DNA from: an uncultured archaeon
GTDB taxonomy: Archaea; Iainarchaeota; Iainarchaeia; Iainarchaeales; JAAZKV01
Assembly (NCBI GenBank): GCA_964551375.1
Contig: CAZKBG010000001.1
Coordinates: 180,001-212,000, forward strand
Direction of reading: 5' to 3'
Length of the DNA: 32,000 nt
Shown here: positions 1 through 32,000 of the stretch, one piece after another
How positions within the stretch are numbered: position 1 is the first letter of the stretch
How the letters are laid out: every line of letters starts with the position of its first letter
Translations under genes and position numbers: made by a program
The notes under the pieces: generated by a model
The model's database searches: none
Told to the model about the DNA's origin: nothing
Seen by the model: the letters and a program-made list of their open reading frames with translations, nothing else

Positions 1-320
1 ATAACTTCCTGTTCGCGCATCTCAACCGCTGGAATATTAACCGCAGTAACTAAATGCCCTTTAGCATAATCAGCTGAAGCGCGCAAGTCAACAACAAGCC
101 CGTCTACTTTTCCGTTTTTGTAGTCATAAACAAAATCGGCCGGGCTGATGCTCACTAATGATTCAGAAGTATAAAATTCTTCATAAATAGCAGCTTCGCT
201 TTTTGGAATAAAACTAATAACTGCCGCTGAGACAATTGCGCCAATAAATGCGCTTATTATAACGCAAATAATCAGCGTTTTGTAATCAAATTTCTTTGTT
301 TTATTTTCATTTTTGCTCAT
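1..320 (-). CDS. Rhodanese-domain protein with N-terminal membrane anchor (C-terminal part cut by window edge)
   Basis: Absent from the ORF track because it runs off the left edge. Reverse-strand ATG at 320-318 gives MSKNENKTKKFDYKTLIICVIISAFIGAIVSAAVISFIP (one TM helix). It continues GLVVDLRASADYAKGHLVTAVNIP, which fits the rhodanese D-x-R-x3-(D/E)Y-x2-GH-x3-A-x-N-(I/L)-P pattern. Confidence 0.55.
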   Translation of the reverse strand, partial: MSKNENKTKKFDYKTLIICVIISAFIGAIVSAAVISFIPKSEAAIYEEFYTSESLVSISPADFVYDYKNGKVDGLVVDLRASADYAKGHLVTAVNIPAVEMREQEV

Positions 321-467
321 AAGAATCAATAAGCTTTTTGGGCAAATTGCCTTTTATGTCTTTCTTTCAATTTGGAAACCAGTGTTTTCGAATTTCGTAA
401 AGAAATTAATATTTTGGGATAGTGGGCATAGCTTTAAATTCAAGACAACATTAATTTTATTTTTGAT

Positions 468-1757
468 ATGTTAATCACACAGCAGGCGAATGAGCTAAAT
501 AATATAATTAGTGGGTGTAATAAAACTGTTTTTGAGTTGCTTTCAAAAAAAGGAAAAGCAGCTTACTATCCAAAAGAAGGAATCTTAGCCCAATCAGCCG
601 CTGCAAAAGGGAAAAAAATTAATGCCACAATCGGGGTTGCAATTGAAGATGACGGCTCTCCGATGAGGCTTCCTGCAATTGCCGACAAAATTCTAATTGA
701 TCCAAAAGATGTTTTCTTATACGCTCCAAGCGAGGGGAAAAAACCATTAAGGGATGCTTGGAAGAGCGCAATGTTTGAAAAAAATCCTTCATTAAAAGAG
801 CCAATCAGCCTTCCAGTGGTAACTCATGCGCTAACCCATGGAGCAAGCATTGTCGGGCATTTGTTTTTGGATGAAAATGATTCAATTATTACGCCTGATT
901 TGTATTGGGGGAATTACAAACTAATTTTCACTAACGGATATGGAGCAAAAATTGAAACTTTTAACACTTTTCTTAATGGAAAATTTGACGTAAAAGCAAT
1001 GCAGGAAAAAATAATTGGAGGGGGAAAGAAAATTCTGCTTTTAAATTTCCCAAACAATCCAAGCGGATACACTCCAACAAAAACCGAAGCAAATGAAATA
1101 ATTAACACAATTAAAACCGCCGCTGAATCAGGAAGCAAAATAGCAGTAATTGTTGATGACGCTTATTTTGGATTATTTTTTGAAAATGATATTGAAAAAG
1201 AATCTCTCTTTTCAAGACTTGCGAATTTGCATGAGAATGTTCTTGCAATAAAGCTTGACGGGGCTACAAAAGAGCATTACGCGTGGGGATTAAGGGTTGG
1301 ATTTATCACTTACGGCTTCAAAGGCGCAACAAAAGAAGCTTACACCGCGCTTGAAGAAAAAACTTCAGGAGCAATAAGGGGAAGCATTTCAAACGCATCA
1401 AATTTATCAGAAAGCCTTGTGCTCTTGGCATTGACTTCTCAAACGCACAATTCTGAAAAGGAGCAGAAATTTAATATTTTAAAAGAAAGATACCAAAAAA
1501 TGAAAGAATTAATGAAACTGGAAAAATACAAGCCTGTTTTTGAATCTCTGCCTTTTAATTCAGGGTACTTTATGTGCATAAAGCCAAAGAATGCAAAAGC
1601 CGAAAACGTGCGCCTAAAATTACTGGAAAAATATGATACCGGAGTGATATCCACAAACGGACTGCTTAGAATTTCATTCTCAAGCGTTCCTGTGAAAAAC
1701 CTGCAAGAGCTTGTTGAAAATATTTATTTTGCTTGCTTGGAGTGTGAAAATAAATGA
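468..1757 (+). CDS. Class I/II PLP-dependent aminotransferase (aspartate-aminotransferase-like)
   Basis: 429-aa ORF. NFPNNPSGYTP matches the N-x-P-x-N-P-(T/S)-G motif. KLDGATKEHYAWGLRVGF resembles the PLP-lysine / G-x-R-x-G segment. Its stop overlaps the PEPCK start (ATGA at 1754-1757). Confidence 0.8.
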   Translation: MLITQQANELNNIISGCNKTVFELLSKKGKAAYYPKEGILAQSAAAKGKKINATIGVAIEDDGSPMRLPAIADKILIDPKDVFLYAPSEGKKPLRDAWKSAMFEKNPSLKEPISLPVVTHALTHGASIVGHLFLDENDSIITPDLYWGNYKLIFTNGYGAKIETFNTFLNGKFDVKAMQEKIIGGGKKILLLNFPNNPSGYTPTKTEANEIINTIKTAAESGSKIAVIVDDAYFGLFFENDIEKESLFSRLANLHENVLAIKLDGATKEHYAWGLRVGFITYGFKGATKEAYTALEEKTSGAIRGSISNASNLSESLVLLALTSQTHNSEKEQKFNILKERYQKMKELMKLEKYKPVFESLPFNSGYFMCIKPKNAKAENVRLKLLEKYDTGVISTNGLLRISFSSVPVKNLQELVENIYFACLECENK

Positions 1758-3661
1758 ATTATAAGGAGCTTTTGGATAAAAAAAGCGCTGAAAAACTTAG
1801 CGCGCTAAAAAATGAAAATGTGGAAAAAATAATTGCAAAATACGCGGAACTTTGCAAGCCAAAAGCAATTTATGTATTTGATGATTCAATAGAAGACAGC
1901 AAAATCATAAGAAAAATGGCGATAGAAAGAAAGGAAGAAACTGCTCTTGCAATGAATAATCACACTGTTCATTATGACGGCTACTTTGACCAGGGAAGAG
2001 ACTCGGCTAATACTAAAATTCTTCTAAAAAAAGGAACTCAAATAAGCAAAAAACTTAACACCGGCGACAGAGACGAATGCTTAACTGAAGTTTATTCAAT
2101 TCTTGACGGAATAATGAAAGGCAAAGAATTATTTGTGAAATTTTACTGCCTTGGCCCGCAGAGATCAAAATTCTCGCTTTGCGCAATGCAATTATCTGAT
2201 TCAGCATATGTGCTTCACAGCGAGGATATACTATACAGACAGGGGTATAATGAATTCAAACTGCTTAACGGAGGAAATAATTTCTTTTACTTTGTTCATT
2301 CAGCAGGGGAATTAACAAGCGCGGGCGTATCAAAAAATCTTGACAAAAGAAGAATCTATATAGACCTTGAAGGAAACAGAGTATATACAGTGAATAATCA
2401 ATACGCGGGAAACAGCGTGGGATTAAAGAAACTTGCATTAAGGCTTGCTATAAAAAAATCAAATGATGAAGACTGGCTTTGCGAACACATGTTTGTAATG
2501 GGAGCGCACAGGCCTGGAAAAGAAAGAACAACTTACTTTACTGGAGCATTCCCAAGCGCGTGCGGAAAAACCTCAACCGCAATGATTCCAGGACAGACCA
2601 TTATTGGTGACGATATTGCATATATTAGAATTGGAAATGACGGGCAAGCATACGCTGTTAATGTAGAACAGGGAATTTTTGGAATAATAGAAGATGTTAA
2701 TTCAACAGATGACCCTTTGATTTATCAGACGCTAACTTCGCCAAGAGAATTGATATTTTCAAATGTTTTAACAAACAAAGGCAAGCCGTACTGGCTTGGA
2801 ATGAAAAGCGAAACTCCAAAAGAAGGATACAATCACTCTGGCGAATGGACGCTTGGGAAAAAAGACAAGGATGGAAAAGATATTCCTATTGCTCATAAAA
2901 ATGCAAGATACACTATGCGAATTAAGGAGCTTCCAAATGCGGATCCCCACATGGATGACCCAAACGGAGTTCCAATTTCGGGCGTAATTTATGGAGGAAG
3001 AGATTCAGACACATCTCCTCCAGTTCTTGAATCATTCAGCTGGGCGCACGGCGTATTTATCGGAGCAGCAATAGAATCAGAAACTACTGCTGCAAAAGTT
3101 GGGGGAGTTTTAGGAACAAGAACCCACGACCCAATGGCAAATTTGGACTTTTTAGTAGTTCCACTTGGAACTTACATCAAGAACCATTATAAATTTGGAG
3201 AAAATCTTTCACGCCCTCCAAAAGTATTTACTACAAATTACTTCCTAAAAGAAAATGACAAATATTTGACTAACAAAATCGACAAAAAAGTGTGGCTTTA
3301 CTGGATGGAAGGAAGAATTCACGGCGATTATAAAGCAATTCCAACTCCAATAGGCTTATTGCCTTACTATGAAGATATAAAAGAAATTTATGCAGAAGTA
3401 TTCTCAAAAAACTTTACAAAGGAAGAATATGAACGATTGTTTTCAATAAGAGTGCATAAATTAATTGAAAGGCTTGAAAGGATAAAAACAATTTACGAAC
3501 AGGAGCTTGATATTCCCCAGGCATTTAAGCACCAGCTTGAACAGCAGAGGCACAGGCTTGAAGAGTCAAAGAAATGGTACAAAAAAGATGTTATCTCGCC
3601 GTTTGATTTCGTGTGCAATGATTTGGAAAAACCACCCGAAGGAAAATATTTAGCTCGTTGA
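1754..3661 (+). CDS. pckG: Phosphoenolpyruvate carboxykinase (GTP)
   Basis: 635-aa ORF. FTGAFPSACGKTS is the GTP-PEPCK kinase-1a P-loop, and IIGDDIAYIR and NARYT motifs are also present. Length is typical of archaeal/eukaryotic-type GTP-PEPCK. Confidence 0.9.
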   Translation: MNYKELLDKKSAEKLSALKNENVEKIIAKYAELCKPKAIYVFDDSIEDSKIIRKMAIERKEETALAMNNHTVHYDGYFDQGRDSANTKILLKKGTQISKKLNTGDRDECLTEVYSILDGIMKGKELFVKFYCLGPQRSKFSLCAMQLSDSAYVLHSEDILYRQGYNEFKLLNGGNNFFYFVHSAGELTSAGVSKNLDKRRIYIDLEGNRVYTVNNQYAGNSVGLKKLALRLAIKKSNDEDWLCEHMFVMGAHRPGKERTTYFTGAFPSACGKTSTAMIPGQTIIGDDIAYIRIGNDGQAYAVNVEQGIFGIIEDVNSTDDPLIYQTLTSPRELIFSNVLTNKGKPYWLGMKSETPKEGYNHSGEWTLGKKDKDGKDIPIAHKNARYTMRIKELPNADPHMDDPNGVPISGVIYGGRDSDTSPPVLESFSWAHGVFIGAAIESETTAAKVGGVLGTRTHDPMANLDFLVVPLGTYIKNHYKFGENLSRPPKVFTTNYFLKENDKYLTNKIDKKVWLYWMEGRIHGDYKAIPTPIGLLPYYEDIKEIYAEVFSKNFTKEEYERLFSIRVHKLIERLERIKTIYEQELDIPQAFKHQLEQQRHRLEESKKWYKKDVISPFDFVCNDLEKPPEGKYLAR

Positions 3662-3706
3662 GTGTGATTTGAATACAATTTTAAACCCCTAAATCTAAAT
3701 ATAATT

Positions 3707-4258
3707 GTGAATAAATTAAAACAAATTGCCTTTATCGCATTAGCAATTGCCATTTTTGCGGTTCTTTTCGGATGCATCACAATTAATCCAGCAGATCTTA
3801 ACACAACAGCGCAGTCCCAAAATAATTCTTCTAATGGAACTACAAACTCAAATTCAAGCTCAACTGCAAATTCAAATTTAGGAAGCAGTTCAGGAAATTT
3901 ATCAGGAGCATCTCTATTAAATTTAAGCGCAAGCGAAGTTGCAAAACACCATTCATCAAATGATTGCTGGATGATAATTGAAGGAAAAGTTTATGACTTA
4001 TCAGCTTATGTAGGGCATCCGGGAGGAAATATTTATGTTCAATACTGCGGAATTGACGGGACAACTGCTTACAATACGCTTGGCGGAAGAGGAAGAGACC
4101 ATTCAGCGGTCGCTGATTCTCAATTAGCTGGATTTTTAATAGGGGCATTTGGGCAGGATGTTAATATTTCGCAGGCAGTTGCCGAAGTAAGTCAAAATAA
4201 TGCAAATCAAATAACTTATCCTGGAATAGAAAGAGACGAAGAATTTGAAGATGACTAA
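3707..4258 (+). CDS. Secreted/lipobox-anchored cytochrome b5-like haem-binding domain protein
   Basis: GTG start. Signal peptide ends in a lipobox-like LFGC. An Asn/Ser-rich linker carries many N-x-S/T sequons. HHSSNDCWMIIEGKVYDLSAYVGHPGG...GRDHS matches the cytochrome b5 family pattern (W-x-(I/V)-x-G-x-VYD-x5-6-HPGG, with a second His in HS). Confidence 0.7.
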   Translation: MNKLKQIAFIALAIAIFAVLFGCITINPADLNTTAQSQNNSSNGTTNSNSSSTANSNLGSSSGNLSGASLLNLSASEVAKHHSSNDCWMIIEGKVYDLSAYVGHPGGNIYVQYCGIDGTTAYNTLGGRGRDHSAVADSQLAGFLIGAFGQDVNISQAVAEVSQNNANQITYPGIERDEEFEDD

Positions 4259-4284
4259 GTTTTGAAAATGAGTAGGTGAACTAA

Positions 4285-4905
4285 ATGGATATTGTAAAAA
4301 AGATGTGGATTACTCTTGCAGTTTTGATGATTCTTTTTGAGCTTTATTATTCCTTATTTCCTATTCCTGCCTCGACTGAAGCAATAAGATTTTTTGCAGT
4401 AAGCGGATTTCTTCTTTTGTGCGTTTCGCTTATTATAGGCCCTCTTGTGACATTTTTCCCAAAGAAATTTGCCCCGCTTCTTAAAGAAAGAAGAGCAGTG
4501 GGAGTAATTGCATTTATTTTAATTTTAGCACACTTTGCGCTTGTTTTTGCATTGGCTTATAACTACAATCTGGTATTTTTATTTTCGATTTTCTCAATTG
4601 TAATTGCAGTTCCTGCAATGATAATTTTATTCCTGCTGGCATGCACTTCATTTGACAAAGCAATTCGAAAAATGGGATTTTCAAAATGGAAACTGCTGCA
4701 AAGGTTCAACTATATCGCATTTATACTTTCATTTGTTCACTTTGTGCTGAATTTAAACGGATACTTTGTTCTTCTCCCTTCGGGGCTTGTGTTTGTAAAT
4801 ATTGCGGAAGTGCTGCTAATAATTCTGGGAGTTATAACAATAATCCTTCAAATAGCGGGGTTTTTCAAAAAAAGACAGCAAATCAATCAGTCAAAATCAA
4901 ATTAG
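4285..4905 (+). CDS. Ferric-reductase-like transmembrane domain protein (MsrQ/YedZ-like, about 6 TM)
   Basis: 206-aa polytopic ORF with a GGTGA Shine-Dalgarno 7 nt upstream. ERRAVGVIAFILILAHFALVF and LLACTSFDKAIRKMGFSKWKLLQRFNYIAFILSFVHFVL align by eye to MsrQ/FRD motifs (RR-x-LG...H and TS...W-x-x-LH-R-x-x-Y...H). One canonical His is replaced by Gln. Confidence 0.55.
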   Translation: MDIVKKMWITLAVLMILFELYYSLFPIPASTEAIRFFAVSGFLLLCVSLIIGPLVTFFPKKFAPLLKERRAVGVIAFILILAHFALVFALAYNYNLVFLFSIFSIVIAVPAMIILFLLACTSFDKAIRKMGFSKWKLLQRFNYIAFILSFVHFVLNLNGYFVLLPSGLVFVNIAEVLLIILGVITIILQIAGFFKKRQQINQSKSN

Positions 4906-4995
4906 TAATATCCTCAAAATAACCCTTTTTAACACTTTTTTTTGGCTAAAATCTGGTTTATAATCCCTTATTTTTGTTTATTATTTGGTAATTAT

Positions 4996-5283
4996 ATGGT
5001 TGGACCGCAGAGAAAGCAAAGAAAGCCAAAAGTAGTTCATCAAAGCGGAACCGCATACAAAATGCATTTTGAGGAAAAAAACAGGGAAGAATTTAAAACA
5101 ATTTCAAAAATTGTTCCAGGAACAGGCACAAGAAAAAAGCCCTTATTGCTTGAAGGAAAATCCGTAGTAAATCAAACAGAGGATTCATTTATAAAAAAAA
5201 CAAATAAAAGAATCGGGATTGATTTGGAAAACTCTGAAAAGAACTCCGAAAAGAAAGCCGACTCCGAAAAGAAAAACGAGTGA
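4996..5283 (+). CDS. Hypothetical small basic protein with Lys/Glu/Ser-rich tail
   Basis: The ORF track starts at TTG 4942. I prefer the in-frame ATG at 4996 (MVGPQRKQRKPK...). I recognise no family. The C-terminus is low complexity (SEKNSEKKADSEKKNE). Confidence 0.3.
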   Translation: MVGPQRKQRKPKVVHQSGTAYKMHFEEKNREEFKTISKIVPGTGTRKKPLLLEGKSVVNQTEDSFIKKTNKRIGIDLENSEKNSEKKADSEKKNE

Positions 5284-5341
5284 TTATTTTTAAAAAAAAT
5301 TGTCTTTAACAAAATTATTTTTAATAAACTGGTGAACAAAA

Positions 5342-5881
5342 ATGGCAAAAATTAATGTGAAAGGATTTGAGTTTGACTTGGTTTTGGCGACTAATTCATT
5401 TGACAGAAGAGCGCTTCAATACAAGAACAAAATAGTAACCTCGCTTGAAAAACTTGGAATAACAAGGGATGATATTGAATTTGAATATGAAGGGCCTGCT
5501 GTAAAATCTGCAAAAGCCGAAGTCGCATGGTACGGCGGGGGGCATTACATGCACTATGACAACAATTCCCAGACAAAATATGTTGATAATTTATACGTTG
5601 TCTATAAAGTAATAGAACGCGAAGTCGAGCTTGTCGTTTCTGAAAAAAAGCCCGTTAACGAATTCATTGATGAGTTCAAGCATGATGAAGAGCTTGTTGA
5701 AAAGAGAAAAGCTGCAAGGGAATTCTTCGGTTTATCCCCTACTGAAAGGGATATGGATTTGATTACTAAAAAATACAAGGAAATGGCTAAAGAACTTCAC
5801 CCTGATATGCCCACAGGAGATACTGAAAAGTTCAAGCAATTAAACAACGCGCATAAAGTGTTAAAGAAAGAATTAATGTGA
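5342..5881 (+). CDS. J-domain (DnaJ-like) protein with uncharacterised N-terminal domain
   Basis: C-terminal 45 aa are DMDLITKKYKEMAKELHPDMPTGDTEKFKQLNNAHKVLKKEL. They contain the HPD tripeptide and flanking helices of a J domain. The N-terminal roughly 130 aa are not recognised. Confidence 0.7.
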   Translation: MAKINVKGFEFDLVLATNSFDRRALQYKNKIVTSLEKLGITRDDIEFEYEGPAVKSAKAEVAWYGGGHYMHYDNNSQTKYVDNLYVVYKVIEREVELVVSEKKPVNEFIDEFKHDEELVEKRKAAREFFGLSPTERDMDLITKKYKEMAKELHPDMPTGDTEKFKQLNNAHKVLKKELM

Positions 5882-5910
5882 ATAGAAATTATTTTAATTT
5901 AGCCTGCGAG

Positions 5911-7800
5911 TTATTTTGTTTTTTCTTTGACAAGCTCTTTTAGAAGCTTTTTGAGGCTTATTGTCGCGGCATTAATTACTCTGTCAGCTCCGCCGTAATA
6001 GATTGTCAATTCATCATCTCTTAGCGTGCTTCCGCAAGGGAAAACAACATTATGAACAATTCCGTTTAACTCGTCTTGCGTTTCAGGCTCAAGAATGTAA
6101 TAACTCAATCTTGAAATAACTTTAGTCGGGTCGTTTAAGTCAAGAAGAGCCGCTCCCACTCTATAGACAAAATCATGGCTTGAAATTCCGTGATAAATTA
6201 AAAGCCATCCCTTATCGGTTTTAATAGGAGGGCATGAAGCGCCTATTTTCTTATCATCCCATGCGTTTTCTCGCGGAAGCATTAAAACATTTAAGTCAAG
6301 CTTTTTGTTTTTGAACAAAAGATCCTTTTCTTTTGAAATGCAAATCGAGTTATTCACGCGGTGAATAATATAATAATGCCCGTTAATGTGCTCTGGAAAA
6401 ATGCATGCATCCTTATCATCAACGCCTTCTGGAGAAATTACCACAGGATAAGTCCACTTCCAATACTTATTCACAAAATCTTTTGCCCGAATTGAAGTAA
6501 TTGCAACTCTTGGAAGCTTTCCATCATAAGCTGTGTAAAGCATGTAAATTGTTCTTGTGCTTCCAATTTGAACAAGCCTTGGGTCTTCGCAGCCCATTTC
6601 CTCAAATTTAGCGCGCGGAACATAAACAGGTTCTTTTAATTTTTCTACGGTAAAATCATCCCTAACCTGCGCATATCCAAGCACTGATTTATCAGTATCA
6701 GAAAGCGCCCTGTAAATTAAATGCGTTTTTCCGTCAATTAATAATGAAGCAGGGTTAAAGGTAGCTTTTTTTTCCCATGGATTATTTGGATTTGGCGTAA
6801 TAAGAGGGTTTTGTTTTATCCGCTTAAACTGCGCAAATCCTGGGCGAAGAATTGCGTCAAGAAGGTCATTGAGCTTGCATGTCGCAAGGCAGGAAGTGGT
6901 GTCTGCTGCGCCGTAGTAAACATAAAGTTTATCGCCCTTAACCATTGCCCCCGAAGGAAAAACAATATTTGGCACTTGCCCATAAAGCTCATACTCTTTT
7001 TTTGGAACCAAGAGAGGAAATTTAGTATATCCAAGAACTTTTTGCGGGTCATCTAAATCAAGCAATGCGGCTTCAACCCTAAATTCTTTTGAGTTGGAAA
7101 AATATCCTTTAATATAAGAATAAAAAATAAGCCATCCTTTGTCAGTTCTAATCGGCTGGGAGCCAAGCTCCACCTGATCATCAGGGCTTCTTTGAAGGGG
7201 AAGAACAAAATCATTAACAGAGAAAAAATAATTGTTCCAAAAAGTATCCGACCAAATCTGGCTCTCTTTGTCAAAATAAGCAATGCAGATTTTTGCAGGA
7301 GGGGCATCAGTGTTTATTGTAACAAGCGCCGCCATTTTTCCGTTAACTTTATCAGAAAAAAGCGCCATTGCTTTTGAATTAAAAGTAGTCACTGGGTGTT
7401 TTTCAAATTTCTTAAAATCTTGCGTTACCGCAACCCCCACTTTTATGCCCTGCGCTGAAAAAGGATATGTTGAAAGCGCTGTGTAAAAAATATAGTATTT
7501 ATCATTAAATTTTGTAATCCTTGGATCTTCACAGCCGTATTTCTCCCAGTCAAATTCAGGAGCAATTATTTGGCGGTGGGTTGCAAAATGAACTCCATCA
7601 ATGCTTTCGCTTAATCCAATGGTTGAAACAGTGGAAGGATAATTTTGAAGAATTCGCGAGCGCCCAATTGCTCTGTAAACCAAATTAATCCTGTCTTCAA
7701 AAACCGCAGGGCATGCGTTAAAAGTGGCTTCGCTTTCCCACTCAACATCAGGGTCAGGCATTATTAACGGATTACGCGGGGAACGCTCAAGCATTATCAT
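5911..7800 (-). CDS. Tandem two-domain GH130 family protein (beta-mannoside phosphorylase-like, PH1107-related)
   Basis: Two complete GH130-like modules are present. The first has RNPLIMPDPDVEWESEATFN...GCEDPRITK...YYGAAD. The second has QNPLITPNPNNPWEKKATFN...GCEDPRLV...YYGGAD. The ORF track starts at GTG 7809. I prefer ATG 7800 because a perfect AAGGTGAT Shine-Dalgarno lies 5 nt upstream, inside the end of the preceding gene. Confidence 0.8.
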   Translation of the reverse strand: MIMLERSPRNPLIMPDPDVEWESEATFNACPAVFEDRINLVYRAIGRSRILQNYPSTVSTIGLSESIDGVHFATHRQIIAPEFDWEKYGCEDPRITKFNDKYYIFYTALSTYPFSAQGIKVGVAVTQDFKKFEKHPVTTFNSKAMALFSDKVNGKMAALVTINTDAPPAKICIAYFDKESQIWSDTFWNNYFFSVNDFVLPLQRSPDDQVELGSQPIRTDKGWLIFYSYIKGYFSNSKEFRVEAALLDLDDPQKVLGYTKFPLLVPKKEYELYGQVPNIVFPSGAMVKGDKLYVYYGAADTTSCLATCKLNDLLDAILRPGFAQFKRIKQNPLITPNPNNPWEKKATFNPASLLIDGKTHLIYRALSDTDKSVLGYAQVRDDFTVEKLKEPVYVPRAKFEEMGCEDPRLVQIGSTRTIYMLYTAYDGKLPRVAITSIRAKDFVNKYWKWTYPVVISPEGVDDKDACIFPEHINGHYYIIHRVNNSICISKEKDLLFKNKKLDLNVLMLPRENAWDDKKIGASCPPIKTDKGWLLIYHGISSHDFVYRVGAALLDLNDPTKVISRLSYYILEPETQDELNGIVHNVVFPCGSTLRDDELTIYYGGADRVINAATISLKKLLKELVKEKTK

Positions 7801-7805
7801 AAAAA

Positions 7806-9548
7806 TCACCTTGGAACGCTCATGCGTAGAGGCTTAAGAGAAATCTCATGCCCAAGCCTTAACTGTTCAAGGAAAGTATCAATATCAGCTTTAGCAGCGC
7901 AGGTTACAGAATCTGCTCCGCCGTAATAAACAATCAAATCACTTTCTTTAATTACGGCCCCGCATGAATAAACAATTCCGGGCTTAAATCCGTTATTTTC
8001 ATACTCCCTGTCAGGAATCATAATGGGCTTCATTGATTTATGCAGAACTTTTTCAGGATTCTTGAGGTCAAGAAGCATTGCGCCGAGCAAATATTTTCCA
8101 GGATACTGCTTTCCAAGCGCGTGATATAAAACAAGCCATCCGTCTTTAGTTTTAATTGGAGGAGGACCAATTCCCCTAATTCGCGTGTCCCAGGTTTTTT
8201 TATTTTCAGCAAAAGCATACTGGCTCTTAATGCAGGTCTTGTCGTCAAAATCAAGGCTCTCGCAATATTCAATTGCGATTTCAGGATTAATGCTGTGAAG
8301 AATTGCATATTTGCCCTTTACTTTTTCAGGAAAAATTGTCCAATTTTTATGCACTTCATTTGGAGGAGAAATAATTACGGGCTTTGTCCATTTCCATTTC
8401 TTATTTAAAAAATCATCAATCTTAATTGAAGAAGCGGCAACTTTGGGGTGCCCGTCAAATGCAGTGTAAAGCATGTAAAGCCTGTCCCCTATTTTTGTAA
8501 TTCTTGGATCCTCGCATCCCGCAAGACTGTATCCGCTTCTCCACTGACTTGAAACATCCCCTGGCTGTGCGGAGCACACATGAACATAAATCGGCTCCTT
8601 AAGCCTCTCAACAAGGTTTAGTCCATCCTCGCTTGAAGCGTACCCGAAAACGGAAACCATTTCTTTTCCTGTGGCGCGGTAAACAAAATGAATTTTACCG
8701 TCATGCTCAACCGCAGCGGCATTAAAAGTATATTCTGATTCCCACGGATTTTCAGCCCTTGGGGAAATAATAGGATTCTCCCTGTGCTTTTCAAGAACAG
8801 GAAAAGTCGGGCGGTGAGTGAACTTGCATCCTGAAAGCATAACTCCTTTTTTCGCATTCCAATACATGTTTAATTTATTGTTGAAATAAATCATTCCAAT
8901 AGGAGAAAGAACGCTTTTTTTTGCTTCAGGCTCCCACACAGGTACATCAGCGCGCCAAAGCATCCTTTCCGGATTATTAATGTCAAACAAAATCGCCCCC
9001 ACTGTGTACGCGCTTGCTTTTTTTGAATAATAAAATAAAACTATCCCGTCGCCTGTTACGCAGGCAGTTCCAACAATCAAATCCCCTGTGTCAAAATACT
9101 TTTTCCTTGGCTCAATTACTGTGTCAAGAGTTTTCCACTTTTTCAAATCCTTTGAAACAGCAATATTTATTTTCTTGTCCCCAAAATAAGAGATGTATTG
9201 TTTTTTTGATTCATCAAAAAGAATCACTGAAGTTTCTTTTAACTCAAATACACTCGCGCTCTCCCACTTAAGAAGGCTGGGAGTTTTAATAAAAAAAGAA
9301 TCAATTTTTCCTGCAATGTTTTTTGCCTTAAACGTGATTAAATAATCTTTTTTTATTTGAGATATTCTCAAATCTTTTGAATCAAGAGCAAGCTCTTTGA
9401 CTTTTTTTATATCAATTCTAAGCGGTTTTAAGCTCAAATCATCAGGCATATATCCTGATGCCGCAATTAATTCTGACTGAGATTTATAAATAAAATAATT
9501 GCGCGTTTCTGACGCGAAGAACCCTTTACCCTCAATAGACGAATTCAT
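7806..9548 (-). CDS. GH130 family protein: degenerate N-terminal GH130-like module plus intact C-terminal module
   Basis: The C-terminal half (ENPIISPRAENPWESEYTFN...GCEDPRITK...VYYGGAD) is a full GH130 module. It is clearly paralogous to the C-terminal module of the neighbouring gene (FLNKKWKWTKPVIISP versus FVNKYWKWTYPVVISP). The N-terminal roughly 250 aa keep propeller-like segments (GAILFDINNPERMLWRADVPVWEPE) but have no CEDPR motif. Confidence 0.75.
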   Translation of the reverse strand: MNSSIEGKGFFASETRNYFIYKSQSELIAASGYMPDDLSLKPLRIDIKKVKELALDSKDLRISQIKKDYLITFKAKNIAGKIDSFFIKTPSLLKWESASVFELKETSVILFDESKKQYISYFGDKKINIAVSKDLKKWKTLDTVIEPRKKYFDTGDLIVGTACVTGDGIVLFYYSKKASAYTVGAILFDINNPERMLWRADVPVWEPEAKKSVLSPIGMIYFNNKLNMYWNAKKGVMLSGCKFTHRPTFPVLEKHRENPIISPRAENPWESEYTFNAAAVEHDGKIHFVYRATGKEMVSVFGYASSEDGLNLVERLKEPIYVHVCSAQPGDVSSQWRSGYSLAGCEDPRITKIGDRLYMLYTAFDGHPKVAASSIKIDDFLNKKWKWTKPVIISPPNEVHKNWTIFPEKVKGKYAILHSINPEIAIEYCESLDFDDKTCIKSQYAFAENKKTWDTRIRGIGPPPIKTKDGWLVLYHALGKQYPGKYLLGAMLLDLKNPEKVLHKSMKPIMIPDREYENNGFKPGIVYSCGAVIKESDLIVYYGGADSVTCAAKADIDTFLEQLRLGHEISLKPLRMSVPR

Positions 9549-9695
9549 CTTACCAGACCGAAAAATTGAAAAATTACTAAAAGGATTAGTATTTACGGTT
9601 ATTTAAGCATTTTGTATTCAAATCAAAGTTCAAAAAATCCTTTATTTTAAAGAAAGCATTGTTTAAAAACGTGGAATGCATTAATTGTGCAGGTT

Positions 9696-11030
9696 ATGGA
9701 AAATAGCACAAAACTCCCAAGCGTGTTTAGGGAAAGCGATATCCGCGGAATTGTCGGCAGGCAAATTACTCCTGAATTTGCAAGAAAAATAGGAAATGCC
9801 GTTGCAAAAACTTTCAAATCAAACTATTATGTCCTTGGAAGGGATAAGCGCTCAACAAGCAGGGCTCTTTCAAGAGCTATTAGAAAAGGCCTTCTTGAGT
9901 CAGGCGCTAATGTTTATGACCTTGGAGAAACAATTTCTCCCCTTGCTTATTTTGCGGCAAGGCACTACAACTGCCCCGGAGTATTCATTACCGCTTCGCA
10001 CAATCCAAAAGAGTATAACGGATTCAAAATTATTGGAAGCGACGGGTTAACAAAAGGAATTAGAAACGGGCTTGACAAAGTGAAGAAAGAGTTTGATTTA
10101 AACCAGCCGTTAAAGAAAACAAAAGGGAAAATTATACGCCCAAATATATTCCATGATTACAAACTTAACGTGCTTCACTTTGATAGAGGAATAACTCCAG
10201 CAAAAATTGTTCTAAATAACGGAGGAAACACGTCAGGAAAATTGCTGAAAAAAATTCTTGAAGGAAAAAGAGTTAAAATTATTGAAATTAACCCAAAAAG
10301 AGGGTATATTTCAAACCCGCTTATTGATAAGGGAAAGGAAGTGAGCAGAAAAATACTTGCAAAGAAAGCGGATTTTGGAGTCGCTTTTGACTTTGACGGC
10401 GACAGAATATTCTTTTTTGACGAGAAAGGAAACAAGCTGGATAACTCATCAATTGCCGCGCTGATTGCAAACTTTTTGCTTGGTGAAAAGAAAAGCGGAA
10501 CGATTCTTTATGACGTTCGAAGCGACTGGATAATTAAGGACACTGTCAAAACATGCGGAGGAAAATCACTGATGGTTGAAGTAGGGCACACAAATGTAAA
10601 AGAAAAAATGAAAAAAAATGACGCTATTTACTGCGGCGAAATATCAGGGCACAATTACTTTAGAGAAAGCGGCTACACCGAATCTTCATTAATGCCCATT
10701 ATAATAATTTTAAGCATTATATCAACTGAAAAGAAAACCTTGTCTGAATTAATAAAACCATTTAGAAAAAATCATCTTCTTAATGAAACAAATTACACAG
10801 TGGATGACATTAATCAGACTATTAATGATGTTTCAAAACTAATCAAAGGCGGGAAAAGGAGCACGCTTGACGGATTAAGAGTGGATTTTAATGATTGGTG
10901 GTTCAGCATCAGAGGCTCAAAGAACGAGCCGCTGATTAGGCTTAATATGGGCGCAAAAAATAAAGAAGTTTTGGAAAAAAAGCTGGCGCTTATTGAATCA
11001 GCTGTAAAAAAACACTATTTGCGCCCGTAA
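9696..11030 (+). CDS. Phosphomannomutase/phosphoglucomutase (alpha-D-phosphohexomutase family)
   Basis: TASHNPKEYNGFK is the catalytic phosphoserine loop. FDFDGDRIFF is the Mg-binding D-x-D-G-D-R motif. GEISGHNYF is the sugar-binding GE-x-SGH motif. The ORF track starts at GTG 9687; ATG 9696 (MENSTK...) is preferred. Confidence 0.85.
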   Translation: MENSTKLPSVFRESDIRGIVGRQITPEFARKIGNAVAKTFKSNYYVLGRDKRSTSRALSRAIRKGLLESGANVYDLGETISPLAYFAARHYNCPGVFITASHNPKEYNGFKIIGSDGLTKGIRNGLDKVKKEFDLNQPLKKTKGKIIRPNIFHDYKLNVLHFDRGITPAKIVLNNGGNTSGKLLKKILEGKRVKIIEINPKRGYISNPLIDKGKEVSRKILAKKADFGVAFDFDGDRIFFFDEKGNKLDNSSIAALIANFLLGEKKSGTILYDVRSDWIIKDTVKTCGGKSLMVEVGHTNVKEKMKKNDAIYCGEISGHNYFRESGYTESSLMPIIIILSIISTEKKTLSELIKPFRKNHLLNETNYTVDDINQTINDVSKLIKGGKRSTLDGLRVDFNDWWFSIRGSKNEPLIRLNMGAKNKEVLEKKLALIESAVKKHYLRP

Positions 11031-11356
11031 TCATCAGAATATCTTACTTCATCATGCTCGTCAAATTTTCCAAAAGATATTTCCAAGAATAAAACTTTTT
11101 TCTTCTTTGCTCCAAGTCTGTGCTTTACTCCTTTTTTTATAAAAATGCTTTCACCGCTCTTTGCAAGCCACTTTTTTCCCCCAATTTCTGCAACCGCAGG
11201 GCCTTCAATTATTTTCCAAAACTCATCCCTCTTTTTGTGGCTTTGAAGACTAAGCTTTTGATTAGGATTGAGCGTAAGCGTTTTTACTGTGCACTGTTTA
11301 TTCAAACAGTATCTCTCAAAACGCCCCCATGGGCGGATAACTTTCTTAATTTCCAT
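11015..11356 (-). CDS. Cupin-type (type II) mannose-6-phosphate isomerase domain protein
   Basis: VIRPWGRFERY...LTLNPNQKLSLQSHKKRDEFWKIIEG...IFIKKGVKHRL resembles the stand-alone C-terminal PMI cupin of type II PMI/GMP enzymes. The ORF-track start at 11431 would overlap the divergent prs start codon, so I prefer the internal ATG at 11356 (MEIKKVIRPWG). The 3' end overlaps the PMM 3' end by 16 nt. Confidence 0.7.
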   Translation of the reverse strand: MEIKKVIRPWGRFERYCLNKQCTVKTLTLNPNQKLSLQSHKKRDEFWKIIEGPAVAEIGGKKWLAKSGESIFIKKGVKHRLGAKKKKVLFLEISFGKFDEHDEVRYSDDYGRK

Positions 11357-11429
11357 GTGGTAAATAGGGAGTTTTGGAATAAAAAACTTCTCTAAAAAGA
11401 TATTTATACAAGTTTCTCGTTGTTTTAGC

Positions 11430-12305
11430 ATGGATGCGCTCCTGATTGAGATAAATCACCACATTGGAAAGGAAGTTGCGCGCATTAGCGGGATTGAATA
11501 CCAGCAAATGGTTCTTGAGCCGTTTCCTGACAACGAATCATATATACGTTTCCCGTTTCCAGTAAAAGGAAGAAAAATATTTTTGCTTGCTGACATGGCA
11601 AAAAAGCCAAATGAAATGCTTTCAATACTTTTACTTGCAGCAAAAACACTGCGAAAATTAAAAGCAAAGAGAATTTACCTAATTGCGCCTTACATGGTTT
11701 ACTTAAGACAGGACCATGCATTCCATCCTGGAGAAGCGGTGTCAGGATTTATTGTATCAGATTTTGTAAGCAGCTTATTTGACGGAATAATAACAATTGA
11801 CCCTCATCTTCACAGAGTAGAATCAATGAGGGGATTTTTCAGATGCAAAACACAAAAGCTTACCGCGACAAAAAAGCTTTCTGAATACTTTTCAAAAAGA
11901 GATGCAGTGCTTGTGGGACCAGACGCTGAAAGCAAGCAGTGGATAAAAGCAATTGCAGAAAATTGCGGTAAAGAATTTGTTGTAGCAAGCAAAACAAGGC
12001 ACTCAAGCAGGCATGTTGAAGTGGAAATTAAGCGCGGAAATGTAATTCTTGAAGGAAAAACCGCAATAATAGTTGACGATATTATCAGCACAGGGCATAC
12101 TATACTTGAAGCTGCAAAAGCTTTGAAGAAAGAAAAAGTAAAAGGAATTGAATGCTATGCTGTGCACGGATTATTTATGGAAGGCGCTCTTGAGAAACTT
12201 AAAAAAAGCAGAATAAAAGTCGGCGCAACTAATACTCTCAAAAATCCTGTTGAAGTAATTGATATTGCTCCTGAAATTGCTGAAGGTGTTAAAGCGTGGC
12301 TGTAA
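11430..12305 (+). CDS. prs: Ribose-phosphate pyrophosphokinase (PRPP synthetase), archaeal type
   Basis: Motifs FPDNESYIRF, APYMVYLRQD, ITIDPHLH and the PRPP-binding loop IIVDDIISTGHTI are present. Overall order matches the archaeal Prs I remember from Methanocaldococcus. Confidence 0.85.
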   Translation: MDALLIEINHHIGKEVARISGIEYQQMVLEPFPDNESYIRFPFPVKGRKIFLLADMAKKPNEMLSILLLAAKTLRKLKAKRIYLIAPYMVYLRQDHAFHPGEAVSGFIVSDFVSSLFDGIITIDPHLHRVESMRGFFRCKTQKLTATKKLSEYFSKRDAVLVGPDAESKQWIKAIAENCGKEFVVASKTRHSSRHVEVEIKRGNVILEGKTAIIVDDIISTGHTILEAAKALKKEKVKGIECYAVHGLFMEGALEKLKKSRIKVGATNTLKNPVEVIDIAPEIAEGVKAWL

Positions 12306-13564
12306 ATCAAACTGAAAAAAAGAATGCAGCGCTAAAAGCATTAAGATTAATTCCCCAAAAAGGACTTGTGGGGTTAGGCTCAGGAACCACAGTGGATACT
12401 CTTGCAGGGCTGATAAATAAGGCAAACAAATCCGAATTCATTTGCATATCAAAGAATGCTAAAAAAATACTTCAAAAAAGAGGGTTGAAATTAATCGAAA
12501 AGGAAAATCCTGTTATTGCAATTGACGGGGCGGACAGCTTTGTAAAACAAAATGGAAGGTTAATTGCCATTAAAGGCGCGGGCGCATTTGATTTTACTAA
12601 TGAGAAAAAACTTGATTACTCTGCAAAAAAATTTGTTATAATTGCTGGAAAGAGTAAATTAGAAAATAAGGACCACACAGTATTTGTTGAAGTAACAAAA
12701 AAAGCGCTTAATACTGTCATTAAGCAGCTGAAAATTTCAGGGCTTTTGGTTAAAAAGGTTCCAAAATCAAACCCCCTATTAAAAGGAAAGAAAAATGTAT
12801 TTGTTCAAATTACTCCCAAAGCAGGAACAAATTTTTCAGAACTTGAACACATGCTTGATAACACCGCTGGCGTTATTGGAAATGGAATATTCTCAAAGAA
12901 AAGATTTGATTTAATAATTGGAAAAGAAGAGCCTTTTGTTGAGACAAGGCTTCAGGTTGCCCTTGATTTTGATGAAGAGTTCCCCGCGGTTCAAACAGCA
13001 AAACAGGTTAAGGATTATGTTGATATAATTGAAATAGGAACTCCGCTTGTAAAAGCGCTGAATGAAAAACATATTATAAAAAAACTTTCAAAATACAAGA
13101 AAAAATTATTTGTGGATCTAAAAACAATGGATGCGGGTTATTTTGAATCAAGCCCTGCTATAAAGCATGGGGGAGATTATGTTTCAGTTCTTGGAGTGGC
13201 ATCAGACGAAACAGTGAAAGGAGTGCTGAAAAACGGCGCCGATAGGGTTGTAGTGGATTTAATTGGATGCAAAGATGTTGCGCTTAGAATAAATCAGCTG
13301 AAAAAATTAGGCGCGGTTAATTTTGAAGTTCATGCGGCAATTGATGACCAGGCAAAAGGCAAAACACCGCTTGAAGAAGTTAGAAAAGCATCTCAAATCA
13401 AAGGAATTAATATTTGGGCAGCAGGCGGGATAGGATTATCTTCGCTTGATGCAGTAATGGAATACAGGCCAGCAGTAGTAGTTGTCGGAGGGGCAATAAC
13501 TCACTCAAAAGACAGAAAACAAGCTGCAAAAGATATAAAAGAAAGAATAGAAGAATTAAGTTGA
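12296..13564 (+). CDS. Fusion protein: ribose-5-phosphate isomerase A (N-terminal) plus 3-hexulose-6-phosphate synthase (C-terminal)
   Basis: GTG start overlaps the prs stop by 10 nt. aa 1-215 carry RpiA motifs: VGLGSGTT, IAIDGADSF, IKGAGAF..NEK, FVIIAGKSKL and AGVIGNGIF. aa 216-422 carry HPS / OMP-decarboxylase-family motifs: LQVALDF, DIIEIGTPLVK, DLKTMDAG, VHAAIDDQ, AAGGI and VVVGGAIT. Confidence 0.8.
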   Translation: MAVNQTEKKNAALKALRLIPQKGLVGLGSGTTVDTLAGLINKANKSEFICISKNAKKILQKRGLKLIEKENPVIAIDGADSFVKQNGRLIAIKGAGAFDFTNEKKLDYSAKKFVIIAGKSKLENKDHTVFVEVTKKALNTVIKQLKISGLLVKKVPKSNPLLKGKKNVFVQITPKAGTNFSELEHMLDNTAGVIGNGIFSKKRFDLIIGKEEPFVETRLQVALDFDEEFPAVQTAKQVKDYVDIIEIGTPLVKALNEKHIIKKLSKYKKKLFVDLKTMDAGYFESSPAIKHGGDYVSVLGVASDETVKGVLKNGADRVVVDLIGCKDVALRINQLKKLGAVNFEVHAAIDDQAKGKTPLEEVRKASQIKGINIWAAGGIGLSSLDAVMEYRPAVVVVGGAITHSKDRKQAAKDIKERIEELS

Positions 13565-13612
13565 AGTTAACATAACTTTGGATATTAAAATTAAGTTTGA
13601 AAGGTTGATTTT

Positions 13613-14158
13613 ATGAAATATATTTGGTATGAAGAAAAAATACTTTCAGAAATAGAATCCGTTCTAAAAAGCAATCCTGAAAAGAGCGAAAAGAATCTTG
13701 TGAAGGAAATAATTGACTCTAATTCAGTATTTGTTAGCGGTGCAGGGCGCTCTGGATTAATCGCAAAAACATTCGCAATGAGATTAATTCAGCTTGGCAT
13801 AACATGCCATGTCGTAGGCGAAACCACTACCCCAGCATTTACAAAAAAAGATTTACTAATATCCCTATCAGGCTCAGGAGAAACAAAAACAATTATAGAT
13901 ATTGCTTTTGAGGCAAAAGATAAAGGCGCAAGAACCGTTGCAATTACTTCAGAAGAAAAAGGAACCCTTGCAAAAATAAGCAGTTTAACGGTTGTGTTAA
14001 AATCAAAAACAAAAAAAGGCGGTACAAGCATCCAGCCCCTTGGAAGTTTATTTGAGCAGAGCGCATTTATCTTCTTTGAAGCGGCAGTGCTTGGAATAAT
14101 GAAAAAGAAAGGAATTACTGAAAAAGTAATGAAACAAAATCACTCGAACCTTGAATAG
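13613..14158 (+). CDS. phi: 6-phospho-3-hexuloisomerase (SIS domain)
   Basis: 181 aa. VFVSGAGRSGLIAKTFAMRL and LLISLSGSGETKT are SIS-domain motifs in a PHI-sized protein. It lies directly downstream of the HPS-containing gene. Confidence 0.8.
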   Translation: MKYIWYEEKILSEIESVLKSNPEKSEKNLVKEIIDSNSVFVSGAGRSGLIAKTFAMRLIQLGITCHVVGETTTPAFTKKDLLISLSGSGETKTIIDIAFEAKDKGARTVAITSEEKGTLAKISSLTVVLKSKTKKGGTSIQPLGSLFEQSAFIFFEAAVLGIMKKKGITEKVMKQNHSNLE

Positions 14159-14192
14159 TGCTCAAATCATAAATTACTTAACTATTAAATTA

Positions 14193-14951
14193 CTACATCT
14201 TAAATAAAAGCGAAGCCAAAAAAACTAATGAAAAAATAACCGGCTGGTGGATTAAATATATTGCAAGCGAGTTTCTGCCAAATAGTTCTATCTTTGAAAT
14301 AATAATTCGAACATATTTTCCTTTTGGTTGTTTTATTCTAATAACTGCTTTCTTATTTGAATAAATAAAATTTCCAAGCGAAATGCCGATTAGCACCGCT
14401 CCAAACCATGGAAATAAAGGCTCAAAATCAAGCGTTGGAAAAGGGGTTGAAAATCCCGCCCAAACCAGCCAATTGATTCCAATACTTTGCAAATTTATAA
14501 AATTTGGAACCACAATAAAAAATAGTCCAAGAATTAGCGGTATTATTTTATGTTTGGCAAATGGAATTGATAAAATAATTGAAACCGCAATCAAATGAAG
14601 TATCCCGAAGTAAATGAATTCGCTTGGAAATAAAATAAAAGTAACAAATGAAACCAAAAGCGCGGCTAAAAAAATAAATACTGCGCGCTTAGCAAAGTGA
14701 ATAGAGTACTTAGAGGCATACTTTTGAGCCCCATAAGCAAGCATTACTCCGACAAGAAGCAGAAATAATCCCGCAGTTGCGATTTGAAAATAACCCCAAA
14801 ATCCAGAATAAGGGTTTATTGAAATATACCCAAAATACTTTAAATCCCAAACAATGTGAAACACAATCATCATCAAAATGGCTAGCCCCCGGGCAAAATC
14901 AACTTCCCAAAATCTTGCAGAATTAGACTTTATAGTTATTTTAGTTTTCAT
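14193..14951 (-). CDS. Polytopic membrane protein, DUF1624 / heparan-alpha-glucosaminide N-acetyltransferase-like acyltransferase
   Basis: N-terminal R-x-WEVDFARGLAILMMIVFH motif and about 9 predicted hydrophobic helices. The internal ATG at 14951 (MKTKITIK...) is preferred over the ORF-track start at 15008, which lies inside the upstream gene. Confidence 0.55.
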   Translation of the reverse strand: MKTKITIKSNSARFWEVDFARGLAILMMIVFHIVWDLKYFGYISINPYSGFWGYFQIATAGLFLLLVGVMLAYGAQKYASKYSIHFAKRAVFIFLAALLVSFVTFILFPSEFIYFGILHLIAVSIILSIPFAKHKIIPLILGLFFIVVPNFINLQSIGINWLVWAGFSTPFPTLDFEPLFPWFGAVLIGISLGNFIYSNKKAVIRIKQPKGKYVRIIISKIELFGRNSLAIYLIHQPVIFSLVFLASLLFKM

Positions 14952-15321
14952 TTGAAATCCTTTCACTCTCAACAATAATGCACAAATCATTTGTGAAAGA
15001 AAGCCCATTTCTTTTACAATAACTAATTACACTATCATCAAAACTCCCCGGCTGAAACCAAAAATGAACCTTTTTGTTTTTTACTGACTCAAGCACGCCA
15101 AGCGTAACTGCGGGAGGAATAACAAAAACCACAATATCAAGTTTTGCTTTAATATCATTTACATTTGCAAAGACTTTTTTTCCTAAAATCTCATTTTCCT
15201 TAGGATTCACCGGATAAATTTTATTAGTAATCTTTGAAATCGCGGCAATTACCTTATTTCCGTACTTTTCAGGATTATTAGAAGCGCCCACAATAGCAAT
15301 GCTTTTACCTTTTATTTCCAT
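14941..15321 (-). CDS. CoA-binding domain protein (YccU-like)
   Basis: SIAIVGASNNPEKYGNKV...IYPVNPKENEILGKKVF...DIVVFVIPP is the CoA_binding_2 pattern in a typical 126-aa protein. It overlaps the downstream membrane-protein gene by 11 nt. Confidence 0.75.
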   Translation of the reverse strand: MEIKGKSIAIVGASNNPEKYGNKVIAAISKITNKIYPVNPKENEILGKKVFANVNDIKAKLDIVVFVIPPAVTLGVLESVKNKKVHFWFQPGSFDDSVISYCKRNGLSFTNDLCIIVESERISNEN

Positions 15322-15382
15322 AATAACTCCTATCTAACTACTCAGTAAAGAGTTAAAAACGCTTTTTGTCAAGTGATTTAGT

Positions 15383-15868
15383 ATGCAAAAAAAGCTAATC
15401 CTGTTGTTTGACTCAATCAGAGACCCAAGAGACCTTGCTGAAATGATTTTATTAGGACTTGCGCTTGATGTAAAAATTGAACTCACAGGCTCCTCGCTTT
15501 CTCCGAATCACTTTAAAGTTTTAAGAATTGTAAACTCATGGATTCCAAGTTTTAAGGAAAAGCCAATGCTTGAAAATATTAAAATGAACGGCGACTTTTC
15601 AAAAAGAATTGCTGAGCTAAAAAAACAAGGGTACTCTATAATAGGCACTTCCCCAAATGCAAAAAAATCCTTATTCAAATCAGATTTATCTTCAGGAAAA
15701 CATGTAATTGTTTTTGGAACAGAAACATCAGGACTGAGCAAGGAAAAAATGGCTCTAATGGATGAAATGGTTTTAGTGCCAATGAAACCCCCAGCTTCTT
15801 TTTTCACAATCCGCGCAGTTGCACCTATTATTGCATATGAAACGATGAGACAGAAAAAGCTTTTTTAA
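15383..15868 (+). CDS. SpoU/TrmH-family RNA 2'-O-methyltransferase (SPOUT)
   Basis: 161 aa. VIVFGTETSGLSKE (motif 2) and VLVPMKPPASFFTIRAVAPIIAYE (motif 3, trefoil-knot region) are recognisable. Motif 1 is divergent. Confidence 0.6.
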   Translation: MQKKLILLFDSIRDPRDLAEMILLGLALDVKIELTGSSLSPNHFKVLRIVNSWIPSFKEKPMLENIKMNGDFSKRIAELKKQGYSIIGTSPNAKKSLFKSDLSSGKHVIVFGTETSGLSKEKMALMDEMVLVPMKPPASFFTIRAVAPIIAYETMRQKKLF

Positions 15869-15990
15869 TTGCAATTTTTGGCCAAGCTATTTTGACTAAG
15901 TTATGCTAATTTTTTCTTTGAAATGGAAGGGTATTAAAACTCTAACAAAACTAATTTTTCTTAGCAAAGCCACTAAAATAAGGTAATATT

Positions 15991-16074
15991 GCGGAGGTGG
16001 CAGAGCGGTCTAATGCGCACGCCTGGAAAGCGTGTTCTCGAAAGGGAGCCCGAGTTCAAATCTCGGCCTCCGCG
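15991..16074 (+). tRNA. tRNA-Ser (anticodon GGA), class II with long variable arm, no encoded CCA
   Basis: Hand-folded cloverleaf. Acceptor GCGGAGG/CCTCCGC, discriminator G. Anticodon stem CACGC/GCGTG, loop CTGGAAA. Variable arm TCTC-GAAA-GGGA. T arm CCGAG-TTCAAAT-CTCGG. Confidence 0.9.
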
Positions 16075-16162
16075 TAATAAAACAAGTTCAAATCCAATGT
16101 CCTTAACTCAAACAGATTATATTATATATCTCAAAAGGTTATTATTGGTAAAGGGTGTTGAA

Positions 16163-16762
16163 GTGAAGAAAGTTGCTTTTTTTATAATTATTTTGATTTT
16201 TGGGTTGTTACTTTTTGGGTGTGATAACAAACAACAAAGCCAAGGTGCTCAACAAAGTCCTCAATATTTAAATTATATTAATCCAAAAGAAAATCTTACA
16301 ATTAGTTATCCGGTTGGATGGGCATATAATGAAAGCCCAGACCAATATGGATTGAGCGTTTGTTTTAATCCACCTAGTGTGCGAGGGTGTGTAATGCAAG
16401 CATATATTGTAAATTTCTCTACTATTGACCAATCGCATTGGCTTTATGGGGTTGTAAGCGAAAGTAGCTCAATTGAGGAAATTAAAGATGCTTATATCAA
16501 CACACTTAAGCCAAAAAACTCCAGCATGGATATGAATGTAACCAAAGTTGAAAAAACCACCTTGTTAGGGAATGAAGCATATCATATTGAATTTGTTGCA
16601 TCAATAAAAACGTCTTTTGAAACATTAGAATCAAAAGAGATTCATATTATTTCAAAAAACAATACATCTATTATAATACTCAAATATTCTTATCCCCCAA
16701 AAGACTTTGATTCATTTAAGCCGCAGTTTGACATATTTGTTTCATCTTTCATCCACCCATAA
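16163..16762 (+). CDS. Putative lipoprotein, function unknown
   Basis: The ORF-track N-terminus (15989) runs through the tRNA gene and is rejected. The in-frame GTG at 16163, preceded by AAGGGTG, gives VKKVAFFIIILIFGLLLFGCDNK, a signal peptide with a lipobox. ATG 16097 is an alternative start. The mature part is beta-rich with no family recognised. Confidence 0.5.
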   Translation: MKKVAFFIIILIFGLLLFGCDNKQQSQGAQQSPQYLNYINPKENLTISYPVGWAYNESPDQYGLSVCFNPPSVRGCVMQAYIVNFSTIDQSHWLYGVVSESSSIEEIKDAYINTLKPKNSSMDMNVTKVEKTTLLGNEAYHIEFVASIKTSFETLESKEIHIISKNNTSIIILKYSYPPKDFDSFKPQFDIFVSSFIHP

Positions 16763-16953
16763 ATACATCCTTATTCAGGACTAGATATATTTTATGGACA
16801 CAAACTATTGGTATTTCTCAGGCTCTCAGCGTTTATTCTTTTTGTTTTACTTAGTCGGCAAAATGCCCCTAGCTTATTCTTAAACGCCCAAAACCTGACT
16901 CTTCCGAGGTAGGTAGTATGCAGGTAGATTGGAGATTAAAACAGAATAATAAA

Positions 16954-17247
16954 ATGAACGTGATTAATTTCAGCACGAAAAGCGAGAGCAAAAGGCATTA
17001 TTTGAAAAAGTCTGAAGTGTGCTATTTTCTAAAAATGCTTAATGAGCCTTTTTGGACTGAAGCAAGAATTAATGTTGAAAGCAGGGCTGACATATACTTG
17101 CCAGAAAAGTCAGTCGCAATTGAGATTCTTGAAAGCGAAAAGCCTTCAAACATTGATGAAAAATCAAAAAAGTACGGCTGTCGGATTGTTGCGATAAATT
17201 CAGGGCAAGAACTTGACATGGATTTTATTGAAAAAGCAATTAATTAA
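16954..17247 (+). CDS. Small hypothetical protein with possible minimal PD-(D/E)xK (CoiA/Hjc-like) nuclease core
   Basis: ESRADIYLPEKSVAIEILESEK resembles the R-x-D-(I/V)...(A/V)-I-E-(I/V) core strand pair of restriction-endonuclease-fold proteins. The start is uncertain (ATG 16918 or ATG 16954). The call rests on motif level only. Confidence 0.3.
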   Translation: MNVINFSTKSESKRHYLKKSEVCYFLKMLNEPFWTEARINVESRADIYLPEKSVAIEILESEKPSNIDEKSKKYGCRIVAINSGQELDMDFIEKAIN

Positions 17248-17270
17248 AAAAACTATAACAGGGGAAGCAA

Positions 17271-17912
17271 TTATGCTTCGCCTGTAACTGTTTGAGGCAG
17301 TGTGCCGTCAAAGTCAATTTTTCCACCACTTACGCTTAAGCTGTTAATGCTTGAGCCAGAATTTTTTGCGAAGTAATTAGATATTGCCTGCGCAACGTAA
17401 TCCGAAGCAATCTTTTTCTGGTCGTCAGGAAGAGGAAGTCTTCCAAGCTCTGCAGAGTCAATCTGCATTACTACCTGCTTGCCGCTTGCGCTTACAATTT
17501 TTCCTTTAATAAAAACAGCGCCTGTAAGTTGAGGATCAACTATAAGCCCGCTTGCTTCAATAGTCCCGTCATCATTGAATTTGAATTGAGTATTTTTTAA
17601 CGGCCCCTTTGTGTTATTCTGCGCGTTCATCATTGCAGTAAACTCTTCCTGAGTGAAAGCAGTTTTTACAGGAACACTTCCTATAGAAGAATAATTGCAA
17701 GTAACACAAGTCCCTTCAACTCTTTCTAATTTCAGCCCCGGAACTTTAGCCACTCCGCTTGCATAATCCGCTGAAGAATATTTTACCCCCAAATCCCTCG
17801 GCTGGTTAGTCCCCATTATGTCAGATACTCCCGGGATAAACCCAAAATATCCTACTGTTAAAACTACTAAAATTATTACCACTACTAATCCTATTAGCCC
17901 CTTTTTTCCCAT
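17271..17912 (-). CDS. N-terminally membrane-anchored extracytoplasmic protein, unknown function
   Basis: The internal ATG at 17912 gives MGKKGLIGLVVVIILVVLTVGYFGFIPG (signal anchor). A soluble roughly 180-aa domain follows, with a CVTC pair. No family recognised. Confidence 0.45.
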   Translation of the reverse strand: MGKKGLIGLVVVIILVVLTVGYFGFIPGVSDIMGTNQPRDLGVKYSSADYASGVAKVPGLKLERVEGTCVTCNYSSIGSVPVKTAFTQEEFTAMMNAQNNTKGPLKNTQFKFNDDGTIEASGLIVDPQLTGAVFIKGKIVSASGKQVVMQIDSAELGRLPLPDDQKKIASDYVAQAISNYFAKNSGSSINSLSVSGGKIDFDGTLPQTVTGEA

Positions 17913-18035
17913 ATTACTAAACCCCCTAAAATATGCATATTCTATCAAATAATAAATACTTCTGTTCGTTTGATTTCTCTTGTTACGTTTAAAAGAATTA
18001 CTTTCTTTTTCTAAGACAATAATTGAGGTGTTTTA

Positions 18036-18491
18036 ATGAGCTTAGATGTTTATGATAAAAAAGACAATAGCCCGATGATGAGGCTTATAGGATTTGGATT
18101 TTTAGTATGGCTTGTGCCGTTTTTGGTTTCGTTTTTATTTTACACGCCACAAGGGACCCCTGCAATAAGTTCAGGATTTTTTAATTCAATAATGAGCGCA
18201 ATACTCTTAGTAGTTACTGCAATATTTTTATTGAAGTACTTTAAACACATAACAGTAAATTACCTTTCTGAAGCAATAAAAGTAGGAATAGTATGGGTAA
18301 TAATTAATGTAGCGCTTGATGTGATTGTATTAATCCCTCTTGCAAAGATGGAGCTTAGTAAATATTTTGCGGAAATCGCATTAGGCTATGTGTTAATCTT
18401 TGTAATAGCAGTATTCGCAGGATATTTGCTTGAGGAAAAAGGGGCGCACAGCAAAAAGATTTACTCGCAGATATTCTCAACAAAGAAATAA
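18036..18491 (+). CDS. Small integral membrane protein (about 4 TM), unknown function
   Basis: 151-aa ORF with a GAGGTG Shine-Dalgarno 6 nt upstream. Four hydrophobic helices are visible. Confidence 0.5.
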   Translation: MSLDVYDKKDNSPMMRLIGFGFLVWLVPFLVSFLFYTPQGTPAISSGFFNSIMSAILLVVTAIFLLKYFKHITVNYLSEAIKVGIVWVIINVALDVIVLIPLAKMELSKYFAEIALGYVLIFVIAVFAGYLLEEKGAHSKKIYSQIFSTKK

Positions 18492-18559
18492 TTGTTTTGA
18501 ATTAATTAAAATTAGGAAAAAAGCAAGTAAAATTAGGCAAGAAATAAACTTATTGTTTG

Positions 18560-18593
18560 AAGAAGTGATTAAGTTCACTTCTTTTTTATTTTT
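18560..18593. terminator. Hairpin plus T-tract between convergent genes (candidate terminator)
   Basis: AAGAAGTGA (18560-18568) pairs perfectly with TCACTTCTT (18575-18583) across a 6-nt loop. It is followed by TTTTATTTTT. The 3' arm contains the stop codon of the minus-strand gene 18575-18973. Confidence 0.4.
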
Positions 18594-18973
18594 GCGTACT
18601 TGTCAAAACTAAATATCATAAAGCTCTGAATCAAGTTCTCAAAATTCGGCCTCACGCCAAGGGTTAAGTAAAAGTCTTTGTGAATCTGTTCCTGCATGTT
18701 GGCTGGAATCTTTCTTGCAATTTTAAGCACAACCTCAACAGGAGCTCTTTTTGGACTGAAAAGAAGCCTGATTTCAGCAGGAGTTATCCTATCTTTTAAT
18801 TTAGGATTTACTCTTTCAATTTCAGCCCTAAACGCGCTAATTGCCCTTATTTGGGACTCTCTTGATGGAGGGCGCGGTTTTGTCTTAACTGGTTTGGCTT
18901 GCACAGCGGCATAAACCATTTTTTGCCCATGTTTTGTAAGAACGCCGCCTTTTTTGAATAATCTTTTTGGCAT
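18575..18973 (-). CDS. Hypothetical basic protein
   Basis: 132-aa ORF, Lys/Arg/Pro-rich N-terminus (MPKRLFKKGG...KPVKTKPRPPSR). No motif recognised. Confidence 0.4.
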   Translation of the reverse strand: MPKRLFKKGGVLTKHGQKMVYAAVQAKPVKTKPRPPSRESQIRAISAFRAEIERVNPKLKDRITPAEIRLLFSPKRAPVEVVLKIARKIPANMQEQIHKDFYLTLGVRPNFENLIQSFMIFSFDKYAKIKKK

Positions 18974-19053
18974 AAATAAATTCAGTCTTGAAAGATATTA
19001 AGCTTTTTGGTAGCAGGCTGAAAGGTTAGCGCGATTAGGATTGTAACAAATTC

Positions 19054-19063
19054 TTTTTATATT
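19054..19063 (+). promoter_or_regulatory. TATA-box-like element, implying a leaderless or near-leaderless transcript for the 19084 gene
   Basis: TTTTTATATT is centred about 25 nt upstream of the ATG at 19084. There is no Shine-Dalgarno in between. Archaeal TATA boxes sit about 26 nt upstream of the transcription start. Confidence 0.35.
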
Positions 19064-19083
19064 GATAAATTCAACTTAAGTGC

Positions 19084-19941
19084 ATGGTTGAAATATACGG
19101 CTCATGGTGTCCTGGGCTTGTTGAAGACAAGGAAGCATTAAAGCTAGTCAAAGACAGCGGAGTTCTTGCAGGAATTGAATTATCCAATGCAGAATCAACC
19201 AGCGCGCTTGAAGATGCAGGAGTAAAGTTTAATCTCCACAATCCTCTTTTTAGGAAAAAAATTGGGCTTGACCATCCATCGTTTAGGGATGAATTAATTA
19301 AAAGCCCTGAAATAGTAGTTGCGTGCAAAAAATCTTCCCCTCCAGCGCTTGGCTTTCACGCAGGATATGAGCCGCTTGAACACAAAAATATTAAAACTGA
19401 TTTAATTGCAAATCACATTCTGCGAAATCTTAAATTTTTAGACGAATCAATGGACAAGAAAATTATTTTTGAATCAGCGCCTTATGCAGAGCCGCATTTT
19501 GAAAAAGGAGATATTGACGCAGTGAGATATATTTCAAGCCCTGAATTTTTCAAGAGAATAATTTCACAGTCAAACGCAGGATACTTGTTTGACATATGCC
19601 ACAACCTTGCGTCATGGTCGACAAAATCAAGGAGAAAAGAGTACAAAGGAGAAGTAAGCGATTACTTTGCTGAAGTATTAAACTCGGTTGCAAAAGAAAC
19701 TTATCAAATGCACTTAAATTGCCCGAAAGGAAATCTAAAAGAAGGAATTTATGACGGGCATTTGCCTCTAAAACCTTCGCAGAAAAATTCCAAGCTCGCA
19801 TTAATGCTTGCAAAAGAAGTGCTTGGCGCCTGCCCTAATTTAAAAGTAATAACGCTTGAAATTAATTCAGGATTTGCTCCAAAAAAACACGCAAAATTTT
19901 TAATCAATCAGGCAAAATTAATTGAAAAAGAAATTCTTTAA
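19084..19941 (+). CDS. Xylose-isomerase-like TIM-barrel metalloenzyme (AP-endonuclease-2 / DUF692-like)
   Basis: An ordered series of likely metal-ligand motifs at barrel-strand spacing: FNLHNP, GFHAGY, IIFESAPY, GYLFDICHNLAS, QMHLNCP, YDGHLPL and VITLEIN. It resembles both sugar-phosphate isomerase/epimerase and DUF692 patterns. The subfamily cannot be decided by eye. Confidence 0.45.
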   Translation: MVEIYGSWCPGLVEDKEALKLVKDSGVLAGIELSNAESTSALEDAGVKFNLHNPLFRKKIGLDHPSFRDELIKSPEIVVACKKSSPPALGFHAGYEPLEHKNIKTDLIANHILRNLKFLDESMDKKIIFESAPYAEPHFEKGDIDAVRYISSPEFFKRIISQSNAGYLFDICHNLASWSTKSRRKEYKGEVSDYFAEVLNSVAKETYQMHLNCPKGNLKEGIYDGHLPLKPSQKNSKLALMLAKEVLGACPNLKVITLEINSGFAPKKHAKFLINQAKLIEKEIL

Positions 19942-20058
19942 AAAAAATAATCCTATTTTTTTGTAATTTTTTATAAAATGCCAATTAATTTTCACAAAAG
20001 CCAAAACCAGAAAGCCTTAAATACAACAATACCCTATGCATTTGCGGGTTTAGGGAAG

Positions 20059-20077
20059 TAATACAAATTTTGTATTA
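20059..20077. promoter_or_regulatory. Perfect 9+1+9 palindrome upstream of the giant gene (candidate operator)
   Basis: TAATACAAA-T-TTTGTATTA ends 19 nt upstream of the ATG at 20096. It lies downstream of a TATA-like CCTTAAATAC at about 20016-20025. Confidence 0.3.
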
Positions 20078-20095
20078 TTTAGAAGGGAAAATAAA

Positions 20096-23000
20096 ATGGA
20101 TCTATTTGGTTCAAGCGAAGGGTTAAACGACTCTTTTGACGACGCTGGCGACAAATTTTCAGGATTTGTTGAAGGAATAAAGAAAAATCCTCTTCCTGTT
20201 ATATTAGTAATAGTAATAGCGGCGCTTATTGTTTATATTATCATCAGCAGTATTTCAGCTCCAAAAGAGCCTGAAGAAGTATCTCCTGTTGTGATCAACG
20301 GCTCTGGAGTGGCAGGCACTATTACTGTTTTAAGAAACGGCGAAGTGGTGAGCCAAGTTGATTTAAACGGGGACATACTTGAACTTGCGCCTGATGCAAA
20401 CAGAAATTTGAATGCAAGTATTAGCGTTGCAGGAAGAAGAAATCTAATTCCAAGATCTGTCACACTCACTTCAGGAAATAGAAGAACAGTGGTGACAATT
20501 GACCCAGCTCGAACAGTAATTGATGATGAAGGAAATATTCACTACCATTTTGATTCAAACAGCGGAGCAGGATCAGGAGAAATTATAGTTGACCCTGATA
20601 CAGGAACAACAACAGTAGTAATTGACCCTAATTCAGGCGGAATGATACAATGCGATGAAGGCACAGTTCTTGAGAACGGCTCATGCGTAATAACAGCAGA
20701 TATTGATTTTACGGACTCAGACACAGGAGACGGAATTGTTATCACAATCCCATTCATTCCTGTTGTTGGCACAGTTCACATTGATGCTGAAGTAACGCAA
20801 GGATGCTTAACTATGAGCACTGGGTTAGTAAATGAACTCCCCTCAACTGGCGTTGTTAAATCAGAAATAAGATTAAGAAAAGTCTGCCCTGGCGCGGTTG
20901 ATGTTAATGCATCAGTTGAATGGATGAATGAAAGAATGGGAAATGTGGAAGTTGTGTTAAACAATCCTTCAGAATTATTAACTCCTTTGCCAAAGAAAGT
21001 TGCCCAATTCAGCTCAGGCGACACAATAACCGCAAAAGTTAATTTTGTTCCATTTAAAGAATTTGAAGGAAAAGTGGCTAATTTTAGAGTTAATTTCAGC
21101 ACAGGCGGGCAGAATTCGCTTGTAGCATTTGTAATACCAATTGAAAACCTTGAACAGTGCATAAAAGTAACTCCACAGCAAGTAATAGTTGCAAAAGGAC
21201 AGAATTCGGCAAATTTTGAAATTGATGTTTCTTCGTGCGGACAGAACAGCATTGATTTTGTGCTCTGTGACGGGGATAATTCATGCTCTGGAGGAGTGGA
21301 AGGCGGAATTGCATTAAGCTCAAGAGCATTCACGCTTAATTCATCAACTAATCCAAAAAGAACTGTTTCAGTGACAAGAGGAATAATTCCTGGAGCGTAT
21401 GGAATACCAATTAAAGCAAGCGTAAGCGGCTCAAAGAAAATTTACTTAGGCGAAGTTCTTGCAATAATAGAAAGAGCAGGAACAGAAACACTTTATCCAG
21501 ATAAATATGTAATATCGCTTCTTCCTAATTCAAAAGATTCTATTAGAATAACAAACACTAATTTAATTGAAGAAGTAAACATAAGCACAAGCGTGTGCAG
21601 TTTATACCAAAATTCACTCGGAAGAGGGGGAAGGTCATGGTGGAAACAATTAAGCGGAAATTTAAAGACGCTTGCAGGAGAAGGACTTTACGAGGAAGCA
21701 TTATCTTACGAACTTGGAACACTTGACAGAGTTACTGAACAAATGAGGGCAATGTCCACTCAAAAAAACCAGCTGATTAAAGACGCTTGGGTTGCATTTG
21801 ACAGACAGAAAGTAAAGGACAAAGTATGCGAAGCCCAAAGCACAGCATTTGACGCGTTTAAGGATGTAAATAAATTACAGTACTTAGTTTGGGAAGCAGG
21901 CGCAGTGGACCACACTTGCAGAGAACAGGGGCTTAACCTTGAAGACGACGCATGCAATGAAGAAGAAAAAATTGATTACCTTGCGTCGCTTGTTGCAAGC
22001 AAAATTACTGATATTAACAAAATTGTTCCTGAAATGAAAGCAGAACTTGACGACCAAAAAACTCAAATAACTAATCTTTCTATTCAAAAATGCGAAAGCG
22101 CGGCAGGATTAAGCAGCAAAAAAACAGCAGCAGTAACAGCAATAACAACAGCAAAAACAAAACTTAACGAATATGCTAACAAAGTCAACGCCGCAAGAAC
22201 AACAATGGTTGATTTTAATAAAAAACATGATGAAACTGATGAATTCTTTGACGCATTTGACGCAAATGTTCAGGAAGTAATGGATAGAATACAGCTTGCG
22301 CAGGACTTACTAAGCCAGGCTGATGAGAAGGTAAATTTGGCAATAGCAGATTATGATTCAGCTCTTGCAGCAGCTGCGATTGATGCTACTTACCTTGCAT
22401 CAAGCGATGATGCAAGCGCAGCAATGTACTTAGAACAGGCAATAATTGATTTACAGGACGCAAACGCATTGATTTACGAAGCAATTGATGAAGAAGTGGC
22501 TGCAAATGATATACTAAAATCATTCAAGCCAAAAATAGCTGAACAATACGCAAGAATTACTGCAATGATAAGCTTAATTGACAAGCTAAAAGAACAGATG
22601 CAGGAAGCAAAAACAATAGCCCAGCAGATAAAAACAAATATTGAGACAGCAAAATCAGACATTAATGGAATTATCGCGCCTGCTCAAAAAGCATGCGATG
22701 AGCGCGACCCAAGCACTGATAATGATAATAATGCCGAAACACCCGAAAATTCAGGGTGCTGCGAAATAGCAACAAATGCGCAGGCAATAGTAGATTCAAT
22801 GAGCACAGGATTTGTTGAAGAACAGATGACTGCGATTGACGAAATGATTCCAAAGATTGATTTATTAAAAACAGCAGTGAAACTTTATGAAACAAAAACA
22901 AAAGCTTACGGAGAACAATTGCCAAAAACACAGGCAACAGTTCAAAAAGCTGTTGACGCATTAAAAGTAATGACTGATAATAATGTATTCCAGCCTCCGA

Positions 23001-25327
23001 TGGACACTCTCCAGCCCGCAATTGACGCAGCTTACTGGCTAAGCGATAAAGAAGCATCATCCTCTTCAGCATCAGAATATCCATCAGGCTCAATGACTTT
23101 TAACGGAATAACAATTGACAATAAAATAATGCTTGGATTATTCGGAACAGCAGTAAGCTCCGGATTTATACAAGGAGCTTATGATGGAACAGTTTACACA
23201 ACATATTATGACACAAACGAGCCTGAAGTTGTTGATGAAGAAGTTCCTGTTGATGAAGTTGACCCATTCGCTGAAGAGCCGGTTGTTGATGATACATTTG
23301 ATGATGAATGGGTTGACACTCCTGAAGAAGAAGTGTTTGAATGCTCTGAAGCCCCAGCAAGCGAAATGCTTGAAGACTGCGATAACCAAGTAGGGTTATT
23401 ACTGCCTGATTTTAAAGTAAACTTACTAAATGCAACATCAAATGTAACAGTATCAAATCCAGCGGTTCGGGCTGAAATTACTACAACCGATGCAAAAGTA
23501 TTCGGGGTGTTTGATTCGCAGGAAGTAGGAGTAGCATTCACAAATAGTGGATTAAGCCAGAACACTTACGCAACAGTAACACTAAACGCACAGGAAGCAA
23601 TCCATGACGACCCAGTGGTTGTAGATGCAGCATTTGGGCCATTTAATGTTCCTGACGCATCAACTCAAGCTGTGTCTTATAAATATCATTTCAAATTCAA
23701 CGCAGCTCCAAGAAAAGCTGCAATATTTGCTCCAAAAGTAAGTGACTGCCAAAGCGGAATACTAAGAGGAACAAATACCGAGAGCGGACTTGCTAAAAAT
23801 GTTCTAACATGGAACTGGGCTGATGTAGCGCTTCTTGACAATTCAACTGACACGCTTGGAGACAAATACTTTGATGCAACACAGTTATCAATTTTAATTA
23901 ACGCAAGGCTTCAGAGATTGAATAATTTATTATCAACAAATACATTCAGATGCCCAAGCAACCCAGCAAGAGCAGAACTTACTTCAGTAATTCCTAGTTT
24001 TACTGGAGAAGAGCTTGAAGAAGCGGGACAAACTGGATTAACACTTGGAACACCAGCTTGCTACTTGCCTTACACTACAAGAGAGTTTGACGGCAAGCCA
24101 TCGCTATATTATTTCCTTCTTTCAAACCCAACTGTTGCAAATAATTTGGTAAATTTGGTTGACTTTAAAGCAAACCTTTCAAGAGACGGATACGGAACAG
24201 CATTCCAAAACGAATTCACTAACTTTTACAGAACACAAACAGTTGCATCAAACCCAAGCTTCCTTGACGCGCAGACAGGAACAAGCAAATACTTCTCAAA
24301 CAACACGCTTGCTTACTTCTCTTCTGAAGGAGCAAAATACGCTAAGAGCAGCACATTTGTTCTCCCTGATGCTGGAGAATACAGAGTCAGAATGAAAATA
24401 AATTTCAACAGCCAGCCGGCATTATTCACAAGCGGAAACCCTGCGTCAAAAATTACATTTGATTTATACTCAACCAATCCGATTTACTCAAATTACAGCC
24501 CGTTCTATTACACTCCTCTTGACGGACAAGTAGGATTACTAACAGGACAAACAGCGGAAGGGTACAGAGCAAAATTATCAGACGCAAAATCAATTGTTGT
24601 TAACTCTGCACAGGGGGCAATACTAAATAATATCCCATCACAAGCGCTTGTATCAATTTCCCCAATTGTTGCAGAACAACTGGACCAGTTGAATACAAAT
24701 GTGTTGTTAAGAGGAAAAATATTCTCGCTTTCAAACGCAACCCTAACTTCAGGAACTGCGCTTTTGCTTTCTCCAAATTTGTATTACGCTCAGTCAATGG
24801 CAACTCCAATAATACTTGGAACTCCAAAAACAGCGACTCCTCACAGCGCAAGATATATCATAAAAAATGACATCACAACGCTTGCTTACCCTTCATCTGA
24901 TTTCACAGTATTTAGAGCGCTAAATGACACCGACTCGACAAGAACTTCACTTGCAACCTTATCAAAAATACCAGATAAGAAATTAATTTCAAATATTTAC
25001 TCAATTGACCTTCCAACAACTAACGAACCAAATGAATGGAAACTTGGAACAGTAATTTACACTTTATCAGGAAGACCATACTATGTGTCAGGAATGAATC
25101 AGACAAAAGTTTATTCCCCAGGAAACAGACTTGGAACTGACCCTCTTGTTTCGCTATACGGAGTTCCGGGAATGAGATACAATGACGCAACAACAACACA
25201 GCTAAATTCGCTTTCACTAATTTATGATGCAGTAAAACAGGGAAGCGCATGCATCTCAAGAAACGCAGGCGAAGATATCATCTACTGGCCAGAAGATAAA
25301 ATACTTGCAACACTTCCATTAAACTAA
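20096..25327 (+). CDS. Giant (1743 aa) N-terminally anchored cell-surface protein
   Basis: Single uninterrupted ORF. aa 1-32: acidic cytoplasmic tail. aa 33-53: TM helix (LPVILVIVIAALIVYIIISSI). aa 60-515: beta-rich with paired Cys and (I/V)DPxxG repeats. aa 516-985: Ala/Asp/Glu/Lys/Gln-rich helical region. aa 1014-1031: Gly-rich hydrophobic segment. aa 1040-1098: very acidic linker. aa 1100-1743: Asn/Ser/Thr-rich beta domain. I counted about 17 N-x-S/T sequons by hand. No family recognised. Confidence 0.85.
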   Translation: MDLFGSSEGLNDSFDDAGDKFSGFVEGIKKNPLPVILVIVIAALIVYIIISSISAPKEPEEVSPVVINGSGVAGTITVLRNGEVVSQVDLNGDILELAPDANRNLNASISVAGRRNLIPRSVTLTSGNRRTVVTIDPARTVIDDEGNIHYHFDSNSGAGSGEIIVDPDTGTTTVVIDPNSGGMIQCDEGTVLENGSCVITADIDFTDSDTGDGIVITIPFIPVVGTVHIDAEVTQGCLTMSTGLVNELPSTGVVKSEIRLRKVCPGAVDVNASVEWMNERMGNVEVVLNNPSELLTPLPKKVAQFSSGDTITAKVNFVPFKEFEGKVANFRVNFSTGGQNSLVAFVIPIENLEQCIKVTPQQVIVAKGQNSANFEIDVSSCGQNSIDFVLCDGDNSCSGGVEGGIALSSRAFTLNSSTNPKRTVSVTRGIIPGAYGIPIKASVSGSKKIYLGEVLAIIERAGTETLYPDKYVISLLPNSKDSIRITNTNLIEEVNISTSVCSLYQNSLGRGGRSWWKQLSGNLKTLAGEGLYEEALSYELGTLDRVTEQMRAMSTQKNQLIKDAWVAFDRQKVKDKVCEAQSTAFDAFKDVNKLQYLVWEAGAVDHTCREQGLNLEDDACNEEEKIDYLASLVASKITDINKIVPEMKAELDDQKTQITNLSIQKCESAAGLSSKKTAAVTAITTAKTKLNEYANKVNAARTTMVDFNKKHDETDEFFDAFDANVQEVMDRIQLAQDLLSQADEKVNLAIADYDSALAAAAIDATYLASSDDASAAMYLEQAIIDLQDANALIYEAIDEEVAANDILKSFKPKIAEQYARITAMISLIDKLKEQMQEAKTIAQQIKTNIETAKSDINGIIAPAQKACDERDPSTDNDNNAETPENSGCCEIATNAQAIVDSMSTGFVEEQMTAIDEMIPKIDLLKTAVKLYETKTKAYGEQLPKTQATVQKAVDALKVMTDNNVFQPPMDTLQPAIDAAYWLSDKEASSSSASEYPSGSMTFNGITIDNKIMLGLFGTAVSSGFIQGAYDGTVYTTYYDTNEPEVVDEEVPVDEVDPFAEEPVVDDTFDDEWVDTPEEEVFECSEAPASEMLEDCDNQVGLLLPDFKVNLLNATSNVTVSNPAVRAEITTTDAKVFGVFDSQEVGVAFTNSGLSQNTYATVTLNAQEAIHDDPVVVDAAFGPFNVPDASTQAVSYKYHFKFNAAPRKAAIFAPKVSDCQSGILRGTNTESGLAKNVLTWNWADVALLDNSTDTLGDKYFDATQLSILINARLQRLNNLLSTNTFRCPSNPARAELTSVIPSFTGEELEEAGQTGLTLGTPACYLPYTTREFDGKPSLYYFLLSNPTVANNLVNLVDFKANLSRDGYGTAFQNEFTNFYRTQTVASNPSFLDAQTGTSKYFSNNTLAYFSSEGAKYAKSSTFVLPDAGEYRVRMKINFNSQPALFTSGNPASKITFDLYSTNPIYSNYSPFYYTPLDGQVGLLTGQTAEGYRAKLSDAKSIVVNSAQGAILNNIPSQALVSISPIVAEQLDQLNTNVLLRGKIFSLSNATLTSGTALLLSPNLYYAQSMATPIILGTPKTATPHSARYIIKNDITTLAYPSSDFTVFRALNDTDSTRTSLATLSKIPDKKLISNIYSIDLPTTNEPNEWKLGTVIYTLSGRPYYVSGMNQTKVYSPGNRLGTDPLVSLYGVPGMRYNDATTTQLNSLSLIYDAVKQGSACISRNAGEDIIYWPEDKILATLPLN

Positions 25328-25389
25328 AGGGATCAATTCTAATCCGTTAAACTAATTAGTTATCCAATACAAAAAATTATCCGCAAATG

Positions 25390-25411
25390 GACTTCATTAA
25401 GTTTTGAAGTC
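25390..25411. terminator. Hairpin between convergent genes (giant gene and Zn-ribbon gene)
   Basis: GACTTCA (25390-25396) pairs with TGAAGTC (25405-25411) across an 8-nt loop. Only a short T run (CTTT) follows on the plus strand. Confidence 0.3.
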
Positions 25412-25420
25412 TTTGAGGAG

Positions 25421-25675
25421 TTAGATTTTTGCTTTTGATGAAAAAGGATCATCATCGCCTGAAGGATTCATTTCAACAGAATCCTCAGAATAATCATCGT
25501 CATCATCAGTATTTACTCGCTCGCTTGGGGACTTTGCAGCAACTGATTCAAGAATATACTTAAGCTCCGACAAGCACTGCTCGCAAATATCCTTATTCCC
25601 AATAGTTCTCCCCTTGCAGCCGCCATCGCGCTGTTCTTCACCAACGAAAGTATCGCAAAACATACAGTTAGACAT
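25421..25675 (-). CDS. Small zinc-ribbon protein with acidic C-terminal tail
   Basis: The internal ATG at 25675 gives MSNCMFCDTF...DICEQCLSEL, i.e. CxxC...CxxC. The disordered tail follows: NTDDDDDYSEDSVEMNPSGDDDPF. Confidence 0.5.
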   Translation of the reverse strand: MSNCMFCDTFVGEEQRDGGCKGRTIGNKDICEQCLSELKYILESVAAKSPSERVNTDDDDDYSEDSVEMNPSGDDDPFSSKAKI

Positions 25676-25704
25676 TTTTACCACCAAATACTTAACCAAT
25701 TGAA

Positions 25705-25729
25705 TTTACCTATTAACTTTACCTATTAA
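25705..25729. repeat. Tandem direct repeat, 2 x 12 nt, in the promoter region of the Zn-ribbon gene
   Basis: TTTACCTATTAA-C-TTTACCTATTAA lies 30-54 nt upstream of the minus-strand ATG at 25675. Confidence 0.35.
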
Positions 25730-25893
25730 ATTGAAGCGGCAGATAAATAAAAACCTTCTCTTTTTTTGCAAAAATTAACCCTCAATTTTACTTAAAATCT
25801 AAATAAATCATGACTAACCCATATATTCAACAACAATTTGCCCTAAGCAACAATTAAAATCCCTAATTGAGTATATTGTAGCAAGGTGGATGA

Positions 25894-26349
25894 ATGGATT
25901 ACAATGCGGAACTTGATAAACTAATACAGAAGATTATGCCTGAAGATGTAATTATGCTTGAAAAAGAACTAAGAGGACTCCTTGAAAGAGAAGTTTATGA
26001 AAGAGGATTATACTTTATGGAACTAAGAAAATTTGACGGAGAAATTTTTGAAACAGTTAAATGGCTCTCTGAACAGGAATCCACCCACGCAAATGTATTA
26101 ATGCGCGTTCTTGCAAGAGGAAATATAATAGCAAAAGAGCCTCAATTTGAATTCAAACCCCTAAAAGCAAGCACTGTTGAAATAATAAAAATGAATGTTC
26201 AAGGCGAAAGAAAAGCAATTCAAGATTATACTCTTGCAATCAACAAAACCAAATCAACCGAACTTAAAAAAGTCCTTGACATGATAATGTCTGAAGAATT
26301 TGACCACATAAGAAGACTAAGCGCATTTACTATGAAAGATGAGTTGTAA
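25894..26349 (+). CDS. Ferritin-like di-iron four-helix-bundle protein
   Basis: Two E...ExxH pairs are present: EREVYERG...EQESTHANVL and QGERKAIQDY...SEEFDHIRRL. An AGGTGG Shine-Dalgarno lies upstream. Confidence 0.6.
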   Translation: MDYNAELDKLIQKIMPEDVIMLEKELRGLLEREVYERGLYFMELRKFDGEIFETVKWLSEQESTHANVLMRVLARGNIIAKEPQFEFKPLKASTVEIIKMNVQGERKAIQDYTLAINKTKSTELKKVLDMIMSEEFDHIRRLSAFTMKDEL

Positions 26350-26356
26350 AAATAAA

Positions 26357-26438
26357 TGCAGAGGAAGAGGATCGAACTCTCAAAGCCACTAAGGCCCAGG
26401 ACCTCAACCTGGTTGGTTTTCCAATTCCATACCCCTGC
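26357..26438 (-). tRNA. tRNA-Leu (anticodon GAG), class II, no encoded CCA
   Basis: Hand-folded from the reverse complement. Acceptor GCAGGGG/CCTCTGC (one G-U), discriminator A. Anticodon stem CCAGG/CCTGG, loop TTGAGGT with G37. Variable arm GCC-TTAGT-GGC. T arm GAGAG-TTCGATC-CTCTT. Confidence 0.85.
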
Positions 26439-26554
26439 ATAATATTTTGGCTTTGTTATTTATTTTACTTATTTTATTGCTTGCTTGATTAACTTTCTTT
26501 TGAATAGATTTAATTAGCTTTCCCTAAGCCCCAATTTTTACTTACTTAAGAAGA

Positions 26555-27262
26555 TTATTTCATTGGAACTTCAATCAATAGAACTTTGCTTTTTTCTTTT
26601 GCAGTGAATTTCGCCTCAAGAGTGTCTGAAATTTCAATTGAATCTCTTAAATCAATGTTTTCTTTTTCAAAAGATATTTTTCCGTCTATTACAAACGCAA
26701 ATAATCCGTTTCCTTTTGTAATTTTTCTTGAGAATGACTTGCCTTTTGAGAAATTTCCAAGCATTACAAAAGCATCTTGATGGATGTAAAGAGATTTTTT
26801 GCTTTTCTCGCCTGATGCAACTACTAAAAGCTTATTTTCAAGCGCGGAATTGCTAAATTTCTTGTTATCATACCTTGGCTGGATTCCTTTTTCTTTAGTA
26901 TTAATCCAAATCTGGAATAGTTTAACAAAATCTTCTTTTGAGTGGTTGAATTCAGAGTGATATACTCCGCTTCCAGCAGACATTACTTGAACTTCGCCCG
27001 GCTTAATCAAGCCGTGATTGCCTTCGCTGTCCTTGTGTTCAAGAACCCCTTCTATAACAATAGTAATTATTTCCATGTCTCTATGCTGATGCATATCAAA
27101 TCCTGAAGACGGAGCTACTATATCATCATTTAGAACTAAAAGTTTTCCAAACCCAGTTCTTTTTGGATTAAAATAATTGCTAAAGCTGAAGCTGTACTTA
27201 GTAGTAAGCCAATCGTAATCTCCCCCTCCGCGTTCATTTGCCCGATGAATTAATGTTTTCAT
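26555..27262 (-). CDS. Pirin-family bicupin protein
   Basis: HQHRDMEIITIVIEGVLEHKDSEGNHGLIKPGEVQVMSAGSGVYHSE closely follows the pirin N-terminal cupin metal-binding signature (H-x-H...E...H). Confidence 0.85.
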   Translation of the reverse strand: MKTLIHRANERGGGDYDWLTTKYSFSFSNYFNPKRTGFGKLLVLNDDIVAPSSGFDMHQHRDMEIITIVIEGVLEHKDSEGNHGLIKPGEVQVMSAGSGVYHSEFNHSKEDFVKLFQIWINTKEKGIQPRYDNKKFSNSALENKLLVVASGEKSKKSLYIHQDAFVMLGNFSKGKSFSRKITKGNGLFAFVIDGKISFEKENIDLRDSIEISDTLEAKFTAKEKSKVLLIEVPMK

Positions 27263-27300
27263 AAAATCAACTCCAACTCCAAAATGCTGTTATAAAATTA

Positions 27301-28497
27301 CTATTTTCTTACAACCCCTTCTTTAATTGCCTGCATTTTTACCGCTTCTGCCACTACTAACGCCACACTTTTATCAAGCGGGCTTGGCAAAACAGCATCC
27401 CTTGAAGGGTTTTTGATGCTTGATGCAAGCGCAAGCGCTGCCGCAAGCTTCATGCCAGGAGTAATCTTAGTTGCTTTTGCTTCAAGCGCTCCCTTAAATA
27501 TTCCTGGAAAAGCAAGCACGTTATTTATCTGGTTTGGAAAATCGCTTCTCCCAGTTCCAACAACACTAGCCCCCGCGCTAATTGCCACATCTGGCATTAT
27601 TTCAGGAGTAGGATTTGCAAGAGCAAAAATAACGGGATCTTTATTCATCAATTTAATATGCTCTTTATTCAATAAATTTCCCTTGCTTACTCCAATAAAT
27701 ACATCCGCGCCTTTAAGGGCATCATTTAGCGAGCCAGTCAAGTTGCTTCTATTAGTAAATTGCACAAGCTTCTTTTTGCTTTCATCAAGGTCGGTTCTGC
27801 TTTTAGAAATTATCCCCTTGCTGTCAACCATTATAATATCCTTAACTCCTTTGCATGAATTTTTATCAAACCCGTTGCAAGAAAGGAGTTTTGACACTGC
27901 AACTCCCGCAGAGCCTGCCCCGTTAATTACTACTTTAACCTGTTTAATATCTTTTCCAGTGACTTTTAGCGCGTTAGTAAGAGCCGCGTAAACAACAATC
28001 GCAGTGCCGTGCTGATCATCATGCATCACAGGAATTCCAATGTCCTGTAATTTTTCTTCTATTTCAAAGCATCTTGGAGCGGAAATATCTTCTAAGTTTA
28101 CTCCGCCAAATACAGGCGCAATTCGCTTAACTGTTTCAACTATTTCATCAACATTTTTAGTATCAAGCGCGATTGGAAATGCATTTACGCCCGCAAATTC
28201 TTTAAACAAAACAGCTTTTCCCTCCATCACAGGAAGAGAAGCCATAGGACCAATATCCCCCAAGCCAAGAACAGCAGTCCCGTCAGTAATAACCGCAACT
28301 GTGTTCGATTTAATTGTATATTCAAATACTTTTTCAGGATTTTTATTAATCTCAAGGCACGGCTCTGCAACGCCAGGAGTATAAGCAAGCGACAAGTCCT
28401 GCTTAGTATTAATTTTTACTTTTGATTCAACAGAAAGCTTTCCTCTCAGCTTTTTATGCAACTCAATTGCAGGACTACCCATATTATCACCCATCAA
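27301..28497 (-). CDS. NAD(P)-dependent malic enzyme (short form, about 400 aa)
   Basis: Motifs AYTPGVAEPC, VITDGTAVLGLGDIG, NLEDISAPRCFEIE, HDDQHGTAIV, INGAGSAGVA and LANPTPEI are present. The exact start among the N-terminal Met codons (MMGDNMG) is uncertain. Confidence 0.85.
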   Translation of the reverse strand: MMGDNMGSPAIELHKKLRGKLSVESKVKINTKQDLSLAYTPGVAEPCLEINKNPEKVFEYTIKSNTVAVITDGTAVLGLGDIGPMASLPVMEGKAVLFKEFAGVNAFPIALDTKNVDEIVETVKRIAPVFGGVNLEDISAPRCFEIEEKLQDIGIPVMHDDQHGTAIVVYAALTNALKVTGKDIKQVKVVINGAGSAGVAVSKLLSCNGFDKNSCKGVKDIIMVDSKGIISKSRTDLDESKKKLVQFTNRSNLTGSLNDALKGADVFIGVSKGNLLNKEHIKLMNKDPVIFALANPTPEIMPDVAISAGASVVGTGRSDFPNQINNVLAFPGIFKGALEAKATKITPGMKLAAALALASSIKNPSRDAVLPSPLDKSVALVVAEAVKMQAIKEGVVRK

Positions 28498-28592
28498 ACC
28501 CGATTCTTTTTCAGTACAGCAAATTAATTATCCGAGCTAAAAAAGTTTTTGGAAATTATATCTACTAAGTAAAGTCAAATGCATTTTATAAG

Positions 28593-28982
28593 TTATGCAT
28601 TGCCCGCGCCGGCTGCTGCAGCCCTTACTCCAGCCTCATTAAATATGTGCGAAATTTCGCTTGAAGCTGAATGATGCCAGTCGTCAATTATTCTCTGCAT
28701 TTTATCCTTAATTTCAGGCTTCTTTTTTATGCAGTAAAGAAAAACATATCCGCCGTTGTCAAGGTTATTCTGTCTTCTTTCAATAATTTCCCGCTCAAGA
28801 AGCTTCTTCAGCGACTTCTGGATTGTTGTTCTGTCAAGATCCAGAGTTTTACTCACAGTGCTTACTGTTTCGCACTTGTTGCTTTTTGAAAGGAACAAAA
28901 ACAAATCAAGCTCTGTTTTGTTCAGTCCGAATGTGCACTTAATCAAATCTTTTGAATCAATTCTTCTGCATCCAAAATCCAT
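28593..28982 (-). CDS. Winged-helix transcriptional regulator (TrmB/MarR-like)
   Basis: LNKTELDLFLFLSK...ETVSTVSKTLDLDRTTIQKSLKKLLEREIIERR is a wHTH recognition-helix-plus-wing pattern. It lies between trxB and the malic enzyme gene on the same strand. Confidence 0.6.
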   Translation of the reverse strand: MDFGCRRIDSKDLIKCTFGLNKTELDLFLFLSKSNKCETVSTVSKTLDLDRTTIQKSLKKLLEREIIERRQNNLDNGGYVFLYCIKKKPEIKDKMQRIIDDWHHSASSEISHIFNEAGVRAAAAGAGNA

Positions 28983-28987
28983 AATAT

Positions 28988-29905
28988 CTACCTCTCTTTT
29001 ACGCTTTCGCGTTTTATTTCTTCAAAAGCCGTGTTCGCCGCAATTGCTCCTTCAGCAGTTGCAACAACCGCCTGCTTAAAATTTTCCGAGTTCAAATCCC
29101 CGGCAGAAAAAACTCCGTGGATATTTGTTCTCATTTTTTTATCAACCACCACATATCCCCACTCATCAAGAGCAAGTCCTATGCCGTTAAGAAAATCCTT
29201 TTGAGGAGCCGAGCCAATCTCAATAAAAACTCCGTCAAGCATAATTTCTCTTTTTGTGTCAAGTTTCACTCCCGTAAGCCTATCATTACCCATGAATTCT
29301 ATTACATTTGAATTAAATACCTTTTCTATCTTGTTATTTTGGTTAACCAGCTCCAACCATACAGGCTCGGCTTTGGAAAACTCCCCTTTTCTATAAATTA
29401 TATATACTTTCTGGGCAATATCCGCAAGGTAAGATGCTGAAGATAATGCCGCATCGCTTCCCCCAATCACCCCAACAATTTTGTTTTTGAAAAAAGGGCC
29501 GTCGCATGTTGCGCAATAACTTACTCCTTTTCCCCTAAGTTCAAGCTCTCTTGCTAAACCCAAGTGCTTTCTTTTTGTTCCGATTGCAACAATAACTTTT
29601 TTCGCTTTAATTTCCTTTTCAGTCCCTTTTAAAATAAATCCCCCTTCAACTTTTTTTACCGAAGCGATTCTGTCAGGAACTATTTCAATCCCAAGCGAAT
29701 TTACCTGTTCGACCATTTTTTGCGAAAGGGCAAAACCTGTAATATTGCAGTACCCAGGAAAATTGCATACTTCATGCGCTTCAGTAATTGTCCCCCCGAA
29801 TATTTCACCAAACACCACTGTGCTTAATTTGTATCTTCCAGCATAGGTTGCAGCCATTAATCCCGCAGGTCCGGCGCCTATTACTGCAATATCGTATTCA
29901 TCCAT
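28988..29905 (-). CDS. trxB: Thioredoxin reductase (low-Mr TrxR family flavoprotein)
   Basis: The internal ATG at 29905 gives MDEYDIAVIGAGPAGLMAA (FAD GxGxxG). The redox-active CATCDG motif is present, and C-terminal GVFSAGD. The ORF-track N-terminal extension would overlap the thioredoxin gene. Confidence 0.85.
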   Translation of the reverse strand: MDEYDIAVIGAGPAGLMAATYAGRYKLSTVVFGEIFGGTITEAHEVCNFPGYCNITGFALSQKMVEQVNSLGIEIVPDRIASVKKVEGGFILKGTEKEIKAKKVIVAIGTKRKHLGLARELELRGKGVSYCATCDGPFFKNKIVGVIGGSDAALSSASYLADIAQKVYIIYRKGEFSKAEPVWLELVNQNNKIEKVFNSNVIEFMGNDRLTGVKLDTKREIMLDGVFIEIGSAPQKDFLNGIGLALDEWGYVVVDKKMRTNIHGVFSAGDLNSENFKQAVVATAEGAIAANTAFEEIKRESVKER

Positions 29906-29961
29906 TTTGCCCACCTTTTTTATTGTATTTTTGTGTTTATTGCCATAGCCAATTGTGTTAT

Positions 29962-30303
29962 TTATTTTGCCCTTTTTCCTATCCATTCATCCAAAAGCGG
30001 TTCAGGAACAAATCCCACAAATTCATCAATGACTTTCCCGTCTTTAAACATTTTCACCGCAGGAATGCCAGTTATTCCAAATCTTGTTGATTGAATTGGA
30101 TTAGCGTCAACATTTAGTTTTGCAATCTTTACTTTGCCTTTGTATTTTGCAGCAAGCTTTTCCATCACAGGAGTCAGCATTTTACAAGGCATGCACCAGT
30201 CAGCCCAAAAATCAACCACCACAATTTCTCCTTTTGGCGCTTTTAACACCATTTCATCAAAATTTTTATCACTTATTTCTATCGCATTATGCATATTATT
30301 CAC
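29962..30303 (-). CDS. trxA: Thioredoxin
   Basis: 113 aa. VVDFWADWCMPCK has the WCxPC active site, and GIPAVKMFKDGK is the cis-Pro loop region. Confidence 0.85.
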   Translation of the reverse strand: MNNMHNAIEISDKNFDEMVLKAPKGEIVVVDFWADWCMPCKMLTPVMEKLAAKYKGKVKIAKLNVDANPIQSTRFGITGIPAVKMFKDGKVIDEFVGFVPEPLLDEWIGKRAK

Positions 30304-30416
30304 CGTGCCCCATTAAGTCAGTAGTGATTATTATACACACACTCATTTATATACGATTTGAAGTTGTGCAAATGAACCGCTTTTATTCACACCCAGTTTA
30401 TAAAAAATAGAAATTC

Positions 30417-30440
30417 TGCCGCAGTTTTTACTCCGCGGCA
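30417..30440 (-). terminator. Hairpin plus T-run downstream of the SPFH gene
   Basis: TGCCGC (30417-30422) pairs with GCGGCA (30435-30440) across a 12-nt loop. On the minus strand it is followed by GAATTTCTATTTTTT. Confidence 0.3.
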
Positions 30441-30484
30441 AAATCTAAATCTTTATTTTGCTTTCCAATCACTTTTATTTTCCA

Positions 30485-31285
30485 TTACCTTGATTTTTTC
30501 TTTCCCATTACCTTGTTAATATTTTGAGCCATTTCAAGCACATCCACAGGCACTGCCAAAATAACAGTGTTGCTTGCGCTTGGACCAAGACCGTCAATTG
30601 TTTGAAGAGTCCTTAGTTGCATTGCGCCTTTAGTTTTAGCCATGATTTGAGCGGCTTTTGAAAGATTCTCCGCAGCCATTCTATCCCCTTCGGATTTAAT
30701 GATAGTAGCTCTTTTTTCTCTTTCAGAGCTTGCCTGCCTTGACATGATTCTTTTCAAATCTTCAGGCATTTCAATATCCTGCAGTTTGATTTCCTGAACT
30801 TCAATCCCCCACTGGATTGAAGCTTTTTCAACAATTTTTTCAATGTCTTTTCCAATGTTTTCTCTTTCAGTCAAAACGTTATCAAGCATCATGCTCCCAG
30901 CAACGTCCCTTAATGCAGTCTGGGCATATTGTGAAATTGCATATTCATAATCTTGAATTTTTGTTACCGCTGTCGCAGCATCAGCGACTTTAAAATAAAC
31001 AACTCCATTTATCGCAACAGGAACGTTATCTTTAGTAATCACCTGCTGTTTTTGAATATCAATAGTAACAATTCTCATGTCAATTTTTCTAATCGAATCA
31101 ATTACTGGAATAATAATTCTAAGCCCCGGCTGAAGAGTGTCCTTATACTTCCCAAGCCTGAATCTTACCCCATTTTCCCACTGATTGATAATTCTAATTC
31201 CCATGATTGCTAAAATCACTGCTACAATTAGTATCAGCCAAAAGGAACCAAATAATACCCCAATTATTAAATCAGCTAATGCCAT
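30485..31285 (-). CDS. SPFH/band-7 (stomatin/prohibitin-like) membrane protein
   Basis: N-terminal TM helix, then INQWENGVRFRLGKY...IDMRIVTIDIQKQQVITKDNV...VYFKV..., the typical SPFH core, and a C-terminal coiled-coil/Ala-rich region. Confidence 0.85.
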   Translation of the reverse strand: MALADLIIGVLFGSFWLILIVAVILAIMGIRIINQWENGVRFRLGKYKDTLQPGLRIIIPVIDSIRKIDMRIVTIDIQKQQVITKDNVPVAINGVVYFKVADAATAVTKIQDYEYAISQYAQTALRDVAGSMMLDNVLTERENIGKDIEKIVEKASIQWGIEVQEIKLQDIEMPEDLKRIMSRQASSEREKRATIIKSEGDRMAAENLSKAAQIMAKTKGAMQLRTLQTIDGLGPSASNTVILAVPVDVLEMAQNINKVMGKKKSR

Positions 31286-31390
31286 AATCTTGCCCCCTTA
31301 TATGAATTATAATTAATCCTATTTTTAAATTAATTCACTGAAGAAGACTCGTTGAATTTTATCTAATTTATGGGCAAATTACATAAGTTC

Positions 31391-32000
31391 TTATTTGCTG
31401 CTGTGATGAGCCCATCTCTTTTTGTTCTTTTTATCATTCTTCCCTTCAAGCTTAATCATGCTCGCCCAGTCAAATTTAAAGAAAACAATAATCGCAACTA
31501 CGCCTATTATTTCAATCATAATAGTAAACAAGTTCATATTTCCAGCCATTGTGGACTGCACTGATGAGAAAACCTTGTCCACAGTGAAAACCAAAAATAA
31601 ATAACTAATAGTTCTTCCAACAACAAATCCAGCAAGTATTTCCCTCAACCTTGTCTTAGTCGCCCCAAAAGCAATGAATAAAGCATTTGAAGGAAGAGGG
31701 CTTAAAGCATAAATAATTGTGAAGGTAAACTTCTCCCAGCTCTTTGCGCTCAATTGCTTTTCAATTGATTTTAACTCATGCATCTTTTCCCTGCTCGCAA
31801 ATCGAGTAGCAACATACCCTGATAGTTTAGCAAGCGCAAAACGGCCCACAGTTGAAGCGCTCACTCCAATAAAAACAAGGACCCAAATATTCTGCGGCCT
31901 TGTTATATTAAAAAAAGACAAAACTGCCCAGGTAGGCGGAGCCATAGCAGGAACAACGTTAATTACAAGAACAATTACCCACTGAACAATCAAAAGAAGC
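31391..32000 (-). CDS. DedA/VTT-domain (SNARE-associated) membrane protein, possibly extending past the window edge
   Basis: VPAMAPPTWAVLSFF...GVSASTVGRFALAKLSG...ALSPLPSNALFIAFGATKTRLREILAGFVVGRTISYLF fits VTT/DedA motifs. The ORF-track start (31993) is a TTG, and the frame stays open to position 32000, so the true start may lie outside the window. Confidence 0.55.
   Translation of the reverse strand, partial: LLLIVQWVIVLVINVVPAMAPPTWAVLSFFNITRPQNIWVLVFIGVSASTVGRFALAKLSGYVATRFASREKMHELKSIEKQLSAKSWEKFTFTIIYALSPLPSNALFIAFGATKTRLREILAGFVVGRTISYLFLVFTVDKVFSSVQSTMAGNMNLFTIMIEIIGVVAIIVFFKFDWASMIKLEGKNDKKNKKRWAHHSSK

Follow-up and report, generated by a model that had tools for sequence, protein, structure and literature searches.

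The accepted catabolic route for mannosides in bacteria leads, according to PMC4264767, from a GH130 enzyme through a phosphomannomutase (PMM) and a mannose-6-phosphate isomerase (PMI) to fructose-6-phosphate. In archaea, PMC12628685, citing Orita 2006, gives the reverse RuMP pathway as an established supply of pentoses in Thermococcus. The closest characterized and solved relatives of the GH130 module A_C described below are Teth514_1788/1789 (GH130_6) of Thermoanaerobacter sp. X-514, whose gene cluster, proposed to feed GDP-mannose, also encodes an ABC importer, a GH5 enzyme, a mannose-1-P guanylyltransferase and a GT4 (PMC4264767, PMC12814180).

Here, a small-genome DPANN archaeon was found to carry seven ORFs in an 8.2-kb block (positions 5911-14158 of the window, i.e., of the whole stretch of 32,000 nucleotides analyzed). 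A preliminary description had named seven adjacent genes and read them as a route from beta-mannosides to PRPP; rechecking of the coordinates and searches with Pfam and NCBIfam models placed all seven where they had been described, with the expected domains (Table 1).

Table 1. Features of the block, with positions in the window.
Feature	Position	Strand	Description
GH130A	5911-7809	-	632-aa ORF, two GH130 modules
A_C (GH130A C-terminal module)	5911-6834	-	predicted beta-1,2-mannoside phosphorylase
A_N (GH130A N-terminal module)	6835-7809	-	conserved paralogue without phosphate site
GH130B	7806-9548	-	580 aa; good C-terminal GH130 module and degenerate N-terminal GH130
B type (GH130B C-terminal module)	7806-8813	-	Ser instead of phosphate-binding Arg
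GH130B N-terminal module	8814-9548	-	degenerate, GH130-like; 55-57 bits against GH130 models; weak GH32N match
Intergenic region	9549-9686	.	divergent; separates GH130B from mutase gene
PGM/PMM-family mutase (alpha-D-phosphohexomutase)	9687-11030	+	Pfam PGM_PMM domains
Small cupin, type II mannose-6-phosphate isomerase-like (PMI)	ORF 11015-11431, likely gene 11015-11356	-	PF01050
Prs (ribose-phosphate diphosphokinase), divergent	11430-12305	+	TIGR01251
RpiA-HPS fusion	12296-13564	+	PF06026 and PF00215, TIGR03128
PHI (6-phospho-3-hexuloisomerase)	13613-14158	+	TIGR03127

Rather than forming a single operon, the block is divided between the two strands into four or more transcription units: GH130B-GH130A (-), the mutase gene (+), PMI (-) and prs-rpiA/hps-phi (+). 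The divergent GH130/PMM arrangement is also found in genomes G017, G004 and G020. For GH130A, a start at the ATG at 7800 is likelier and would give a protein of 629 aa. Judging from an alignment with orthologues, the likely start of PMI is Met26 (approximately position 11356), so that it would no longer overlap prs, while prs and the fusion gene overlap by 10 nt. As previously described, the block holds no transporter gene, and neither GH130A nor GH130B showed a signal peptide at the N-terminus on inspection by eye; an importer was also not found near the block.

The well-formed GH130 modules represent three conserved paralogues (A_C, A_N and B) of the beta-1,2-mannoside phosphorylase lineage. 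The best model for all GH130 modules was that of beta-1,2-mannobiose phosphorylase, with the BT3780 hydrolase model scoring lower, and all of them missed the NCBIfam equivalog cut-off of 450 bits, the score of the whole protein being 429. A_C, which is approximately 50% identical to Teth514_1788/1789 (PDB 9fj8, 7fip) and matches NF052550 with 254 bits, carries the catalytic Asp and every phosphate ligand; its ED, Lys, His-Arg, Lys/Arg, Tyr-His and Tyr residues are invariant in 79 of 79 orthologues. A_N retains ED and Lys, has Thr or Ser in place of Arg, Ser in place of His and Phe in place of Tyr, and has gained a Glu in a 'VExG' motif (78 of 79 orthologues); modules of this type (clade support 99/99) are also found as a stand-alone gene in another class. 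In the B type (clade support 100/99), 'HS' aligns with the 'HR' of Teth514_1788/1789, Lin0857 and TM1225, and over 72 loci the motif is HS in 45, HR in 22 and HN in 3. B proteins of the long form (approximately 550-580 aa) also occur at many Patescibacteria loci. The B/A_N/A_C trio is common to two domains of life, with single fusion proteins of approximately 1000 aa in some organisms. The assignment of the GH130 proteins to the phosphorylases thus stands for all modules as regards lineage, but a full phosphate site is found only in A_C and is altered in A_N and B. Since two of the three well-formed modules are without phosphate ligands, phosphorylase activity is probably confined to one of them; with their phosphate sites altered, A_N and B probably serve a purpose different from phosphorolysis, e.g., trimming, binding or transfer.

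The remaining genes encode enzymes of hexose and pentose phosphate conversion. The mutase, which is linked with GH130 and PMI in relatives, scored above the Pfam cut-offs for PGM_PMM domains I and III and below that for domain II (26.8 versus 29.3 bits). Among solved structures, the best relatives of the mutase are bifunctional PMM/PGM enzymes (5bmn, 1k35), and it is predicted to convert mannose-1-P to mannose-6-P. The cupin matches PF01050 with 71 bits (cut-off 23.6), keeps the Gln, His, Glu and His of 'SLQxHxxRxExW ... HR' in 12 orthologues, and adjoins the GH130 pair at 22 of 80 bacterial loci. Prs matches TIGR01251 with 205 bits (cut-off 113); two kinds of Prs occur in the genus, and G000 has the block type only; no other Prs was found in the genome studied here. 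The RpiA-HPS protein (183 bits against TIGR03128) belongs to a set of only 9 such fusions found among 5.8 billion proteins, and its DGAD/K/E and DxKxxD/H motifs are invariant across 8 fusions. PHI, which matches TIGR03127 with 200 bits (cut-off 160), follows HPS in all related loci.

Family searches of the genome, which is 93% complete and in which divergent enzymes may be missed, found no transketolase, transaldolase, 6PGD or RPE, the other pentose phosphate routes whose presence would have spoken against the proposed pathway; the block is probably the only evident pentose route of this genome. The same searches found no FBP aldolase/FBPase, no class I or class II aldolase and no PGI, no sugar kinases (ADP-dependent and ROK kinases included), no hexokinase and no BPD_transp_1 permease. 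A clear GDP-mannose pyrophosphorylase (ManC, mannose-1-P guanylyltransferase) was likewise not found; the only clear NTP-transferase is RmlA, and supply of glucose-1-P for RmlA could be an additional role of the mutase. A nucleoside/AMP salvage set is present, represented by RuBisCO, a DeoA-like gene and an IF-2B-family gene.

Further analysis of relatives showed that the functions of the block are linked in approximately 10 genomes from two families. Among the 22 genomes of the genus, 5 carry both GH130 and RpiA-HPS, and neither was found in the others; G000, G004, G017 and G018 have the two physically linked, whereas G020 has them on two short contigs that are seemingly joined through the mutase gene. 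In four of the five genomes of a second family (f3), the full co-directional string Prs-RpiB-HPS-PHI-GH130B-GH130A-PMI-PMM was found, with a gene order that differs from the window and with the non-orthologous RpiB replacing RpiA; the fifth (G095) carries the GH130B-GH130A-PMI-PMM part on a short contig. A metagenome contig (L071) reads GH130-HAD-Prs-RpiB-HPS-PHI. Only approximately 13 of the 215 genomes of the phylum have a strong HPS match, and in 8 of these HPS is on the contig of GH130, with a ninth (G020) on the seemingly adjoining contig. The chromosomal site of the block differs among G000, G004 and G017, and in G010, which lacks the block, PEPCK adjoins HGSNAT. In Patescibacteria, GH130B and GH130A form a very common pair; linkage to RuMP genes and Prs, however, was seen in this archaeal phylum only. 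In relatives, PMM and PMI have Prs, Rpi, HPS, PHI and GH130 as conserved partners, and not the GDP-mannose pyrophosphorylase or glycosyltransferases that a role in GDP-mannose synthesis would have suggested. Because the genes are both kept together and reshuffled, their adjacency is not due to chance, and because relatives hold the same gene set together, one working pathway is probable; the linked genomes are akin to each other, so this evidence is not fully independent.

Taken together, we consider it fairly probable that the block is one functional module whose starting substrate is a beta-mannoside in the cytoplasm, most likely with beta-1,2 linkages, and whose end product is PRPP, which donates ribose for nucleotides. 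In GH130A, the A_C module would use phosphate to release alpha-mannose-1-P, with no ATP spent for the first phosphorylation of mannose units, and the PMM/PGM-type mutase and the small cupin isomerase would convert this to mannose-6-P and then fructose-6-P. PHI, together with the HPS part of the fusion protein, would run the RuMP pathway backwards to ribulose-5-P, which would also set formaldehyde free, and the RpiA half and the divergent Prs would yield ribose-5-P and PRPP. A_N, fused to A_C, and B would be parts of the same machine. What the analysis shows directly are the gene identities, the residues at the active sites, the linkage kept in relatives and the lack of hits for alternative routes in this genome; every enzymatic activity, the direction in which the pathway runs, the preference for beta-1,2 linkages and the substrate source are what we infer in this reading, which the comparative evidence largely supports as first proposed: GH130 clade, pentose routes and PMM/PMI partners all failed to refute it. 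The closest characterized enzymes act on beta-1,2-mannosides, and we know of no natural source of these for archaea; the earlier suggestion of host mannosylated glycans is speculation.

The same downstream chemistry would serve if only the origin of the substrate differed, i.e., if the three GH130 paralogues built and degraded a cytoplasmic beta-1,2-mannan, an internal store like Leishmania mannogen, from which the block draws pentoses and PRPP. The Arg-less B, and perhaps A_N, would then be a GDP-mannose- or Man1P-dependent transferase or a trimmer, and A_C the phosphorylase. This is unlikely. In its favor, the GH130 proteins are all cytoplasmic with no linked importer, the trio is kept across two domains of life and fused in some organisms, and a weak transferase activity with GDP-mannose is described for beta-1,2 phosphorylases of GH130 (PMC12814180). 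The Ser of B sits at the equivalent of MTP4 Arg150/MTP2 His161, a site where Arg-to-His abolished phosphorylase activity in an engineered GT108 ancestor; however, this position alone does not distinguish phosphorylase from transferase (PMC10913872), B retains Arg at 22 of the 72 loci, and the genome searches found neither a clear mannose-1-P guanylyltransferase nor another hexose phosphate source to fill a store.

It is improbable that the genes are neighbors only through shared fructose-6-P, with PMI and PMM working towards Man1P, the GH130s as reverse-phosphorolytic synthases, and RuMP and Prs independent. Every reaction ahead of Prs (GH130, mutase, isomerases, HPS, RpiA) can run both ways, the mutase belongs to the bifunctional PMM/PGM type, and RmlA needs glucose-1-P, but the searches recovered no source of fructose-6-P (FBP aldolase, FBPase, PGI, hexokinase) and no ManC, and the Patescibacteria GH130 pair keeps its PMI neighbor without RuMP genes, which fits a catabolic GH130-PMI unit. 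Formaldehyde fixation, the classical role of HPS and PHI, would run from salvaged ribose-5-P through isomerization, HPS condensation, PHI, PMI and PMM to mannosides, for which the nucleoside/AMP salvage set could provide; this is very improbable, as every cluster version seen has Prs, an effectively irreversible enzyme that consumes ribose-5-P, encoded directly upstream of the Rpi gene, a formaldehyde source is not evident, and the reverse direction is known for archaea without a pentose phosphate pathway (PMC12628685). Chance adjacency of unrelated housekeeping genes, which the four transcription units on both strands might suggest, is hardly credible and is contradicted by the synteny data, since the linkage survives rearrangement, Rpi replacement and different chromosomal sites in approximately 10 genomes and GH130 and HPS agree in presence and absence over the 22 genomes of the genus.

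Compared with known systems, the proposed pathway from mannoside to PRPP combines parts described separately. Like Teth514_1788/1789, the archaeal GH130 proteins are cytoplasmic, have no signal peptide, are encoded as several paralogues side by side and would yield Man1P; by contrast, they are accompanied by PMM, PMI, Prs, Rpi, HPS and PHI, one of the proteins is a fusion of two modules, and phosphate ligands are missing from two of the three paralogues. The GH130-PMM-PMI systems of gut and rumen Bacteroides and Ruminococcus follow the same logic from Man1P to Man6P and Fru6P, saving one ATP, but they cleave beta-1,4 linkages and pass Fru6P on to glycolysis (PMC4264767), whereas the archaeal modules are of a beta-1,2-like lineage, upper glycolysis was not found in the genome and Fru6P is proposed to go to pentoses. 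A_N resembles the GH130_3 beta-1,2-mannosidases BT3780 and BACOVA_03624 (PMC4599007) in being without basic phosphate ligands, in its pocket glutamates, and in the ED motif and beta-1,2 Lys, although homology of its Glu residues to Glu227 and Glu268 of these enzymes could not be demonstrated. It differs from BT3780 in scoring 180 bits with the phosphorylase model versus 96 with the BT3780 model, and from both in being cytoplasmic and fused to a predicted phosphorylase.

The GT108 enzymes MTP1-7 of the Leishmania mannogen cycle (PMC10913872, PMC8950772) share the five-bladed propeller and the phosphate ligands Lys, Arg, His and Tyr, and their paralogues vary at the same Arg position as the archaeal GH130s; their substrate, a cytoplasmic beta-1,2-mannan, is like the one proposed here. 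GT108 is, however, a different CAZy family and eukaryotic, and a GDP-mannose supply was not found in the archaeal genome. With Thermococcus kodakarensis and Pyrococcus horikoshii, the block shares HPS and PHI, which there convert fructose-6-P to ribulose-5-P and formaldehyde and, as proposed here, supply ribose-5-P to an archaeon without a pentose phosphate pathway (Orita 2006, as cited in PMC12628685). In Thermococcus and Pyrococcus the fusion is HPS-PHI, whereas in the block HPS is fused to RpiA and PHI is encoded separately, and RpiB, HPS and PHI are all separate in the sister family; unlike in those archaea, the RuMP genes are here in physical linkage with Prs and a system for glycan phosphorolysis.

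The seven open reading frames that the preliminary description had placed in this region were recovered by ORF and domain searches, and each carries the domains stated for it (table). They lie in a 1.09-Mb assembly, G000, the genome under study (10 contigs, 93% complete), in which the window corresponds to G000:C1:180001-212000, and rather than forming one operon they fall into four or more transcription units, with genes on both strands. Alignment with eleven orthologues suggests that the cupin starts at Met26, near position 11356, and a start at this codon would leave a 73-nt divergent spacer ahead of prs. Inspection by eye of the two divergent intergenic regions revealed no convincing shared operator.

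Genes of the block, with positions in the window
Gene	Position	Strand	Observation
GH130A	5911-7809	-	two full GH130 modules
GH130B	7806-9548	-	C-terminal module good, N-terminal module degenerate
mutase	9687-11030	+	nearest solved structures are bifunctional PMM/PGM enzymes
small cupin PMI	11015-11431	-	matches the C-terminal PMI domain PF01050
Prs	11430-12305	+	exceeds the TIGR01251 cut-off
RpiA-HPS fusion, 422 aa	12296-13564	+	10-nt overlap with prs
PHI	13613-14158	+	exceeds the TIGR03127 cut-off

The cupin scored 71 bits with PF01050 (cut-off 23.6), and no solved relative was found for it by sequence. A Gln, a His, a Glu and a second His are conserved in 12 orthologues and are candidate metal ligands, an assignment that we take from type I PMI and treat only as a lead. 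The ribose-phosphate diphosphokinase, Prs, contains both PF13793 and PF00156 and reached 205 bits with TIGR01251 (cut-off 113), and PHI reached 200 bits with TIGR03127 (cut-off 160). HPS matched TIGR03128 over its full length with 183 bits, just below the cut-off of 200, and its DxKxxD motif and His are invariant. The RpiA-HPS fusion is rare, with 9 proteins among 5.8 billion, and a single-protein query with it against genome contigs retrieved no related loci. A function of the mutase as phosphopentomutase was rejected, as PMM/PGM relatives score far higher and the gene remains linked to GH130 and PMI.

Searches of the 22 genomes of the genus, G000 included, found GH130 in five (G000, G004, G017, G018 and G020) and RpiA-HPS in exactly these five. 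A tblastn map showed the window's gene arrangement in G017 and G004, while GH130 is located downstream of PHI in G018, and G020 carries a single-module GH130 divergent from a mutase gene that continues on a second contig with PMI-Prs-RpiA-HPS-PHI. The latter string was also found in a genome of another genus (G023) and in a metagenome contig, L060, which also carries the end of the mutase gene. In four genomes of a second family of the phylum (G078, G086, G089 and G091), the genes form a one-strand string, Prs-RpiB-HPS-PHI-GH130B-GH130A-PMI-PMM, joined by overlaps or tiny gaps and flanked by unrelated genes, and a fifth genome of this family, G095, carries GH130B-GH130A-PMI-PMM on a short contig. 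As RpiB occupies the place of RpiA in these strings and their gene order differs from that of the window, the function appears to have been kept by a non-orthologous enzyme. A metagenome scan with an alignment of the fusion yielded mostly plain HPS loci, the informative ones being L060 and L071, the latter with the order GH130-HAD-Prs-RpiB-HPS-PHI. A Cof-type HAD-IIB hydrolase gene was observed directly beside GH130 in L071 (363-1139) and in 6 bacterial loci (position in L248, 7693-8448); this protein may be a phosphatase of sugar phosphates, or else a mutase of the HAD type that substitutes for PMM.

Across the phylum, a strong HPS match was found in approximately 13 of 215 genomes; in 8 of these HPS and GH130 are encoded on the same contig, and in a ninth (G020) on a contig seemingly adjoining, these linked genomes being relatives and not independent samples. 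The block also moves as a unit, and its site varies from genome to genome. In G000 it is located between a DnaJ-like and an HGSNAT-like gene; in G004 these two genes directly adjoin and the block is found elsewhere, and in G017 the block lies 12 kb from the HGSNAT-like gene. PEPCK adjoins HGSNAT in G010, where searches found no GH130 and no HPS. Without a shared function, it would be difficult to account for a linkage that has persisted while genes were reordered, an enzyme was replaced and the block changed site. Other families of the phylum encode single-module GH130s (approximately 33% identical); no pathway genes are linked to these within windows of 20 kb, and they were rejected as members of the same system. 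In G017 (L041, G017:C71, 623-4325), GH130A and GH130B are each split into two overlapping ORFs, which could represent frameshifts caused by assembly errors or early pseudogenes.

We infer the activities of all the block's enzymes from their families. In the proposed route, phosphorolysis of a beta-mannoside by the C-terminal module of GH130A (A_C) would yield mannose-1-P, which the mutase would convert to mannose-6-P and the cupin to fructose-6-P. PHI would then form hexulose-6-P, HPS would split this compound into ribulose-5-P and formaldehyde, RpiA would supply ribose-5-P and Prs would produce PRPP. The first half of this route, from GH130 through PMM and PMI, is established biochemistry elsewhere (PMC4264767), and the reverse RuMP route is established in Thermococcus, according to a passage of PMC12628685 citing Orita 2006. 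Moreover, in all versions of the cluster the gene immediately upstream of the Rpi gene is prs, an arrangement which indicates the likely direction of flux.

The preliminary description called for a check that the genome lacks other pentose-phosphate routes, and family searches of the 93%-complete assembly for transketolase, transaldolase, 6-phosphogluconate dehydrogenase and ribulose-phosphate epimerase found none of these enzymes. Family searches of the whole assembly likewise did not find FBP aldolase/phosphatase, DeoC-type class I aldolase, class II aldolase, PGI, or ADP-dependent and ROK sugar kinases. Applied to 14 control genomes, every search detected its family in two or more, and the majority did so in at least nine; the absences from G000 are limited by the completeness of the assembly and by the sensitivity of profile searches. 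In addition, the Prs of the block is the only one found in G000. Two kinds of Prs occur in the genus, a canonical one (PF13793 at approximately 1e-48) and a divergent one (approximately 1e-17) that is confined to the block; G000 has the divergent kind alone, G020 has both, and other members of the genus have the canonical Prs. Judged by these results, fructose-6-P in G000 has no visible source or sink other than the block, and no other route to pentose phosphates and PRPP is visible.

A role of the mutase and PMI in GDP-mannose synthesis, which would have tied these genes to a different pathway, found no counterpart in the gene content, since guanylyltransferase and GT4 genes are absent from the window and from the related archaeal loci. 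No clear mannose-1-P guanylyltransferase (ManC) was seen in G000, where NTP-transferase searches gave two matches, one weak and unassigned and the other an RmlA in a dTDP-sugar cluster. This cluster (L057, G000:C1:119237-122944) encodes an aminotransferase, RmlA and dTDP-glucose 4,6-dehydratase, and it needs glucose-1-P, yet PGI and glucokinase were not found in G000. The mutase and cupin of the block may also supply glucose-1-P for this cluster.

RuBisCO was present in 21 of the 21 other members of the genus, whether or not they carry the block, which indicates that AMP/RuBisCO salvage is core and the block accessory. The idea that PRPP mainly fuels the RuBisCO route was dropped because RuBisCO is thus untied to the block; at most, this route is one possible destination for the PRPP or ribose phosphates that the block would make. 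In G000, the DeoA-like gene (Glycos_transf_3) has an IF-2B-family gene as a neighbour within 3 kb (L059 and L160, G000:C1:138596-144915), and the RuBisCO gene is located approximately 700 kb away (C1:856346-857233).

Clade assignment of the GH130 modules was based on PDB and NCBIfam scores. The best solved relatives of the modules are Teth514_1788/1789, which belong to subfamily GH130_6 (PMC12814180). For all four modules, i.e., A_N and A_C, the N- and C-terminal modules of GH130A, and B_N and B_C, those of GH130B, the best-scoring NCBIfam model is that of beta-1,2-mannobiose phosphorylase, NF052550 (A_C, 254 bits; B_C, 227 bits; A_N, 180 bits; B_N, 55 bits; cut-off, 450), and the model of the beta-1,2-mannosidase BT3780 scores lower for each. 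With 429 bits, GH130A as a whole is also below the equivalog cut-off of 450 and is therefore a relative rather than a certified equivalog. Alignments of the modules, which covered 13 archaeal genomes first and then 80 further loci, resolved three orthologous module types, with tree support of 99/99 for the A_N clade and 100/99 for the clade of the C-terminal GH130B module (hereafter B).

Inspection of the phosphate sites upheld the earlier view of the GH130 proteins as phosphorylases for A_C, but not for A_N or for B, which in G000 lacks the Arg of the 'HR' motif. In A_C, the catalytic Asp motif GCEDPR is invariant in 79 of 79 orthologues, as are all phosphate ligands, i.e., the 'HR' Arg, Lys/Arg at the third basic site, the 'YH' His and a Tyr, whose counterparts are Lys136, Arg153, His212 and Tyr229 of the GT108 ancestor and K184, R202 and R242 of Uhgb_MS (PMC10913872, PMC12814180). 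Both determinants of beta-1,2 specificity, known as a Glu adjoining the catalytic Asp and a conserved Lys (Lys199 in BT3780; PMC4599007, PMC12814180), are equally invariant across the 79 A_C orthologues, as ED (not YD) and as the Lys of 'DKDA'. A_N keeps the ED, the Lys and the distal Asp; in every A_N sequence, the Arg is replaced by Thr or Ser (Arg in 0/79), the His by Ser and the Tyr by Phe. A Glu is found at 'VExG', two residues past the third basic site, in 78 of 79 loci, and a second Glu follows the Tyr-to-Phe site in 68 of 79. In BT3780, a GH130_3 enzyme, Glu227 and Glu268 replace the basic phosphate ligands (PMC4599007); the A_N glutamates are at most candidate counterparts of this pair, and A_N scores higher with the phosphorylase model than with that of BT3780. 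B has a Ser at the 'HR' Arg site in G000 and keeps the other ligands in these archaea, where the motif reads 'HS' or 'HN', not 'HR'; among 72 loci, HS was found in 45, HR in 22 and HN in 3. This site corresponds to Arg150 of MTP4 and His161 of MTP2 in GT108, and while an Arg at this site is insufficient for phosphorylase activity, its replacement by His abolished activity in an engineered ancestor (PMC10913872). In our reading, A_C is a predicted phosphorylase and A_N probably not one; A_N may act as a hydrolase or a binding partner, and the role of B is uncertain. Separate genes encode A_N and A_C in another class of the phylum (G197, G209 and G210), and all three module types are fused in some organisms in proteins of approximately 1000 aa, which argues that the modules work together. 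G004 carries an extra GH130 paralogue on a very long branch (L049, G004:C37, 4739-5890), which has no 'HR', shares the 'VExG' Glu with A_N and keeps the His and Tyr.

The GH130 pair extends well beyond the archaea. More than 5,450 proteins matched the two-module GH130A at E <= 1e-30, and the best matches are 50-54% identical over the full length, with source names mostly of Patescibacteria. Among 80 genome loci (L169-L248), 76 have GH130B immediately ahead of GH130A, 22 have the small cupin PMI beside the pair and 4 have a PMM-like gene there, suggesting that the core unit is GH130B-GH130A, often accompanied by PMI. Prs, HPS and PHI were present in only one of these loci, the single archaeal one; outside this archaeal phylum, the GH130 unit was not seen joined to RuMP enzymes and Prs. 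The records of the pair are for the most part labelled Patescibacteria, and the few under other labels include Arthrospiribacter ruber (L189) and Methanobacterium sp. (L200), and three-module fusions of approximately 970-1080 aa are represented by P0125-P0127, P0130 and P0161. Within 8 kb of the pair, the bacterial loci also encode a MacB-type ABC ATPase (16 loci), a 182-aa cytidylyltransferase-like protein (11), an HlyD-like protein (9), a MacB permease (8), a HAD-IIB phosphatase (6) and GT4 glycosyltransferases (5). Each recurrent type of bacterial neighbour occurs in a minority of loci.

As the preliminary description had noted, the N-termini of the GH130 proteins have no signal peptides, and no importer gene is present either in the window or in the related archaeal loci. 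The usual type of oligosaccharide importer contains a BPD_transp_1 permease, and none was found in the whole G000 genome, in which matches to MFS transporters occur in three or four places. By analogy with mannogen, the substrate could originate from an internal beta-1,2-mannan store, but neither a GDP-mannose supply nor a way to fill such a store is visible. A more elaborate version of this analogy, which we consider improbable, is that the trio formed by GH130B and the two modules of GH130A would be a prokaryotic counterpart of the mannogen machinery, making, trimming and phosphorolysing a cytoplasmic beta-1,2-mannan and wired to PRPP through the reverse RuMP route. If this were true, ultra-small, host-dependent cells would have a private carbohydrate buffer for nucleotide synthesis.

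DPANN archaea are usually described as dependent on their hosts for nucleotides and sugars. Through the block, some members of one DPANN phylum would have a predicted, self-contained route from beta-mannosides to PRPP that saves ATP. As the block is accessory and mobile, it may be a sign that close relatives differ in lifestyle or in dependence on a host. While a comparative DPANN survey reported that the RuMP enzymes HxlA and HxlB are absent outside Altiarchaeota (PMC8407392), strong HPS matches were found here in approximately 13 of 215 genomes of this phylum. The three-paralogue GH130 system is very common in Patescibacteria and DPANN and includes one clear predicted phosphorylase and one module with its phosphate site replaced by glutamate. 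A passage of a Microgenomates genome paper does no more than note two cytoplasmic GH130 enzymes in that genome, and no mention of such a gene cluster was found in the titles and abstract openings of the partially covered GH130 literature on the candidate phyla radiation/Patescibacteria. None of the enzyme families is new, and both halves of the pathway are known; the novelty, within a partial literature coverage that does not prove it, lies in the joining of these parts in a single conserved block, in the RpiA-HPS fusion and in the three-paralogue GH130 anatomy.

Like the Thermococcus-type reverse RuMP system, the block has HPS and PHI, with intact HPS motifs, in a genome in which searches for transketolase, transaldolase, 6-phosphogluconate dehydrogenase and ribulose-phosphate epimerase found no pentose-phosphate pathway; however, the Thermococcus-type system has an HPS-PHI fusion, whereas here HPS is fused to RpiA and PHI is encoded by a separate gene. 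By comparison, the GDP-mannose salvage cluster of Thermoanaerobacter includes a linked ABC importer, a mannose-1-P guanylyltransferase and a GT4, none of which is found in the window or the related archaeal loci.

Follow-up and report, generated by a model that had tools for sequence, protein, structure and literature searches.

What does the largest gene of an archaeal genome segment encode, and what might its product do at the cell surface? Outside a few cultivated lineages, little is known of how DPANN archaea build their envelopes and make contact with other cells. In the window analysed here (the whole stretch of 32,000 nucleotides), a single open reading frame at 20096..25327 (+) encodes an acidic protein of 1743 aa (189 kDa, pI 4.5). 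The first-pass annotation had singled it out as the largest gene of the window, which it is, and had described it as an ORFan giant surface protein of mosaic architecture.

The open reading frame is a real gene under selection. At this base composition, 1743 codons without a stop would arise by chance with a probability of ~1e-54. The gene neighbourhood is fully syntenic with L006, a locus from a related MAG; dN/dS is 0.14 for the whole gene and 0.10-0.28 in each folded domain relative to the syntenic relative. The colinear architecture is repeated in ~27 independently assembled cluster representatives and in the syntenic relative. An assembly chimera, raised earlier as a possibility, is therefore ruled out by colinear homologues from many independent assemblies, and synteny and dN/dS likewise speak against it. 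The features of the gene are collected in Table 1.

Table 1. Features along the 1743-aa gene, with positions in the window.
Feature	Residues (aa)	Position	Strand	Basis
Acidic N-terminal tail, predicted cytoplasmic	1-32	20096..20191	+	Translation; pI 4.1
Single signal-anchor transmembrane helix	~33-54	20192..20257	+	Hydrophobicity
Membrane-proximal beta region (Nt)	55-229	20258..20782	+	AlphaFold strands, moderate-low confidence
Conserved beta domain (Nb)	230-512	20783..21631	+	Invariant columns, HMM, AlphaFold
Helical arm	513-1000	21632..23095	+	AlphaFold, helix pLDDT ~90
Cysteine-bracketed loop between long helices	C867 ... C888-C889	22694..22762	+	Conservation, AlphaFold
Junction segment (Hyd)	1001-1040	23096..23215	+	Invariant residues, AlphaFold
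Acidic hypervariable linker	1041-1087	23216..23356	+	Composition, divergence
C-terminal ~660-aa head	1088-1743 + stop codon	23357..25327	+	Profile search, AlphaFold

The term ORFan did not hold, since a populous, unannotated family is already public. Initial homologue searches returned 8 full-length homologues and 4 partial matches. A profile of the C-terminal head, which the full-length protein matched at E about 1e-267, pointed to a superfamily of at least 653 head-domain clusters at 50% identity (E<=1e-3), 383 of them at E<=1e-30. The head is always C-terminal, in archaeal proteins of 1600-3100 aa whose genes often stand in tandem. The statement that the protein belongs to no recognised family was upheld: Pfam, NCBIfam and PHROGs gave nothing above noise for the whole protein, its homologues or any member of the helical and C-domain alignments, and neither the single protein nor profiles matched any PDB sequence. 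The head had no match in any of these four collections, and the helical arm had none in Pfam or among PDB sequences. Weak Pfam-type matches to ParB, GAS and EGF_Tme5 represent helical or cysteine-pattern noise. No curated database names the superfamily, and a literature search found neither a published description of the giant-protein family nor a study of envelope or contact proteins in Iainarchaeota/Diapherotrites.

Two architectures, type A and type B, occur in the superfamily, both carrying Nb and the C-domain. Judged by its sequence, the protein is a type B member of this large, unnamed superfamily of giant archaeal surface proteins: it has the signal anchor, the helical insert of ~450-490 aa and the GxxGAYxGxVYT junction between Nb and head that mark this type. 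The full type B architecture, with all five sub-region HMMs colinear, was found in ~27 cluster representatives. Type A paralogues, for example MBI4043422.1 (P0009; Ca. Diapherotrites/Iainarchaeum, 2362 aa), are annotated only as 'carboxypeptidase regulatory-like domain-containing protein'. Like the type B protein, they possess an N-terminal signal anchor, Nb (29-30% identity, colinear), the C-terminal head and the cysteine framework; unlike it, they carry ~1100 aa of CarboxypepD_reg/Big_1/MG-like repeats ahead of Nb and often an extra insertion in the C-domain. Colinear matches covered Nb and the C-domain in P0009 and the C-domain in P0010.

Organism labels in the family read archaeon, Ca. Iainarchaeum and Diapherotrites, and the host of the gene is a Diapherotrites/Iainarchaeota-like DPANN archaeon. 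Contigs reaching ~0.85-0.99 Mb point to a small genome; for Diapherotrites/Iainarchaeota, host dependence is uncertain. The neighbours in the window are unrelated housekeeping genes, including a fair share of central metabolism, and provide no functional clue. A viral or mobile origin was rejected, as no relatives were found on IMG/VR contigs and the context is housekeeping and syntenic.

Giant paralogues form tandem pairs or triplets in most loci; in 7 of the 10 loci with enough flank the type B gene has a type A gene as its immediate neighbour, and several divergent paralogues (27-38% identity) are present per genome. Because an adjacent paralogous giant gene is missing in the window and in the closest relative, L006, paralogue adjacency is frequent and not defining. 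Two or three paralogous giant genes in tandem at most loci would suit an S-layer-like coat, in which type B and type A paralogues jointly build a proteinaceous envelope. On the model of the SlaA/SlaB layer of Sulfolobales, with its two proteins, Nb and the C-domain would form a body that makes the canopy or lattice contacts, and the bundle (type B) or hairpin (type A) would be a pillar or anchor spacing it from the membrane. Consistent with such a coat, orthologues are conserved, syntenic and under purifying selection, the protein is acidic, large and rich in Ig-like domains, and the predicted rigid helical element has a suitable length for a pseudoperiplasmic spacer. MSTP-like S-layer proteins are reported from several DPANN phyla (10.1101/2024.05.28.596244), and the accessible part of that source names no S-layer protein for Iainarchaeota, so that their layer may still await identification. 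Nevertheless, we consider a coat function rather unlikely. Neither an S-layer Pfam domain nor an MSTP/DUF1608-like match was found in the protein; its anchor is N-terminal and probably uncleaved, in place of a signal peptide with a C-terminal anchor; and the divergence of the paralogues, together with the invariant polar residues of the head, suggests a biochemical site beyond lattice contacts.

The topology was deduced from hydrophobicity and cysteine patterns. An acidic 32-aa N-terminal tail and one signal-anchor helix, both described before, were recovered. The tail ends in KKNP directly ahead of the membrane helix, and homologues likewise show acidic tails with basic residues adjoining the transmembrane helix; dN/dS for tail plus helix is 0.12. 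The maximum of the Kyte-Doolittle scan (19-residue window) is 3.22 at aa 35-53, the sole TM-grade window of the protein; each homologue has one at the same place, and no second one was detected in any type B member. A signal-peptidase-like A-x-A site after the helix is absent in most homologues, and neither a C-terminal hydrophobic segment nor a PGF motif is present in the protein. In agreement with the earlier proposal of N-terminal anchoring, these features support a surface protein held by an N-terminal, probably uncleaved membrane anchor. In the C-domain, a cysteine at column ~1611 and a cysteine in the C-terminal tail occur together in 137 of 157 sequences, are both absent in 14 and are discordant in 6; the protein itself lacks both partners. 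Such covariation is a disulfide signature and therefore indicates that the C-terminal domain is extracellular.

Downstream of the anchor, aa ~70-460 are beta-rich and were modelled as a chain of Ig-like sandwiches (AlphaFold and Foldseek). The first-pass annotation had noted ~450 aa of beta-rich sequence with Cys pairs; the beta-rich character was confirmed and the cluster C381/C391/C397 is invariant across homologues, whereas the CDEGTVLENGSC pair (C186/C197) is lineage-specific and other members are without it. Nt, which contains the (I/V)DPxxG motifs and the C186/C197 insert, is the fastest-evolving folded part (dN/dS 0.28, 21% identity to distant homologues), with pLDDT below 50 at aa 154-185. 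Nb carries the invariant motif NLEQC (aa 351-355), the cluster C381-x9-C391-x5-C397 and C501. Its HMM matches the protein with an E-value of 1e-130 and gives local matches in more than 100 type A proteins, so that Nb is common to the type A giant paralogues; by BLASTP it aligns with aa 1200-1459 of P0009. The Ig-like sandwiches of Nb reached pLDDT 80-90, and the conserved tail of Nb (aa 464-501) was poorly modelled when taken alone. Foldseek of the N-terminal model against PDB returned generic tandem Ig/ASH/MG-like matches only (TM ~0.1), those of MG-like type being weak (E ~1e-4, TM ~0.08). An alpha-2-macroglobulin or thioester protein was excluded: the sole CxEQ motif (CREQ, aa 608) lies in a lineage-specific insert and is not conserved, the closest homologue, P0002, having TCGAQEEQ at this position, and neither TED nor A2M was matched in Pfam.

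Between Nb and the junction, aa ~500-992 are helical in the AlphaFold model. The stretch at aa 516-985 had been taken for one unbroken helical region; it is helical but not unbroken, consisting of about nine helices interrupted at aa 603-621, 660-668, 761-764 and 869-885; two of the helices span 92 and 104 residues. Family-wide, the arm is rich in Ala, Ser, Leu and Thr, with Lys+Arg at just 5.9%, and its dN/dS is 0.11. From the helix lengths, we infer an antiparallel bundle of ~14-15 nm. Within type B, C888 is invariant and C666 nearly invariant; these loop cysteines, like the low Lys+Arg content, count in favour of a position outside the cell. The C867-C889 loop, of low pLDDT, lies between the helices at aa 765-868 and aa 886-901, and together with the C666 loop it may form the distal tip of the arm. 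Helical inserts of type A proteins likewise carry 'CC' motifs.

The Gly-rich hydrophobic segment noted before is present at aa 1009-1030 and is moderately hydrophobic. Hyd comprises a small beta hairpin (aa 999-1008), a Gly-zipper helix NKIMLGLFGTAVSSGFIQGAYD (pLDDT 86-89) and the motif GxVYT; G1014, G1027, A1028, Y1029, G1031, V1033, Y1034 and T1035 are invariant. Its Kyte-Doolittle value is 1.22 in this protein, with a family mean of 0.93 and no member above 1.5, and the segment is too weakly hydrophobic for a membrane span. A second transmembrane helix at aa 1009-1030 was rejected: hydrophobicity is low in all members, the protein has no matching first segment, and one extra transmembrane pass would put the disulfide-bearing head in the cytoplasm. 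In type A, the junction runs from ...SVC-DWG through hydrophobic segment a, a loop or an A/S/T-rich helical insert with a CC motif, and hydrophobic segment b to EDPC...LPDYxINL; it is either a TM-grade hairpin (Kyte-Doolittle up to 3.0) or a shorter insert between the two hydrophobic segments. At the same position the type B protein has its ~480-aa helical arm, which short-linker type A proteins are without. Segment a is missing altogether in the type B protein, and Hyd matches the position of segment b, just before the EDPC...LPDYxINL motif. By these alignments, Hyd is a putative conserved relic of the type A hydrophobic helical hairpin. Replacement of a membrane hairpin by a long soluble helical bundle would be an unusual evolutionary step.

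These junction elements could also belong to a membrane-active contact device, with the Gly-zipper element inserting into the membrane of another cell and the bundle serving as an arm that can be deployed, much like alpha-helical pore-forming toxins or viral fusion proteins; the role of the family would then be to bridge cells or to take up nutrients from a host. The Gly/Ala-rich hydrophobic segments of type A presumably resemble viral fusion peptides in composition, and we take the segment GLFGTAVSSGFIQGAYDG of the protein to resemble the influenza HA2 fusion peptide GLFGAIAGFIENGWEG. A long Ala/Ser/Thr-rich bundle predicted beside a small hydrophobic hairpin and helix recalls toxins of the ClyA/Hbl type, and the group of the organism contains many episymbionts. 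In addition, giant SPEARE proteins for which a pore-forming toxin-like domain is predicted have been put forward in Nanohaloarchaeota (PMC6642349). Against a contact device, the type B segment is too weakly hydrophobic and the protein has lost segment a; in type A, Sec export would leave the TM-grade hairpins trapped in the membrane of the producing cell itself. The elements are also arranged in a different order from those of class I fusion proteins, no HlyE or HBL match was found in Pfam or among the top 50 Foldseek matches (in which Ig-like domains dominate), and no relative was found on viral contigs. Such a device is improbable.

The junction is followed by an acidic linker, and the Asp/Glu-rich linker of ~60 aa reported before was indeed found (42% Asp+Glu at aa 1036-1095). 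With dN/dS of 0.48 and 7% identity to distant homologues, it is highly variable, its length among type B proteins lying anywhere between about 0 and about 185 aa, the long acidic form being specific to this lineage. Heavy N-glycosylation, suggested earlier from the number of N-x-S/T sequons, was not supported: the 18 sequons observed equal the 18.1 expected from composition, with no excess over chance. Family-wide, the observed/expected ratios are 1.18 for the beta, 0.72 for the helical and 0.94 for the C-terminal part.

The C-terminal head had been described as a ~640-aa Asn/Ser/Thr-rich beta domain. Its composition (Asn/Ser/Thr/Leu-rich) agrees with that description, but the AlphaFold fold is mixed alpha/beta and not all-beta. 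The model is compact and confidently predicted (pLDDT 86.6, pTM 0.86), apart from the flank at aa 1085-1107, which was poorly modelled when the C half was folded alone. Foldseek found no significant match among solved structures (PDB, best E 0.06) or viral predicted structures (BFVD, best E 0.09). Motifs of the head include KYHFKFN, LxWxW, YxDATQ, CPxNP, RDGYGxxFQxxF, NYSPFYYTPxDG, ATP and WPE. Among 157 divergent sequences, many residues are invariant or almost invariant, among them His1198, Asp1364, Asp/Glu1373, Arg1487, Asn1533, Arg1539 and Asp1627, and the aromatic clusters WxW and NYSPFYY are conserved. A polymorphic toxin was rejected, as the C-terminal domain is the most conserved part and not a variable one, and no immunity-like gene lies downstream.

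Polar and aromatic residue clusters of this sort are typical of carbohydrate-active sites. The many (near-)invariant residues of the head, and its place at the extreme C-terminus of every member, would fit a surface-tethered enzyme, that is, a catalytic domain of new fold carried on a stalk and processing glycans or proteins in extracellular polymers or in the cell's own envelope. Genes for glycan metabolism (two GH130 proteins, PGM/PMM and an HGSNAT-like acyltransferase) are found elsewhere in the window, but they are not adjacent, nor are they conserved beside homologues. No enzyme family was matched by Pfam, NCBIfam, PDB sequence profile or Foldseek, and the best PDB matches of the head, insignificant galectin-type sandwiches (E 0.06, TM 0.07), suggest binding at most. 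We give a tethered enzyme little credence as an account of the whole protein. For the head itself, with no recognisable fold or family, the putative binding function follows from position and conserved residues, with which an enzymatic role would be equally compatible.

The architecture, the family, the conservation and the position of the head outside the cell are shown by the data; how the bundle is arranged, how Nb docks with the C-domain and that the head binds a ligand are inferred. On balance, it is somewhat more probable than not that the protein is a spike or adhesin of the envelope, anchored at its N-terminus and made up of Ig-like domains, a helical arm and a putative binding head that is conserved. 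The acidic tail would lie in the cytoplasm and the uncleaved signal-anchor helix in the cell's own membrane, as predicted from the sequence; everything beyond the anchor would be outside the cell, starting with the chain of Ig-like beta sandwiches. Nb and the head may dock to form a conserved 'body'. The flanks at aa 464-501 and aa 1085-1107, poorly modelled with the halves folded separately, are consistent with mutual pairing, and inter-domain geometry is unreliable in the N-terminal model (pTM 0.46). At the Nb/head junction, an Ala/Ser/Thr-rich helical bundle of ~15 nm with a cysteine-stapled tip would be inserted; a four-strand bundle, its tip and the docking of Nb with the C-domain were deduced from helix lengths and pLDDT patterns only. 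At this junction type A has a hydrophobic helical hairpin of membrane-spanning grade; in type B the helical arm would have replaced the hairpin or grown out of it, and what is left of the hairpin's second helix would be the weakly hydrophobic Gly-zipper at aa 1009-1030. Type A proteins with long inserts have Lys-rich flanks on the insert side of the hydrophobic segments, which by the positive-inside rule would make their helical insert cytoplasmic, an awkward point for an extracellular type B arm. The head, with invariant Asp, Arg, His, Asn, Tyr and Trp, would be the conserved functional end, most likely a binding domain. Candidate ligands are glycans or proteins carried by a partner cell, by a substrate or by the paralogous partner protein. 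The whole would act as a projecting adhesive or structural envelope spike.

A far-reaching extension is a new archaeal cell-contact machine, in which an adjacent A/B pair would jointly insert itself into a partner cell's membrane or fuse with it. Its core would be Nb and the novel-fold head, with a central Gly-zipper hairpin (A) or the derived 15-nm arm (B). We hold this to be very improbable; if true, it would provide Diapherotrites-like DPANN archaea with a route to host cytoplasm or lipids, through a non-viral, non-fusexin membrane-insertion system without a PDB homologue. Should the protein prove to be an ordinary adhesin or a coat protein, what is gained is chiefly the annotation of a sizeable 'hypothetical' block in groundwater archaeal genomes. 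With the family defined, its head domain, its helical arm and its hydrophobic junction become concrete targets.

Among known systems, SlaA/SlaB of Sulfolobales and tetrabrachion of Staphylothermus are large glycoprotein-type envelope proteins with beta-sandwich domains and a long helical stalk, encoded by adjacent genes. Their stalks are parallel coiled coils, with a C-terminal transmembrane anchor and a cleaved signal peptide. The combination of beta sandwiches with a long helical element spacing them from the membrane is shared. In the protein described here, however, the anchor is N-terminal and the helices apparently form an antiparallel bundle in mid-protein, and no sequence or Pfam relationship was detected. 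S-layer domains (MSTP/DUF1608-type, S_layer_N/C, SlaA-like) gave no Pfam or NCBIfam match for the whole protein or its parts. In line with the first-pass annotation, the protein does not resemble a classical archaeal S-layer protein; it lacks an S-layer Pfam domain, a C-terminal anchor and a PGF motif.

ClyA/Hbl/Nhe toxins are soluble, secreted proteins of 35-45 kDa, in which an Ala/Ser/Thr-rich bundle longer than 10 nm bears a hydrophobic hairpin or helix. An elongated bundle with a short hydrophobic beta-hairpin/helix element is also predicted here, but it is inserted in a 189-kDa anchored protein, and its hydrophobic element is weak and below TM grade. HlyE and Bacillus_HBL were not matched in Pfam even at E<=10 in 8 helical-domain sequences, and Foldseek of the multi-domain model returned Ig-like matches only. 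Class I viral fusion glycoproteins are arranged as signal peptide, receptor-binding part, cleavage site, fusion peptide, heptad repeats and C-terminal transmembrane segment. Membership of this class was rejected, as the protein is anchored at its N-terminus and carries its hydrophobic segment downstream of the helices, and neither viral-contig relatives nor a BFVD match were found.

MSTP-like (DUF1608-type) S-layer proteins of other DPANN phyla are reported to be built from beta sandwiches (10.1101/2024.05.28.596244). They resemble the present protein as DPANN envelope proteins with beta sandwiches and differ from it in size, anchoring and the helical and C-terminal domains, with no detectable sequence match. 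SPEARE proteins of Nanohaloarchaeota (3300-8500 aa) combine serine protease, laminin-G adhesion, toxin-like and cytoplasmic restriction-endonuclease domains (PMC6642349). By Pfam, no serine protease, laminin-G, toxin-like or type III restriction-endonuclease domain was detected in the protein, and there is no sequence relationship. Like it, SPEARE proteins are very large DPANN proteins that are anchored in the membrane and lie mostly outside the cytoplasm; they carry adhesion-type domains, a role in host contact has been proposed for them, and in one SPEARE variant the anchor is likewise close to the N-terminus (PMC6642349).

The giant gene (+ strand) is a single open reading frame and by far the largest in the window. 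Given the base composition of the window, 6.9% of codons should be stops, and the chance of an open frame of 1743 codons is therefore about 1e-54. The same gene in the same neighbourhood was found on L006, a contig of an 'uncultured archaeon' MAG. The two giant proteins are 74% identical, and the products of the flanking genes are mostly 74-92% identical, with one small ORF at just 40%. Between the two giant genes, dN/dS was 0.14 overall and 0.10-0.28 for the individual folded domains. The gene is genuine, codes for a protein and is under constraint from end to end; the synteny and identity with L006, together with the low dN/dS, exclude an assembly chimera.

The first-pass annotation described the product as an ORFan belonging to no recognised family. 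The former description was wrong. A word-indexed search returned the query itself, one relative at 74% identity, six full-length homologues (27-31% identity, 1684-1758 aa) and longer proteins matching in parts only. Employing a profile of the C-terminal domain (hereafter the head) in an exhaustive HMMER search, we obtained 653 cluster representatives (clusters at 50% identity) at E<=1e-3, 383 of them at E<=1e-30. In the 150 matches listed, the head forms the extreme C-terminus. Full-length proteins fall into two size classes, ~1630-1890 aa and ~2200-3100 aa, and the shorter matches look like fragments. The latter description held, as sequence profiles of Pfam, NCBIfam, PHROGs and PDB gave no match to the giant protein. 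The closest relatives are paralogues of the longer architecture described below, whose best annotation is 'carboxypeptidase regulatory-like domain-containing protein'.

Sub-region HMMs, run locally, sorted the head-domain proteins into two architectures. Type B (the query and ~27 representatives) consists of a TM helix, a membrane-proximal beta region (Nt, aa 55-229 of the query), a conserved beta domain (Nb, aa 230-512), the helical region, a junction segment and the head. In type A (>100 representatives), the TM helix is followed by ~1100 aa of CarboxypepD_reg/Big_1/MG-like repeats, Nb, a linker and the head. In P0009, a protein from Ca. Diapherotrites/Iainarchaeum, the BLASTP matches to Nb and to the C-terminal part of the query are colinear.

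Most of the segments initially proposed for the protein were recovered (see table): the acidic tail, hydrophobic helix, beta-rich region, Gly-rich segment and acidic linker all stood, whereas the supposedly unbroken helix is interrupted and the C-terminus is not all-beta. Only the lineage of the query has the C186/C197 pair and the long acidic linker; the C381/C391/C397 cluster is invariant among homologues. Heavy N-glycosylation, also proposed, found no support: the query contains 18 N-x-S/T sequons against 18.1 expected from its own composition, and over 27 family members the observed/expected ratio was 1.18 in the beta ectodomain, 0.72 in the helical region and 0.94 in the head, with no unusual glycosylation signal.

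Segments of the giant protein and features of the window and of homologous loci
Feature	Position	Strand	Observation
Acidic tail	aa 1-32		pI 4.1
Hydrophobic helix	aa 35-53		Kyte-Doolittle 3.2; sole TM-grade window
Beta-rich region	aa ~70-460		about four Ig-like sandwiches
Helical region	aa ~500-992		pLDDT ~90; ~9 helices, the longest two of 92 and 104 residues
Small beta hairpin	aa 999-1008		precedes Gly-rich segment
Gly-rich hydrophobic segment	aa 1009-1030		predicted helix
Acidic linker	aa 1036-1095		42% Asp+Glu
C-terminal domain (head)	aa 1088-1743		compact mixed alpha/beta fold; pLDDT 86.6, pTM 0.86
Cytochrome b5-like haem-binding protein	3707-4258	+
Ferric-reductase-like transmembrane protein	4285-4905	+	follows the preceding gene
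GH130 protein	5911-7809	-	beta-1,4-mannooligosaccharide phosphorylase family
GH130 protein	7806-9548	-	tandem with the preceding gene, 4-base overlap
PGM/PMM	9687-11030		adjoins the GH130 genes
PRPP synthase	11430-12305		overlaps the next ORF by 10 bases
Ribose-5-phosphate isomerase A / orotidine-5'-phosphate decarboxylase fusion	12296-13564	+	422 aa; Rib_5-P_isom_A (aa 48-212), OMPdecase (aa 217-414)
PsbP-like ORF	15989-16762	+	mechanically called TTG start at 15989
tRNA-Ser(GGA)	15990-16075	+	overlaps the called PsbP-like start
Giant gene	20096-25327	+	1743 aa
GC-skew peak (cumulative)	near 24 kb		steady fall afterwards; region ~24000-26000
92-aa ORF	25421-25699	-	directly downstream of the giant gene
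Strand switch	26.5 kb		genes mostly plus before, all minus after
Giant gene, L003	1557-7886		third architecture
Giant gene, L008	295-6660		third architecture
Giant gene, L016	235-6846		third architecture
Giant gene, L014	6594-12854	-	third architecture
590-aa protein, L001	6096-7868	+	between type A-like and type B giant genes

No feature of the protein is more informative than the junction between Nb and the head. In type A proteins with a short linker, '...SVC-DWG-acidic' is followed in turn by a Gly-Ala-rich hydrophobic segment (a), a short loop that is uncharged or contains Lys, a second segment (b) of strong hydrophobicity (Kyte-Doolittle as high as 3.0) and (G)EDPC...LxDYxINL. By its sequence, this is a helical hairpin hydrophobic enough to span a membrane, and its outer flanks are acidic. 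Other type A proteins (P0039, P0051 and P0070) have a helical stretch of 300-350 aa between a and b, rich in Ala/Ser/Thr and with 'CC' motifs, and in type B ~480 aa of such sequence is present, including a conserved 'GCC'. Segment a has degenerated in type B and is deleted outright in the query; segment b is kept as the highly conserved 'GLxGTAxSxGFxxGAYxGxVYT', with a family-mean hydropathy of 0.93 and no member above 1.5. A transmembrane helix at the Gly-rich segment was therefore rejected. With a degenerate, b conserved and the hydropathy too low, the most plausible reading is that the segment is a relic of the hairpin in type A, retained at the foot of the helical insert for structural reasons. 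The conserved flanks before (aa 464-501) and after (aa 1085-1107) the insert were both poorly modelled when each half was folded alone, which fits mutual pairing of the flanks and the relic reading. Nb has seven conserved cysteines and the head five, numbers that would allow one inter-domain disulfide, C501-C1095, again in keeping with this reading.

A conserved Asp-Pro-Cys ('EDPC' or 'DDPC') follows the hairpin in type A proteins P0041, P0079, P0097 and P0009; its type B counterpart is 'EDC', with the proline missing. Asp-Pro bonds serve in some self-cleaving modules, and autoprocessing at the type A junction is conceivable.

Basic residues directly precede the sole TM helix, and an A-x-A-type cleavage site after it is missing in most homologues; the most likely topology is therefore that of a type II-like signal anchor, the N-terminus staying in the cytoplasm. 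A cysteine at column ~aa 1611 of the head and one in the C-terminal 'CxK' tail occurred together in 137 of 157 sequences; 14 sequences had neither, and 6 had just one of the two. Among the joint losses are those of a clade with Ser and 'LxG' in their place and of the clade of the query and its homologue P0002, in which deletion removed both. Such covariation is the pattern of a disulfide pair and indicates an extracellular head. The sole TM helix near the N-terminus and the covarying cysteines thus bear out the surface location and N-terminal anchor proposed at first. Loop cysteines C666 and C888 of the helical domain are invariant, and the domain is Ala/Ser/Thr-rich with just 5.9% Lys+Arg, a composition more like secreted helical bundles than cytoplasmic ones. 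In long-insert type A proteins, however, Lys is abundant beside the hydrophobic segments on the side of the insert, and the positive-inside rule would place the insert in the cytoplasm; this tension with an extracellular topology remains.

The helices group into four runs of ~90-130 residues (aa 531-659, 669-760, 765-868 and 886-992) with short loops between them, as expected of an antiparallel four-strand bundle with a length of ~14-15 nm. Both chain ends of such a bundle would lie at the base, beside the Nb/head junction, and the cysteine-bearing loops (aa 660-668 and 867-889) would come together at the far tip. The pTM of the N-terminal model was just 0.46, and its relative domain placement is unreliable.

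GTDB species representatives with related loci are labelled 'archaeon' or 'Candidatus Iainarchaeum archaeon', and the best named relatives of the neighbouring malic enzyme are in 'archaeon' and 'Candidatus Diapherotrites archaeon' MAGs. Contigs reach 0.85-0.99 Mb; no relative was found among IMG/VR viral contigs. The other genes of the window are unrelated housekeeping genes, including PEPCK, an aminotransferase, malic enzyme, a thioredoxin system, pirin, rubrerythrin and an SPFH protein beside the tabulated GH130 pair, PGM/PMM, PRPP synthase and fusion ORF. The fusion ORF looks unusual. In both GH130 proteins the best GH130 stretch begins only after ~250-340 residues, and the pair with PGM/PMM suggests a mannoside-scavenging module. 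The haem-binding and ferric-reductase-like proteins form a putative small membrane redox pair, unexpected in a reduced DPANN genome. The PsbP-like protein is unusual for an archaeon; because of the tRNA overlap, its true start must be further downstream. The GC-skew peak coincides with the strand switch and may be an effect of gene orientation alone or a replication landmark. The 92-aa ORF, with zinc-ribbon-like Cys-x2-Cys-type motifs, an acidic C-terminus and no Pfam match, is 82% conserved and syntenic in L006.

Of the 10 homologous loci with sufficient flanking sequence, 7 have another giant paralogue directly adjoining the type B gene. It is type A-like, ~2100-2200 aa long, and shares with type B the second half of the head domain. 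The paralogue lies upstream on the same strand in L001, L003, L008, L016 and L017 and is convergent in L007 and L014; Iainarchaeum loci contain two or three type A genes in tandem. Neither the window nor L006 has an adjacent giant partner. A second gene of type B, paralogous to the first, is encoded elsewhere in the MAG of L006, on contig L015 (identity 38% in the best segment by tblastn and 29% by BLASTP over 1430 aa). The adjoining giants of L003, L008, L016 and L014 represent a third architecture (~2100-2200 aa), with a conserved N-terminal cytoplasmic motif YxFFEDKWYxxLxxV...DRIIPSF ahead of the TM helix, only the second half of the head domain, and neither an Nb match nor a mid-protein hydrophobic hairpin. 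The 590-aa protein of L001, for which Pfam gave no domain, has a hydrophobic segment near its N-terminus and a TM helix at the C-terminal end.

We modestly favour an N-terminally anchored envelope spike or adhesin. The Ig-like domains would raise the conserved Nb/head body off the membrane; projecting from this body would be a rigid arm of helices that would have arisen from a membrane hairpin of the ancestor. The head, with many invariant Asp, Arg, His, Asn, Tyr and Trp residues, would be the binding end. A Foldseek search with the head gave no significant match in PDB (best E 0.06, TM 0.07) or BFVD (best E 0.09). Among the rival readings, an S-layer-like coat built together with the paralogous partner is rather unlikely, and a membrane-active contact or fusion device and a surface-displayed enzyme of a new fold are each given little credence.

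Compared with known systems, the query fails as an archaeal S-layer protein on both domain and anchoring, in agreement with the first-pass annotation. It also differs from ClyA/Hbl toxins in sequence signature, from class I fusion proteins in the order of elements, and from thioester proteins in that CREQ at aa 608 is not conserved. SPEARE proteins (PMC6642349) are likewise giant DPANN surface proteins, but none of their defining domains is present in the query. Among giant archaeal surface proteins, this unnamed family is distinguished by a head domain without structural match in PDB or BFVD and by the unusual evolutionary history of its junction.
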